A DNA stretch of 64,000 nucleotides. Origin: Klebsormidium nitens (taxonomy: Eukaryota; Plantae; Klebsormidiophyceae). Below the pieces are notes generated by a model. That model made no database searches, was not told the origin of the DNA, and saw nothing but the letters and a program-made list of their open reading frames with translations. The stretch covers positions 69,486 to 133,485 of the forward strand of contig DF237184.1 of assembly GCA_000708835.1 (NCBI GenBank), in the 5' to 3' direction. Of this stretch, positions 1 through 64,000 are shown piece by piece (the stretch's first letter is position 1; every line of letters starts with the position of its first letter). A program made the translations under genes and the position numbers.

Positions 1-3000
1 GCTCTCAAACTCTCGTCCTCGGCCCGGGCCGTTCTGTCGCGCCAGTCGTAGAGCGCGCGAACGCACTCCCGGAAACGGAGCCCCTCCTCGGGATTTTGCG
101 CGCGCGCGTGCTGCGCGCCGACGGGCGTGCTGTAGTGGCGGGAGATGAGGGACGACGCCGAGGAAGAGCCGGGGGGCTCCTTTTCGTACAGCTGTAAGCA
201 GAGCCCGTTCGAGCGGCCCAGCACCTGGGTCAGCTTCTCTAGGCGAATCGCACGGGGCTTGTCAATGAGGTTGGTCTTGTCGGCCGTCCTGCTGATGTCA
301 TCGCCCGCTTTGCTGATGTCAGACATCGTTTCGCCAACGCGCACTTCAGCAGCCCTCTCGCCTACGTCAGCCTCTGCGCCTAGACCGCCTACTGGCCCTT
401 CCAAAGGCGTCTCCTCGTCCGAAGTTGCGGTTTCCTCCTCGGAACCTCTAGCCGTTCTTGTTTCTACCTCAACCACCGAGCCCCTCGCCGACTCTCTAGC
501 CTTCCCCTCAAGCAATTCCGCCCGCAGACGCTCCGCTATGTACACCAGATAATGCGCGTCCGTCCTCGCGTATTCCAACAGTTCCGGGGGGAGCGGCCGG
601 CGGCGCCAGTCGGACCGCTGGAACCTCTTATCGGACGTCACCCCACAGTAGCACTGTAACAGGAAGGCTAGAGATTTCTGGGGCTTGTCGAGCGCAATTG
701 CGGCCCGGTACGTGTCGAAGACGTTGACGGTGTAGATGTGGAAGTCCCGCTGGAGCCACACAATGTCGTTGTCGGAGCCATGGAAGACTTTGGTGATGCG
801 GGGCGAGGAAAACGGCGTGCGCAGCAGGTGCATGACGTCATGGAGGGCGAGCGTGTCAACAACGTAGTCGCAAGTTCGGGTGGAGATCTGCAGGAGCGCT
901 AGAAGCTTGAAAATGGCTGCGCTAAATTCAACTTTGGTTGTTCCAGCAAATTGGCCACAAGTCTTTTTGGGAGTGGATGAAGCTCCGTGGGAGAAGTAGA
1001 AGAGGTCCAGAGATAGGACGTGGTTCGTTGAGTTCTGAAGGAATCTTTTAAAAGCTAAACGAACAAGGGATGGGGTTTGACGATGAAGCTGCAGAAGAGA
1101 GTGCACACCTACGGCGCAATCTGGAGGGTTGGTTGTAACCAAATACCCAATACGTCATTTTTCCAACATTCATACGCACTTCGTCAAGTGCCTTCTTTTC
1201 AAACAAAAGACTGCAGGTTGCCGCAGATATCCTGGCGGTTGCAACGCCCTCACAAGAAGGGGCGGTAAAAGGCGAGACTTGTACTTCAAGTTTGATATGG
1301 GTGGCGCTGAGCAATGTTTGGCCTTGAGCTTGACATCTGCAAGGGTCGCGACTTGTCAAGTAATCTAGGGAATGAACTGGAGACGAACCTGGGGCTTGGT
1401 ATTATCAAAGAGGGGTCATCTCTACTGCCCCTACAGAACTACGTTAGAGTCAGCCAAGACGACTTTATTCGGAGACGGGGTCTGACCACCTCCTCACCTC
1501 CAAGCGGGATACGTGCACTGCCAGTTATTTACCTAGCTTGAGAACCGCGACATTTTTGTAACGCTCAGGAATCGGGCTCAAAACGCCGATTGGCGGCTGG
1601 GCGGTGGTCAACAAGCAGCAAACGAGATGAAACGGGAAAAAGGCCACAAACGAAAAACACGGTGTCATCGAACTTTGAAACGCTATGCAATGTCTTGGCC
1701 ACAGATCGATTGATGTTGCGGCTAAGCAGCCTGTCTGGCTTCATTGTCCTGTTTTAGTCGTAGAATATTGTGCTAGGCAGTTGGCACTGTCAACGCCACC
1801 GCAGATCCGACTAACTTCTCGCTAAGAAGAAAGATGAAACTGAGAAGCGCCCTATTTTGGTCAACTTTGGTCAGTCAATTGGCAGAGCGTTTTCAATTCC
1901 CTTCTTGCCAATATCCAAACCTCCACCCCTCACCCCTCAACTTTGTCGCAGCATACTCCACAGACTCAATTGTAAACCCAGTGTTAACCATGGTTTAACC
2001 TCACCTGCAGCAGTGCGGTGTACCCCAGGAACGAGTGCTGGCTGTGCTGCTCGGTGTCCACTCCAAACTCAGACACCTTCAAAAGCTCCGCAGCTAGTTG
2101 CTCCAGCTGATCTCTGCTCTGTACCCAGACGTACTCCACTTCCTCCAAGGAAGGCGGCTCTTTGACATGTTCGGCGGAGGCGGCTGCCAATAGCAGCTTG
2201 GAGGGGTTGTCGAGAAGAGCGCGAATCTCGGGGCCGTAGGGGTGGGGCTCCGAGGGATCTGGGGGGAAGGGAGCTTGCAAGTGAGTGCAAAGCTTGAAGA
2301 ACCGGTGGTGGGGTTTCTTAGTCCGGCCCAAGTGAGGTGAATCCAGAATTCAGTTCAATACAAACACTCAAGGAATGGCCTAACAAGATGTTGGGGCACC
2401 TTTTACAATGAACTCTAGGCCGCCAACTGACCACGCTGAGGAGTGAGATTGAACAGCGCGAGTAGATGTCTAGAAAGGCTACCCAAATGAAGCCCATGCA
2501 ACACAATCACAGCCAAGCCCTTGCTTCACAATCAGCCATTCACAGAATGACCTCTCAGACGAACTCAAAGAGCAACACAGGCACCGTGTGCATCAGTCAG
2601 TCTGAGGTGGTGCACGGATCAAGAAATGTAAAACAATCACCGGCCACTTATGTCCAAGACAGTAGTTCCTATTCAGCCAATCAGCAGTATACCCTCAAAC
2701 CAACTCAAAAAGGCAACTGAGAACCTTGTGTATCGGCGATCCTAGTGCACGCGCAAAGAATCTGAAGCCAATCAGCTGCCACAAGTTCTGTTCGAGACAG
2801 TGCTTCCTGTTCAGCCAATCAAAGGTATACCACCCAAGAAAGCAACACGAGAAGCTTGTACATCAGCCAATCTTGAGTGGGGCGCACATCAAGAATCTCA
2901 AAGGGATCACCGCCCACCTTGGCCTGGCCTCCTAAGGTGCACAAAGGGCCCCAGCTGGTTGTCCGCCAGCATCACCTTCCAATTGTTCTGCGGCTTTTCC

Positions 3001-3176
3001 AAAAACATCTTCCTTTTCCTTTTCCTTGAGCCAGTTCCTGAGTTTTCCCGTTGCTTGTAAGTCTGCCTCCAATGAAAGTAGAGAAGGGCGCCTGCCGCCA
3101 CTGCGGCAAGGCCTGCCACTACGATCGCCGTGCGGGCCGTATTAAACTGCGGGGCGCTGCTCACGGAAGATGCCAT
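1..3176 (-). CDS. RRP6L3: RRP6-like 3'-5' exoribonuclease (RRP6L3 type: N-terminal hydrophobic helix, DEDD exonuclease domain, start of HRDC); 3' end lies outside the window
   Basis: Exons 3176-2918, 2258-2005, 887-<1 with GT-AG introns and consistent phases (1,0). Motifs: KPQNNWKVMLADNQLGPFVHL, HPYGPEI, FGVDTEQHSQHSFLGYTALLQIST, VFHGSDNDIVWLQRDF, SDWRRRPLPPELLEYARTDAHYL, LYDWRDRTARAEDES. Confidence 0.9.
2510..2900. repeat. Degenerate tandem repeat, about 3 x 135 bp, in RRP6L3 intron 1
   Basis: Recurring blocks such as TTCAGCCAATCAGCAGTATACCCTCAAACCAACTC (~2671), TTCAGCCAATCAAAGGTATACCACCCAAGAAAGCAAC (~2810) and a weaker copy near 2530. Confidence 0.6.
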
Positions 3177-3363
3177 CAAGTGCAGCCCAGAGAAACACTG
3201 CTCTATGGTTTCCGGCGGCGAGTGGGGAAAGGATCCACTCCGTCAGAGTTGTTCAGCTCAACTACCGGCTACAGCAGCTCTGGAAGAGGCGCCCCCAGCT
3301 CACAATCCACTGATCGAAGTCTGAAGCTGCAGACTGCAGGGTCCAGGTGCATGCAGTGATTAA

Positions 3364-4320
3364 CACTAGAACCGTAAGTAAATGCTCACTTTAGTGAGCA
3401 TCTGCACTGCAAGCTTCGGACATCATTTCTGTGTTGGTTTTTTGACTTGTTGGTGCAAAACAAGTTATGGCATTGCAAAACATCATGTTTTGGACTAAAA
3501 CCGCCCTTGAAACTGAAGAAAATCGAAAACGACCTTCAATGGTGAAGTCAATATAGAAGATTAGTCGGACAAATATAGTGTCATTTTTACCAGGAGAATT
3601 AAGTGCTCACTTTTAGTGAGCACTTGTGGTTTTGTTGTTTTGGGGGGTCATATGAAGAAATTTCTCAAACCCACTTGGTACATGGTCAACCCAGACCCTA
3701 TGGGTCATAACTACCCCCTCAACGGGTTAGGTTAAGTTATTAACCCAAGATCTACAAACCACATTTGTCAATTCTGACCCTTTTGAAAAGTAGGGACTTG
3801 GGTACACAAATTGTGCTGAATTGAGTTGGAAAGCGTAGTCTGATGGTCTTTGAGGGTTGGTTTGGCTCTTACCAAGTTTCAAACCCAAACTCTTTGAAAA
3901 CCCACATTAAGCAGCAGCTACTAACCAGCTTATTTGATCTGGATAAAACTGGTGGAATTGCATGCATCCAAGATCCCCCAACATGTCGAAGTTCTGTAGA
4001 AGTGGATTTCTGGGGTCTTTAGGGTGCCTTGGACACACAAACGTCAAAAAATGTCAAGGAAAGTCTGTTCACCTAGTCAAAATCGGATTGCTTTGCTCTT
4101 GAACACTGTTTCAGGAATAAGGGAGTCTATAGGATAAATGGTTCCGAAAATTGCGGGGATCATCCCCATTTTTCGTGTACCGGGTCCCTTATAGGTACAT
4201 AAGTCCGCTTATGCCTTGAAAACTTTCCATCATATATGTTGACCATAATAGGCGGTGACTTTCAAAAAGTGCTCACTAAAGTGAGCATGCTCACTAAAGT
4301 AAGCACTTACGGTTCTAGTG
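3364..4320. mobile_element. Non-autonomous DNA transposon, piggyBac-like (TTAA target-site duplication), 957 bp
   Basis: Perfect 16-bp TIR CACTAGAACCGTAAGT (3364-3379) / ACTTACGGTTCTAGTG (4305-4320). TTAA lies on both sides (3360-3363, 4321-4324). Palindromic subterminal motifs TGCTCACT-n2/3-AGTGAGCA at 3382, 3601, 4269 and a variant at 4287. No transposase ORF. Confidence 0.85.
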
Positions 4321-5992
4321 TTAAGACATGTCACCAGTAGATGCGGGACCGGGTAGCTGAACCGGGCTTCCTTTTGTGGCAAAAGGTAACGCAAGTTGCA
4401 ACCGTTCCGAGCGGCAACGGCCGTCGCCAGAAGCGGGTGTGACGGTTCTGGCTGTGCCTGCCGGTTTTTGGGTTTAGCTGGGGAACAATTCAACAACCCT
4501 TATACCCGGGCTACAACCCCGGGTGGACTTGCTCATGCAGCACTCGAAGGTGCACGCAACTCATGCCAAATGAACACTGCAGGTGAAGGCCAGGTTGTCA
4601 GGCGAACTACCTAGAACGTTTTCCAATCTACTTGTCAATCCTTGCTTTTCTCCATTCTGACGCTTTCTCATTCGAAGGTTTGCTCATTCACGAATCCACA
4701 CCATTGATGAGGTGCATTGCGAGCTCACAAGTGCTGTGATGTGCTGGTCTGCATCCTGCCGAAATTCCAGTTCATAAAGCCGCCTGCGTATACAGCTGAT
4801 GGCTTGAAGTACAAGACAGATGGACGGGCACAGAAAGCAGGGGTGCAGCAGCTGGGCCGCCTTTCCGCCCGATGCCAACCTTGACGGGGTCCCCCAAATG
4901 CACGAGCTCTATCCAGGCCTTTGCAGCCACTTTAATGCTGTGATTGATTGGGCTGTGCGGGAGAGGCAAGAGAGAGAAGCGAGAGAAGCGCCGGCAGGTC
5001 TTGTAATTGGCAACAAGAAAACAAGTTGGTGGTCAGATTGCTTCGGGCGCCTTCAAAGTTAGAACAAATACAACCTACCCATCGTCCGCTTAGCTCCGAT
5101 GCCCAACTTGTGCTTGGGCGGCATGGATGTTTCTATGTTTCCTTCTCATATCCTTGCAGACACAACCCTCCTCTTTACAGGATGGTCCCTAAAAAGTTCA
5201 GAAACGGCTGAACGAGCACTTCAAGGTCACACGTTTATGTCATGTGTGCCTTCGACTTGAGTACGAACCTTGATCCGTCAGCACATGGCATGCATGCTGG
5301 CGCCATTTCAGCGTCGTAATTGCAAGACATTCACACGCGCGTTCGTTCATGGTGCCCGGCTAATCGTGAAATGCAACCTCAATACACATTCTGGTGCAAT
5401 TCGCTTGCACCTCCTGCACTCGCCCATGCATGTAAGCTCAACAGCATGTAAATTACTTGGTTCGGTGGGAACCCGTTGCATGTACGTACCACTTAAGTGT
5501 GTCGGTATACCTCTTCCAGCTCCGACTCAACTACATTCCCGACGCTGAGCTTTTGGAAGTATTTTTTGACCGATATTAGTGCAGAAAAGGCGCCTTTTGA
5601 CCCATGGAGTCTTTCGTACTATAGACGTGATGCAAGTAGAGGGGGAACTGATGTATGTAACCATATTTTCTTGGGGTGCCCAGATGATGCATGCAGTTGA
5701 GTGAAGAATGCAGCGAACCGGTCAAGATTTAGTGTGGTGCGCAGCGCATACCTTCTGCATGTTCTTCACGTTGACTGCCAAATCCGAACCGCCCATTGAT
5801 CGACGACAATCCGTTCGACTCAGAGGGCATGATCTGGTCATCTCGCATGCTACCAATACCAGGCAAGTAAGGTCACCCTCGGCGCTTGATGCAATCTACC
5901 ATCTAGGTCCGGTTGACAAGGCCTCCGCGATGGAAGACCGAGTCGCCTAACATGTACAAGTATCGAACCTCGTGTATAATCCAGTGTCCAAT

Positions 5993-7675
5993 TCAGAAGA
6001 GGTCATCATATGCGACGATGCTTCGGCCCCCTGCCGGTCCCCTCCCTTGCCTCTCTGCTTCTGTCTTCTGCTTTGCCAGAACGGCCGCGGCGGTGGCAGC
6101 GGCCACTTCGGCCGCCTTGCTGAGCGCATCCCTCTTGTCAATAATCCCCGCTTGAGGGTCAACGACGAAACCACCGACGCCGATCTTCCAGGCGGGCATG
6201 GCGCCCTGAGCCAACGACATGTACGGCTTGCGCCCCAGAATGTCGATGCTGTCCGCTGACTGAAGGGCCGTCTCCGCATCTGGTCGCGATCTGCATTGCA
6301 AAATTACAGGGCTGGAGTTTGACTCAAAGGGAACAAAGATCCTGTTTCCAGGGAGGGGGCGAGACTTGCGCGTCGGGAGACAAGAGGCGGACGAGATGAA
6401 GAATCGAAGAAGGCAAGGCTGCTAAGAGCAAGCACAGGCTACTGCTTGGCTGCTGACTGCCAACGTTCCTGACAACAAGCGCAGTTCCTGATCTCTAAGT
6501 AATGTGGGTCAGCAATCTCTCCATCGTGTCCTGCGAAGCTCAGCAAGTCTCTCTTGTCGAACATGTTCCATCATTAGCAGTCCAAAGTCTTGTTCGAGAG
6601 ACGTCGGACAGCCAAACGGAAGACGACTTACAACCACCTTCGGTTCCTTTCACTTCCAGAAACGACAATGACCTGCGCACCGCGCCCTTTCGACTTGACT
6701 AAGATTGAAGGAAAACCAGAGGGACAATTGGTGACTCCAGTAGGCAACAGCCCTCCCATTGTACGGCCAGAGTACGCTTCTCATCCATATTCACTCTCAC
6801 CTGAACGTAACGAACCCGTAGCACTGGCCCGTGATCATCTTGGCTTCCTTGACGTCTCCAAACCGCTCAAACGTCCTCCGCAAGTCCCACTTGCTCGTGT
6901 GCGCCTCAATGTCCCCCACATACAGCGTCGCCCTCTGGTCTTCTTCACTCGGGGTCCGAGGGGGCTGGTACCTCGCTCTTCGCCGGTCGGGCTCGAAACG
7001 GGGACTGCCCCTCCCTTCCCGTGCGCCCATTCGAAACTTCGTTTCAGCGGGGGATAGAGGCAGGTCTCCACTTTTCCGCCGCTTGCGACCCCTCTCATCG
7101 TCCTCCGCTGGGCTCGAACTGCGGGGATCCCTCTCAGCGCCGGACCTCTCCCGTTTCCCCCGGCGCCAGTCGGAACTCTCCGCTCCTCCACGCACCGACC
7201 TATTGTTTCGCTCTCTCCGCGTGTTTGTCGCAGGATCATCCCGCCGGCTCACCTCGCCCCGGTTGCTCTCATTGCGCTCCCTGTCAATCACACCCGCTTC
7301 GTGCATATCACTTTCACATGACGTCCCCCCATCTTGGCCTCTTTCTTTGGTGCCTTCTTCACTTACTATGTTCGCTGTAGCCGTGTCGCCGTCCACTCTG
7401 TTCATGAACTCACCGGAAATTTCCGCAGTGTCTCGATCAGACACCTCTCCATTCCTGCGTGCATTCACACCTTCTAATTCCAGTGCCCCCTCTGTCTCTC
7501 TCCCCAGAGCTGGAATTTTAAGACTTTCGGGGTTTGGTTCTCCCGTTGCAGCCGGTTTCCTTACACCACCCATTTGAGTGTCGCTCTCCTGACCGCAAAC
7601 TTCCGAGGCGTTCTCTGTCTGCAAATGAAAAATGGGACTCAGGCTGATAAGCAGAAGGCTTACCACCACCTCCAT
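5993..7675 (-). CDS. Single-RRM RNA-binding protein with an R/E/D/S-rich N-terminal region and C-terminal RSIVAYDDLF
   Basis: Exon 7675 (or 7573)-6801 and exon 6290-5993, joined by a phase-2 GT-AG intron. RNP2 TLYVGDI, RNP1 QCYGFVTF, then RSRPDAETALQSADSIDILGRKPYMSLAQ. The start codon is uncertain. Confidence 0.8.
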
Positions 7676-8366
7676 CGAACGCTTCCTTTCAGCTGACCGC
7701 TTTTGGAGGTGTTTCTTTTCAAGACCAAAACCACAGAGCTCCGACCATGTAGATATCCACTGATATACCTTTGATACACTGGTTTGGCATTATGGTTGTT
7801 ACACCTGAAGGTAGTTCTAAATGACCCTCATGAACGAACTATTGATCAAGGGTGCACATCTCTGAATGCAATTATCAAAGCGTGAGCGCTGACGGCGCTG
7901 ATCCGCACCAACAAGCGCTCAAGTTGTAGAAAAAGGTGGTTAAACAGGCTACGAGCTTCTACGCACTTCCTGCTTACTCAGACTTTCACATAGTATTGCC
8001 ACATTACTGCCGACCATTACCACGACAAAGAACTACTGTTTGAGCAGCCACTAAACCACCTCCAGGAATAGAAGCAAAGCTGTAATCCTCACCACTTCAC
8101 CATCATCAAAGCCTTTTGACACAAAAACTGAGACGCAATTGACCAAGAAGCAACTTTGACTTGGAGAGAGACTGGACAAAGGCAATGCGCTCACCGGAAG
8201 CTTCTCGTCTTCTGAAGCGGAATGCTTGCTTGGCCCGGAAGGCCTCTCAGCCAGAGTGCCCATCTCAAAACTTCTGTGATTCCCTAGCCCTGTCGGTTGG
8301 AACACACTGCTCTTGTGAAACAAATCCCTTTCCGCGGCCCGCCCCGCCCTAATCAGCGCTCTGATA

Positions 8367-8724
8367 GCATGGTCACATCTGAGCTTTGGAAAAAGTTTGG
8401 GAATTGCGCCCAAACAAATTCACGGTACCGAGAATGCCTTCCCGGTCACATCTACCAAGTTTTGGAAGTTCGGTAGCGAGGAGGGAACATTGAAAGCTCC
8501 CGTGATATCCGGGATAGTAATCATCGGATTATAGTACCAGTCTACGCACCGGTCTTTTCGGAAGCGCTAGCTACCGAAACCTCGGTACCGAACTTTTGCG
8601 GAGTCCCAGCGTTTAGGGTCGGGTGTGTTTCTCGGTACCGAACATCGATAAAATCGAGAGCTTGGTACCGAGAAAGCTCCAAATTTCACCGTCGGGACTC
8701 CAAAACGCGTAGATGTGACCATGC
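8367..8724. mobile_element. MITE, 358 bp, TA-flanked (Tc1/mariner-like target site)
   Basis: 14-bp perfect TIR GCATGGTCACATCT (8367-8380) / AGATGTGACCATGC (8711-8724), with TA on both sides. A third GGTCACATCT occurs near 8445, and there are four internal GGTACCGA motifs. Confidence 0.7.
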
Positions 8725-9168
8725 TATTAGTTTGAGTCTCCTTGTCCAAACCAATACTCCAAACCAATGCAGGGACCACATGCAGCAGGGGCCGGTTCCT
8801 GGAAACAAATAACAGAATGCGCTCAAACAATGTGGAACCTAGCGCAACAAGATTCTAGGCGTCAACTTTCCTTCTCCAGAAGCGCGCGATGCCTGTACAA
8901 AAATCGCGCCGATCGATGCTGACAGCTGGCTCCTTGCAGTGTGCACTACAGACTCATTAAAACAAAGCAGGTTGCCGTGGCTGCTGCTGAGCTGCGAGGA
9001 AGCTGTGTTCCCCAATTCCGTGACATTTGTTCAGTGTTTTCAAAGGGAAAGCCACTTCAAAGTGGACAGCTTTGGCGCACTTCCACAGAGTCCAACTTCC
9101 AGTTCAAACTTTGCTTCCTGCTTCTTTTGAAGTGATTCATCCGGTCAATTGCAGTAATAAGCGCCGCC

Positions 9169-12100
9169 ATGTCTGCCCCTCAGCGCACCAACGATCACGC
9201 CCCCTACCCGACCGGGGTCTCAAGCGCCGGTTTGCCCAACAGCAATCCCACCTTTGGTATTCCGGTCGCCGCCCCTTATGTTGCGGGAGACTCCACCAGA
9301 GTGAGCGGGGCCCCCGCCCCACCTCCTGGGACGGGAGCTCAGTCCGCCACCTGGCAGCAGCCTGCGGCGCCAGCTGGCGAGACATTCCACAGCAATGTTG
9401 CGGCCGGAGGAGCGCCGCCCGCAGCGGGGGGGCAGAGTGCGTACGTGCAAACGCAGCCGGTGAAAGGGAGTGAGTGCACCGCCCCTGCTCTTATAGCTGC
9501 TTGCTTGGATGTGAAACGGAATGTGGAAAGGGCTATTTCTCACCCGCTTCTGATCAGATAGATGCCAATAAATGGTCAAGATGACCATCCTATGTGGTCA
9601 TTGATCTGATTCTTGCATGCAAATGGAGATTTACAGGCATGGTGGTTGGCGCTGAGTTTCAAGACCTTGCTGGTGGAAGGAAATTGCATCTAGAGTGCTG
9701 GGCTTCATCAGTGATCTTTGAAATGTTTGTCCTTTAGTTGCACTCAACAATCCAATATGAGGGGTTCTGGAAAGTTTAGTCATGCTTTTTAAGTCCAGAT
9801 GCCATTTCACTGCTTGTTGTTCAGGGACAGCCCCATCGGTTTCTCTGACACTGGCGCCTCTTTTACTTTCTGGCGCAGACTTGTTTGACAAATTCGTCAC
9901 CCACAGCAAGATTGCCCTCAACCAGGCAGAGGACGTAGCGCGAAAAGCAGCAGGACACGGTGAGGCGTTCAAATGGGACAAAGCTTTTCCTTGTCCCTTG
10001 ACCAGGTCAGGCTAGAAAGTTCGGGGCAGTGCACACAGGCTGCGGTTGCAAGCAGTTTGTTAAAAGAGTAACTGACGTGGATATCGAGGCCAATTGACGG
10101 GCAGTGCCTAGCTGTAGATTCATTTACGAAGGTGTCGTCTTTTCACAGATGTTCCCTAAACAAAATGGTCTGATAGTTTGTCAAGAAGTGCACTATAGAG
10201 AAGCTGATTAGGAGTAAGCTATCTGTTGCAGTCATGGCCTGCTTCATGATCCAGAGACTGAGTGGCAATTTTAGATCTGCACTTTTGAATTGTTGGTTTG
10301 GTACCTTGAAAGTCTTTGTAAATAATATCCAACAGCTCTTAGTTGTCAGAAGCTGCAAAGCTAGCTTTTCGTAAGTTCATTCTTGAGGAGATTGACTACA
10401 GGAAATATGATCGTTTTTGTGGCTGTTGCAAACATGTTTGCAATTGCTAACCAATTGCGCGGAAAGCCAGCATCTGAGCCCAATGAAGAGACGCGACTGT
10501 TGGCGCCACGTGCGATGCGACTGTTGGCGCCATGCCCCGACTCAAGACCTGACTCAAAAGCTTCTGCAACTGGGATCAGACCTTTTCATTGTCATTCTCA
10601 TTTCGCTACAGTCAGCGCCGGGGGCACAACCGGCAGTTCGCTGTCCACTGTGTGGGGCAAGCTCGAGTCGGGCGCCAAGCAGCTGATGAAGGGCGGCCAA
10701 GAGCCCTTCTGGCGCGACATCTTCCACCCGGCCCCGAGCGAGACCCTCCTGGGAGGTGCGCTATGGTCTGTTTCCTTTTAAGGTTGTGCGACAACGACGA
10801 AATGCATTTTGGTCTCTGTTCCTGCTACAAACGCTTGCTGTGCGAGGGATACTTTTGCTTTTTGTTCGACTGCGTGCTGTGCAAAATAAGGAGTGTGCTT
10901 GCGTCGCCACTGTCAAACGCCGCTAGTGAATCGAAGTTTCAGGTGAAGGCGCTGTATCCGACAAATGAGCACATGTCGCGGGCTGATAAAAGAGCGGCTC
11001 GTGGCGGAAGCTCTGGCCTGTACTTGGAGGCTACGTCCCCCATGCAAGGGCGAAACCTGTGTGCCACAGGACGACCCGTATTAGAAATGGAGGAAAGGAC
11101 TTCATCATTCTGTTTCACCACATACCCGGCTAGAAAACTGAGAGGCATATTGGCCTGTAAAATACCTTCGTATCCTCGTCCCTTACTATTTGGGACAAGT
11201 AACTAGCTCCGGAGAGTCTCTGTCGCGTCACCTTGGCCCGGACTTTGAAAGGCCCTACTCTGACCTACAGACCCGTAATCGTGTGTCTTGTTTTTTGCTG
11301 CAGTCTATGCGACCCACTTCTCCACTGAGAGGGGCCCTGTGGCGGGGAACCTGTTCCTCAGCAGCGAAAACGCAGCCTTCTGCTCCGATAGGGCCCTGGA
11401 GTACCAGGCAGCACCGGGCGCCGTTCAGAAGGCATACTACAAGGTAAGAACCAGACTCGCGTCACCTGCAGAGTCCTATTTGGATTTTCTATTTTGATTT
11501 CCGAAAAATTTCGAACTTGTCCTTGTTCTAGTCCTTGTGGGAGTTGATGGACTCTCGATTGTCCCCGAGTCACGATAAAAAGCAGACTCCGGGCTGTTGG
11601 ATGCCACAAAGCGCACCACTCTGATGGGTACCATTCTCATCTAGACTTCGTTGCAGAACAGGTCCAGAAACATTCTCGAATATCTTAGCTCTTGCGTTCA
11701 TTCGTCGATCTGTTTTCGACTTGAGATTGGTCGTGCGCGCACTTCCAGTCGTCAACATTAAGCAGACCTTCCTCGGCTGTGGGAGACAAAAGTCACGTGC
11801 CCTTAAATCGAGTATCAGCCTTAAGGAAACAATCCTGTAGTCGTACCCAACTGTTTTACGTCATCTCGTTCTCGCAGCTGAATGTGCCGCTCGACAAGAC
11901 TGCGAAACCTTTTTCGCTGCCCAACATGAACTCGGCCGCTCTTACTTGCTGACGCTAAAACCAGCGCGTTGCGCCATCGTACTGCGTCTTCCTTACGTTA
12001 TCTGCTCTCCGCAGCATCATCCTGTTGCTCGACCATATCACGAAGTTGGAGACGCTGCTACCACGACACGTCTGCTCTTCCACATGCTCGTAGAGAAAAA

Positions 12101-13467
12101 GCAGAATTTTACTGCATCGTATAGAAGAATGTCTCCTTACGTCATCTTATCCCGCAGCTGAACCTACCGCTCGACAAGCTTGCGAGCATGTTTCGCTTGC
12201 CCAACAGAACCACATCCGCTCTTCCACTTGCTCGGACACCAAAAGCAGCTCGTTACGTCATCGTACTCCAGCCTTTTCTCACGTTCTTTTTTTCTTATTT
12301 GCAGCTGATCCTGCCGCTCGACAAGATTGCGAATGTGGAGACGCTGCCCAATCCGCAGCGCCCCAAGGATCAGTACGTCAAAATCTCAACCACCGACAAT
12401 CACGAGGTAAGGCGGCTCTCTTTTCGAAGTACACACGCTTTCTCTCCTAACTAAAACTGCACCCTTCTTATTCTCGGCGGAGGCTGCTTCTTGAAAAGCC
12501 GACTATAAGAATCACGAAATACACCTTGATTCTTTCTTTGGACGAGTCTCAGTGAAGCGTGCAGTGTTCATTATTCAGCAAGATCAAAGATCTGTTTGCA
12601 ACCACTGGCCGCTGACAGACAACCTCAATTTCCGCTTCCATCAATACGGGAGTTGCAGATCAACGCCCGCATATTTTGTATCCTTGCCTGTCTTTATTTG
12701 CCACGTTGGCAGCTCTCGCCATTCATCGCTGTTGTGTTCCGATGCCCTTGTCGTGTGGCCTCCTCCGACAAAGTTTTTTGTTGCGGGTGTCGCAAGACAA
12801 AGCAGAATTTGAACTTGTGGACGCACTAGGTTTGGGATTTCCGAAAAGCGTTTGGGATTGAGTAGGCTGGAAATATTTGATACTTAATGTCGAAAAGGTT
12901 TCTTTTTTGGGCTTATGAATTGCTCATTCGTGAAAGGTGTAACATTTTGGATTAGGCAGATGCTTCTTCCTCCCATTCTTTTGCCGGAGGGAAATACACC
13001 CGGCGGTGCTACCCTTTACTGAGATCAATAAAGTGCGGCTCGAATCAATGTCCGGCTAATGCATCTCTACCTGTGCATTTTGTCAGCGTCCTTCGGGGAC
13101 TGTCAAAACGACATTGACGGTCTACTCTTGCTCTTCCCACCGACTTAAAGGTCGGGGGCGTCTCGTAAAATGCGTAAATGATAGTGGCCGAAGCTACAAA
13201 AAGCTGCACAATCGTTGCGAGTTTTAAGGGTCTGCCCTTCCTCACGTCCGGCCCCCTTTTCTAGAAGCCCAACCATTCTGCTCCGTTCCGTTGCAGTTCT
13301 GGTTCCTGGCGTTCTTCGACCTGACCAGGGCGGTGGAGGCAGTCCAGGTGGCGGTCACATCGGCACGCAGCCGGCAATACACGTCGGGGTCGTCGGGCAT
13401 GCCTAGCACGGGGACAACCGCGACCGGAGTTCCCGCGAGCAGCGTTCCGCCGACAAGCCACGTGTAA
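9169..13467 (+). CDS. GEM-like GRAM-domain protein (about 312 aa)
   Basis: Exons 9169-9469, 9879-9959, 10612-10755, 11304-11443, 12305-12406, 13297-13467 with consistent phases. Motifs: TVWGKLESGAKQLMKGGQEPFWRDIF, HFSTERGPVAGNLFLSSENAAFCSDRAL, AYYKLILPLDKI, QYVKISTTDNHEFWFLAF. Confidence 0.88.
11856..12304 (+). repeat. Three degenerate tandem copies of the GEM exon-5 acceptor plus exon start, inside intron 4
   Basis: AG at 11876-77, 12013-14 and 12156-57 versus the true AG at 12303-04 (spacing 137/143/147 bp). Examples: GCAG|CTGAATGTGCCGCTCGACAAGACTGCGAA and GCAG|CTGAACCTACCGCTCGACAAGCTTGCGAG versus GCAG|CTGATCCTGCCGCTCGACAAGATTGCGAA. Confidence 0.85.
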
Positions 13468-15113
13468 CGATGACAATTTTGGTATCTGCTTCCTTCATCG
13501 TCAAACCTGTATATTACGCATGTGCTGAAGAGCTTGTCGGAGGGGTGGCCTTACGAAGTGGTCGTGGAGAGCTGCTTCGAAGCTCAAGGGGCCACTGGCT
13601 AGCCCCTGAGGGCAAGTTACATAGGGCGAATTACATAGACACATGCACTTTCTTAGTACGCCCTACTGGAGCGTATTCCCATGCATAATCATTTTGACAA
13701 AGGTCATCGTGTAATACAACATCTGGTGTCAGTTGCCATGGGCATCCGGCCCTATGCCAACTTGGGCAGCACGACGTGATTTTCGAAGTTAAGACGGTCA
13801 GGGCCAATTGTACGAGAATGTACTGGCTTTACCAGATTATTGAAACTGCAAGCTCGGTGTCCTAGCTCTGGCGTCGAGGACTCCATGCCGTCTACTATCC
13901 ATTGAGACATCGTGCAAATAATAGTGCCAGCGCATATGATGCAATATTGCAATGCGATTTGTAAATGGCATGCATGTAGATGTTGACATGTCAACTAGCC
14001 TGCCGGCAGCTTGTACATGCTACTCAACGATTTTATAGAATCCATGTTGCGCGATAATTCGACCGATCGACCACTACATATATAGGTTATTGGCGGGATA
14101 TCAGTGAGGCACTCCGGCGTACCATGAGCATGTATCATTGCATGCATATATGCAATCTTTAGTATACGGACAACTCATTCAAACTCGAGTCCCCGCATGT
14201 GCGTCGACGAGCTATAGGTTACTGACTGCAACTTCCCATTTATCAACGCCCTTAGCCTCATGCAGCCAATGATTGAGCTGGCACGATCTCTGGCCGAACC
14301 GGAATGGGTGTTTTTAATTGACTCTACGTAGCCGTGCTTGCCGCATGCTAAGTTCGGCTGTAAGTCATGTTCAGGAAAATGCAAATAACCTTAAAAGTTC
14401 AATGATGCTAACGACTTTTATTAGCTAGCACATGTGCGAGATGCGTGAATTGGATATATGATGAGTCTATGGACGGCCTAAGCTGGCGCTGCCTTATGTA
14501 GAAACCGGAATGATTGCCCTGCCTGAGAATGGCAAGGCCTAAGTGACACATAATTGCAAGTTAAGTGTGTACCGGCATCAGAAGTTCCACCCACAGAACT
14601 ACCGAAGCCTGGCCGTACAGTCAGATTAGTCCAAATTAAGTTACGAGCTACATGAAATGTATAGGTCAGACGTGCACCGTCTGGTTCCCACTACACTTGA
14701 CGACCAAGCAATCAGATTCCAGCTAGACTGCGGTTAACCTGCCATGAAGCCCACAATCTGTAGGCTTCTAAGTCTTTTATGATCGACTCACTACATTAAT
14801 TGTACATGTCTACTAATGACCTGGTCGCCACATCCTGCAATCTACCATGTTACGTTAACAATCAGTTCATTGTGGAAAGTTATGGTGCCAATTAGACAAT
14901 CAAATCTTAATACCAACGACGAGCATATGTTGCCCCGAATCAATGCCCTAAGAGCAAGCAGACGGTGTGCTTGTATCAAACCTTGCATGTACAACGCATT
15001 TTTTCGGACGAAGCATTACGTATGTTTAAAGAAAGAAAGGGCTTCCCAAATGCTTCGTCTTCTTTCGACGAACCATTCCCATGTTTTCCCAAACGCTTCC
15101 GATCTTCCGATGC

Positions 15114-18100
15114 TTATCTGCTGCACAACGGATGGAAATCCAGGCCTCTCCCCCGGCGCATTTGTTCGTAAGACCGCAGGCCGCCGAACACGGCCGTCGT
15201 ACCCGTTCCAGCAGCAACTAGAACGGTGAGAATTATCACAATGATCGAGCTTCTGCCCGACTTCCGTACGAATCGCCCGACGACTGTGACTCCAATCGTG
15301 GAGGCAACAAACGCAATCGGCGCAAACACCAGGGCGTAGCTGTGGTTCAGCAGGTTGTGGAAGGAGAGCGACAGCGCAATCGCGGAGCTGCTGAAGAGGA
15401 TCATCAGGACCGCGGTTGAGACAGTGACCTGGAAGTACGAAAAAATGACAAGGACTTTCCGTTGCTAGATTGGGTTTCTACTCAAACAGAGCTTGAAGGC
15501 CGGATATGCGTTCGGGGTTGCAGTTGCGGTTTCGAACGATTGCTAACAGAATCGAGATCGAAAAGCGGGTCCCTTCAACGGCCGTGCCAACGACCAGAGG
15601 CATGATGAAGAGAGACTCCGCCTCCGGGAACTCACTGGAAGTGCCAACAGCTAAAAGCCAGATCTTCTTGCACTACCACGCTGAAACTTTAACCGAGTGA
15701 AAAGATTGAGGCTGACACCTGTCCATGCCGCAAGGGCGTCTCGCCACCGATTGACACAACGTGCTCCCGGATCAAGACAGGCGAAACTACGCAACACACC
15801 AGCACGCAATATCAAAAATTACCGTTGAGGGGACGGTCGTGGGAGGGTGAACTGGGGACTAGTTCTGCACTTTCACATGACCTCAAAGAAACGGCTGTCA
15901 TGCTCTTCGCTGACCGGAATGGCCCGAGGATCGCCCGAAGCTTCCACCGGCCGATCCAAAGCTCGCTTTGGCCACGTCATGGGGCAGTAAGTACCGGCCG
16001 TCCCCGAGTTCACGCTCAAGCTAACACAACGCACGGAGCTCAGGTAGCTTCTCACCGAGCAACGGATTCCAGGATCAGAGCCGGGATGGGACGAAGCTCA
16101 CCTGCGAATGCACCCGTAGATGCAAGAGCGCCAGGTTAACATAAAAGGGAGGGATTCCGGTCGCTCCGAGCGGAACGGGTGGAATGGACTCACCTGCGGA
16201 TGCACCCCCAGGTGCAGGAGCCACGGGTTGAAGAAGATGGCGCCACCCACTCCGAGAAGGCCCGCACCCACGCCCGCGGTCGCAATCACGCCCGCCACTT
16301 GCGCAAGGACAGTAAAAGGTCGCCGGATGCCTGCAATAAAAGACGGAATAATCGGCTACCGGTTAAGGAAACCCTTTCTATCACCTCAGAGTACATCACG
16401 AGCTGCTCGATATCGCTTGGCGCGCTGCGACGAAAACTTGAATCGATCTGATGGACATTGAGCCCAGTGAACGAGATGAAAAGACCGTGAGAGGGGCGCA
16501 TACCGGTAACCAGGGCTTTACGACGGGTGCGGGTACATAGCGTAGATATCTGGGTTAGATCTCGTGTAGTCGAGCTCAGCGTTCGCTGAGCTTATTGTTC
16601 ATCAAATCGAGAGATATGTGACAAGGTGAGATATATATTACAAACCAAGATATATCTGACAAGTCGAGATATATGTTTCCAAAGCCTCACCTCCGCTGAG
16701 GCTCCCGTGCGATAAAATAACCCGCATCTCGGGGTCCAGGTCCTCGTCGTTCCGTCGCGCTTTCCGCACTTGGTGCGCAATCTGCCAGCCCCCCACGAGC
16801 AGCAGAACCGCGACTTGGGCCCCCCAAACTGTCATGTATTCCCACGTGCAGCGAGGGTAGGCGCTTTTCTGCGCCTGGCTGACCAGAAACAAAACCCAGA
16901 GGACCAGGAGCGCCGCAAACTTCCGGAAGGGGATGCGCTGCGCGAGCGTCTTGGTGCCACGTGGCACGTTTTCCAAAACGGGGGTCACGTGGCACTCCAC
17001 GATTGGTCTCCCATTGGTCAATGTTTTGACGGAGTCGTTGCGTTCTAGAGTTATGTCGTCCCCTGCGGTCGTGACGGTGACGACATCTGGAGGGTCTAGC
17101 AAGGGTTGCCGCAAACCGTCGGCGGTCAGTGCGGACTCGGCCGAATCTGTGACGGTGCGCTTGAGCGTTGCTTGCTCCAGGTCCCATTGCTGACGAGCCT
17201 TTCTGGCGGTGCTCCGGATGACAAATATGAGGACGAATACCAAAACGGCGGTTTGTAGCCATTCCGGGATGAGGATGTTGAATAACACGCCTGCGCGAGT
17301 CGAAGGAAGCGGCTGTCAGCCTAGACCGTCCAGACTCAAGCATCATCGTGGCTGCGTAAACCAGCTTTGTTTAGTCTGGACCGTCAATGAAAGGGCTATC
17401 GATCCGGGCGTCCGAGCAGGAAAATTGACGACGTTTTGCACAAAGATTTTCGCACGTTTCAAAATCTGGAAAATTGAACACCCCAGGACGAAGACAACAT
17501 GTCTGAGCTGGCTGAGAAGAGGTACGACTTTCTTACTGGCCTATCTAGACTAGAGAACCAAGACTTCTAAGAAACAGGCTGTGCTGTCGGAATTCCAATT
17601 GACTCGCATTCTTAGACCACAGCCAGGTTGACTCGCTGAAGGAGACTTCACTTTCATATTGACCATCTTAATCTGAATACGCGGAGCTTACTGCGTCAAA
17701 TCAACACTCGATCACTTTAGGTAGAGACCTACAAACCGGCCAGTCTGGACCCTTTTAAGTCCAGAACACGCCCTCACTCCGGGTCGTTCGTTTGGAAGCC
17801 AGGTCGTTACTCGAGATAGAGCTTCTCAACAGATACTGCTAACGGAGAAAAATGATGGCATGTCATCTAAACGGATGTTGATTGCGGCCAATACCCGGCC
17901 TCAATCAGGAAGCTTCGCACCATTATGCCGATGAACCATTCCGTCCAACGGATGCACCGTCAACGATAAGCGGCACGAAAAGCCGCGCGGCGATCTGAGT
18001 GTATAGCAACGACTTTCCAAACTACTTAAAGAGCCGGAGCATCAAAATAAGCGCAAGAAGACACTCTTGGTATTGAGAAGTCGTGACACCGTCGGAATTG

Positions 18101-19739
18101 ACAAAGATCCCACAAAATGGTTGACAGGAGAATGGGTCTTCCGGAAGCCTCACCAAAGTTAACCCCCAACAATAGTGCTGGTAGGAACGTGAGTGCAAGG
18201 TCGAAGTCGAGCAGCGTCCGGTCGCAATCTCTGGGGCTCTTTTTGTGCAGTCCATAAAACGTGCTGGCCAAAGCGCCACTCGACACGATGGTGAGCGACA
18301 GTGCTGAGGCCATCTTGAGATTGAAGCCGAGAAGGACATCTATACGATCGGAGGGAAGGGCTGGTTCGGAAGAGGGAAGAAGAATATGGTCTGTATCAAA
18401 GGCACAAGATTGCTTCGCATAAGATCATGCGTAATGGTCCATTTCATATCCATTTTTTTGCAGATGGATAAATGTACAGTTTGGAAAATGCTGTCTACAT
18501 CCTAGGATGCAAATTGCTGGTTCCTGATTTGACAACGAAGCAATGCAGCGGAAAAAGGGTGCCAGGGGTAAGGGCCTCGCGAAGATCTTACTGAAAACAG
18601 GAATGTAGAAAGGACCTCCTCCAACCCCGGCGGCATTTGCCAGAAGTCCGCACTGTTCAAAGGAGAAGAGAATGCGTTTATAAAGTCGTACGCTACATAC
18701 TTCAGTGGCTTTGCAGGGACGTTGGGTTCAACCACAAGCACCAGCGATGCACTTTCTTCATGTTTATGTCGTTTTGAAACCAGGCATGGGACCTTTTAGC
18801 GAGCAGGTATTGTGCCCCTTCGAGTGAAGGTTCGCAAACACTCGAAGAAGATCATGTGCCACCTACTCCAGCCACTTCAAGAGAGAAACAAGTGGCACAT
18901 CTCTTACCCCAAAAGTCAGAACCAAAGCGATCCCTGTCCGGATGTTGAGCTCAAACCGGGCGTCGACAGGGGTGTCAGGAGGGAGCGAGTTTGCAACACT
19001 GCTGAGCTGTTCCCACCTGCAATCAGATCAGGTACCTTGGCTGATCAGCCCCATCAGGTTAATATACTGGCAAGCGGATTCAGCAATTGTTGGAGGGATG
19101 AGTCATCTTTGGCCTGAGGTTTCACGTGCGCAATGAAAATGTTTCAAAGATCTTGCACAAAAATGGTGTCTGTCATGCAATCAAGGTGAAGGGCGCTCTT
19201 CTCATTGAATCCCATCATACTGACTACAAACTTTTTTGTTATAGAGTGAATTCCCTTGCCGATTCAGGAACTTCTGTGAGCGAGGTTTGATGGGACAAGG
19301 GGTGGTGCGATCACGAAGAAGTGCCTAAGAAGTCAGTTTACCAAACAAACTCATTCCTGGTTCTATCAGACAAGCAATTGACCCAGACATCCCACATTTC
19401 AAGCCAGTCAGCTTCAGCCCATGCATTTGCCTGGACTAGCATACCCAGCTCTTTATGTACATCCTACGCACAGTTTTGTCCTGGGTTGTCCAGAACTTCC
19501 AGAGCTTGGAGGAAAGCACACAACAGTAAAACTTTAATAAAAGCCGAAAAAAGCAGTTCAAGAGAGTTTCAGGAAGATCAGGTGATTGGAAGGACACATC
19601 CCAGGAGTGGGGCTGTTGCTGGTTTGCTAAGAAAGGAAGCATCCAGCATCTGCACTCACAGTGATTCTCCGCCCAAGCCCCAAACATTGGCTGGAACAGT
19701 GTCAGGCCAAATGCTGCTTCCATTATGGAAAGTTGCCAT
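15114..19739 (-). CDS. Sulfite exporter TauE/SafE family membrane protein (about 495 aa; N-terminus uncertain)
   Basis: Exons 19739-19660, 19016-18908, 18652-18592, 18339-18154, 17290-16691, 16330-16194, 15428-15114 with consistent phases. Motifs: LANAAGVGGGPFYIPVF, LLDFDLALTFLPALLLGVNFGVLFNILIPEWL, AGLLGVGGAIFFNPWLLHLGVHPQV, STAVLMILFSSS. Confidence 0.85.
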
Positions 19740-20605
19740 TGCGCCCCGCCAATTAGACGCCCATGCGTCACTGGGAAACTTGTAGAAACATCTCACAAAG
19801 TGAGCGCTGCCGAGCAACAAAGAATCTTTTGAACGAAGTTGAGGTAGCTATGTAGACTCAGACTCAGAGCTCTGCTAACTTAGGTCTGAACCATCTGCTT
19901 GAGCTGGGGAGCGAGCTGGACATCATCCTGCAGTGGCATTTGTTTGTTAGCGCTGCTTTCCTGTCAAGGTCTGGGTCATGTCACTACTGACCACACCTTT
20001 TCAACCCCTTGGGCCCTGACCAGCACCTAGCCTTACCGGGGTAGGTACACGGTACACTAAGACATTACGGTATTCCTTTCTTGCATGTGCGATTTCTTGA
20101 CGTGGCAGCTTGACAGCCTTTTGAAAGCCTCAGCAAGTATATCGCACGGCTCAAAAGCGTTCCTGTAAACTGGGTTGATATACTCAAAAACCTAACCGAT
20201 CGGAAGTTGGGGTACCGGCGGCGGTATGCAATCAGGCCCACCTGGTTTCAGGTTCGGGTTTGAAAATTAGGGTTATTGGACCTCGCTCCTTCCTCAACTC
20301 TACGGCCTGCAAATGGGATGTCTCCGCCAGCCTCAGGTCTCATGCCTTCAGCAGAGGACTGGGACTCGGAGGGGCAGAGGCGCACCGCAGAAAGGTTTGC
20401 ACAGCGGCCATGGCGACAACTTTTTGAGTAGACAACACCGAAGATCGTCAAACCCTTGACTAGAGACAACACGCAGACAATCTTGCTCGTTCGCTGCCTT
20501 GAGACGTGAGCGCCGCTAGATTAAAGTGCAAAAGTTGGCATGTGGACCACACCGTCCGGCGCCGCCAAGTTTAATGAGTTGAAAAGCTTGAGGGCATAAG
20601 TAAAG

Positions 20606-23600
20606 ATGCAGGCTTTGGCCTGCTCCACCTCTGGCGCTATCCCCAGCATTGTTGGCATTGCTTCTGGAGGCCTGTCCCTTCCCGATGGCCAGTGTCGGGC
20701 GCATTGGGGCGCGCGCTCCCAAAACTCTGATCGCATGCAGGGCGTTAGGGTTTGGAAGACGTCCCCCGGCAGGGGTGTCGGAGTTCAGTCCCCAGTAAAA
20801 TCCGGAAGCCTGCAAAACAGGGGCTTTGGATTTGAACCTTTTAGGAACGCGCCACCGCAAGTGTTGCGAAAGCAAGGAGCTAGATTCGTGAGGAAATGGA
20901 AGGCTCCCAACGCTTCAAGACTAGATGAAGATCCAGACTGGGAGCGGAAGTCGTCGAACGGTTCCGCCTCATCTAGTTCCAATGGAAGCGTCGCGAAGTC
21001 GGTGGTTCAAGAACCAAAGCCCTTTGTTGCGCGAGATGGGACTCCCAAGCCCGGCATTGTCGTCGTATCATCCCCTGGGGAGAGGCTATCCCCTCAGGAC
21101 AGCGGGTTTGCGTCCCAACTCTCATCAGACACTCGCCCCAAAAGCTCATCTAGGGCGCCAGATTATGAGCAGCCGAGTCAATCAGGAAATGGCACCGGCG
21201 CCAGCTCAGCGGAGCGCTCGAATGGGGTTGGGGAGATTGCGTTTGCAAGCGGGCCGATCAGCGAACAGATCACGGACGCGCCATCTTGTCCGATGCCGAA
21301 TTTTGCGACGACGGCCACGCGGGTCACGCTGCTGCAGCCGGTGCCACTCCTCCCGAGCAGTGCTCAGAAGCCCGGTGTGAATAAGCGCCCGCTGCTAATT
21401 TATGTTCCGGGGATGGACGGCACAGGGCAGGGCATCCGGCCGCAGATTGAGGGGCTGTACACTGACGGGTGAGTGGAACACATTGGTGCTGACTGTAAGG
21501 GCTCAGAAGCATCGCTGATTGAAGCTTTGTCCTGTCCTCAATGATAGACACTTACTTTCGATGATTGAAGTTTGCGTTCTTGCCCGTGTTCCTTCTCTGC
21601 TGTCTCAAGATTCGCCTCCATTTTTCTCGAAGAGCTGTCTCATATTAGAAAAAATCGCCTCATTGAAAGCTTTCATAGAACCGCTGTTACACCAGTCCAG
21701 GCACCCAAAGGCCTGAGCTTTGCCCCGAGTTTGGTAGAAACTTCATCTCAGCGTTCTTTCCACAATATTGCCGCATCGATAATTACAGTATGTGATTAGA
21801 AAGCTTGTTCAACGTCCTACAGGTACGACATCCGATGCGTATACATCCCAAGCAATGATAGGTCCACATGGGGCGAGCTGGTCGACTCCCTTGTCCCACT
21901 CATTGAACAGGCCGCCACGCTTGCGGTTTCCGACTTGACCTCCGCGGCTTCACTGGCCCCCCTTTTGCAGTATGCACATGGGGCGAAAGACAAGGACGTT
22001 GACGAGGTGAGTCCAGGGCCTTTCCACGTTGCGCAATTGGGGGGTATCCTTTCTTGATGCCGTCAGATACTCATCTGGTCCGTTCATGCTTGACTGGTGG
22101 ATGCTGCTTGGTTCTCAAATGCATTCAAGCCCTATTCTACTTTGTTGAAGGTGCTTCAGCTTTCCTGCAATTTTCGAAACGTCTACACTGGAAGTCTTTC
22201 AGTGCAAACAGAGTGGCTGACCATTTCGGGTCTCCCGGCTTTACCTCGGACAAAGTCATTCTGTTCCTGGCACAATCACACGACCTCCCCGCTCTAAAAG
22301 GACTCACCTCGGACCTTTACACCCAAAGTCGACGTCTCCCTTCACAAGCAACTTATGCACTTCCACAAGTCGCTTGCAATCTCGTTTCTTTGCACCCTCT
22401 CAACGAAGGTCGACTGAGCAGAGGAGAATTTGGTGGTGATACTCATCACCTGGTGTGATACAAAGTATTCCCATTTTAAGCATCAATCGCGCGCATTTAC
22501 AGGTTGCTCGAATTTCCTGAAACTTTTCTCCAGCCATAACAAGCCTTTTCAATGCAGGCCCCCCCCCTTCCCACTCGCCACGTCACCCTCCTTGCCGAGT
22601 CCTTTGGCACGTGCCTGGCCCTTCGGGTGGCTGCCCGCGCTCCTTCCCTCATCTCGCGCCTAGTTCTGCTGAACCCGGCCACGAACTTCGATAAGAACAA
22701 CTGGCTCGTCAGCCTGGCGGCTGCGACGGGGCTCTTGGCAGCATTCCCCGGGCCTCTCTATTCTTTCGCTCAGGTATGCTTCCGCTCAGGTATTCCTCTG
22801 CAAAGGACGTGTTTTTGATTCTTCGGAAGGACTTATCTCTTTGCTCCTTGGAAGGACGTCGTTTTTCCACGCGCGCTTGAGTACGTCTGTTCCATAGCTG
22901 CCTTTGCACAAATCGGGATTTTACAAAGTCGCAGAACTTTCGGTCAACCATTCCACTCTGTTATTGAATGGTACGTGAAGAAGTGTCAAGTTGCTTGTAT
23001 CTGCGGCCTACATTGTGATTGATAATCGAGTGACGTCAAGCTCGAAATAAAACCTCGTCACTTTCCTCGCCTCAGGACGTCATGCTGCCACTGCTGGTAA
23101 AGCGCAACCGCGTGTCGGCTGACGCCAACAAGGACTTGCTGTCGCCCATTGATTACGTGCCCGCCGCATGCGCTGCGTGGCGCCTGCATATGCTTAACGA
23201 GGGAACGCCCTCAACGGAGGAGCTCGCGAACTTGAAGCAGCCTGTTATGCTGGTAAGAGATCATGCTGGAGAAAGAAATGCTGTATCTTGAGTACAAGTG
23301 AGTTCTTTTCTGATTTCTTTTGCTGGATCATCTTGGGGGCTCCGTGTCTATTAGTCTCCGGTAGCCTTCAACATCCGAAATGTCCGTTGATTCATTCTGC
23401 GTGCGTGTTCTCAAGCAGTTGACGAGGTGCGGCAATTGTGTCACCGTGAAAGCCCCCATGAACGGAGAGCAACGGCCAATCTGTCGACGGCTGTCAAGCT
23501 GACACGTTTCATGTATGCGGGCAGTTTGCCGGAGCCAAGGACCGTGTTCTGCCGTCGATGAATGAGGCGGCGCGTCTCCAGACCCAGCTTCCGAATGCGT

Positions 23601-26600
23601 GGAGGGTCATCCTCCCAGAAAGGTAGATCAATGCCCTAGACATTTGAATGAGCCTTTGCTCACTGCCCTGAAGCTCCTCTACTTCTTGTTCTAGGCAACG
23701 ATGAAAGCGTTTCTTCGAGTGCTTGCAAATGCCAGCAAATTATGCGCGTATTAGAAGTGCATTTCAGGGGCGGATGGGTTTACACAGCCTGATGAGAAAT
23801 GCGGAACGGAAAGAATATGTTCTGAGAATCAAAGGAGCATGTGCCTGTCAGGTTGGACGGCCCTTGTACCCCCTGTTCCTCCGTGTTCAGCTGCGAATTT
23901 CACGGCAAAATTTGAAGTCTTGATGTCGACTTCCTACAGTGGCCACACCGCTCTCCTGGAAGACCACATCAACATTGCGTCCTTGATGCGCAAGAACGGC
24001 TTCTCGCCCCCCCGCGCCGTGAGTCCTGAGAGAACTTCCGGGGGAACGCCCCGACTTGAATCCCCGGCCAATGGACCCTCCCCCCCGGATCTGACCGACC
24101 TCGCAGCCCGCGACCCGGTTAACCCCGGGGTGGTTGCCGTTAACCCGGGGGTAAGCGGTGCGGCCAACTCCGAGAACCCGCGGGTTAGAGACGCGGTCGG
24201 CTCCGCAGCCGAAGTCCCCGCTGCTCGTGTGAGGGACGCCCATGTCAATGCTGACGTCAGCAGAAGTGACGTCAGCGGCCTAAGCTACGACTCCCCGGTC
24301 CCCCGGCGGCGGCGGGCGGCCGTGCCGGACGAGGTATACGACGAGATGGGGCGGTTATTAGAGCCTTGGCGCATAGTGACGTCACCGCTCGTCAGCGGGG
24401 CTGAGAATCTGCCGGACCCGAGCGCGGAGCCGCGGCGGCCAATTTTGTTTGTCGGGAATCACACCATTTTTGGGTTGTACGACTCGCCGCTCCTAGTTCA
24501 CGAGTTGTTCATGCGGGGCTTCCGGTGCCGGGGGCTCGCGCATCCGGGGCACTGGCGCAGCGGAGCGGGGCAGCTTTTTGAGAGGTGCGTCTTTTTGCTA
24601 CTCTAGAAGGTCAATTGGTTGCGAAGAAAACTGAGGCTTTTTAAAGCAGAGCTCACTGAATCGCGGATTCTCAAGAGTTGTTCCGAGAATGATTCTAACT
24701 CAGCGGGAGGGCTTGTCTCTGCTCTTTTGACAACTTTCATTGGTTGGTGATGGCTCATGGCTCAAGAGTTTGCTTCCCTTCAGATTAGGTACGATATACA
24801 AAGCGACTATTCCGATAAACGGGAGCACGAAGTAATAAGAGAATTACTTCGTGCTTCAGCAGAGAGCTCGGTGACTTTTCGGCTAATCAATCTTGCTTGC
24901 AATCAACGCCGCTAGACCTTATGCTGCGCGCTTTCCTGGTCAGGTATGGCAACGTGAAGGCGACGCCGTTTGCTGCGTACAAGCTGTTGAAGGAGGGCGA
25001 GGACGTGCTGCTCTTCCCGGGAGGCGCTCGGGAAGTCGTTAAGCGCAAGGTGGGGTTAGGCTCAATCTGACCGGTCGATGTTTCGGAAAGATGTGGCCAA
25101 TATGAGTCACTTTGCATGTCTTAGGTAGCATTTGAGCAATTTTTTTCAGGCCAATTGAAGGCCCATCTCGCGGCGAGGAGAGGGGCTCAGCTATTCCACC
25201 ATGGAAGGTCTCTCGGTCTAGGTAGGATCGACACTTCGAGGTTGGATGCGGTACTTCGAGGATTTTTGGATCCAGCCTTAGATGGAAGTGGCAGCAACCC
25301 TGTACTAAGACGTGCATTATGCCGCATGTATCGCTGTGGCCCGATTTTGTACGAAACGTTAAGCAAGCTGTCAGAAATTCAACTCTTCACAAAGAATCCT
25401 TGTGTTTTTAAGAATGCTACGTCCATGTATCCGCGCTGGCGGTTTTGTATTACGCACCAAAACACTCGTATGTTGGATCCAGAGAGTGCGTTGTTCAAGA
25501 TTTCCAGGCATCAGACGAGTTCTCTATCAAAGACAGCCGTCCATTTTTGTCCCCTTTTTGTTTGGGCTCCTTGTGCACAACAGTGCGTCCTCGTTCAATG
25601 TTTTTGTGCCTACTTCAAAACAACGTCACTTCGTAAAATCTACATGGCTCGCATTTGCAAAACGTTGTGCTTCATTGAATTCACGCGGCTGGAAGGATTT
25701 GAAGCGAAGTTTAAATTTCAACGCCCCGAATTTGCATCCGCAGGGGGAGGAGTATCAGCTGCAGTGGCGGGAGAAGGCCGACTTCGTGCGCATGGCCAGC
25801 AGACTAGGCGCTATCATAGTTCCCTTTGGGGCGCTCGGGGGAGACGACGCGTAAGTCGCACTCGTACACCTATATCACGCGTTTCCGATTGTCGACATCT
25901 GAAAGGGTTTCTGCTTGATACCAAGAGGTCATTCGAACCAATACGTCACAAAACCCCTTTGCCTGGCTGTTTGTACCTTTCTTCGGATGCGATCTTGCGA
26001 CGTGCTATGCTCAGAACCAGCGCAGTTGGATCGCGTCGAAACTTTACGAGAAGTGCTCAGTTCCGTTGCTGACGTCAAATCGCCCCGTCACGCTGTCCTT
26101 CGTTGCCACGTGGCAGGTACAAGATCTTATGGGACGGTCGGGACATTCTCAGCTCCCCGGTGGGCCCGTTCGTCGAGGAGCTGTACAAATCGGTCGGGTT
26201 GGAGGCGGACCTCGTATATCCGGTCACCCGGTTGCCATTCCTGGGGCTGCCGATACCTAGGTGGGCATGCGGATACAGTCTGCCTTTGTCTGCGTTCTCT
26301 CTTGTCTACCGTCTCGCTTGATTTTCCAGTCCTCGTTGTTTCCCCCACTTCTTCTGCTCCACGATATGTGAATGTGAGTGCATCGACATAACGTGGAGTA
26401 GGGTATGAGAAGGACTGGGGCTTGAGACGCTAAATTTTCAGACGGACTGGGTTGTTCCTGCGTAAGTAGTTGAAGCGAAGAACTAATATCTGTCCATCTT
26501 CGTCCTCTTTTGATAGCTCTTTCTTCCTCACGGCTCACGGCGCTCCCCCCTGTCTCCTGCACCAAGACCATCCTCTCCCTGGGGACTTTCTACCCATTGC

Positions 26601-27791
26601 GTGGTTCCCCCGGGCCCTTTCTTTCAGTTCTATTCCATATCCGCTAACGAACGCATCTCCGTCCTCTTCTGCTCATGCTCTCGCTAACGTCTCCTGCATA
26701 GTCACGCCGTCGTAAGGTTCGAAAAATACGGGAAGTCCTCCCCTGGGATTCTTTACTGAGCGTGGCTCCACCCGGCCCTTTTGCAGTCCTATCCCCATCC
26801 CCGCCATCGAACGCATCTACTTCCACTTCGCGCCGGCAGTTGACACCAGCCAGTACGCGTGCGATCTGTCGGACGCCGACGCATGTCAGGATTTGTACGG
26901 TGAGCGTGCGCCCCCGTCCGAGCGCCTCTACCTTGAGTATTCTGCGACGGACTATCTTGAAAGGCTCTGATCGATTCCGGTGCGAGTGTTCGGTGCTCGC
27001 TCTGGCCAGGTGTTTGTTTCTCGAACAAACTATGAATCAGGTTTGGTGTCACACCTCATGAAGAACGCCCGAATAGTTCATACATTACTTAGCATTGCTG
27101 CATGCTGGTTATTTTTGAGAAGGAAACAAGCATGTAGCATATGTTTGGTCGGGCATTACAGCGCTTCATGCCCGCATTACCTTTCTGCAGGCACGACAAT
27201 CACCGGTGCATCAACCCTCTTGATTGTGCTTCTTGCTTTCAATAAAAGGCACCTGTCGCGGTTGTTTCGGTCGCCCAAGCGTTTCTTCTGCTTTTTGCAT
27301 CTGAGCAGACGTACGACCAAACATCGCTGTTGCTTGCACGCTGTGCAGGGTTGGTGAGGCGGTCGGTGGAAGAGAGCATCGCCCACCTCAAAGAAGTGCG
27401 AGCAAGGGACCCGGTACGTTCAGTTTTTGTCCTCGATTCTGCTCGTGTGTATCGCATTGATAGAGCAGCCCGTCTGTTCCGCTTGCTGTAACTGTCGCTC
27501 CTATCCAAAGTTTGGCCCCACGTCTCCTCGAGTTTCTTGCAATCTGGATCGAAACGTGGCACGCAAGTAAATTCCAACTCTGAAGCTCGGCTTCTTGAAT
27601 CACAAGCTTGCCAAAATCGTAGAAGCGTGAGTTTTGAACCAGCTAGTGCCAACTCCATTGCCGGGTACCAAGAAACACTGGATTGAATTTGAATCTGACG
27701 GCAGTTTGTTTGTTTGCAGGAGCGCATGTTCCCTGCTCGGATGTTGGCGAAGGCGTCGCGTTTGCTTCCAGAGTTCAGCCCGCGAGAATAA
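20606..27791 (+). CDS. Phytyl ester synthase-like esterase/lipase/thioesterase: alpha/beta-hydrolase plus DAGAT acyltransferase domain, probable plastid transit peptide (about 929 aa)
   Basis: 12 exons: 20606-21468, 21823-22006, 22558-22773, 23076-23252, 23525-23622, 23940-24584, 24944-25049, 25744-25850, 26117-26260, 26787-26899, 27349-27413, 27720-27791. Motifs: PLLIYVPGMDGTG, LAESFG, LVLLNPAT, SGHTALLE, ILFVGNHTIFG, LLFPGGAREV, FVRMASRLGAIIVPFGALG. Confidence 0.9.
26578..26670 (+). repeat. Degenerate upstream copy of the PES exon-10 acceptor plus exon start
   Basis: ...CCCGGGCCCTTTCTTTCAG|TTCTATTCCATATCCGCTAACGAACGCATCTCC (AG 26626-27) versus ...CCCGGCCCTTTTGCAG|TCCTATCCCCATCCCCGCCATCGAACGCATCTAC (AG 26785-86); spacing 159 bp. 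Confidence 0.7.
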
Positions 27792-29374
27792 GGAAGGTTT
27801 AGCGGCTGTTATTTTACCATGTTGACATGTTGGGAACCGGTCATAACGAGTTGATTGTGCACAAAGACAAGCGCAATGCCACTATCTTTTTGCCGATTTT
27901 GCACTGCGGAATAATCAGATGTTGACGTTGGACTCTAAGAGAATCGGAATTACAGCATCGAGTGCTTAAATTTCGGCCTCTTGTTTCCCGCACGCTGTCA
28001 AACCACATCTTGTCGAAGCAGAGTTGATTATTGTGAACACTGATGAGTTTCACGGTCAGCCCGGCCCTTTCCCTAAAACCGTTTCAAGTTTGCACGTGAT
28101 GTTGCATCAATGGGCATCAACGTGCATGACAGATTGGGAAGTTGCACTCTACGAAGGCACACCCGATGTGATATGAGGTGTACATTGTTTACCCCTATCA
28201 TTCTAACGAGCAAACCTCTTCGTGCAATTCATGTCAGCTAGGTATACTAGACAATTTCGTCATACGTTTCTGGCAGGCACTACAGCTATAGGCATCTTTG
28301 TTCAAATCAAACTTGACGTTGTTGCCTGAAGGTTTCACCGTAGCTCTACATATGGTCTTTTTTCAAAACCCGGCTACGTCGTACATGACATAATACATGT
28401 ATCCAATTCTCATGCAAACGAAGAAGCTTTTGAGCTGAAGTGCAGTTACTACGACGGTATCTAGGGAGCTGACTGAAGTTGTCTCGCTGTTCGTTTCCGT
28501 TTACTCTGCTCGTACCCTGCAGCCAAACCCCAACCAAACGTCATTGAAAGCAAGAGCCCGAATATAGCGGATCTTGACTAAGTGACATCATGGCGGGATC
28601 ATGGCATCTATCGAATCGCAAACGCACTGAAGAAGACATGACCCAGGGAGAGCCGCACCATTTTCGATCTGGCAAATGACGTACCGTATACCAGAAAGAA
28701 AGCTCTATTTGTGCGCGAGCTCTTGCAATCGGGCCAGATTACATTACCACTTGGCACTTACGTAATACCAGGTAGTCCCAGCCGGCATCAGCCGATGTGG
28801 GTCATGTCAGGCGAACCGGTCACTTCAGTACCCCGGGGGGGTTCGAACTTTGCGGCGCTGATCCAGGACATCCTCCTGCATACAAACCTAGGTTCCGACA
28901 GTCACCACTGTACCTGCATTAAAATTTACACGTTACCGGTTTAATTTATCCATAATATGCTCAGCGTCAGAACCGGGGCCCGGGGATCGACCTTGGTTAT
29001 CGTCTTTATGCTGTTTAAACCCTTCTTCCTTGGTGGCAGAGTGACTGCAATGATCAGGGTTGGGCCTTGGCCCCTTCTTCTTGCTGGCGCCGCCAACCTG
29101 GCAGTCGATGGTTGCTGCTAGGTATTGCGCTACATTCCTAGGTATTGCGACTTGCAGGGTGGTTGAAAGGCTTTGACTTTCGACAGGCTTCTGCTGCAGC
29201 TTCTTTGTCAGCTTCCATCTTATGAGGGCACTCCAGGTCCCAAATGCTCTGTGCCCATCCTTGTAACCTTGGGGAGCCACTCGGTGGCGTCGAAGCGCTC
29301 GAGCATCTTTCAGATCGGTCTGATGGCAGATGATCGTCTCACTTGTCACCCAGTGGTGTAGTTCATGACGGAGA

Positions 29375-32300
29375 ATGGCAAATTGCTTTGCGTGCTTTGC
29401 TCGGTCTGATAAGGAGGAGGCTCCCGAGGACGATCGGAGTGCACCGGGGAGACAGCATGGAGCGCCGGCCCGTAAGGTGTTGCCAGGTGAGGCACTTGTG
29501 AACCTCAGGCAACGTGCGAGTCTCGTTCATGTAGCCATCAAAGAGCATGAGCCATGGATCTCAGAGCTTTTGCTTCCTGTTCTTGATTGATGAGGGGCTG
29601 GAGATCAATGTTTGCAAGCCTCTTGTGCGGTACTGGACAAGATACCCAGCTGATCAGATGCTGTACTTATATGATTTGGGCGGCATCCACTTTTCGGGTT
29701 GTTTGTAGCTAGCTAACAAGAGTGAGCTTGGGTGGTTGCTGCTCGGGCTTGTGATACAGCTGCTGCTTGTGGTTGGTGCTTAGGTGTCACCAATCTCAAT
29801 GTGGACATCACTCTTGTTTGCTGAACAACGGCGTCGTACTCTTCAATTTTGCATCATAGAAGCACAACTTTAGGTTTGCTTAAAGTGAATCGTTCCAGCA
29901 CCCAGCTCTAGGGTTTCTCAGCTCGACAATCGTGACACACCGAGAGCAACAAAAGAAGTTAGGTTCAATTTGCGTTGTCTTGATACAGCTTCCTATGAGG
30001 AAGGGATGTTATGCTGCCAGTGCCTTTCAGTGGTTGCAATAGATGGCCTTCAGCTGCTTGTTAGCAAGTTGAAAGCAATCTGGAAGCAATGCGGCAATGT
30101 CGCATCATTGGGAGTTGTGCTCCAAGTTCCTTTTTGAAGCTTTGAGCTCATTTGTGAGGTTTCTCAATCAATCTGACACCATTGAACCTGGACACTTTTT
30201 GATTGCTCCACTCCTGTTAAACAAGCCTTCAATGTTGGCCTTTATTGGCATCAAAAAGATTCCGGTTAAGCTGAAGCACAAGCCGCTTCCTTTATGCTCG
30301 TATTGTCGTTTGTGAATCTCCATAGTCTCAGAAGACCAGCATCAATGTCCGCATAGCCCCAAGCTTTATTTCCCACTGCATACGCGGTCTCCATATCTTT
30401 CTGTCGGTGTAAGCAGTGTACTTATGCTGGTCTGCTAGTGAGTAAGCATAAAACTGCAAAGCTTCTGTAAGATTGTCTCCCTTTTTCTGTTATCACAGGT
30501 ATATCTGTTGCCAATGTGTCCGATCTCTGCCCAATGTTCGTGGCTTAAATGTTCGTCAATGTTCATCAACATCTCTCCCAAAATGCTCGGCTCTCCATTC
30601 AGATCCTCAACACCGAAGATTTTCCCCGGTCTACAGTACACCACTGCACTAGTCATGTTTGCTTTTATCCTCCTCGACATTTTTGATTAAGTAGTTTCCA
30701 CCTTTTGTGCTCAATCTTTCTCCCCCTCATTCTCACTACTTGCTTTCCACAATGCAGAGCACGAGATGCTCGTCCCATCCAACGGCCCTATTATCGGCAC
30801 TCCCGCGCACCCCAACGCCCGCCTCGGCCGCCTCCCCTCCAAAGAGCCCGAGGAGCACTTTGCGTCCCACCCAGAAAAGTCGCCGGCGCAGATTTTCACC
30901 TTCCGGGAACTGCAAGCAGCCACTCGGGACTTCCGGCCTCAGAACCTGCTCGGGGAGGGCGGGTTTGGCAGGGTTTACAAGGGCCGGTTAGAGCGGACGG
31001 GGCAGATTGTGGCCGTGAAGCAGCTGGATAGGACGGGCCTGCAGGGCAATGCGGAGTTCCGAGTGGAGGTGTCGATGCTCAGTCTGCTGCACCATGAGAA
31101 CCTGGTGAACCTGATCGGATACTGTGCGGATGGGGATCAGCGGCTGCTGGTGTATGAGTTCATGCCGCTGGGGTGCCTGGAGGATCATCTGCATGGTGAG
31201 GCTTTGGAGCTTGAGGGTGTTCGGAAGCAGATTGCTGGGTCTCAGGGTTAAGAGTGAGCCTAATCTCAAGGCTTGAGCAACCTGGGCGTGGCGATAGGTG
31301 CTGATTGCCGACCAGGCGCTTGCCAATGATCCAGCATAAAGGGGCCTGTAATGTGTTCAAGCGTAAGGAGGGCGCTGCCAGACATGTTGGAGGACTTTGC
31401 ATTTTGATCGGCTACAATGTGGCTGTTGATCGGCGCTCCTCGGCTCTGTATTAGCTGGTTTGTTTTCTTCATTGCTCTCTAGAATAGGGGGTCCTGCAAG
31501 ATGGTGGTTCAGCTAGAGCCTGGACCGCGTGTCTGTATAGTAGCAGGGAGCCTTGCTTATGTCTACTACGAGGGTGTGGATTAGTGTCTTTCATTCTGGG
31601 CCAAGAGTCGCAGAACTTTTCTACTCTTTCTGCGGTGTTCAGCAAGGCAGCTCTGGAGGCAGCAATGTGCATGAGGTTTGTTCCAAACCTCAATTGGAAA
31701 CGTTCGATGTTTGCAGGTCTGCGTTCCTGTAAACTTTTGATACTTTGCCAACTGTCGCCTTCAATGGCCCATACGGGGTTTGAGTAGGGCCCATACGGAG
31801 TTTGAGTAGGCATTTGTGACTATCTCCAGCAGCACCTCAGTTGCTCAAGTTCACGTGGCTCGTGATATTGCGTCCTCAGTTGATAACCCTCGCAGTCAAT
31901 TAATGCTAGCCAAACCCTGATCTACACAACTCCCATCAAATGTACGTGTCCATGTTTTGGACACTTCTCTGAGCGCACAGTGGACCCCCTGTCACAGACC
32001 CTTGCTGCATCCTCAAACAGCTTTGGGTGTAGGGCTTTAGGCTAGTACTCCAAAAGATTGCGGTGTATCGACACCTCCTCCAAGGTGGACTCCGGCCCTT
32101 TTGTCCTCAAGAAGAAAGTCACGATTGGAGAGCCTCTGCGGGACCTATTCAGCCAGTGCTCCGTGGCATAGTTAGCCACTGCTCTGCGGACATAGTCAGC
32201 CAGTGCACATCTGGTGTCCTTTGAGACGATTCTAAGAAGATGTTCCATACATTCAGTTGAACCATCTGGCAATACAGATTAGACAACTTTGAAATCTCAC

Positions 32301-35061
32301 CTCTTTACCCCACTCCCCGCAGACGTCCCCCCCGAGCGCGAGCCCCTCGACTGGTACACCCGCATGCGAGTTGCGTATGGCGCCGCCAAGGGCCTCGAGT
32401 ACCTGCACGACAAGGCGGACCCCCCCGTCATTTACCGCGACTTCAAATCGTCCAACATTCTGCTCGATGTCGGGTTCCATCCGAAGCTCTCCGACTTCGG
32501 TCTCGCGAAGCTCGGGCCGACGGGGGACAAGACGCATGTGTCGACGAGGGTCATGGGAACATACGGTTACTGCGCGCCGGAGTATGCGATGACGGGGCAG
32601 CTGACGACCAAGAGTGACGTGTACAGCTTCGGCGTGGTGCTGCTGGAGCTGATCACGGGACGGCGCGCGATTGACAGCTCGCGGCCGCGGCAGAGCAACC
32701 TGGTGGCCTGGGTAAGTCTAGAGTGCAATAACAGGACTTGTGGGGTTTGAAGAGACATTTTGCACGGACTTCATGGGAACAGGATTCGAACATGGTCATG
32801 TCATTGATTGTTCTGTGAAAGCTGCTGTTGTTGACGCCCTCAGATCAACAACTGGAGTCGAAAGTTATTTTGCCACAAAAATGGCGTCAGTAGATAAAAT
32901 GGATCTGATCCTGCTTTGCAAGTACGTCGAGTGGCCGTCCAGGAATGGGACATGTATGTACATGCTTCCTTGAATTGTGCTGCTGATCACAGACGTTCTC
33001 CTTCAGCGGTTGCTTCTTGTTGAAGATCGGAAGGTTTAGCTGAGTTGGAGACAAGCCTCCTTTTTGCCAGAACATGGCTTTTGCAGGAGGTCAAAAGTTA
33101 CAATCTATGTGGTTGATTGAGTTTTTCTGGTGTAGTAGTCAGTTTCCTGAGAGCGTCCTCTGCTCTTGCAGGCGCGCCCCCTGTTCAAGGACCGGCGCAC
33201 ATTCCCAAGCATGGCAGACCCGTTGCTGCAGGGCCGCTACCCGATGCGAGCGCTCTACCAGGCTATGGCAGTAGCCGCCATGTGTCTGCAGGAAACCGCC
33301 ACCCTGCGGCCCCAGATCGGTGACGTGGTTATGGCCCTTAACCATCTCGCTAACCAACGCCAGGAGCCCGGGGAACCCGGACGACGGACCTCGCGGGAGA
33401 TCCCACGGGCTGGACCCCGGGGGATGACCACTCCGGAACGACGCGGGGGCGAGGAGAGAAATGGAGACAGGTTGAGGGGGGGGTACGAAAACGTGCGGCA
33501 AGCGGGGGGGCGGAGGCGAGAGGACGAGAACTGTGGGGGGAGGAACTGGGAGCGCGAGAAGGGCATCTACTTCCGGGGGGGTCAAGAGGGCCGGCAGGAG
33601 ACCCCCCGGCGGCGGGACGACGAGTTTGGGAATGGGGGCGAGCGGAGCGAGTCGAGCCACAGCCGGAAGCCGAGCGGCGACGGCAGCGAGTCGTACCGGT
33701 CTGAGGACACGTTTGAAGCGGAACGGGGGGGTGTGAAGGCCGCCGAGCAAGACCCCCTGGGAGACGGAGACAGCGCCCGGGCGAGCCCCCAAGTCGAGCG
33801 GTTCGTTCCCGCCCCCCTCCAGCAGGAGTACGCGTACCCCCCCAGCACGAGAGAGCACCCCGCGTTTGCGGGGACGGCGAAGAGCGCGATCCTGGAGCGG
33901 ATGTCGTCATGGGAGGCGCGGCGGGGGAGGGGGGGCCCGGCAGGGACGTTGAGGCACAGGGTGCTGGACCGCACTCAAGACAGGGAGGCGGCGGCGCGGC
34001 AGGCGCGAGTTGTGGAGATCCCGGAGAGAGGTGCGGGTGGGGAGGGGTCGATCGCTGCTGAGAGTCCGCGGGAAATGCCCCTGGGGTGGGACCTGCAGAG
34101 CGAGGCAACGACGCTGTCAGCGGAGGACCGGGGCCAGGCCGTCTTCGACCTCGAAGTGCCGGAGGCGTCGTTGCAGGAAACGTTTGGGGTTGCGGCGCCG
34201 GGCCGGATTGAGATGGGATACGGGTTTGGACAGGATGAGCCGGGGAGGGGGCCCGGCGCCGCGGCCGGGCAGCAAGACGCTTTTGGCAGCGTGGTGTACC
34301 CAGAGGTGCCAGACCGGGGGTACCACGACTTCGGTAGGCTAAGCATCGACGAGCGAGCAAGCGCTCTTGAGCCTCCGTTGGTGGGGGCAGGGGCCGCAAC
34401 AGAGTTGCCTCTCTCCAACGGCGGGGCCAACGCTTTCCCTTCGGAGACCGCTGCGGAACCCTTTGAGCCGGCTGTGGCGCAGCAAAAAGTGGCAGATTTG
34501 GGTGGGGGGGAGAAGGAGCCAACGGATCAAGCGGGCGGAAGCTCCGAAGCTCCGGCCGAGAAGCCCGTCGGGTTTCTGGCGATTCCCAGCTTCAAGGCCA
34601 GGCAGGAACAGGCGCTCGACGCTGCGGGGCGGGTCGCATTTCTCTGGCAGCAGCAGCAGCAGCAGTCGCCCCCGCCCGTGCGGCCAACTCCCGCAAACCC
34701 GTTCGACTTGTCCGAAGAAAGTCCGCAGCCCAGCAGGGCGCGGAGCCCAGTCACGGTCGAGAGTCCGCGAATCGTCCACATGGTCGAGAGTCCGCGAATC
34801 GTCCACATGGTCGAGAGTCCGCGAATCGTCCACACGGTCGAGAGTCCGCGAATCGTCCAGAGCGTCCGGAGTCGGCCGCGGACGCCAGAGCGGCTTATGC
34901 GGTTGGACATGCCCCGGGACTCTCTAGAACGCGTTGACTTCGTGGCGGAGCCGGGTGCAAGTGGGGAGCCGTCGAGGTTGGAAGAGTACGCATGGGCCCA
35001 GCCGCAGGATCCGAGCAATGGACGACGCCCGGGATCGTTTGGTGTCGGGGGAATGGGATAG
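29375..35061 (+). CDS. Receptor-like cytoplasmic kinase, RLCK-VII (PBS1/PBL27-like), with a low-complexity C-terminal extension of more than 500 aa (about 942 aa)
   Basis: Exons 29375-29486, 30758-31195, 32323-32711, 33172-35061. Motifs: [89 protein letters not shown]. Confidence 0.93.
34756..34857 (+). repeat. Coding 27-bp tandem repeat, about 3.8 units ([10 protein letters not shown])
   Basis: GTCGAGAGTCCGCGAATCGTCCACATG x2, ...CACACG, then a partial unit. The units are contiguous with no spacers. Confidence 0.95.
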
Positions 35062-36475
35062 CCGCCAGCCGCCCGTGTCCAAGTGGATGAGCCCCCTGGC
35101 ATTGGGCTGCCGGGACCTTCCCTTGTATCTCTTGCAAGGAAGACTAACCGCAAGCTGAGCCCGAGGGAAAGGTCTCCTCAAAACGGGTACCTGTATGACA
35201 GCTTTGACGGCACTCGCGGTCCACGGTAGTGCCCGGCCATTAGCTAATCAATGAGTAGAGGAAAATTTGCGCGACAGATATTTCTGCCTTTGAACAGAGT
35301 GTCGGACTCTTTGATTTCTGTGGTAGTTAACGCTTGCGAAGAAAGATTGACCAGCTATGCGACAAAGGTCTTGCGGCTGGAAGGCTGGATCAACCATGTT
35401 CTACGATGCCATACTTCGAAATGGTGTGGAGGCGGGAGTTTTGTTAGCTTTGATCATAGGGTCCCCCAAGGTTGACGGTGTCTAAATAAAACATTGTGGT
35501 AAGCTTAATACATACTCATTGAGGGCCAACTTGAACAGAAGTTGCTTTAATATATCTATTCATGTCTCACGTATAGAAACTGGGCATAAATACAGGCTTG
35601 TACAAATTCACCATCAGTTGTGCCAAAGCTTTATTACACGCATCAGTTCAAAGTCATGCCAAACAAAGACGTGCAAGCCATATATTGCATATCATTGCGG
35701 CTTGCAAAATATTCCGGATAAAGTCGCCAAGTCTTATACCAATTGCGTACGTTTCTTTTCCGAACCCCATTCTTAGACTGAGTCAACGGCCGCAACATTT
35801 GCATTGCTTATTTCCACAGCTCCCGGGCTTGGATGATGGCCGGCGCATGGAGGGGGCCATGTGCAATTTCAAAATCGAAGTGTGCTATGCATGGGTATGA
35901 CCGGACATGGTACGTATGGTATACCAATCAGCGCTAGGTAGAAGGCAGAATTATGCGGGGACCGTCCTATAGTGCTACTACTAGCCAGTGGCTATAACTT
36001 TACCTAATTCAACACCCAACTTATAAGAAGTGACCATACATCGTGGTAGTTGAGAATCGTCGATCATACTCATTTCTTATCGGACGGCAATTAGTATTGC
36101 GTTTGGAAACGGGACCTCAGCTTCTCGCAAGACGTGGCATTTACATTTGCGGCCCACGTGCCGTCCACAAGCTCAAGAAGAGATTTTATCCGTCGAGATC
36201 TTTTTGTTCAAAATCAAAGCCTGAGCTCAAAAGAAGGAACACTGTCGTCATGCAGGATGCCTGGTGCCACGGTGCACAGCTGAGGCTGTGGGGTGTTTGG
36301 CTGTGTTTGCGGCAAACACAGCCAAACACAGGCAAACTTTGCTTGTCCAAGACTTGGACTGAGAGTCAGAGTCAGAGTCAGAGACACAGGAAGTACCTAC
36401 CTTTTTTAGGTATTTTCAGGATCCATCATCCCAAAGGCAAACTCTAGTACGCTCTCAAACGTCTCTGGAGCGAAA

Positions 36476-39209
36476 ATGGCGCAAGCAATGGCCACTGTCT
36501 CTCAGTTGGCACGGATCCCCTGCATTGCTGTGCAGAAGTTGAATACAAGCACCACATCTTCTTCTTTGCATGCGGTTCCCCTGCGCTCAACCCATGTACC
36601 ATCTCCTTCTACCACTTTGTCCTTCTCTTCTTCCATCAGATCTTTCCCCGCTTCCAGAGGCTTCAAGAAGCAAAGTTCTTCAAACAGAAAGCCCGTTGCC
36701 GTTGCTCAGGCCACAGATTCGTCTAGGAGCGAAGCAGCACCCTCAGCCGCGAACGCTGAGTTGGATGGCCTCTTTGAGGGCTTATCATCGACCGATAAGA
36801 TGATTCTATCTTTGGCGGCCGCCATCACTCCAATGCTGCTAGCAGAGGTATAACGCTTACCCTGCTTTTATCGCCTATTAGGTTGGGTGGCCTTGCAGAG
36901 CCTGAAGTGACAATCACTTATTCTCAGGGAATCAGGCGTTGTTGCAAGTCAGTACCAAGGTGTTCGAGATTTGGCGCAGATCAATCCGTACCATGCAAAT
37001 AGAGCATTTTGACTAGCAGATTCGTAGGACTTTGATTTACCATGCACATGAACATCAGTACGTCACCAAAGCAACAAGTTGTGTGACTAGGTTGTGGCAT
37101 GTTCGTAGGGGTCCCACGATGCAGAACAAAAGTAAGATGCAAATGTAGTTTTGGCTTAGAGGCCTGTCGTAGTAACAGGAGGCCTAATGTGCATCGTTCT
37201 CTATGCTTCAAGTATTGCTACGGTACAGTGCAATGCTGTCATCTTAGCGTTGCAGAATGTGGCTCCAAAGTCTCTAGACAATTTTTTACAGGCCTTGGGA
37301 GTCTGAAAGATTGACACCATCATGGCCAGGGAAAAAACGCTTTGGTAAACTTTCTTTGTCCATCTCTTAGTTTTTTCTGCTTTTCTCTGACTGCCTACTT
37401 CTATCTATGCCTGGCTTCTGACAAATCTTTCTTCTCCTCTCCAGGATGCATCTGCCGACATTCTGAAGGGCCGTATTGCCTCGCTGACGCATCCCGTGGT
37501 TATGTTCCTGTTGCTGGCCACCACATTGTGGACCGGTTACCTGGGGTGGCAGTGGCGGCGAGTGCGCACAATCCAGGATGACATCAGCGAGTTGAAGAAG
37601 CAGCTGCCACCCAAGGGGGAGGACGGGAAGGTCCCAGCGTCCCCTGTAGATGCGCAGATTGCCGCCCTGACTGAGGTGAGTGTCCGGCAGTGTTTGCTCA
37701 GCTAGACTTCAAGATATGATCAATGTGAGGCAAGGGCAATGGCGCAATTGCCCTTGTCAAAACTCAGTGCGTGATGAGACCTCAGGAAAAGCTTTAAGAC
37801 AACGGGGCCTTGGCGGGGCTCCCCAGTGATGAGAACGCTTTCACTTATCCCTGAATCTGGCCATCTTGTGTTGGCATGCTCCTTCAGCCTTCTTCTCTGT
37901 GTTGCATTGTTTTGGTATCAGGATCTTGCGCAGTGCAGTGGTTGGTGGAGTCTTTTCAAAACCTCGTCAAAACATATCGCTGCAATTGTGTCCTCTACCT
38001 GCAAGGCTATTTGAATTCTTTTCACTCTGTCCTTCTTGCTGACAGGGGTTGTGATCATGGTAAGCTGTCGAGAATCAAACTTCATAGAAGGTCATAGAAG
38101 TTGCCGAGTGAGTCGTTCAAAGCATCGCGTGTCTCCAGGGAAATTCCTGTGTGAGTCCTTCTTGTAGAGTGTGTCCTTAGAGCCTTATGTCAAGTTGAAT
38201 TCGTTCAGTGGATCGTGGGCCTGACAAGTGAAATGCATCCAGACGAAGCAGGTATTTCATCAAGCTCCGGGGTGAACACTTATAGCAATTCGCCTTGCTT
38301 TTGCAGACTAGGAAAGAGTTGCTGAAGGGGGGCTTCCGGGACCGTCACTTCAACGTGTCGTCCCTTCTTCTGGGCGGCGGCACCACCTTTGCCATTGCTG
38401 GGGCGTATAACACATTCCTGAGGACGGGCAAGCTGTTCCCAGGGCCCCATCTTTATGCAGGAGCAGGTAAGAGAACAAAGTTCCGCCTCTTCAGTGGCTT
38501 GACTGGTCGGCTGAAGAGTCTCAAGGAGGTCTACCACAAAGTGATGTTGCTTGGCGGTTTTGATTGGAGCATCTTCTACTCGCTGTTGGTCTTGAGAGCT
38601 CTTACATCGAAAACACTCTACGGACCCGTTTCCAAGGTAAGACCACAGAACCCACATAACAAGTTCATGTCACACGAGCTTGGAATATCTGACTCGATTC
38701 TGGAAAAGAAAACAGCCGTTTGCTACCTTCTGGAGCTGACGTTGCTTCGTTCGTTGCGAAAAGTGTTCGTTTAGCGCACCCGTTGGTCGAAGGAAGGTGT
38801 CACAAAGCAGTCGCATTTTGCACTAAACTTAGGTGCGTTGGCAGGCCCTCAATGAGATTTTCTGAAAGTGGGCGTTGGCCATGCATCGAAACAGCGGATA
38901 GCGCTATGCAAAGTCTTCCAAAAATTGCCGTCCAAGATTAGACCGTGAAATTGTGACATAGTCGGTGGTAGCGCTGATATAGGCAAGTTCCGACGCCCAC
39001 TTCTTATTGTCGGTGCTTTCTCGTTTGCAGTCATTGTCATTCTGTGGGCACTGGCAGCGGCACTGGTTCCGGCTATGCAGAAAGGAAACGACACTGCAAG
39101 AAGCGTCCACATTGGGCTGAACGCAGTCAACGTCGGCCTCTTCCTGTGGCAAGTGCCAACCGGTCTTGAGATCGTTTGGAAAGTTTTGGAGTTCACGACC
39201 TTCCCGTAA
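36476..39209 (+). CDS. DUF4079-family plastid membrane protein (about 313 aa)
   Basis: Exons 36476-36847, 37445-37675, 38307-38466, 39031-39209. Ser-rich transit-peptide-like N-terminus. Motifs: HPVVM, TGYLGWQWRRVRTIQ, RKELLKGGFRDRHF, GKLFPGPHLYAGA, HIGLNAVNVGLFLWQVPTG. Confidence 0.88.
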
Positions 39210-39727
39210 GGCTGCCTGCTGAACACTAGGTTGAGTTGTGCAAGAAAGTTTTGAGTGTTGAGTTGACGAATTCTAATCGATGGTTTAACATGGAAGATCG
39301 TGACCGAGATTCAATCAAAGACTTTGACTCAGTCGGAACCTTAAATAAAGCTCGACTTGATTTTATCTAACTATCACATCACCGGAGAGCAAAGATGCTA
39401 ACTGAATGTAAAGCGGCCTGCAAATTAGGGGACCGGTGCGCATGCTGCACGAGAAGGCCCATGGCATATCATCGCGTGTATAAGTAATGCAATCGCACAC
39501 ACATTGAGTCGAGCACATGATGGACATCAACGTGGTGCAGTGTGAGATATTATATCACATGTGCACTTTGCAAATAGTCAACCGTACCTGGTTAACATAT
39601 GATCACATGCACGGAACTGGCCGGCAACATACAACATGCATGTGCGCGGCTGAGCAGGTTTTACCTGCAATACCGCCATCATGCACGGCTGCCACCCGTG
39701 GTGGTCAGCTGCGCGGCTACATGTGTG

Positions 39728-40497
39728 CACAAGCTACCTATGGTGGGTCTCGACGGTATCGACCGCGCGACGGTCGGGTCTCAAATTTGTATGACCGGTG
39801 TCACGCGTCGCGACACATTTTGTACGCAGTACTAACGATCGTACTCGGCCGTACTAGAGAATCGGGTCCGAATTCATGAATCGAGCTTTTCCTGACACGT
39901 CGATCAAACGGGCAATTACGTACTACCCGGAGGTACGGTACCGTCGCGCGAGACTCGAGTCTGCGCGGCCGACAAATTTAAATTTCATGGTCTTGGTCGG
40001 AACTTCCGACTTGTACCGTGCACGAGTACCGCGGTACCCAGACTGAAAGAAGAGTGCAGAGATTTGATATAGGAGTGTAAGAGAAGGCGCTCTTCAAAAT
40101 CCAACAATGGCGGCCAACTTTGCGCCTCCTATGCTGCTATTTGAGATTTGTCCTGAACAAAACATGATGTTGGAGCTTCAAAGGACAGCTAATGACGGTC
40201 CCCCAACATTTTTTTTAGCTTGTCAAAGGTTTCTGCATGTTGCATAAGCCGCATCTTAGTGTGGCATTTTCATGCTCCCGTCAAAGTGTAAAATAATACA
40301 CTTGTTTACAACTTCATGACACTCACTTACGGCCGAGCAAAAATTCCTGAGTACTCGAACCGTACATGTTTCGGAAGTCCGACTCAGCGTAACGTGAACC
40401 GCCGGTATCACTGACAGAATTTGATACCGGGTCCCACAATTTCGTTGCGGTTCGAGTCGGAGTCGACTCGGCCGGAACCCACCGTAGGTAGCTTGTG
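39728..40497. mobile_element. Non-autonomous TIR element, 770 bp, CAC termini, possible 2-bp (TG) target-site duplication
   Basis: 20-bp TIR with one mismatch: CACAAGCTACCTATGGTGGG (39728-39747) / CCCACCGTAGGTAGCTTGTG (40478-40497). TG flanks both ends. Subterminal regions are rich in GTAC/CGG motifs. Confidence 0.7.
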
Positions 40498-41001
40498 TGC
40501 GCGCGCGGGGCCGGATCGAATCTATCAAGAGTCAAAATTATCCACAGGTGCATGTAGGCCCAGTCCCATGCGCAGCCATCATGTTTCATGGGGTCTTCAG
40601 GCTGGGTACTTTCGACTACACGCCAAGTCTATATGTAAGTGATATATATGCAGCTATCATGTGGAACTTGTAACAATGCAGTCGGGCGGCTTTAACCATG
40701 ATCAGCGCGCCTAGGCTATCATACATGGGGTATATAACATGGAGAGACTTTTTACAGCGTATCCACTGACAGACCCGCGATCGAGGAGCTCTTCTTGATA
40801 ATCAGATTCCAATCTAAAAATTAACTTGTAGTGCACAAATCTCGCACGCTGGCAATTCCCTATTGGTTGAATACCGTGTTTTGCTGACCAACTAGCCAAG
40901 CAGATTGAAAACTCGTCATGAACAGACTACAGCGATTTGGCAACGGCTGGGACTTATCCACAATCATCGTCCAGAAGCAGGAGGGGGCTTATCTCTGCCT
41001 T

Positions 41002-42529
41002 CTATTGAGTCGTTGGCATGTCCTCATCTTCGTCAGCATCATCGAATCTGTGTGGATCGCTGGCAACCTGCGGTGAACAGAGGAATACATTGAGCGAAAA
41101 ATTTCATGGAGCAGTCTTCTTGAGAAGAAGTGACAAGTTCGAGCCTGACCAGGATCTTGGACGTACAAAGGGACCCCGACGGACCAATTACATCAGGAAT
41201 GGGTCATCAATACTTGCTGGAGTTGGCAGATTTGCAACCCAGCTTGCCCCGTCTATCCAAGGGAACCCAACAAGGGTACTGCAAGAACACCAGACTCGCA
41301 TTTCGATTCGAACCTAGGTAGTCAGATGATTCGAAAGATTTGACCAACCCGTGCATCCAACCCTCACAGGTTTGATGTTTAAGCATTCCAAACTCAACCA
41401 GCTTTCTGAGAAGCGGTCCAGATGATAACCTGGGCGCTCACCTCATCCCCCTGTTGCGGTGCTTGGAGCAGGCTGTCAAAGTGATCTAGCGCGGCCGCTC
41501 TGGACTCATCACCCCGCACCTCATCCTCATCATAAAAGAACTCCCCTTCCTCATCCTCGTCCTCTGCCTCTGGATCCGGATTCAGCTCCGCGCACTCGCT
41601 CATGACTGAGAACAGGTGGTCCAGCACGCTAGCGTCCTCAGGTATCAAGCGCATCTCAGAAACTGAGGAGAGGTCAGTGATGCCGCCTTCCGAATGCCCG
41701 TCTACATCCTCCTCGCTGTCTTCTTCCTTTTCTACTCCGCTATCAATCTGCAGTGATAGCAGGCTCGTCATGACAGAATTACGACACTGACAGTTTCCGC
41801 CCGGGAAACGATTATTATTCTTTGGTGATTGAAACAGTCAAAGCACCTCGAAAAGTGTGTGCTTAGGGAGGACCTCGACTGCTCAGATGCCTTATCACCC
41901 AATCTGAACTCCAACATTCAGGGATTGCGCCAGATTTCGCACCACCACATACTATCCAGGGAGAGTGGTGGCTTACTTGTGTGTATATACAGGGGCGAGG
42001 ATACGCCTCTGGATTTCTGGATATTGCATGTAGGATCAGGGAAGGAAAGTCCACCGCATAATTCCGCCCCTGATCGCTTTGACTGAACCATATGAGGCGC
42101 CTGGACAGGAAAGCCAATGCTTGTTCAGCATCTGGTTAGAAGCAGCCTAGTCACACCTCGCATGAAGAGCCCTGCAAGAGCAAGGGCCAGAATGGTGCAA
42201 AAAGACCCCCAGCGGAAAGCGAGCATTGAGAACATATGCACCACCCAGATCAAGTAGCTGAATGGAATGATGGTGTGGTATCCTTGGGAAGTATCACGAC
42301 ACACTAGAAGCATCTTCCAAAGATCCTCCAAAGATGCTCCAGGTAATGCTGAGGCTTTGAAAAAATACCTGGTGGTGATATGTAAGGTGCCAATCTCCTC
42401 TTGCCGCCCCTCCCCAAGAGCGATGGCCACATTTGGCTGTGAGTATCGAAGCTCTTCTCCATTGTCTGTGTCCAGCGGAGGACCCCCATCAGGTGCCCGC
42501 TGCGATAATTGGTGAAGGCCCACGGCCAT
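41002..42529 (-). CDS. ICLN: pICln / methylosome subunit (chloride conductance regulatory protein ICln family, about 218 aa)
   Basis: Exons 42529-42369, 42100-41977, 41747-41442, 41067-41002. Motifs: PLDTDNGEEL, GTLHITTRRLIW, AVDFPSLILHAISR, CIYTQID, EMRLIPED, LFSVMSECAELNPDP, acidic tail. Confidence 0.9.
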
Positions 42530-43086
42530 TTGGAAGCACAGCGAATGTCTATTTGTTAGTTTCTGCGTCTCTGCAGATTGAAATGGGCCTGGTGCCACCT
42601 CCTTTTCATGCAATGGCGATTCTGCCAAAACCTTGGTTTGGATTCGGAATGCGAACTCCTCTTGGATCACTTTCCCTGCTGCCTGTCGCCAGTCACGCCA
42701 CCCTAGGACTCGGAGGAGCAAGACTCAAGGGTCTAGTTCTAAAATATCATCGCCCACTGTTGAGCGGACTTGTGCGTTTTTTAGAAACGGGACTCTCACC
42801 TGCAGCAGCAACGTTCTCTCATGAAGGACGAGACCGGTCCTGCTGGGTCCTGCTCACCCCAGCTGAGAGCTCACCCTGTGCTCACCACACTGATTTTTCA
42901 CACTGCCAGTGGAGGCCAGACTTAGCCGCAGCGCTGCGCGTAGCGCCGTAGCCGCTGTAGCTCGGATTGGTACAGGGGAAGAGATTGAGCTGGGTGTCTG
43001 TGAAGGACGATTGATAGACTGTCACCAAGGCAAGAGTTCACATCGGCGCTGTAGGCGCCGCGCAGGCCCCACAGGCCCTTTTCAGC

Positions 43087-46000
43087 ATGGCGGCAAAAGT
43101 GACCATCGATGCTAAGACAATTCAGAGCGTGACTTTGTACACCTGGTTACCATGGTTCCTCCGGTTGGACGTCTGGCCCTTTGTGTCTTTCTACCTCGCC
43201 TGGGCGGGTTTCCTTGTTCCCAGACTCGACAGGACCGGTAGTTTTGTCTGCCTGATGTTGATTATCGTCGTCCACATCCTGACTGAGCTGTTCACATACT
43301 GGTCCATCAACTTCAAGGCCCTCGCGCTTTGTGCAAGAGTGAAGGAGATCAGGAAGGCGGAGGTTGTCAAGGTGGTCCCAAAGAAGTTCAGCGGTCACAC
43401 GGAGATTGTTCCGTTGAAAAGGAAGCGGCTGGGGGGGTATGGCGGCGAAGAGGAGATCAGTTTCCAGTACAGGTAAATAGGAGGATGAGATTGGAACCGC
43501 AGACAATCAGCCAGTCCGCTCTGACTTGGGAACATTGTTTGTTGGCAGAGGTGGTCACTCACAGCAGCATTGATATGTTGGTGGTACTATGGCAGGATCC
43601 TGATTCATGTGCTTTGTTACCTTTCAATTGACCCATTGATTCTCAACTTTGCTCAAAGGATATACTGATTGCACTCAGATCTACGTTCCTTCTAGCCGGC
43701 TTTCCCTTTCAAAGTCGCCCTCGCCGCTGTGTTGTCCTTACAAGGTCACTTTCTGATTTCTACCACTGAAGTGATTCACATGAAGCAATTTCAATCAAGG
43801 CGCTGGGCAACCTGTCTCCTCACAAGCGCATCGGCCACGAACCGGCATACTTATATCATGATCCTGCCTCTCCTGCTGCAGGAAGCAGCGATTCATCTAC
43901 AGCCGTTCCGAGGCCATCTTCCGCAAGCTCGACTTCCCAACGAAGTGGATGTTCAAAGAGTACCTGAGGACGCAAGGCCACGAGACGGAAGCAAAAGCAA
44001 AGGCGGCGTTTGACAAATGGGGACGGAACGCCTTCGAGTTCCCGGCCCCCAATTTCCTGAGCCTATACAAGGAGCAGTGCATGGAGCCATTCTTTGTGTT
44101 CCAGGTATGACCTTGGGGGGTTCTGTGTTCCAGAATTCAATCACCTGAGCCCTTCCAGACGGTTTATTGCGTCGTCAAGCATTTGAAAAAGCCTGTTGTT
44201 GCATACTTTTCCCATAATCGCTCGGAGAGCACAAAAGGAGTCTGCACACTGCTATTATGTTGACAGCAGCAACCGCATGCTGGTGGCAGACATGATACAT
44301 CATCGTGATTGCAAAGAGCATGCCCTTACTGCAAGTTTATGCGTCGATTCTGGAGAACACTGTCCAAGAAAGCTCTGCCCCCAAGCAGTCAGTACTGATA
44401 GGTTACAACATGTGACCATGTCAGATCATCAAGTTGGAAGGGCAATTGTCGCCCCCGCAATTTAAGTTCACAACTCTCTGTGAGAGATCTGGAAAATAGA
44501 TGAGGATAGAGGAACTCTTTTTGAGATATACAAGTCACTGCGCAGGTGTTTTGTGTGGCGCTCTGGTGCATGGACGAGTACTGGTACTACAGCATCTTCA
44601 CGCTGTTCATGCTGCTCCTCTTTGAGGGCACCGTCGTCTCGAGCCGCCTGCGCACGCTGCAGGAGCTGCGCCGCGTTAGAGTCGACTCACAAGGCCTCAT
44701 GGTCTTCAGGTCAGTGCTTGGAGGCTGCGCTGTTGGCCACCTCTCGCTTTGATGAGAACACGTAAGTTAGGTCCTGCGTTGCTGGTGTCAATCTATGATT
44801 TTAGGGCCTTCTTTTCAAGTTTTAGGTCAGTCCTCCGAGGTTGCTGTGCTGGCCACCTTCCAGGTTGATCGGAACTTCGCATTGTTGATTCCTTGCCTCG
44901 TTAAAAACTGTTCACAATCCCTTGGGTCCTTCTTGTTGGTTCTACCCTCGGCACATCGTGGCTTACATAGAGATTACAGTCGGTATCGAGGCAGTGGGGC
45001 CTCGTTGGTGACTCAGGCGAGTTCGTCACCTTGGTTCTCGGCGTCTTTCCCATGCTGGTCGGCGGCTTTCCATCCGACCTTTACGCCTCTATGTAGGTTG
45101 CAAACCATTACGCACTTGTGTAAGTCGCAAACCGCATTTGTAGTGTACCAAGCTGATTACTCTTCTTCTCCTGCACCCCCCTTCAACCACCCCCTCCTGT
45201 ATTGACACCGACACACGTGCAGGGCGCACCGATGGATCCGTCTCCAGGGCGACCAGCTCGTCCCTGGCGACTTGGTGTCAATCGGCCGCCCCACAGGCCC
45301 GGGCGCCGAGGAGCGCACCGTTCCCGGGGACCTTCTACTTCTGGCCGGCACGGCGATCGCGAACGAGGCGCTGCTGACCGGCGAAAGCACACCCCAGTGG
45401 AAGACGCCGATTCTCGACGAGGATCCGAAACAGCAGCTGAGCATACGGAGAGATAAAGTGCATGTGCTGTTCGGCGGAACGAAGGTTTTGCAGCACACGG
45501 GTGACAAGTCGGCACCCGTGCGGACGCCGGACGGGGGGTGCCTCGCAGTAGTGCTGCGGACGGGGTTCGACACGAGCCAGGGGAAGCTCATGCGGACCAT
45601 CCTGTTCTCGCAGGTAGGGGCCGAGAAACTTTTGTTGGATTCTCGAAGAGAAAAACTTGGTGGCTTCTTCTTGAAGGAGAGAGTTGCGAAGCTGTTCACA
45701 CCGAGGCATTGACCTTTATCTTTGCCCAATTAGTCTGCAGATTTGAACGTGATCTGCCATTCCTGATGATGGCGGAATCTTGTCAATGGGACATTGTCCT
45801 GAATTGACTAAGGATTGTGTTGACGGGTGCAACTACAAGTAGTAAAACAGAGTGAACGATGTGTTGACGGATGCTCTTGTGAAGACAATTTCATGAGCGA
45901 AACTCTTCACCTACCTACCATTCCCGTCTTTCACCCGCAACTGTGTTTCCCTTTCACTCCAGGAGCGCGTGTCGGCCAACAACTGGGAGAGCGGCCTCTT

Positions 46001-49000
46001 CATCCTCTTCCTCGTCTTCTTCGCGCTCGCGGCCGCGTACTACGTCCTCATCAAGGGCCTCGAAGACCCCAACCGCAGCCGCTACAAGCTGCTCCTCAAC
46101 TGCTCGCTCATCATTACGTCAGTCATCCCCCCGGAACTCCCGATGGAGCTCAGCATCGCGGTGAACACGTCGCTCATCGCGCTCGCGCGCCGCGGGATCT
46201 TCTGCACGGAGCCGTTCCGGATTCCGTTCGGCGGAAAGGTCGACGTGTGCTGCTTCGACAAGACGGGGACGCTTACCAGCGATGATATGGAGTTTCTGGG
46301 CGTGACGGGGCTGGACGGGAAGCAGGAAACCGGGGAGGCGAATGGAGGGCCCGGGGGCAGGTGAGAAGACGTGTCGATGATCTGGTGGTTTCGTAAGGCT
46401 GACTTCAAAGGTTGCTGGATTCGTCTAGCGGAAGTTTTGATTTGGTATAGGAGCGGATCCGTCTGCGACGGCCTGCCACTTCCGCTCTCTATCCATGCTG
46501 CACCCGATGTATTTCGGATACGGTCCTCGAACTTGGTCGGCCTCGATTCAGCTGCTAGTGTGCCTTTTGGTTGCCCGACTGTCCCGTCGTAGGCTATCAG
46601 CCTCCAAGCTGGGATGGGAAACGTCGAAGGAGCGGGCAAAGTTGCAAATCCCTTTGCACTTGGACTCACTTGTTCCTTCTTTCGAAGCATGGCGCAGTGC
46701 CCTGACGTTCATTCAAGATCCGATACCTCTCTTCGAACCGCTCTTCGCCACGTCCCCTCAATTCCTCTCCTGACAGCTTGCCTGTCCCCTGCAGCTGCTC
46801 CGAGGAGCTTATTTCCGACCCGGCGACCCTCCCCGAGCTGTCCGTCTTCACCCTTGCCGCGTGCCACTCGCTCGTCTTCGTCGACGGGAAGCAGGTGAGG
46901 GTAGTCTCTAGATTATTGTGGTAAGCCCAGGTCTGCATGGAAAACCTGCCCGAGAGGGGTAATTTGAAGGTTTAGGTCGGGTATGGGTGCAGAGCACGTA
47001 AACGTTGCTTTGGGTTTGTATTTGCATTGCTAGTTCTATTTCCCATGATTAGTCCGTCTACTCATTGTGAGTATCATCACAACACGTATGGTACTCAGTA
47101 GAAGCAAGAAGCTCATACTAAGTGTGAATTGATGCAGGTGGGGGATCCCCTTGAGCAAGCAGCGCTGAAGGGCGTCGGTTGGAGCTACACGCAGGACGAG
47201 CGCGCGCTGGCCAAGACTGGGAAGGGCCCGCAGCGGGGCGCGCAGATTGTACACCGGTTCCATTTTGCGAGCCACCTAAAGCGCATGTCGGTGCTCGCGA
47301 AGCTGCTGGAGGTGCCGCGGGAGCTGGCCGAGGGCTACTTTGTGCTGGTCAAGGTGAGGGCGGATAAAGGCATGCTGATGATCGGAGGGGGGGTGGGGGG
47401 CATTCCGCGTTGTTTGATGCGAGGTGGTATGCCGAGGGCTTCTTCTGCTCGTCGAAACGCGGAAGGATTGTCATTGTGCTGGGCAAGGTGACGGGGCAAA
47501 GATGGAGGGTTTCGCTTTGATCGATGCGGGACTTTAGGACCGAAGCCTACTTTGAGCTGGTAAACTCGTAGGCGGACCGGGCCAACATTCGCCAATCTGA
47601 TGTTATCGGTTTCGTCACAATATGCGATCAGAACCTACGATCTCCCCCTGTTCGCTGTCAGGAGTAAAGCATTGGTACCTTCCCGAATCAGTGGGCTATG
47701 TTCGGTCACTGCGGATTATTCCGTATGCTCTTGTTCGTCAAAAGAATGGCGGACCAGCCTACTCGGTTCTTCTCCCCGGAAAAGACGTGTTTTTGGTAAC
47801 AAAATGGTCGAGTGCCTTCTTCTCCTCCAATCAATTCGCAGCATCCTGCTCACAATCCAAAGAAAATGTGTCCTAACCCTCTTTCCAAACCGTCTTGCAG
47901 GGCGCCCCCGAGACCATCCAGGAACGCCTGGCCCACGTGCCCGCCGGCTACGAGGCCGCGTACAAGCGCTTCACGCGGCAGGGCTCGCGCGTTCTGACGC
48001 TCGCGTACAAGCACCTCCCCGACATGCCCGTCGGCGACCTCCGCTCGCTCGAGCGCGACGCCGCAGAATCTGACCTCACGTTCGCAGGGTTCGCTGTCTT
48101 CGCGTGCCCGCTGCGGAACGATTCCGCAGATGCGCTGTTGAGCCTGAAGAACTCGAGCCACGAGCTGGTGATGATCACGGGGGATCAAGCGCTCACGGCG
48201 TGCCACGTGGCAGCCCAGGTGCACATCGTAGACCGGCCGGTGCTGATCCTGACGGAGCGGAAGACGGGGGGTTGGGAGTGGTTGTCGCCGGATGAGGCGA
48301 CTGCGGTGGAGTACGAGAAGGAAGGCGTGGAGGAGATTGCGTGCGAGTATGACCTCTGTGTGGCGGGCAAGGGGATCGAGATGCTGCAGCAAACAGGTGA
48401 GAATAGAGGGAAACCCTTACATAAGAGTCGTAAAGAATTGGAAGCTTTGCTCAGCACCCTTTCACCCTTTCAGTACCCCTTCACCCCACATGTTGTTCGG
48501 GAGCCGCAATGCGATGTTAGTGCCCGATTTCATTGCAGTCATTCAATTTTGCATCAAACCAGGGTCTTTCAAGATCCTCGTTGACTCTTCAACCGTTTCT
48601 TATACTGTTATTGCAGGACTTGATCGCAGCAACAGAGGCTATTCGTCGCATTGACCTGTCGGAATATTGCCAGGTTGCAGTTGGATTCCTTGTATCAGAA
48701 CTCTGGATGACTTAAACGGCAGTTCAACACCTGCGCACGTTTTCCCCTTCAGGCGCCCTCCCGAGCGTCATTCCCCGGACCCAGGTCTTCGCCCGGGTCG
48801 CCCCCGAGCAAAAGGAGCTTATTCTCACCACGCTCAAGGAGTCCGGGCGCACCGCGCTGATGTGCGGGGACGGCACAAACGACGTGGGTGCGCTGAAACA
48901 GGCCCACGTGGGGGTGGCGCTCTTGAATGCGCCGATGCCAAAGAAGAAGGAGAAGAAAGAGGAGCCGGCGAGAACGGAGAGTGGGGCGTTGGCGGGGCCG

Positions 49001-52000
49001 TCGGAAGGGCCAGAGAAGAAGAGCCGAAAGAAAGAGATTGTGCCGGTGGGTCTGGGATGAGAAGACATTGCAAAGGGTCAACCCGGCTTGATTGGATCGT
49101 TACTGCTTGACATTGATTTGAACAGCTGAAGAGGCGCAGTGCGGATGCAGCATTTCGTGGCCGCACACACTTTCATAGCTCGCATTTTGTGATTCCCAGA
49201 TCATCATTTCAGAGATCAAGTTGCGCAAGCATTGCGTTCCGTGGAGAGTGGCTTCGCTCGAAATTTTGCTTAATCAAAGAGGGTCAGACATTTCTCGGGA
49301 AAGCCAAACCAAAAAGTTCCTCCGTATAACAGCCTTATTGTGAGTTCTTCTGTGAACGTTGGCTTTCCTTGGACTTGCGTTTTGGGAGCCCCGGAGGTTC
49401 AAGTCGTGAGGATGCCAAGTCAAAAGGATCTCCGTGCAGCGACCAACCAAGTTCCATTCCGCTTGCAGTCGACCGGTCCCGACGCCCCCGGCAAGGAACT
49501 TACCCCGAGCGCCGCCCGCCTCAAGGCCCGGCAAGAGAAGTCGAAAAGCGGCAGCAGAATCTACAAGAGCAGATTTCGAATTGCTAAGGAGTTCCTGCTT
49601 TCTCGGCATGACATCTCAACCAGATTCCTCCCCGGTGCAGTCAACCGTTCCCGACGCCCTCGGCAAGGAACTCACCCCGAGCGCCGCGCGGCTCAAGGCC
49701 CGGGAAGAGAAGCTCGCAAAGCAGCAGCAGCATCTACAAGAATTGTTAAAGATCCCGTACTTTTTCTCGGCATGACATCTCAACCAAAGTTTTTCCCGGT
49801 GCAGTCAACCGGTCCCGACGGCCGCGGCAAGGAGCTCTCCCCGAGCGCCGCCCGGCTCAAGGCCCGCCAAGACAAACTTGCAAAGCAGCAGCAGCATCTA
49901 CAGGAGCAGCTGGCGAAGCTGAAAGAGGAAGGGGAGCCCAATATGGTGCGCCTGGGGGACGCGTCCATGGCGGCCGCGTTCACGGCCAAGCACGCGAGCG
50001 TCATGCCCACGACCGACATCATCCGGCAGGGGCGATGCACGCTTGTCACCACGCTGCAGGTGCACGGACGGCTAGTGTTTCTATTTATCTGGTTTGATTT
50101 ATACGTTCTGCATGTGATGTTCGCTCGACGTGGTTCTTGTGACGTGGGTTCTTGTGCTCTGTCCGTCCGCGGAGAGAGACTGGAGAGAATGGACGAAGAT
50201 TGGATTCAAAGAGAAAGTGGACGTATTTTCACATACACGGATCCGGGAAGCGCCTTGCGAGATTTGAAGAATTTTGGCACACGTAAGCTGCCGTCAGCTT
50301 TCTTTCAAATTCTATCCAGGTTGGTTCTGGGCCGCAAGTGTTTTGCTACACGTTGAGAAGATTTCTGCTTGTCCAAGGTTTCACTCTCGCTCGGAGGGGG
50401 GACCAGTCCCGAGAATGGTTCTTTCGCACTCGTTTCAAACCCAAGATGTCAAAATTTGATCCCCAAATTCATAGAATTCGAACTCTTCGTGCGCAGATGT
50501 TCAAGATCCTGGGCCTCAACTGCCTGGCAACGGCTTACGTGCTGAGCGTGATGTACCTGGACGGCGTGAAGCTGGGCGACGTGCAGGCGACGATCGGGGG
50601 CATGTTCACCGCGGCCTTCTTCATGTTCCTCTCCAACGCCAAGCCCCTCGAGACGCTCTCGCGCGAGCGGCCGCACCCCAACATCTTCTCGCTGTGAGTT
50701 TCTTCTTCTCCTGTAATAGATCTCGCTTTGCTTTTTTCCTCTTACGGTATCGAGCGTGAAGAAGGTGCTTTCACAAGTGTTAGAACAAGTCTTACCTGCG
50801 CGGTTTGGGGGCACCGCCTCTTTCCGGTAGGAGCGTTGCCTATTTTCGGTTTCCTCTCCAAACCCCTCCGCATGCCTTTGACAGAGCGCCCACACCCCAA
50901 CATCTTCTTACTGTGAGGACCTCCCCTGTGCCCAATTTAGGACGTCTTGGGTCGCGTGCTTTGAACAAGGCATTCTTGTGCCTGCAGGGACGCCAATGCT
51001 ACAGAATCGTTCTGAGAAGTTTTGCTTTTTTCCTTCCCTTTCCCATTTGCGTGTGCTGACGCCGCTCGATCTTGCGTTCCTCTAGGGACGCCATTCTGTC
51101 GTTGCTGGGCATCACGTTCAGTCTCTGTCTTCATTCATGCACTGTGTGCTGACGTGAATTTTTCTCTATGCTGACGTCACTGGACATCGTTTTACCTCCA
51201 GGTACGTCATCCTGTCGTTGCTGGGCCAGTTCGCCATCCACATCACGTTCCTGATCACGGCCGTGCGCGGCGCGGCCGCCTACATGCCGGAGCAGTGCAT
51301 CGAGCCGGACTCTAGCTTCAGCCCCAACCTAGTTAACACCGTCTCCTACATGGTCAACATGATGATCCAGGTACTGCCCATATGGACGTCATTATTCTCT
51401 GGCCGTAAGGCCGGCATGTTGGTCTGTGTCATCATACCCTGTCTCTGACGTCAGGATGGCCGTTGACTTCAGCCTCCCTAGTTTTTCGCGCCAGCATTTT
51501 AAGCCTGACGTCAGCATACGCGGTCCCTGGTGTCAGCTTGACATGGAACACCAGCTCGGATCTGGTCAGCGAAACGGTCAGGTCGTACCACCAGAGACTG
51601 ACCCTTTGCTGTCAGCTCAAATGTCGGGCCTCTGAACTAGGCGGCCGATCGTTCCTTGACAGTCGGTCACAAACCATTCGGTTTGAAAGCTTTGCTGTTG
51701 GGCCGCGTCTACTTTGCAAATTCTCTTGCGAACTATTTCCAATCTGTCTGTTCCGCCCTGTGGTTGGTTGAGGTCTCAACGTTTCTCTTACGCTAGAACC
51801 ATTTTCTTTTACCACCCTGGTTTGGAAACCTGGTTGGGTCGGTTGGGATATTGAATGAATGGCTGATGTTGACGTCACTCTTTTTCAATTCCAGGTGGCA
51901 ACTTTTGCGGTGAACTACGTGGGCCACCCGTTCAACGCGAGCATCACCGAGAACAAGCCCTTCTACTACGCGCTCCTTTCGGCCGGCGTCTTCTTCTGGG

Positions 52001-52677
52001 TGGTGAGCGCGTTTGCCTTTGCTGGAGCGACGCTGGCTTGTGACTTGCGATGTCGCTTGGAGATTGAGGTGTCACCAGGGATGTTGAACGAGATCAAAAT
52101 GGACACAACGTTTAGTAAGGGCGGTTCGAGAATCGTTCGAGACCAGCGAGTAATGTCAAAAAACCTTGCTGGTGGTCGTTCTTGGCAGAAATAGCCGCCA
52201 CTTATCTGTGGCGGAGTGCTCAGTGATAGAAAGTACCTAAGGTTACGTGGTCTTGGCAGGCCGGGATGGTCCCTGGCAGCTCGTCCGTGAGGGTCTTTAC
52301 GACTCCTTCGTGACATGGGTTTAGTATGGTACCGATAACCAACTTTGTTGACTCTCGAGCTTCTTCATTGCTCGGGTATCCCTCCACCCGGCAGCGGTCC
52401 GGACAAACTCTCTGTTTGTCTTATCCTTGATCGTTCTCTATTCGCGTTGCAGCTCACGTCGGACACCATTCGGCCCCTGAACGACTACATGGAGCTCGTG
52501 CCCTTGCCCCGGGACTTCGGCAACACGCTGCTCCTCATGTCCGCCTTGGACTTTGCGCTCGCCTATTTTTTGGAGAGGGTGCTTCGCAAGCTGCTCCCAG
52601 CAAAGATACCGAGCAGCCACAAGGGTCAGTCAAGTAAAGCGGATAAAAACCTGCTCGAAGCGAAGAAAGTCAATTAG
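43087..52677 (+). CDS. PDR2: P5A-type ATPase (PDR2/MIA, Spf1/ATP13A1 orthologue; about 1206 aa)
   Basis: 14 exons: 43087-43472, 43882-44104, 44546-44709, 45223-45613, 45963-46360, 46795-46894, 47138-47353, 47901-48396, 48753-49045, 49805-50059, 50497-50693, 51202-51370, 51895-52002, 52453-52677. Motifs: [18 protein letters not shown] (P5A TM4), [39 protein letters not shown]. Confidence 0.95.
49440..49804 (+). repeat. Two degenerate copies of the P5A exon-10 acceptor plus about 100 bp of exon, inside intron 9
   Basis: CAG|TCGACCGGTCCCGACGCCCCCGGCAAGGAA (starts 49469) and CAG|TCAACCGTTCCCGACGCCCTCGGCAAGGAA (49641) versus the true CAG|TCAACCGGTCCCGACGGCCGCGGCAAGGAG (49805); spacing 172/164 bp. 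Confidence 0.9.
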
Positions 52678-53427
52678 CCCACGATTATTCATCTTTAAGG
52701 CGCCTGGCCCATGATCGGTCTTGGTGCTGGCAATCGTTGCACAAGTCTATTCCGGATGCGAGTCACAAGTGGAAACAAGGCTTCTGAGGTTGAGAATCAT
52801 AATCGTGCAGGCCAAAACCTGTACATGTACCATTCTTGCAATTTAATGAACACCGTATCTGCTCGGGCAAATAAATTCCTTGACGATCAACTAAGTTCGT
52901 ACATTCTACGAGATGCATGGCCGGGCAGCTTGATATTCGTTTATATTCTACATGAGTGTTGGAATCAAGTCTGCCAAGGCAGAGGTCTTGTTGGAACTCA
53001 AAATTAGTCTCATTCGTCTATATAGTAAAGATTACGGGCATATTCGAGTAAAAGCGCAGTTTTGTGGTCAATACAAGTTGAGTGACCACGAGAGGATTTG
53101 CTTATAACACTGCACACCAATGTGCCTCATATATGCATGCCAGCAATAGCGGTTTGCGTGAAACCTGTCACGAAGTGATTTAATTAAAGCGAGTGCATGC
53201 AGAAGGCTCACTTGCCGACACAGCGTGCGGAATCGCAAGCGCGCACGTGCCAGCTGTGCACGATCAGTGACGTCACCACCTCCCCGCCGCAAACCCTGAA
53301 CCTCGCTCGAGTCAGGATCGACGGTCTGCCCTGCGGCGGCCGGCCGCCTAGAGCGTGCGCCTAGCTCTTGACACCAGCTCCGAATCGCATTTATAAGCTG
53401 AGCTGAGCTTAGCTTTATATTGAGGCT

Positions 53428-53506
53428 TACCTGCTGAGCGAATAAAGGCCTGGCCGGAGTGGCTCCGTACCTGCTGAGCGAATAAAGGCCTCCCGGAGTG
53501 GCTCCG
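53428..53506. repeat. Tandem duplication, 40/39 bp
   Basis: TACCTGCTGAGCGAATAAAGGCCTGGCCGGAGTGGCTCCG followed directly by TACCTGCTGAGCGAATAAAGGCCTCCCGGAGTGGCTCCG. Confidence 0.9.
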
Positions 53507-53732
53507 TACACAGTCATCTTAGAAATTCCCATAATCGCGGCAGATATATATCCTGCCGCATTTTGAACAGAAGAATGTTGACGAGAAGTTGAGCAGTCCT
53601 CTCGCTCGTGCAGAACAACGCCCTTGAAGTTGGGCATCGTCAATTCAGGAGCGATTCAACTCTCTGTGCCTTTCTTTTTTGTTGGACCGTGGACTCAAGT
53701 GAGTTTTGGTTTTGAGAGCTAGCCTAAGCCCC

Positions 53733-55407
53733 ATGGCTTCTTCATCTGGGATGGCCGCCCCTTCGTCGAGCCAGAGTGCAGAGCGGAAAGCGACGCCATC
53801 TGGCATTGAGACTCGAGAGGAGTTGTCTGGCTCTGAGAAGCTGCAGAAGGTAGGGTTTCTGCACCTGAAGACGAGGGTTTTGATCTGCAAGATGGAGCCG
53901 CTTGTCCTCTTGAGATAAAAATGATGGTCCAGGGGGGTCCTTTCTTGCAGGTAGTCTGTTTGAGATTGATGTTCTACTTTCACAAGTGCACACTCGCTTG
54001 CTTATCTCATTATGGTCTACAGCGTCTTGATGTTGACTGAATGACTCTCAAAAGACGCAGGGTTGCATGTTCTCACCGTGTTCCTTGCGTCAAGCTGGCA
54101 TTGTACGTTTTACAGTACATACGGTCTTTCATTGCATACAGTGATTCTTGCCGGCTGCTTTGCCAGGTTGTTGCTTAGGCCAGGGTTGTCTTCCATCAGC
54201 ATGTGTGCACATGTAGACTATCGTCATGAAACGTATGAGGAAAAGTGGTAAAAGGCTGATAGGCTTCAGTAGTTCGTCTTGTGCCTAAAACCCTGTTTTC
54301 CGCAGCACGTACCATACCCTGAGATGAAATTGCATCAGATTATGTTGCTTGGATTGGTTACTTCGTATGGGCAGCCTGTCTACAGTCACGTCTGGCATAA
54401 GGCTAATCTGCTAATTGGGAGAAGGGGCTGCCAACTCATCCGGCGAATTGCTGTCAGTGTACCATCTCGGCAGCGGAAGGTTCTTCTTGGTGACGTGTCC
54501 AGTCGTGGACACAAGTAATGACCAAGTGGCGTTTAAGTCGGGACTCCCACCACTTTGTTGATCTTTCGATCGTGTCTTTTTTCTGCCTTTTGGAGTTGTT
54601 GAGTGGCTGAAAGTATCAAGCACACCACAAATTCCTGTTGCAGGCCAGCATCTTCTTGTCGGATAAGAGGTCCGAGTACTTGAGAGAGTTGAAGGCACTG
54701 GTTGCGGATCCTGGGAATCGTGACTCGGACGAGAAGGTTACGGTAGGTCACTTGTCGATGGAGGCACGATCAAGCAGAAGCTGCTGCTTGAGGAACGCGC
54801 AGTGTTGTTCGAGGGACGTTCTGGATCTCGGGGGGGTAGGTTCTGTCTATTTTTTGTCTTGCCAGACGAATAAAGAAGGGAGCTTGTCTGTCCACTGTTT
54901 TTACGGGAAGGAGCGGCACTTGCTTTTCTAAGACTATTTGGAGAATAAAACTTGATTCTCCATGTTCATGTGCAGCACTTCTACAGGCTGATTGAGGAGC
55001 TGGCGTGGGTGGACCAGGATCAGGCATTTGACATCTACATGCAGTGGTGTCTGCAGAATCCAAATATCCGTCAGCAGAAGCTTGTGAGCGCCTCCTAAAC
55101 TCGACGCTTCTGTGCACCTACTGGTATAGTCTCACTCCTCGGATAGCATCATATGCTGAAGACTGCCAAGCTTTAATGCCTATGATTGTGCTTGGTCTGC
55201 TGCCGCTTGATCGCTCTGGCGCTTGGAGGCTAGTCCCGTAGCACTTTACGCAATCCCCTTCTTCTCATTTCGTCTTGGCTAGGTCATATTTACGCCATGT
55301 AACGCTTTTTTGATCAGCCGCCTGTGGAGAAACTCAAGCACAACTTCGGCGAGGTGGCGGAACGTGTGCGGAGAAGGAACCAACCGCTTGAGTGGTCTGA
55401 GCGAATG
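53733..55407 (+). CDS. Candidate orphan multi-exon gene of unknown family; 3' end unresolved
   Basis: Four stop-free phase-0 GT-AG exons with lengths divisible by 3: 53733-53849 (MASSSGMAAPSS...EKLQK), 54644-54736/54742 (ASIFLSDKRSEYLRELKALVADP...), 54976-55083 (HFYRLIEELAWVDQDQAFDIYMQWCLQNP...), 55318-55407 (PPVEKLKHNFGEVAERVRRRNQPLEWSERM). Confidence 0.55.
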
Positions 55408-55513
55408 GTGAGTTGATACCTAGAGGAGCCCTACTATTTCAGGCGGCTCCTTATGCACTGGCAGTTTGTTTGCATCCTTGGTAGAGAGGCAGACCTTTCG
55501 ACTTTGGAAAATT

Positions 55514-55596
55514 GTTTACTGTGGGTGCATTTAACCTGAACATCTCTTGACACGGTTTACTGTGGGCGCATGTAACCTGAACATCTCTTGACACGG
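55514..55596. repeat. Tandem duplication, about 42 bp
   Basis: GTTTACTGTGGGTGCATTTAACCTGAACATCTCTTGACACG followed by GTTTACTGTGGGCGCATGTAACCTGAACATCTCTTGACACG. Confidence 0.9.
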
Positions 55597-56680
55597 TAAT
55601 GAAAGCAAGCTGCCAAGGTTTCCTGGAGCAACTTCCTGAAATGCATTCGTTTGCGGATATGCTTGCAGTTTGCCCTGACACCCAAGTCAGTACTCTTCCC
55701 CGGGTGCTGCTAGCTGTCTGGGCTCATCACACATCATCGTATGTCACGGGACTGAGGGACGTTAGATTGCAGCCTATTAGCAGAGCATTACTCGTCTCTT
55801 ATCTCCTTTATTCGTTTATAAATTCTGAATGCGAAAAACACTCAACTGTTCTTTCCATTTGTGCGGTAGTTGGACGTTATGGTCTGGCTCTCAGGGGTTT
55901 CAAGGGAGGAGTCAATAAGAGTTTCCCTGTGGAAGACAGGACTCGTCTTGTCTTCCTCGTTCGCTTCAAATGGATTTTCACGAGCTACGTGTACATTTGG
56001 GTAGATCACCTGTTACCGATGAGGGTCCCTCTAAGCACCTTGTACAGCAATTGCGCAAGCAACCACTCCTCTAATGTATGTCGGTGAATAGCTGATGTTT
56101 AGAGTTCGAGTGTTTTCCGGAAACTTGCAAACGGTGGCAATCAGTCTTTGCAAAATCAGGGCTCCATGTTTTGATCCGTAGACTGTATGAGTTTACTTTT
56201 GCAGCTTACTGAGCTATGTATTCTGTCATATCGCAACGAAGTAGATGATCACCACGCAGCAGCCCAGTCCTCGTCTTTTACTACAACCCAACAAATGAAG
56301 CAGTTATTGACTTGCAAAAACCATCGTAGTCGGAGTTTGATGAGGTTCTGCAAGTTGTTTCAAGCCCACATGGCAGTCTCTAGCCAAGTGACTCAAAAAC
56401 GCGCCAGGTGCGCCAAGTGACTTAGAGACACGGATCCTCAAGTTGTCGAGTATAACTAAGAAGACTCCTTCTCTTAGCTTGAATACTTTTCTCATCATGT
56501 TGACGTCGGTCATCTCATGAGCTGTTGGATACATCCCGCTGCATGCTCACGCGTGATTAGTCGAAGTGGTACGATTTCCTGACGCCACTGGCGTATTGCA
56601 TATGACCTATAGCCTCAGAATGGCCTTCTGGGCTGATCTTATACTGATTGTATACTGATTCTGGGCCTGAATTGTTTAAG

Positions 56681-59297
56681 ATCCTGGGCCTGAATTGCCT
56701 TGCGACGGCGTACGTGCTGAGCGTGATGTACCTGGACGGCGTGAAGCTGGGCGACGTGCAGGCGACGATCGGGGGCATGTTCACCGCGGCCTTCTTCATG
56801 TTCCTCTCCAACGCCAAGCCCCTCGAGACGCTCTCCCGCGAGCGGCCGCACCCCAACATCTTCTCGCTGTGAGCTTTTCCTTCTCCTGTACAGACTGTCG
56901 CTACGCTTTTTCCCTCTCTCGATGCCGAGCAGTGAAGAAGGGTGCTTTCGCACGTGGTACAAAAGTTTTCTGCGAGGCTTTAGGAGCATTTTTATTTCCG
57001 TTTTCCTCTCCAATGTTCAGCCCCTCGAGATGCTCTCGCACTGGCGGCCACACCCCAACATCTTTTCGCTGTGAGGGCCTCCCCATTTCGGCTTGCTGTT
57101 TGTCGTCTTGGTTCGTGCCCTTTGAACAAGGCATTCTTGCACCTGCGGGATTGTCAAGGCCATCTTCGCTCTCAGAAGCTTCGTTTTCTCCCTTCCCTTC
57201 CCTATTTGCGTGTGCCGGCTCCGCTTGATATGGCATACCTCCAGGAACGTCGCCCTGACGTTGCTAGGCCAGTTCGCCATCTACAGCACGTTCCGTCTTC
57301 GTCTGCTCTATGCATCGCATGCTGACAAACTCGATGCTTTGTTTGCTGACCTTGCTCCAATACTTCGTGCCTCCAGGCACGTCATCCTGTCGTTGCTAGG
57401 CCAGTTCACCATACACATCACGTTCAGTCTCTTGTCTTTTCTCATGCACTGTGTGCTGACGTCACGTCTTCTGTGTGCTGACGTCACGTGCTTCCGTGTA
57501 CCTCCAGGTACGTCATCCTGTCGTTGCTGGGCCAGTTCGCCATCCACATCACGTTCCTGATCACGGCCGTGCGCGGCGCGACCGCCTACATGCCGGAGCA
57601 GTGCATCGAGCCGGACTCGAGCTTCCACCCCAACCTAGTTAACACCGTCTCGTACATGGTCAACATGATGATCCAGGTACGTTGTCGACTTCAACATGCT
57701 CTGTCCCTGACGTCATCATGCCTTGTGTCATACTATTATATGTCTTGACGCCAGGATCATCGCCTGACGTCAGCACATGTTGAGTTTGCCACCAAGATAT
57801 TACACTTGACACCAGCATGCCTGTCAGCATACTGACGTCAGCGAGCCTCCTCCTGACCTCAGCTTGAGCTTGACCACCATACGTCATCTGGTCGGCATAG
57901 TGTTTGCTGTAGGGCGTGGCGCCACCGATTGACTTTTTGTCATCGATTTGAAGTGCCGGCTCTTTGACGAGGCGTTCATATTATCGTTGGAGGCATTTCG
58001 AAGCATTCGAGGTTCATGAATCATCAGGATAGCTTCGCTGCGCTAGCTTAATCTTGTGCGGAGCCGATCTTATGAGTTGCGTAGCACCTTTTGTTGCACA
58101 TGACTCTTCCTGCAACTCCTCTTTCCCGCTTGCCCTGTGCTTATCTACTCTCTGAACATCTAGTTGCTCATGAATCGCGGGTTCGAACCTGGCTAGGACT
58201 TTCAGCGGCTCGCTGATGTTGACATCATTTTCCCGCTGCCAGGTGGCAACTTTTGCGGTGAACTACGTGGGCCACCCGTTCAACGCGAGCATAACTGAGA
58301 ACAAGCCCTTCTACTACGCGCTCCTCTCAGCTGGCGTCTTCTTCTGGGTGGTGAGCCCGTCTTCTTTTTGCTGATGCGATGCTGGTTTCAGTAGAAAAGC
58401 AGATTTGGACTACCACTCCGTTGAAGCTGAACCCATTTCGCGTGGAACGACAGTTCGGTAGAGAGTATAATTTCCCGCAGGACAGCGGAGCTACCAGTCA
58501 AACCAGGCACTCACAAGCTTAAGAGGTGCTTGGAGTGTCGAAAATTGTGCAGGAATGTAAGAGGAGCGGAACACGAGAACACCACCCGCTCCACTACACA
58601 ATCTTAGAGGTTCGCGACCAGTAAACGGGGACCGTCCGCTGTTAAATTTGACTTTGTGTTCGTCCTTTTTGGAGAAGCGCTGCGGCCACAATAATTTGCA
58701 GATTGCTTCGCTACTGGTCGCACGAATCTGCAATTTGTGGCCTTGGCAGACGCTATCGTCCCTGAGCTCTGTTATAAGGTCATGATCGTTCAGATTGTCG
58801 AAGCATTTGATCGTTGTTTTTCTGCTCATTGTGTCCATTTCGTTTACCTCTAGTCCACAAGGTTTTCTGGCACCAAGTTCTCGTCTCGAAGTCGGCCTCG
58901 ATGTTTGATATTCTCCGATGTTAATCGTTTTGAAGTTGCGCTTCCTGTCTCACCCCTCACAGGGTTTCTGGAATCTGAACAAGTTACTCAACGTTCTTAT
59001 ACTCAATGCGGCTTGTTGGCGTAACAGCTCACGTCGGACACCATTCGGCCCCTGAACGACTACATGGAGCTCGTGCCCTTGCCCCGAGATTTCGGCAACA
59101 AGCTGCTGCTCATGTCCGCCTTGGACTTTGCGCTCGCCTATTGTTTGGAGAGGGTGCTTCGCAAGCTGCTCCCGGCCAAGATACCAAATAGTTACAAGGG
59201 CCAGTCAAGTAAAGCGGATAGACATTTGCTCGAGGCGAAGAAAATGAATCAGCAAGGACCATTTATGTACGGAGAGCCGGGCCTGACGAACAGCTAA
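56681..59297 (+). CDS. Partial duplicate of P5A ATPase exons 11-14 (TM5-TM10 and tail), intact frame, C-terminus extended by 15 aa
   Basis: Exons 56681(?)-56868, 57508-57676, 58243-58350, 59028-59297 match 50506-50693, 51202-51370, 51895-52002, 52453-52677. All internal GT/AG sites are kept. The original CAG|ATG acceptor is missing; the only candidate is AAG at 56678-80. TAG has become CAG, giving the tail [15 protein letters not shown]. The duplication itself is certain; expression is not. Confidence 0.75.
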
Positions 59298-59856
59298 TTC
59301 AATCCTGTCGATTTTGGCTCACTAGTTATGCAGTCACCATTGTATCACCAAATATCAAGTTTGTGCGTCCGACAAAGTCATTGGTTATTGCGAGATGTCG
59401 ACGCTCTAACGGTCTTGTGATTGAGCATGCATGCATGGAAGGCAATTTTGGCAACTTAGGTGTTGCTTGACAACGGTGATTGGAGCGTGATACATAGTAA
59501 TCACTCGGGGCTCCTTGTCTGCAACACGTATTACAGTTAAGAGGTACAACCGACTCGGTCTTTTGATTATGCATAAGTTTGGGCACCGCGTCCTTAGCTA
59601 GAACCGTCCTTACTTGCTTAACTGTACCAAGATTGAAATTTGAAACCCCTAGCTAGGCGCCAATCACCATTGTATCTTAGATCTAAAGGTTGACATGGAT
59701 TCGCAAGCAACATAAATATGCACTTCGACCACTTCTACTGCCCTTTTATTTCAACTACCAACGGTAAAAGCGAAGATTGCGGTTTATTCAAATGACAAGC
59801 ATTGGGAAACGTGGTCTTTAGTTGTCGTTGCAGCGCCTGTAGAGTCCCCAACGTCT

Positions 59857-62800
59857 TCAATTCTGCATGAGGAGGCGACGGCCGGACGAGACAGCGTGCG
59901 GTGGCCCAGCCGAGGCACCAGCCAGTCCAGCCACATTGTTGTTCTCGGGTTCCTGCAATTACAGAAACGAACCAGAGGGGAGGTCACTTGCACAATGTGC
60001 AAAGCAAGGAGCTCATTGATCACAAGAACCTAGCTACGGCCGAGGTGCACCTCGTGACAAGAGAGGACATCCCCATTGATCACTCGGCTCAAAGTTCAAA
60101 ACGAATGACGATCGGATCCAGACTTCGGAAGCAGAACGGACACGCGAACCTTAGCAATCAACCGACGGCCTTTTCGTCTCTTTGCTGTGAGCATACACTC
60201 CCAGCCTTGTTGGCAAATTGCTGAGCTTCAAAACCTTTTGATTTTACAGGCTTTTCCATGCGAGATGTGCAGGCGACGCAGTCATAGTAGCTAGCGGTCT
60301 CGGTAAGAGCGACATAGGACGGCAGCCCGCCAGTGCTTCGCACGGCACAAGGGTCCACGAAGTTAGGTAGCCAAGTGTCAGAAAGCGACCAAGTAGACGG
60401 GATGATCAAACATAGCCAGAAGTCGAGATCAGCGTCGAATCAACAGTAACCGTACAGTCAATGGGAACAAATGACGTATACAAGCTGGAAAGATGACGCT
60501 GGCGCAGGGCAGACCTGGATGTATTGGACTGTTTGTCGGACTTACTCCAGATCGCCGGGACGCGTTTTCAAGTGTCCGAGCAAGTCCGGACGTGTTCCCA
60601 CTCCGAAAGCTCTTTGTGTCAAGACCCCGCGTCTCAAAAGTGAACCGGCCCATTGCTATATTGCTAAATCCGGTTCAAACGACGCTTTGGCGTTTGGCGA
60701 CTTCATTGAGCCGGATGCGAATTGCGGTATGCATTCGCTTCGGGCTGACGATTTTCAATCACGGAGCTCTCCCGCTTGATTTGGGGAGCAAGGCAGACTG
60801 GGCCATTATTGACGCTCCTCCGGCCTTGATCGAATCAGAAAGAGTTTTGTGAAAGATCCAAAAATGAAAGCCCCAAAAGTCACAAAAGCAGGCAGGGAAA
60901 CGAGCACGCGAGGTGGCATACCTTGCCGAACCGACTGAAAGCGCAATCTGCTTCGGTCAGACTCGAGGTGGCATAGTCGTCATCGGTACCCTCCACGTAC
61001 TCCCGGTGACGTAAGCCCTCGAGGGTGCCCATGTCCAGCCTCTTGGAAATAGCCCCAGGTGCAAACATCTGTCCAAGAAACTGCACCTCGAAGAAACTCT
61101 AGTGTAAGTAAAGGTCTAAATGCCAAAATACTTGACCCGCCCAAACCTTCAACGAGAAGACTTCAGGCCCCAGAATCATTTAAATCATTGCAAACATAGA
61201 GTGAAATCAGTCCACAAGGTTGCAAAGCGGATGAGCAGTGGAGCGGCAAAGTGTGACAAAAAGTGTAGAATCGAACGGCTTCAAGATGTTTATTTTTGGT
61301 GTGCTTGAACAGACTGTTGACAAGCTGAGTCACAATGACGCATGAACTTTCGACGGCTGCAACGGGCTTTTTAGGCCCATCCTCGCTTCACAGAATGGAG
61401 ACCAGCTTACAAGTGTACAATTCTGATAAGGCCAGATAAGAAAGCGCTAAGATTGCAGAGTTGACTTACCCCATGCACTTTTGGAGTAGTGGAGATGTTC
61501 CTGACGTTGAAGTTTAGGAAGTGAATGGGCGGGTCGGCAATCAGCTCCTTCTCCGAGTCGGTCACCACCTCCATCTCGAGCAGGTTTGAGATGGAAATGA
61601 CAAGCGATTTGATGCGGCCAGCTTCGCGCACAATGCTTGCGAGGCCGTCGGGGCTTTTCCACACGACCGGCCCCGGTGTCTAGATAAAGATGAACGGGCA
61701 AATCATCAGAATTTCTATCAAGATGGTACATGTTGCATATTGTGTCGACGGTGTTACCAGGGCACCTTGAGGCAAAGTACATGGCATACTATTGGGCAAA
61801 GATAACTGCTGCCAGCAAGAATCCCTAAGCGTACCGATCTGCGGCGGTTAGTCACTGAGGAAGCGGAAAGAGGTCCAGGCAAACTTATCGATCTAAAAGA
61901 CAAAAATAGGAAATTAGCCAGCGGGCCACTTTGAACACTTACATCTAAGGCGGCCACGGGAACATCGTCGAAAGTTGTATTGAAAGGCTGCTCGCCAAGC
62001 CTATCAGCAGCAGGATCGAGGAGAATGCTGAGTCTATGAGGCTCCTCTTTCTGGTCAAGGTACATAATCCCAAAGCCCTTCATCCAGGTGCCTTCAAAAA
62101 ACGGGTCAACCTCCTCCATCGGTCGTTGCAGCAAGACGGCTTCTGGGGAGAGGCTAAACATCTGTACTATCACCTGCACAGGGGGTCAATATTTGGCATT
62201 TACGTTAGTAGTTTGCTCTAGTGGTCACACAAAGAAGAAAATGAAACAAGAAGTGCAGCCTGTAAGTATTCCCTCAAGCATGGGAGGTGCCTGCAATGCA
62301 TTGGATGCAACTGAGTGAATGATCTTGCGTAAAATGTCCAGCCCTCTCTATACAATGCAACAGCTCCACACTTAGGCTTAGACTACTCAGTCAGACTATG
62401 TCTTTTCTAAGTATATGGCCTTGCAAGGCAGTGGATGCTTTCCTTCGGTGTGCCCTAGGCAAACATACAACCAGGATTACTTCAGCCAAAACCAGAATTT
62501 GGTATAGCCATTGAACTGGAGTTTGGTATACTAACCTCCAGTCGGTCGTCCGAGATCATGCAATAGTTCTTGCCATTTCTCAGCACAAAAGGGAGGGTTT
62601 GGCAGAGAAAGTTTCCAGAAGAGTGCTTTGTCAACAGGACATCAAGTGACGTGCTACGATTGCGGACGGCAAGGACACATTTCGAGGAACTGTTACCTGA
62701 GGAAAAAATAATACTCTGGTACACTCAAGGTCCCAGTGATCGCTCGGCAAACTGCTCAGCATCTTTCCAGTCCTCTCAAACACTGGTGGCATTGCTTGAG

Positions 62801-63381
62801 ATAGCGACAGACAGTATTTGGCATCCTAGGAGTGACATTACCTGAAACAAACAGACACATGCATAGCAATTGCCTAGCAGTCTGGGGGCTTGAATTATGA
62901 CAGAAAATGTTTATAGCAACAGAGCTGAGTATTTGAAACCCTATCACTGTCTTCTAGCGACATTGACCGAATAGCGACAATAGGAGTATCTGGAACCCTA
63001 GTTCTGTCTTCCGAAATCAGAGAAGAGCAACTGCCAAGCGGATGATAAAAAACAAGAGTCCAGACTGTCATGTAGCGACGATTCTTGGAACTTCAATCCT
63101 GTCTTCTAGTGACATTGCCTGACAGAGCGATAGATATTGGCAAGTTGTACTCTAGCTCTGTTTTCTAGTGACATTGCTAGAAATCAAAACAGGCATATCG
63201 TTTGCAGAGCATTCTGTGGCATAAATGTGACAGAAAATATCAACAGCAACGGAGCTCAGCATTTGGAGTTCTGGTAAAGTCGACTTGTTTCAAAAGCTCA
63301 CAAGTCATAAGCGTAAAACACATCACTTACAGTCTCACAGCCCCTTGTGTTTTCATGCTGCTGCTCCCCTAGCGCCGCCAT
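59857..63381 (-). CDS. Root_cap / late-embryogenesis-related (PF06830-like) domain protein; terminal exons uncertain
   Basis: Exons ~63381-63339, 62696-62536, 62173-61943, 61679-61470, 61080-60922, 60655-60546 and a possible last exon 59952-59857. Motifs resembling the family: GKNYCMISDDRLEV, GTWMKGFGIMY...HRLSI, HFLNFNVRNISTTPKVHGFLGQMF, YATSSLTEADCAFSRF. Confidence 0.6.
62770..63270. repeat. Degenerate intronic repeats in intron 1 of the Root_cap-like gene
   Basis: CTGTCTTCTAG(C/T)GACATTG at ~62946, ~63101 and a variant at ~63160. TGACAGAAAAT...AGCAAC(A/G)GAGCT(G/C)AG(T/C)ATTTG at ~62899 and ~63228. Confidence 0.6.
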
Positions 63382-63826
63382 TGTTGTATTGAATTACAAG
63401 TACTCTAGTGATGGTTTTCAACTCTTGTGGTAGTACAGAACTACGTGCGCCAGTGATGTCTTGTTGCTACTGCCTCTCTCCTAGTTGTGAATATCACCCA
63501 TCCTGTGTCCGGTCACTCTGATTCGCGTGCTTGAAATTGGCCTATCAAGGTGTGCTATGTACAGAGAAATCTGAATACAGTTGCAACATGTTTACGTCAC
63601 ATGACATCACGCGTGCCGCATCCGCGCGCGAACCCGCCAAGGTCTAACATGAGCGGCCGCGGGAGACGTAGCTACCCGCCGCGGGCGCCAGAGTGGTCGC
63701 GCGGCCGCGCAAGTTTCGGTTTCAATGGCACGGTCACGTGTCTGTGTTATTTCGCGCGCGCAGAACGCGGATTTCAATGAAGACATTCGGTGAGTTTTAA
63801 AGCTCGCAAAATTCCGACTAAGATGC

Positions 63827-64000
63827 ATGCCGATTCGCAGCCGGCGTTTCAAATCAGAGGCTTCTCTTGATGTGTGCTACGAGTACGGTAAGGGCGTGGA
63901 GAAAAACGAGAGGCGAGCTTTCGAGCTGTATGCGATGGCCGCCGAGCAAGGGGACACATCAGCGCAGTGCAACCTGGGCGTTTGCTACCATAATCATCGC
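63827..64000 (+). CDS. Sel1-like repeat (SLR) protein fragment; runs off the right edge
   Basis: Open frame from 63827: ...LDVCYEYGKGVEKNERRAFELYAMAAEQGDTSAQCNLGVCYHNHR, which fits the Sel1 consensus (G.GV..D...A...Y..AAEQG...AQ.NLG..Y). Confidence 0.65.
   Translation, partial: MPIRSRRFKSEASLDVCYEYGKGVEKNERRAFELYAMAAEQGDTSAQCNLGVCYHNHR

Follow-up and report, generated by a model that had tools for sequence, protein, structure and literature searches.

A displaced partial duplicate of a P5A-type ATPase gene in Klebsormidium nitens has evolved under protein-level selection

P5A ATPases, represented by yeast Spf1, human ATP13A1 and Arabidopsis PDR2/MIA, are dislocases of transmembrane helices in the endoplasmic reticulum. 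Chimeric genes of the jingwei type arise when partial duplicates recruit unrelated 5' exons. In yeast, the lumenal loops of Spf1 dock onto EMC7/EMC10 (PMC13672079), and a survey of P5A ATPases that included Klebsormidium dropped partial sequences (PMC7065118). Here we describe a window of 64,000 nucleotides from K. nitens contig DF237184.1 (coordinates are those of the window, and all features lie on its + strand except where stated) in which the part of a P5A-type gene encoding TM5-TM10 and the tail is found twice, once in place and once 4 kb 3' of the pump gene, past a small orphan gene.

The duplicated block

The parent gene (43087..52677) belongs to the Spf1/ATP13A1/PDR2 family, and its GenBank model of 1206 aa ends at the stop codon of the in-place copy. 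Its N-terminal exon (43087-43473) matches PF23143 (2TM_P5A-ATPase, E=3e-18), a P5A-specific hairpin. The annotated gene, which has PF23143 together with E1-E2_ATPase and Cation_ATPase, closes at 52677. Over its full length exon 11 can be aligned with the ATP13A1 and Spf1 chains (phmmer E=2.5e-19 for exon 11 of the in-place copy versus ATP13A1); Pfam searches with single exons gave no matches. The in-place exons 11-14, here copy A (50497-50693, 51202-51370, 51895-52002 and 52453-52677), encode TM5-TM10 and the tail in an open frame with AG/GT borders. The second block, copy B, has the same orientation at an offset of 6.2-6.6 kb by repeat search, in line with the first-pass annotation, which had placed a repeat of exons 11-14 about 6.2 kb downstream. 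It comprises exon 11 (56681..56868, with homology from 56672; TM5-TM6 and the L6/7 loop), which starts at a candidate acceptor, exon 12 (57508..57676; TM7, the lumenal L7/8 loop and TM8), exon 13 (58243..58350; the L8/9 loop and TM9) and exon 14 (59028..59297; the L9/10 loop, TM10 and the tail). AG and GT are intact at all three internal introns of copy B.

The two copies are 95.9, 97.0, 95.4 and 90.6% identical in exons 11 to 14, respectively. Differences in exon 11 are nearly all silent, its peptide being the same in A and B from residue 2 on, and the five changes in exon 13 are all silent. Over the four exons, 24 codon differences are synonymous and 10 are replacements, besides a stop-to-Gln change, and there is no frameshift or internal stop; an earlier count of 23 versus 9 was thus slightly low, and its five tail replacements and intact frame stand. 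Of the 10 replacements, five fall in the tail after TM10 and one at the end of TM10; codon 1 accounts for another and the core for the remaining three. Intron 11 is ~83% identical between the copies and intron 12 ~80% over its alignable part, and intron 13 (450 versus 677 nt) and both flanks are unalignable, as expected from the strong intron divergence noticed at first reading.

The 5' breakpoint lies within 56655..56680: homology to exon 11 begins at 56672/3, and immediately 5' of it is a 15-nt micro-repeat of exon-11 sequence. A four-way alignment revealed no intron-10 homology upstream of B exon 11, and no homology to exons 1-10 was found in the spacer between A and B. At the other end, the ancestral stop codon of B is now CAG, which gives a 15-aa extension into the former 3' UTR, and the sequence past the old stop aligns over ~45 nt with the 3' UTR of the orthologue L001. 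Copy B is a partial duplication at the DNA level whose source segment opens with base 1 of exon 11 and extends ~45 nt beyond the pump stop codon. Judged by silent divergence (dS 0.18 versus 0.30-0.34), the duplication postdates the divergence from the closest relative available. Searches with blastn and tblastx downstream of the P5A gene found neither copy B nor the orphan gene in L001 (5.6 kb) or L002 (10 kb), and a protein search with exon 14 returned the orthologues' single exon 14 only. A first metagenome scan found nothing; a second yielded 37 loci from distant plants, most of them cDNA-like; none has a second block, and they served solely as deep outgroups. Intron 11 of copy B also holds echoes of exon edges (57003-57075, 57212-57293 and 57344-57425; repeat families D4, D5 and D8), with copy A counterparts at 50845-50917 and 51007-51110, and L001 has two echoes of the 5' edge of exon 11.

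That the two copies might be haplotypes or paralogues wrongly joined in tandem was examined with Logan contigs from a DNA run (X1); runs X5 (K. nitens) and X11 (a related organism C) served for transcripts. An X1 contig (56303-56740) crosses the 5' breakpoint with zero differences at a depth of 24, and both copies have similar, single-copy depth (~19-20 for A and for B where exon 12 tells them apart), with the reservation that X1 is possibly the assembly's own sample. A distinct gene sits between the copies, and vegetative K. nitens is haploid. We therefore reject an assembly artefact, the chance of which we regard as negligible.

Constraint and polarity

Selection was assessed with two orthologues (L001 and L002). 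Between A and B the NG86 estimates are dS 0.182, dN 0.022 and omega 0.12, far from the value near 1 that would have spoken for a decaying fragment. Polarised changes on the B branch number 15 silent to 8 replacement (binomial p=2.5e-5 against neutrality), and a branch codon model gives omega_B 0.062 (profile likelihood 95% CI ~0.02-0.15) and rejects omega_B=1 (2dlnL 23.9, p=1e-6). In the membrane core omega_B is 0.012 (p=4e-4) and at most 0.09. Neither value is distinguishable from the background of the intact pumps (p=0.11 overall; 0.012 versus 0.013 in the core), and the likelihood interval limits the neutral share of the B branch to at most ~10-15%. As a neutral control, intronic echo copies compared with their parent exon show 25 silent and 32 replacement changes, whereas A and B are separated by 26 and 12 (Fisher p=0.02). 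Copy B is under strong protein-level selection and not in neutral decay, as had been proposed from the sequence at the outset. Since only translation tells codon positions apart in the manner of a 15:8 ratio and an omega of ~0.06, copy B is probably translated.

The eight replacements on the B branch are five in the tail, M1L, Y197C and the stop-to-Gln change; codons 1-18 have too few B-branch changes for their constraint to be judged. In the reference sequence neither disabling mutations nor an omega near 1, the features of an unprocessed pseudogene, are found, though the stop codon and the ancestral acceptor have been lost and one RNA contig has a 1-nt deletion. Constraint as tight as that of the intact pump, albeit with a wide interval, is not obviously to be expected of a half-protein, which weighs against such a product. 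Eleven of the 15 silent B-branch changes run from G/C to A/T, a bias whose difference from copy A is not significant. A third, functional B-like paralogue was considered as a source of the excess of silent over replacement changes and rejected: the DNA contigs hold A and B letters only, so that this excess was not inherited from another such copy.

Comparison with the orthologues reverses the polarity at first assigned to the core differences, A>T, S>H and T>K having been read as changes of the displaced copy. Both orthologues have T, H and K at these sites, and H106 and K183 are also present in distant plants. Copy B retains the ancestral T91 and H106 in exon 12 and K183 in exon 14, and copy A has the derived A91, S106, T183 and F197; compared with L001, B shows no difference in exons 12-13 and 98% identity in exon 11. 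In the core, copy A has an omega of 0.11 versus a background of 0.0075 (p=6e-4), a ~15-fold relaxation after duplication, and estimates of omega_A (0.09-0.11) and omega_B (0.06) are both low. On this polarity the in-gene copy A is the derived, faster-evolving one and the displaced copy B the ancestral-like one, an unexpected asymmetry in which the displaced copy is conserved and the in-gene copy accelerated at lumenal loop residues. By our reading of the topology, the differing sites are in lumenal loops and at the ends of TM10, outside the substrate pocket. The two modules would therefore be nearly alike inside the membrane.

The orphan gene and the entry into copy B

Between the copies is a gene of 152 aa with exons at 53733-53849, 54644-54742, 54976-55083, 55318-55407 and 55669-55713 (stop), supported by spliced contigs; its joined frame is open with one terminal stop. 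A contig of X5 has the GT..AG joint 55083>55318 and a loose end that matches 55669-55685, and X11 has the joint 55406/7>55668/9 at a depth of ~650. The orphan gene is expressed and spliced to its own terminal exons in both K. nitens and organism C, and the presence of a spliced contig means that X5 contains RNA. Neither its N-terminus nor its whole product matches Pfam, a search of 5.8 billion proteins for homologues of 59-187 aa to the N-terminus returned none, and the best that the ESM Atlas offered were unspecific helical structures scoring under 0.5 in TM.

The orphan donors 55083 and 55407 have phase 0, and a join from either to 56681 keeps the frame. GenBank protein GAQ85446.1 consists of 107 orphan residues followed by TM5-TM10, has no Pfam match, and is reproduced exactly by exons 53733-53849, 54644-54742 and 54976-55083 joined to copy B from 56681. 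As an Augustus prediction (PMC4052687) it carries no transcript evidence, and GAQ85446 is mentioned in no paper that we found. An out-of-frame route from the donor-like GT at 55686 to 56681 was discarded on our own reading, as it runs into an immediate stop. A scan of 55.6-56.8 kb for bacterial-type promoters and terminators, with models not suited to a eukaryote, returned nothing.

The open frame of copy B is bounded on its 5' side by a stop at 56645-47, and position 56681 follows the sole AG within this frame 5' of exon 11, an AG contributed by the former codons 1-3, which in B read TTG TTT AAG. The ancestral CAG acceptor of exon 11 is absent, and the remaining in-frame entry is AAG|ATC, with AAG at 56681 versus CAG in 11 of the 11 other local acceptors. 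Entry here deletes MFK at the P-domain/TM5 junction, residues that are invariant from the sampled plants to human ATP13A1, and a pattern search for a mini-exon able to supply them gave nothing meaningful. A frame check confirms that the joins 50059>56681, 50693>57508, 51370>58243 and 52002>59028 are in frame, as previously noted. The PF23143 hairpin and the catalytic A, N and P domains are absent from copy B as annotated, and could be supplied only through splicing to exons 1-10, of which the contigs show no instance.

RNA from copy B is seen only at its 3' end, where a 208-nt X5 contig (59125..59333, to which no strand is assigned) carries B-specific letters at a depth of 5.2 with 0 other letters and 1 gap. 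The gap is a missing T (59144), a deletion that would put the sequence past TM10 out of frame. Depth of the orphan gene in X5 is 2.3, similar to that of the B tail. Two RNA-like runs yielded no contigs of B exons 11-13, a result to be read with the tendency of assemblers to collapse SNP-like variants, and the assembled contigs, a weak test, contain no junction into 56681 or from the pump's exon 10-13 donors to copy B.

Readings of copy B and comparison with known systems

The account that we consider best, giving it not quite an even chance, is that copy B is a selected, translated half-copy, most likely the downstream end of a transcription unit distinct from the pump's and fused to the orphan gene. 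In such a unit the AAG acceptor at 56681 would be joined to an orphan-gene donor of phase 0, either 55083, the one used in GAQ85446.1, or 55407. The predicted protein would begin with a short, helical, cytosolic stretch from the orphan gene, continue through TM5-TM10 and end in a remodelled tail, with no catalytic domains. Against such a fusion, no contig has a junction into 56681, the contigs follow 55083>55318>55407>55669 to the orphan's own stop, the AAG acceptor is weak, the RNA contig of the tail lacks the T at 59144, copy B no longer has its ancestral stop and five of the eight B-branch replacements lie in its tail. These last observations would also suit a recently silenced relic, an unprocessed partial pseudogene that was translated through most of its history, hence its low omega, is now dead or dying and continues to be called by gene-prediction programs. 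Loss of the ancestral acceptor and first codon, loss of the stop with replacements clustered in the tail, the 1-nt deletion at 59144 in one RNA contig, the A/T-ward silent changes as a hint of lost codon bias (not significant versus A) and the absence of exon 11-13 contigs from the RNA-like runs, weak evidence where variants are collapsed, all point that way. We nonetheless think a relic improbable: neutral evolution is confined to a small share of the B branch, the reference sequence has no disabling change, and a relic would still need earlier expression in the same architecture, there being no remnant of exons 1-10 in the spacer.

The first-pass annotation had raised the possibility of a mutually exclusive 3' cassette, in which exon 10 (donor 50059) or a donor of an A exon is spliced into copy B to give the pump ancestral-type loops and a longer tail. 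All four joins are in frame, the constraint on B is indistinguishable from that on intact orthologous pumps, and the ~15-fold relaxation of the copy A core would follow if B did part of the pump's work. However, such splicing would require an intron of 6.6 kb that passes over four strong exons, the 3' end of copy A and a whole expressed gene, at a locus where the introns read are ~230-900 nt; entry at 56681 would cost the invariant MFK through a weak AAG acceptor, no competent acceptor that keeps the register was found at the first exon, and no such junction appears among the contigs, weak as that test is. Swapping the later exons only would leave the equal constraint on B exon 11 unaccounted for. 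The intervening gene, the lost acceptor and the removal of MFK thus speak against the cassette, which we judge somewhat less probable still than a relic, and a separate fused gene is more likely than an alternative pump end. Copy B could also be an independent half-gene with its own start 5' of 56672, an internal ATG (codon 19, 56726) and no orphan exons. An exon 11 without a good acceptor is what a first exon would look like, RNA of the B tail was detected, and constraint is shown mainly past codon 19; the product, however, would start in the middle of TM5, and we hold this to be quite unlikely. The poorest of the biological explanations, to which we attach very little weight, is an untranslated copy kept A-like by exon-limited gene conversion, a partner or reservoir whose low dN/dS is a by-product. 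Over nt 40-300 of the joined CDS, there are 2 differences between A and B and 14 between either of them and L001, elsewhere the A-B divergence equals or exceeds that of A and L001 in a mosaic pattern, and the exons are much more alike than introns 12 and 13. Conversion, however, wipes out silent and replacement changes alike, and the changes unique to B are mostly silent (15:8 overall, ~8:1 in the core); intron 11, though flanked by homogenised exon parts, is just ~83% identical, and selection acting indirectly in this way would be very weak.

Returning to the translated half-copy, a possible role would be that of a support domain on its own, either providing the contacts that the pump makes through TM5-TM10 or competing for them. 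The broader proposition, that the alga has either a free-standing TM5-TM10 protein that modulates or competes for pump partners or a pump with two interchangeable membrane halves, we regard as unlikely on present evidence. The support-domain version draws on the retention by B of ancestral lumenal loops, the EMC-docking surface in yeast Spf1, while the pump has drifted there (T91A, H106S and K183T). If copy B is translated, the locus would be a natural experiment on the TM5-TM10 support domain, the least understood part of P5A dislocases, either made without the catalytic part or exchanged inside the pump. It would likewise be a dated and clean origin of a new gene through exon-block duplication in an alga closely related to land plants. 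If it is not translated today, copy B would be an ordinary annotated partial duplicate and GAQ85446.1 a doubtful chimeric model.

Like the P5A-type ATPases, copy B encodes the TM5-TM10 region and tail of the family; unlike them, it is without TM1-4, the A, N and P domains and the phosphorylation motif, so that it cannot pump alone, and it has a 15-aa read-through tail. With jingwei-type chimeras it shares a partial copy lying by unrelated, phase-compatible exons and purifying selection on the copied part, whereas here the upstream gene has its own terminal exons and stop and the copied part is a membrane half-domain, not an entire enzyme. Tandem alternative exon cassettes offer a similar same-orientation block with both copies constrained and joins in frame, but copy B lies outside the annotated gene, behind another gene, and has lost the ancestral acceptor. 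The intronic exon-edge echoes are comparable in that the 5' breakpoint of B coincides with the border of an exon and has a 15-nt micro-echo beside it; they are, however, 50-100 nt long and evolve about neutrally, whereas copy B extends over 2.6 kb and holds four complete, constrained exons.

Copy B and its divergence from copy A

A repeat search showed that the final four coding exons of a gene spanning 43087-52677 (copy A: 50497-50693, 51202-51370, 51895-52002 and 52453-52677) recur 6.2-6.6 kb downstream in unchanged orientation (copy B: 56672-56868, 57508-57676, 58243-58350 and 59028-59297), both sets on the forward strand. The last 20.3 kb of the K. nitens scaffold DF237184.1 (GCA_000708835.1) and the window are identical. 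The parent gene encodes a P5A-type ATPase: in exon-by-exon searches, its exon 1 matches the P5A-specific hairpin PF23143, and exon 11 aligns over its full length with the human ATP13A1 and yeast Spf1 chains. Copy B keeps AG and GT at all internal borders and an uninterrupted reading frame, bearing out the second set of exons 11-14 described in the first-pass annotation.

Logan contigs of the DNA run X1 fully cover 53.7-59.7 kb. One of them (56303-56740, depth 24) spans the 5′ breakpoint of copy B with no differences, and each copy B exon is connected to its own introns. Because A-type and B-type letters are about equally deep (19.2 of 39.2 at 57619, for instance), two single-copy blocks are present and there is no third B-like copy. 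The assembly here is thus supported by contigs whose independence is not complete, X1 being possibly the same sample as the assembly source.

Homology to copy A starts where exon 11 does, to the base, intron-10 sequence being absent, with a 15-nt micro-repeat of exon-11 sequence directly upstream. It stops ~45 nt beyond the ancestral stop codon, where copy B still aligns to the 3′ UTR of L001. A protein search with exon 14 had led to two orthologous loci: L001 is a contig from Logan (dS ~0.3 from either copy) and L002 a JGI metagenome contig (dS ~0.7-0.9). A second block, or the small gene found between the two copies, is absent downstream of the P5A gene in both relatives, and no second block was found at any distant plant locus examined.

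Divergence between the copies is mosaic. Intron 11 is ~83% identical, similarity in intron 12 has faded to chance level halfway along, and intron 13 cannot be aligned. Over nucleotides 40-300 of the joined CDS (50536-50693 and 51202-51304 versus 56711-56868 and 57508-57610) the copies differ from each other at 2 sites and each from L001 at 14; outside it, A-B divergence equals or exceeds A-L001 divergence. Site patterns favour the grouping of A with B (8 versus 5 and 3). The aligned sequences suggest a short homogenisation confined to the exons, for which we have no mechanistic account because the intervening intron 11 was not homogenised.

Other repeats mark the locus. The palindrome TGACGTCA and near-copies of it occur at many places in introns 11 and 12, in copy A (51150-51520) as well as in copy B (57460-57850). 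Within the P5A gene, just upstream of exon 10, are three tandem ~165-nt units (49427-49905), which may be coding or intronic. Their frame stays open from unit to unit and gives a repeated peptide (…QSTGPD…), and staggered L001 matches indicate that the repeat is common to that relative. Farther upstream lie a PBS1-like receptor-like cytoplasmic kinase gene (30766-33300) and, after it, a long ORF region, G+C-rich and of low complexity, at 33-35 kb.

Selection on copy B

The two copies differ by 24 silent and 10 replacement codons, plus a stop-to-Gln change; the silent bias reported earlier stands, its figures of 23 and 9 being corrected by this recount. The Nei-Gojobori ω for the pair is 0.12 (dN 0.022, dS 0.182). 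Polarised with L001 and L002, copy B's own branch carries 15 silent and 8 replacement changes (p=2.5e-5 against the neutral expectation of 3.2:1) and copy A's 11 and 5, with one A change re-scored by hand. In our own GY94-F3x4 implementation of a branch model, applied to four sequences of 232 codons on the tree ((A,B),L001,L002), ω_B is 0.062 against a background of 0.024, from which it is indistinguishable (p=0.11), and ω_B=1 is rejected (2ΔlnL 23.9, p=1e-6). In the membrane core (codons 4-205) ω_B is 0.012 (versus 1, p=4e-4). Given profile-likelihood intervals of ~0.02-0.15 overall and ≤0.09 in the core, at most about a tenth of copy B's history can have been neutral. In line with the first-pass annotation, copy B is not a neutrally decaying fragment.

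As a neutral control we used seven decayed intronic echoes, short copies of an adjacent exon edge including its splice site, from P5A introns 10 and 11 (50845-50917, 51007-51110, 57003-57075, 57212-57293 and 57344-57425) and from L001 (its positions 7366-7442 and 7550-7626). Echoes occur in copy A, copy B and L001, and those common to A and B are older than the block duplication. Compared with their parent exons they show 32 replacement and 25 silent differences, a replacement share near the 63% expected for one constrained and one neutral lineage, and their ratio is distinct from that of the A-B pair (Fisher p=0.02). Gene conversion was rejected as the source of the silent bias, since it removes silent and replacement differences alike and cannot yield the pattern. 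The only known process that tells codon positions apart in such a way is translation. The case for past translation of copy B is strong, and it is probably translated at present.

Routes to expression of copy B

In the open frame upstream of B exon 11, which is bounded by a stop at 56645-47, only one AG occurs, leaving 56681 as the sole in-frame entry to copy B. This acceptor reads AAG, compared with CAG in 11 of 11 other acceptors read at the locus, and its use removes MFK, the first three residues of ancestral exon 11, which are invariant in all plants sampled and in ATP13A1.

A separate same-strand gene sits between the copies. A contig from X5, a K. nitens RNA-like run, joins 55083 to 55318 and has a loose end matching 55669-55685; in X11, from a related organism, 55406/7 is joined to 55668/9 at depth ~650, with a loose end matching 55054-55083 with three mismatches. 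The isoform using these joints has 152 aa and its own stop codon, and its product has no Pfam match and no detectable homologue. The gene's exon sequence at 55318-55407 and 55668-55697 reaches depths of ~650-1000 in X11 and only ~2 in the K. nitens runs. Intron 4 contains two tandem 41-nt units (55514-55595, 95% identical); the product, with homologues undetected outside this group, ends in …FPGCC.

The GenBank model GAQ85446.1, a 352-aa entry named 'protein with P-type ATPase domain', is a chimera joining 53733-53849, 54644-54742 and 54976-55083 to the four B exons from 56681. It is a prediction and not a transcript, since the nuclear gene models of this genome were predicted by Augustus (PMC4052687). 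B-specific evidence from RNA is limited to one 208-nt X5 contig with B letters (59125-59333, depth 5.2). It lacks one T of the TTT run at 59144, intact in the DNA contig, a loss that would shift the frame just past TM10 and may reflect strain variation, an error at low depth or slippage during transcription. No B contigs over exons 11-13 occur among the assembled contigs of the RNA-like runs, which is weak evidence because assemblers merge SNP-like variants into the commoner path. RNA-run word shares of 0.07-0.09 are estimated to come from this intervening gene, 31-mers shared by A and B, and the X5 B tail.

We tentatively favour expression of copy B as a separate or chimeric gene, in which a phase-0 donor of the intervening gene would be spliced to 56681, because that gene is expressed from the same strand, only a 1.3-1.6 kb intron separates its phase-0 donors from this acceptor, and MFK would be dispensable. 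Loss of the acceptor and of the stop, the replacements in the tail and the deletion at 59144 would also fit a recently silenced relic, which we consider unlikely. Less likely still is the mutually exclusive 3′ cassette of the pump proposed in the first-pass annotation, which would require a 6.6-kb intron across another gene and would damage the invariant MFK junction.

Stand-alone 150-400-aa 'PDR2/ATP13A1 C-terminal' proteins appear in many angiosperm annotations in the homologue match list and are probably mostly fragmentary models. To our knowledge, nobody has checked whether any of them is a retained half-copy like copy B.

Ancestral and derived residues

T91, H106 and K183 are present in both L001 and L002, and distant plants mostly carry the H and K also, so at these positions copy B is ancestral and copy A derived. 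The changes A>T, S>H and T>K, earlier taken as novelties of copy B, thus run in the opposite direction; at position 197 neither copy is ancestral, the Y having been lost in both. In the core, ω_A reaches 0.11, compared with 0.0075 for the background (p=6e-4), and copy B remains at background. From standard P-type topology, residues 91 and 106 would belong to the lumenal L7/8 loop, and the two ends of TM10 would carry 183 (lumenal) and 197 (cytosolic), all four residues being outside the substrate cleft. It is speculation that these A/B changes are connected to the EMC7/EMC10 dock, which in yeast is built from lumenal parts of TMD7-TMD10 (PMC13672079).
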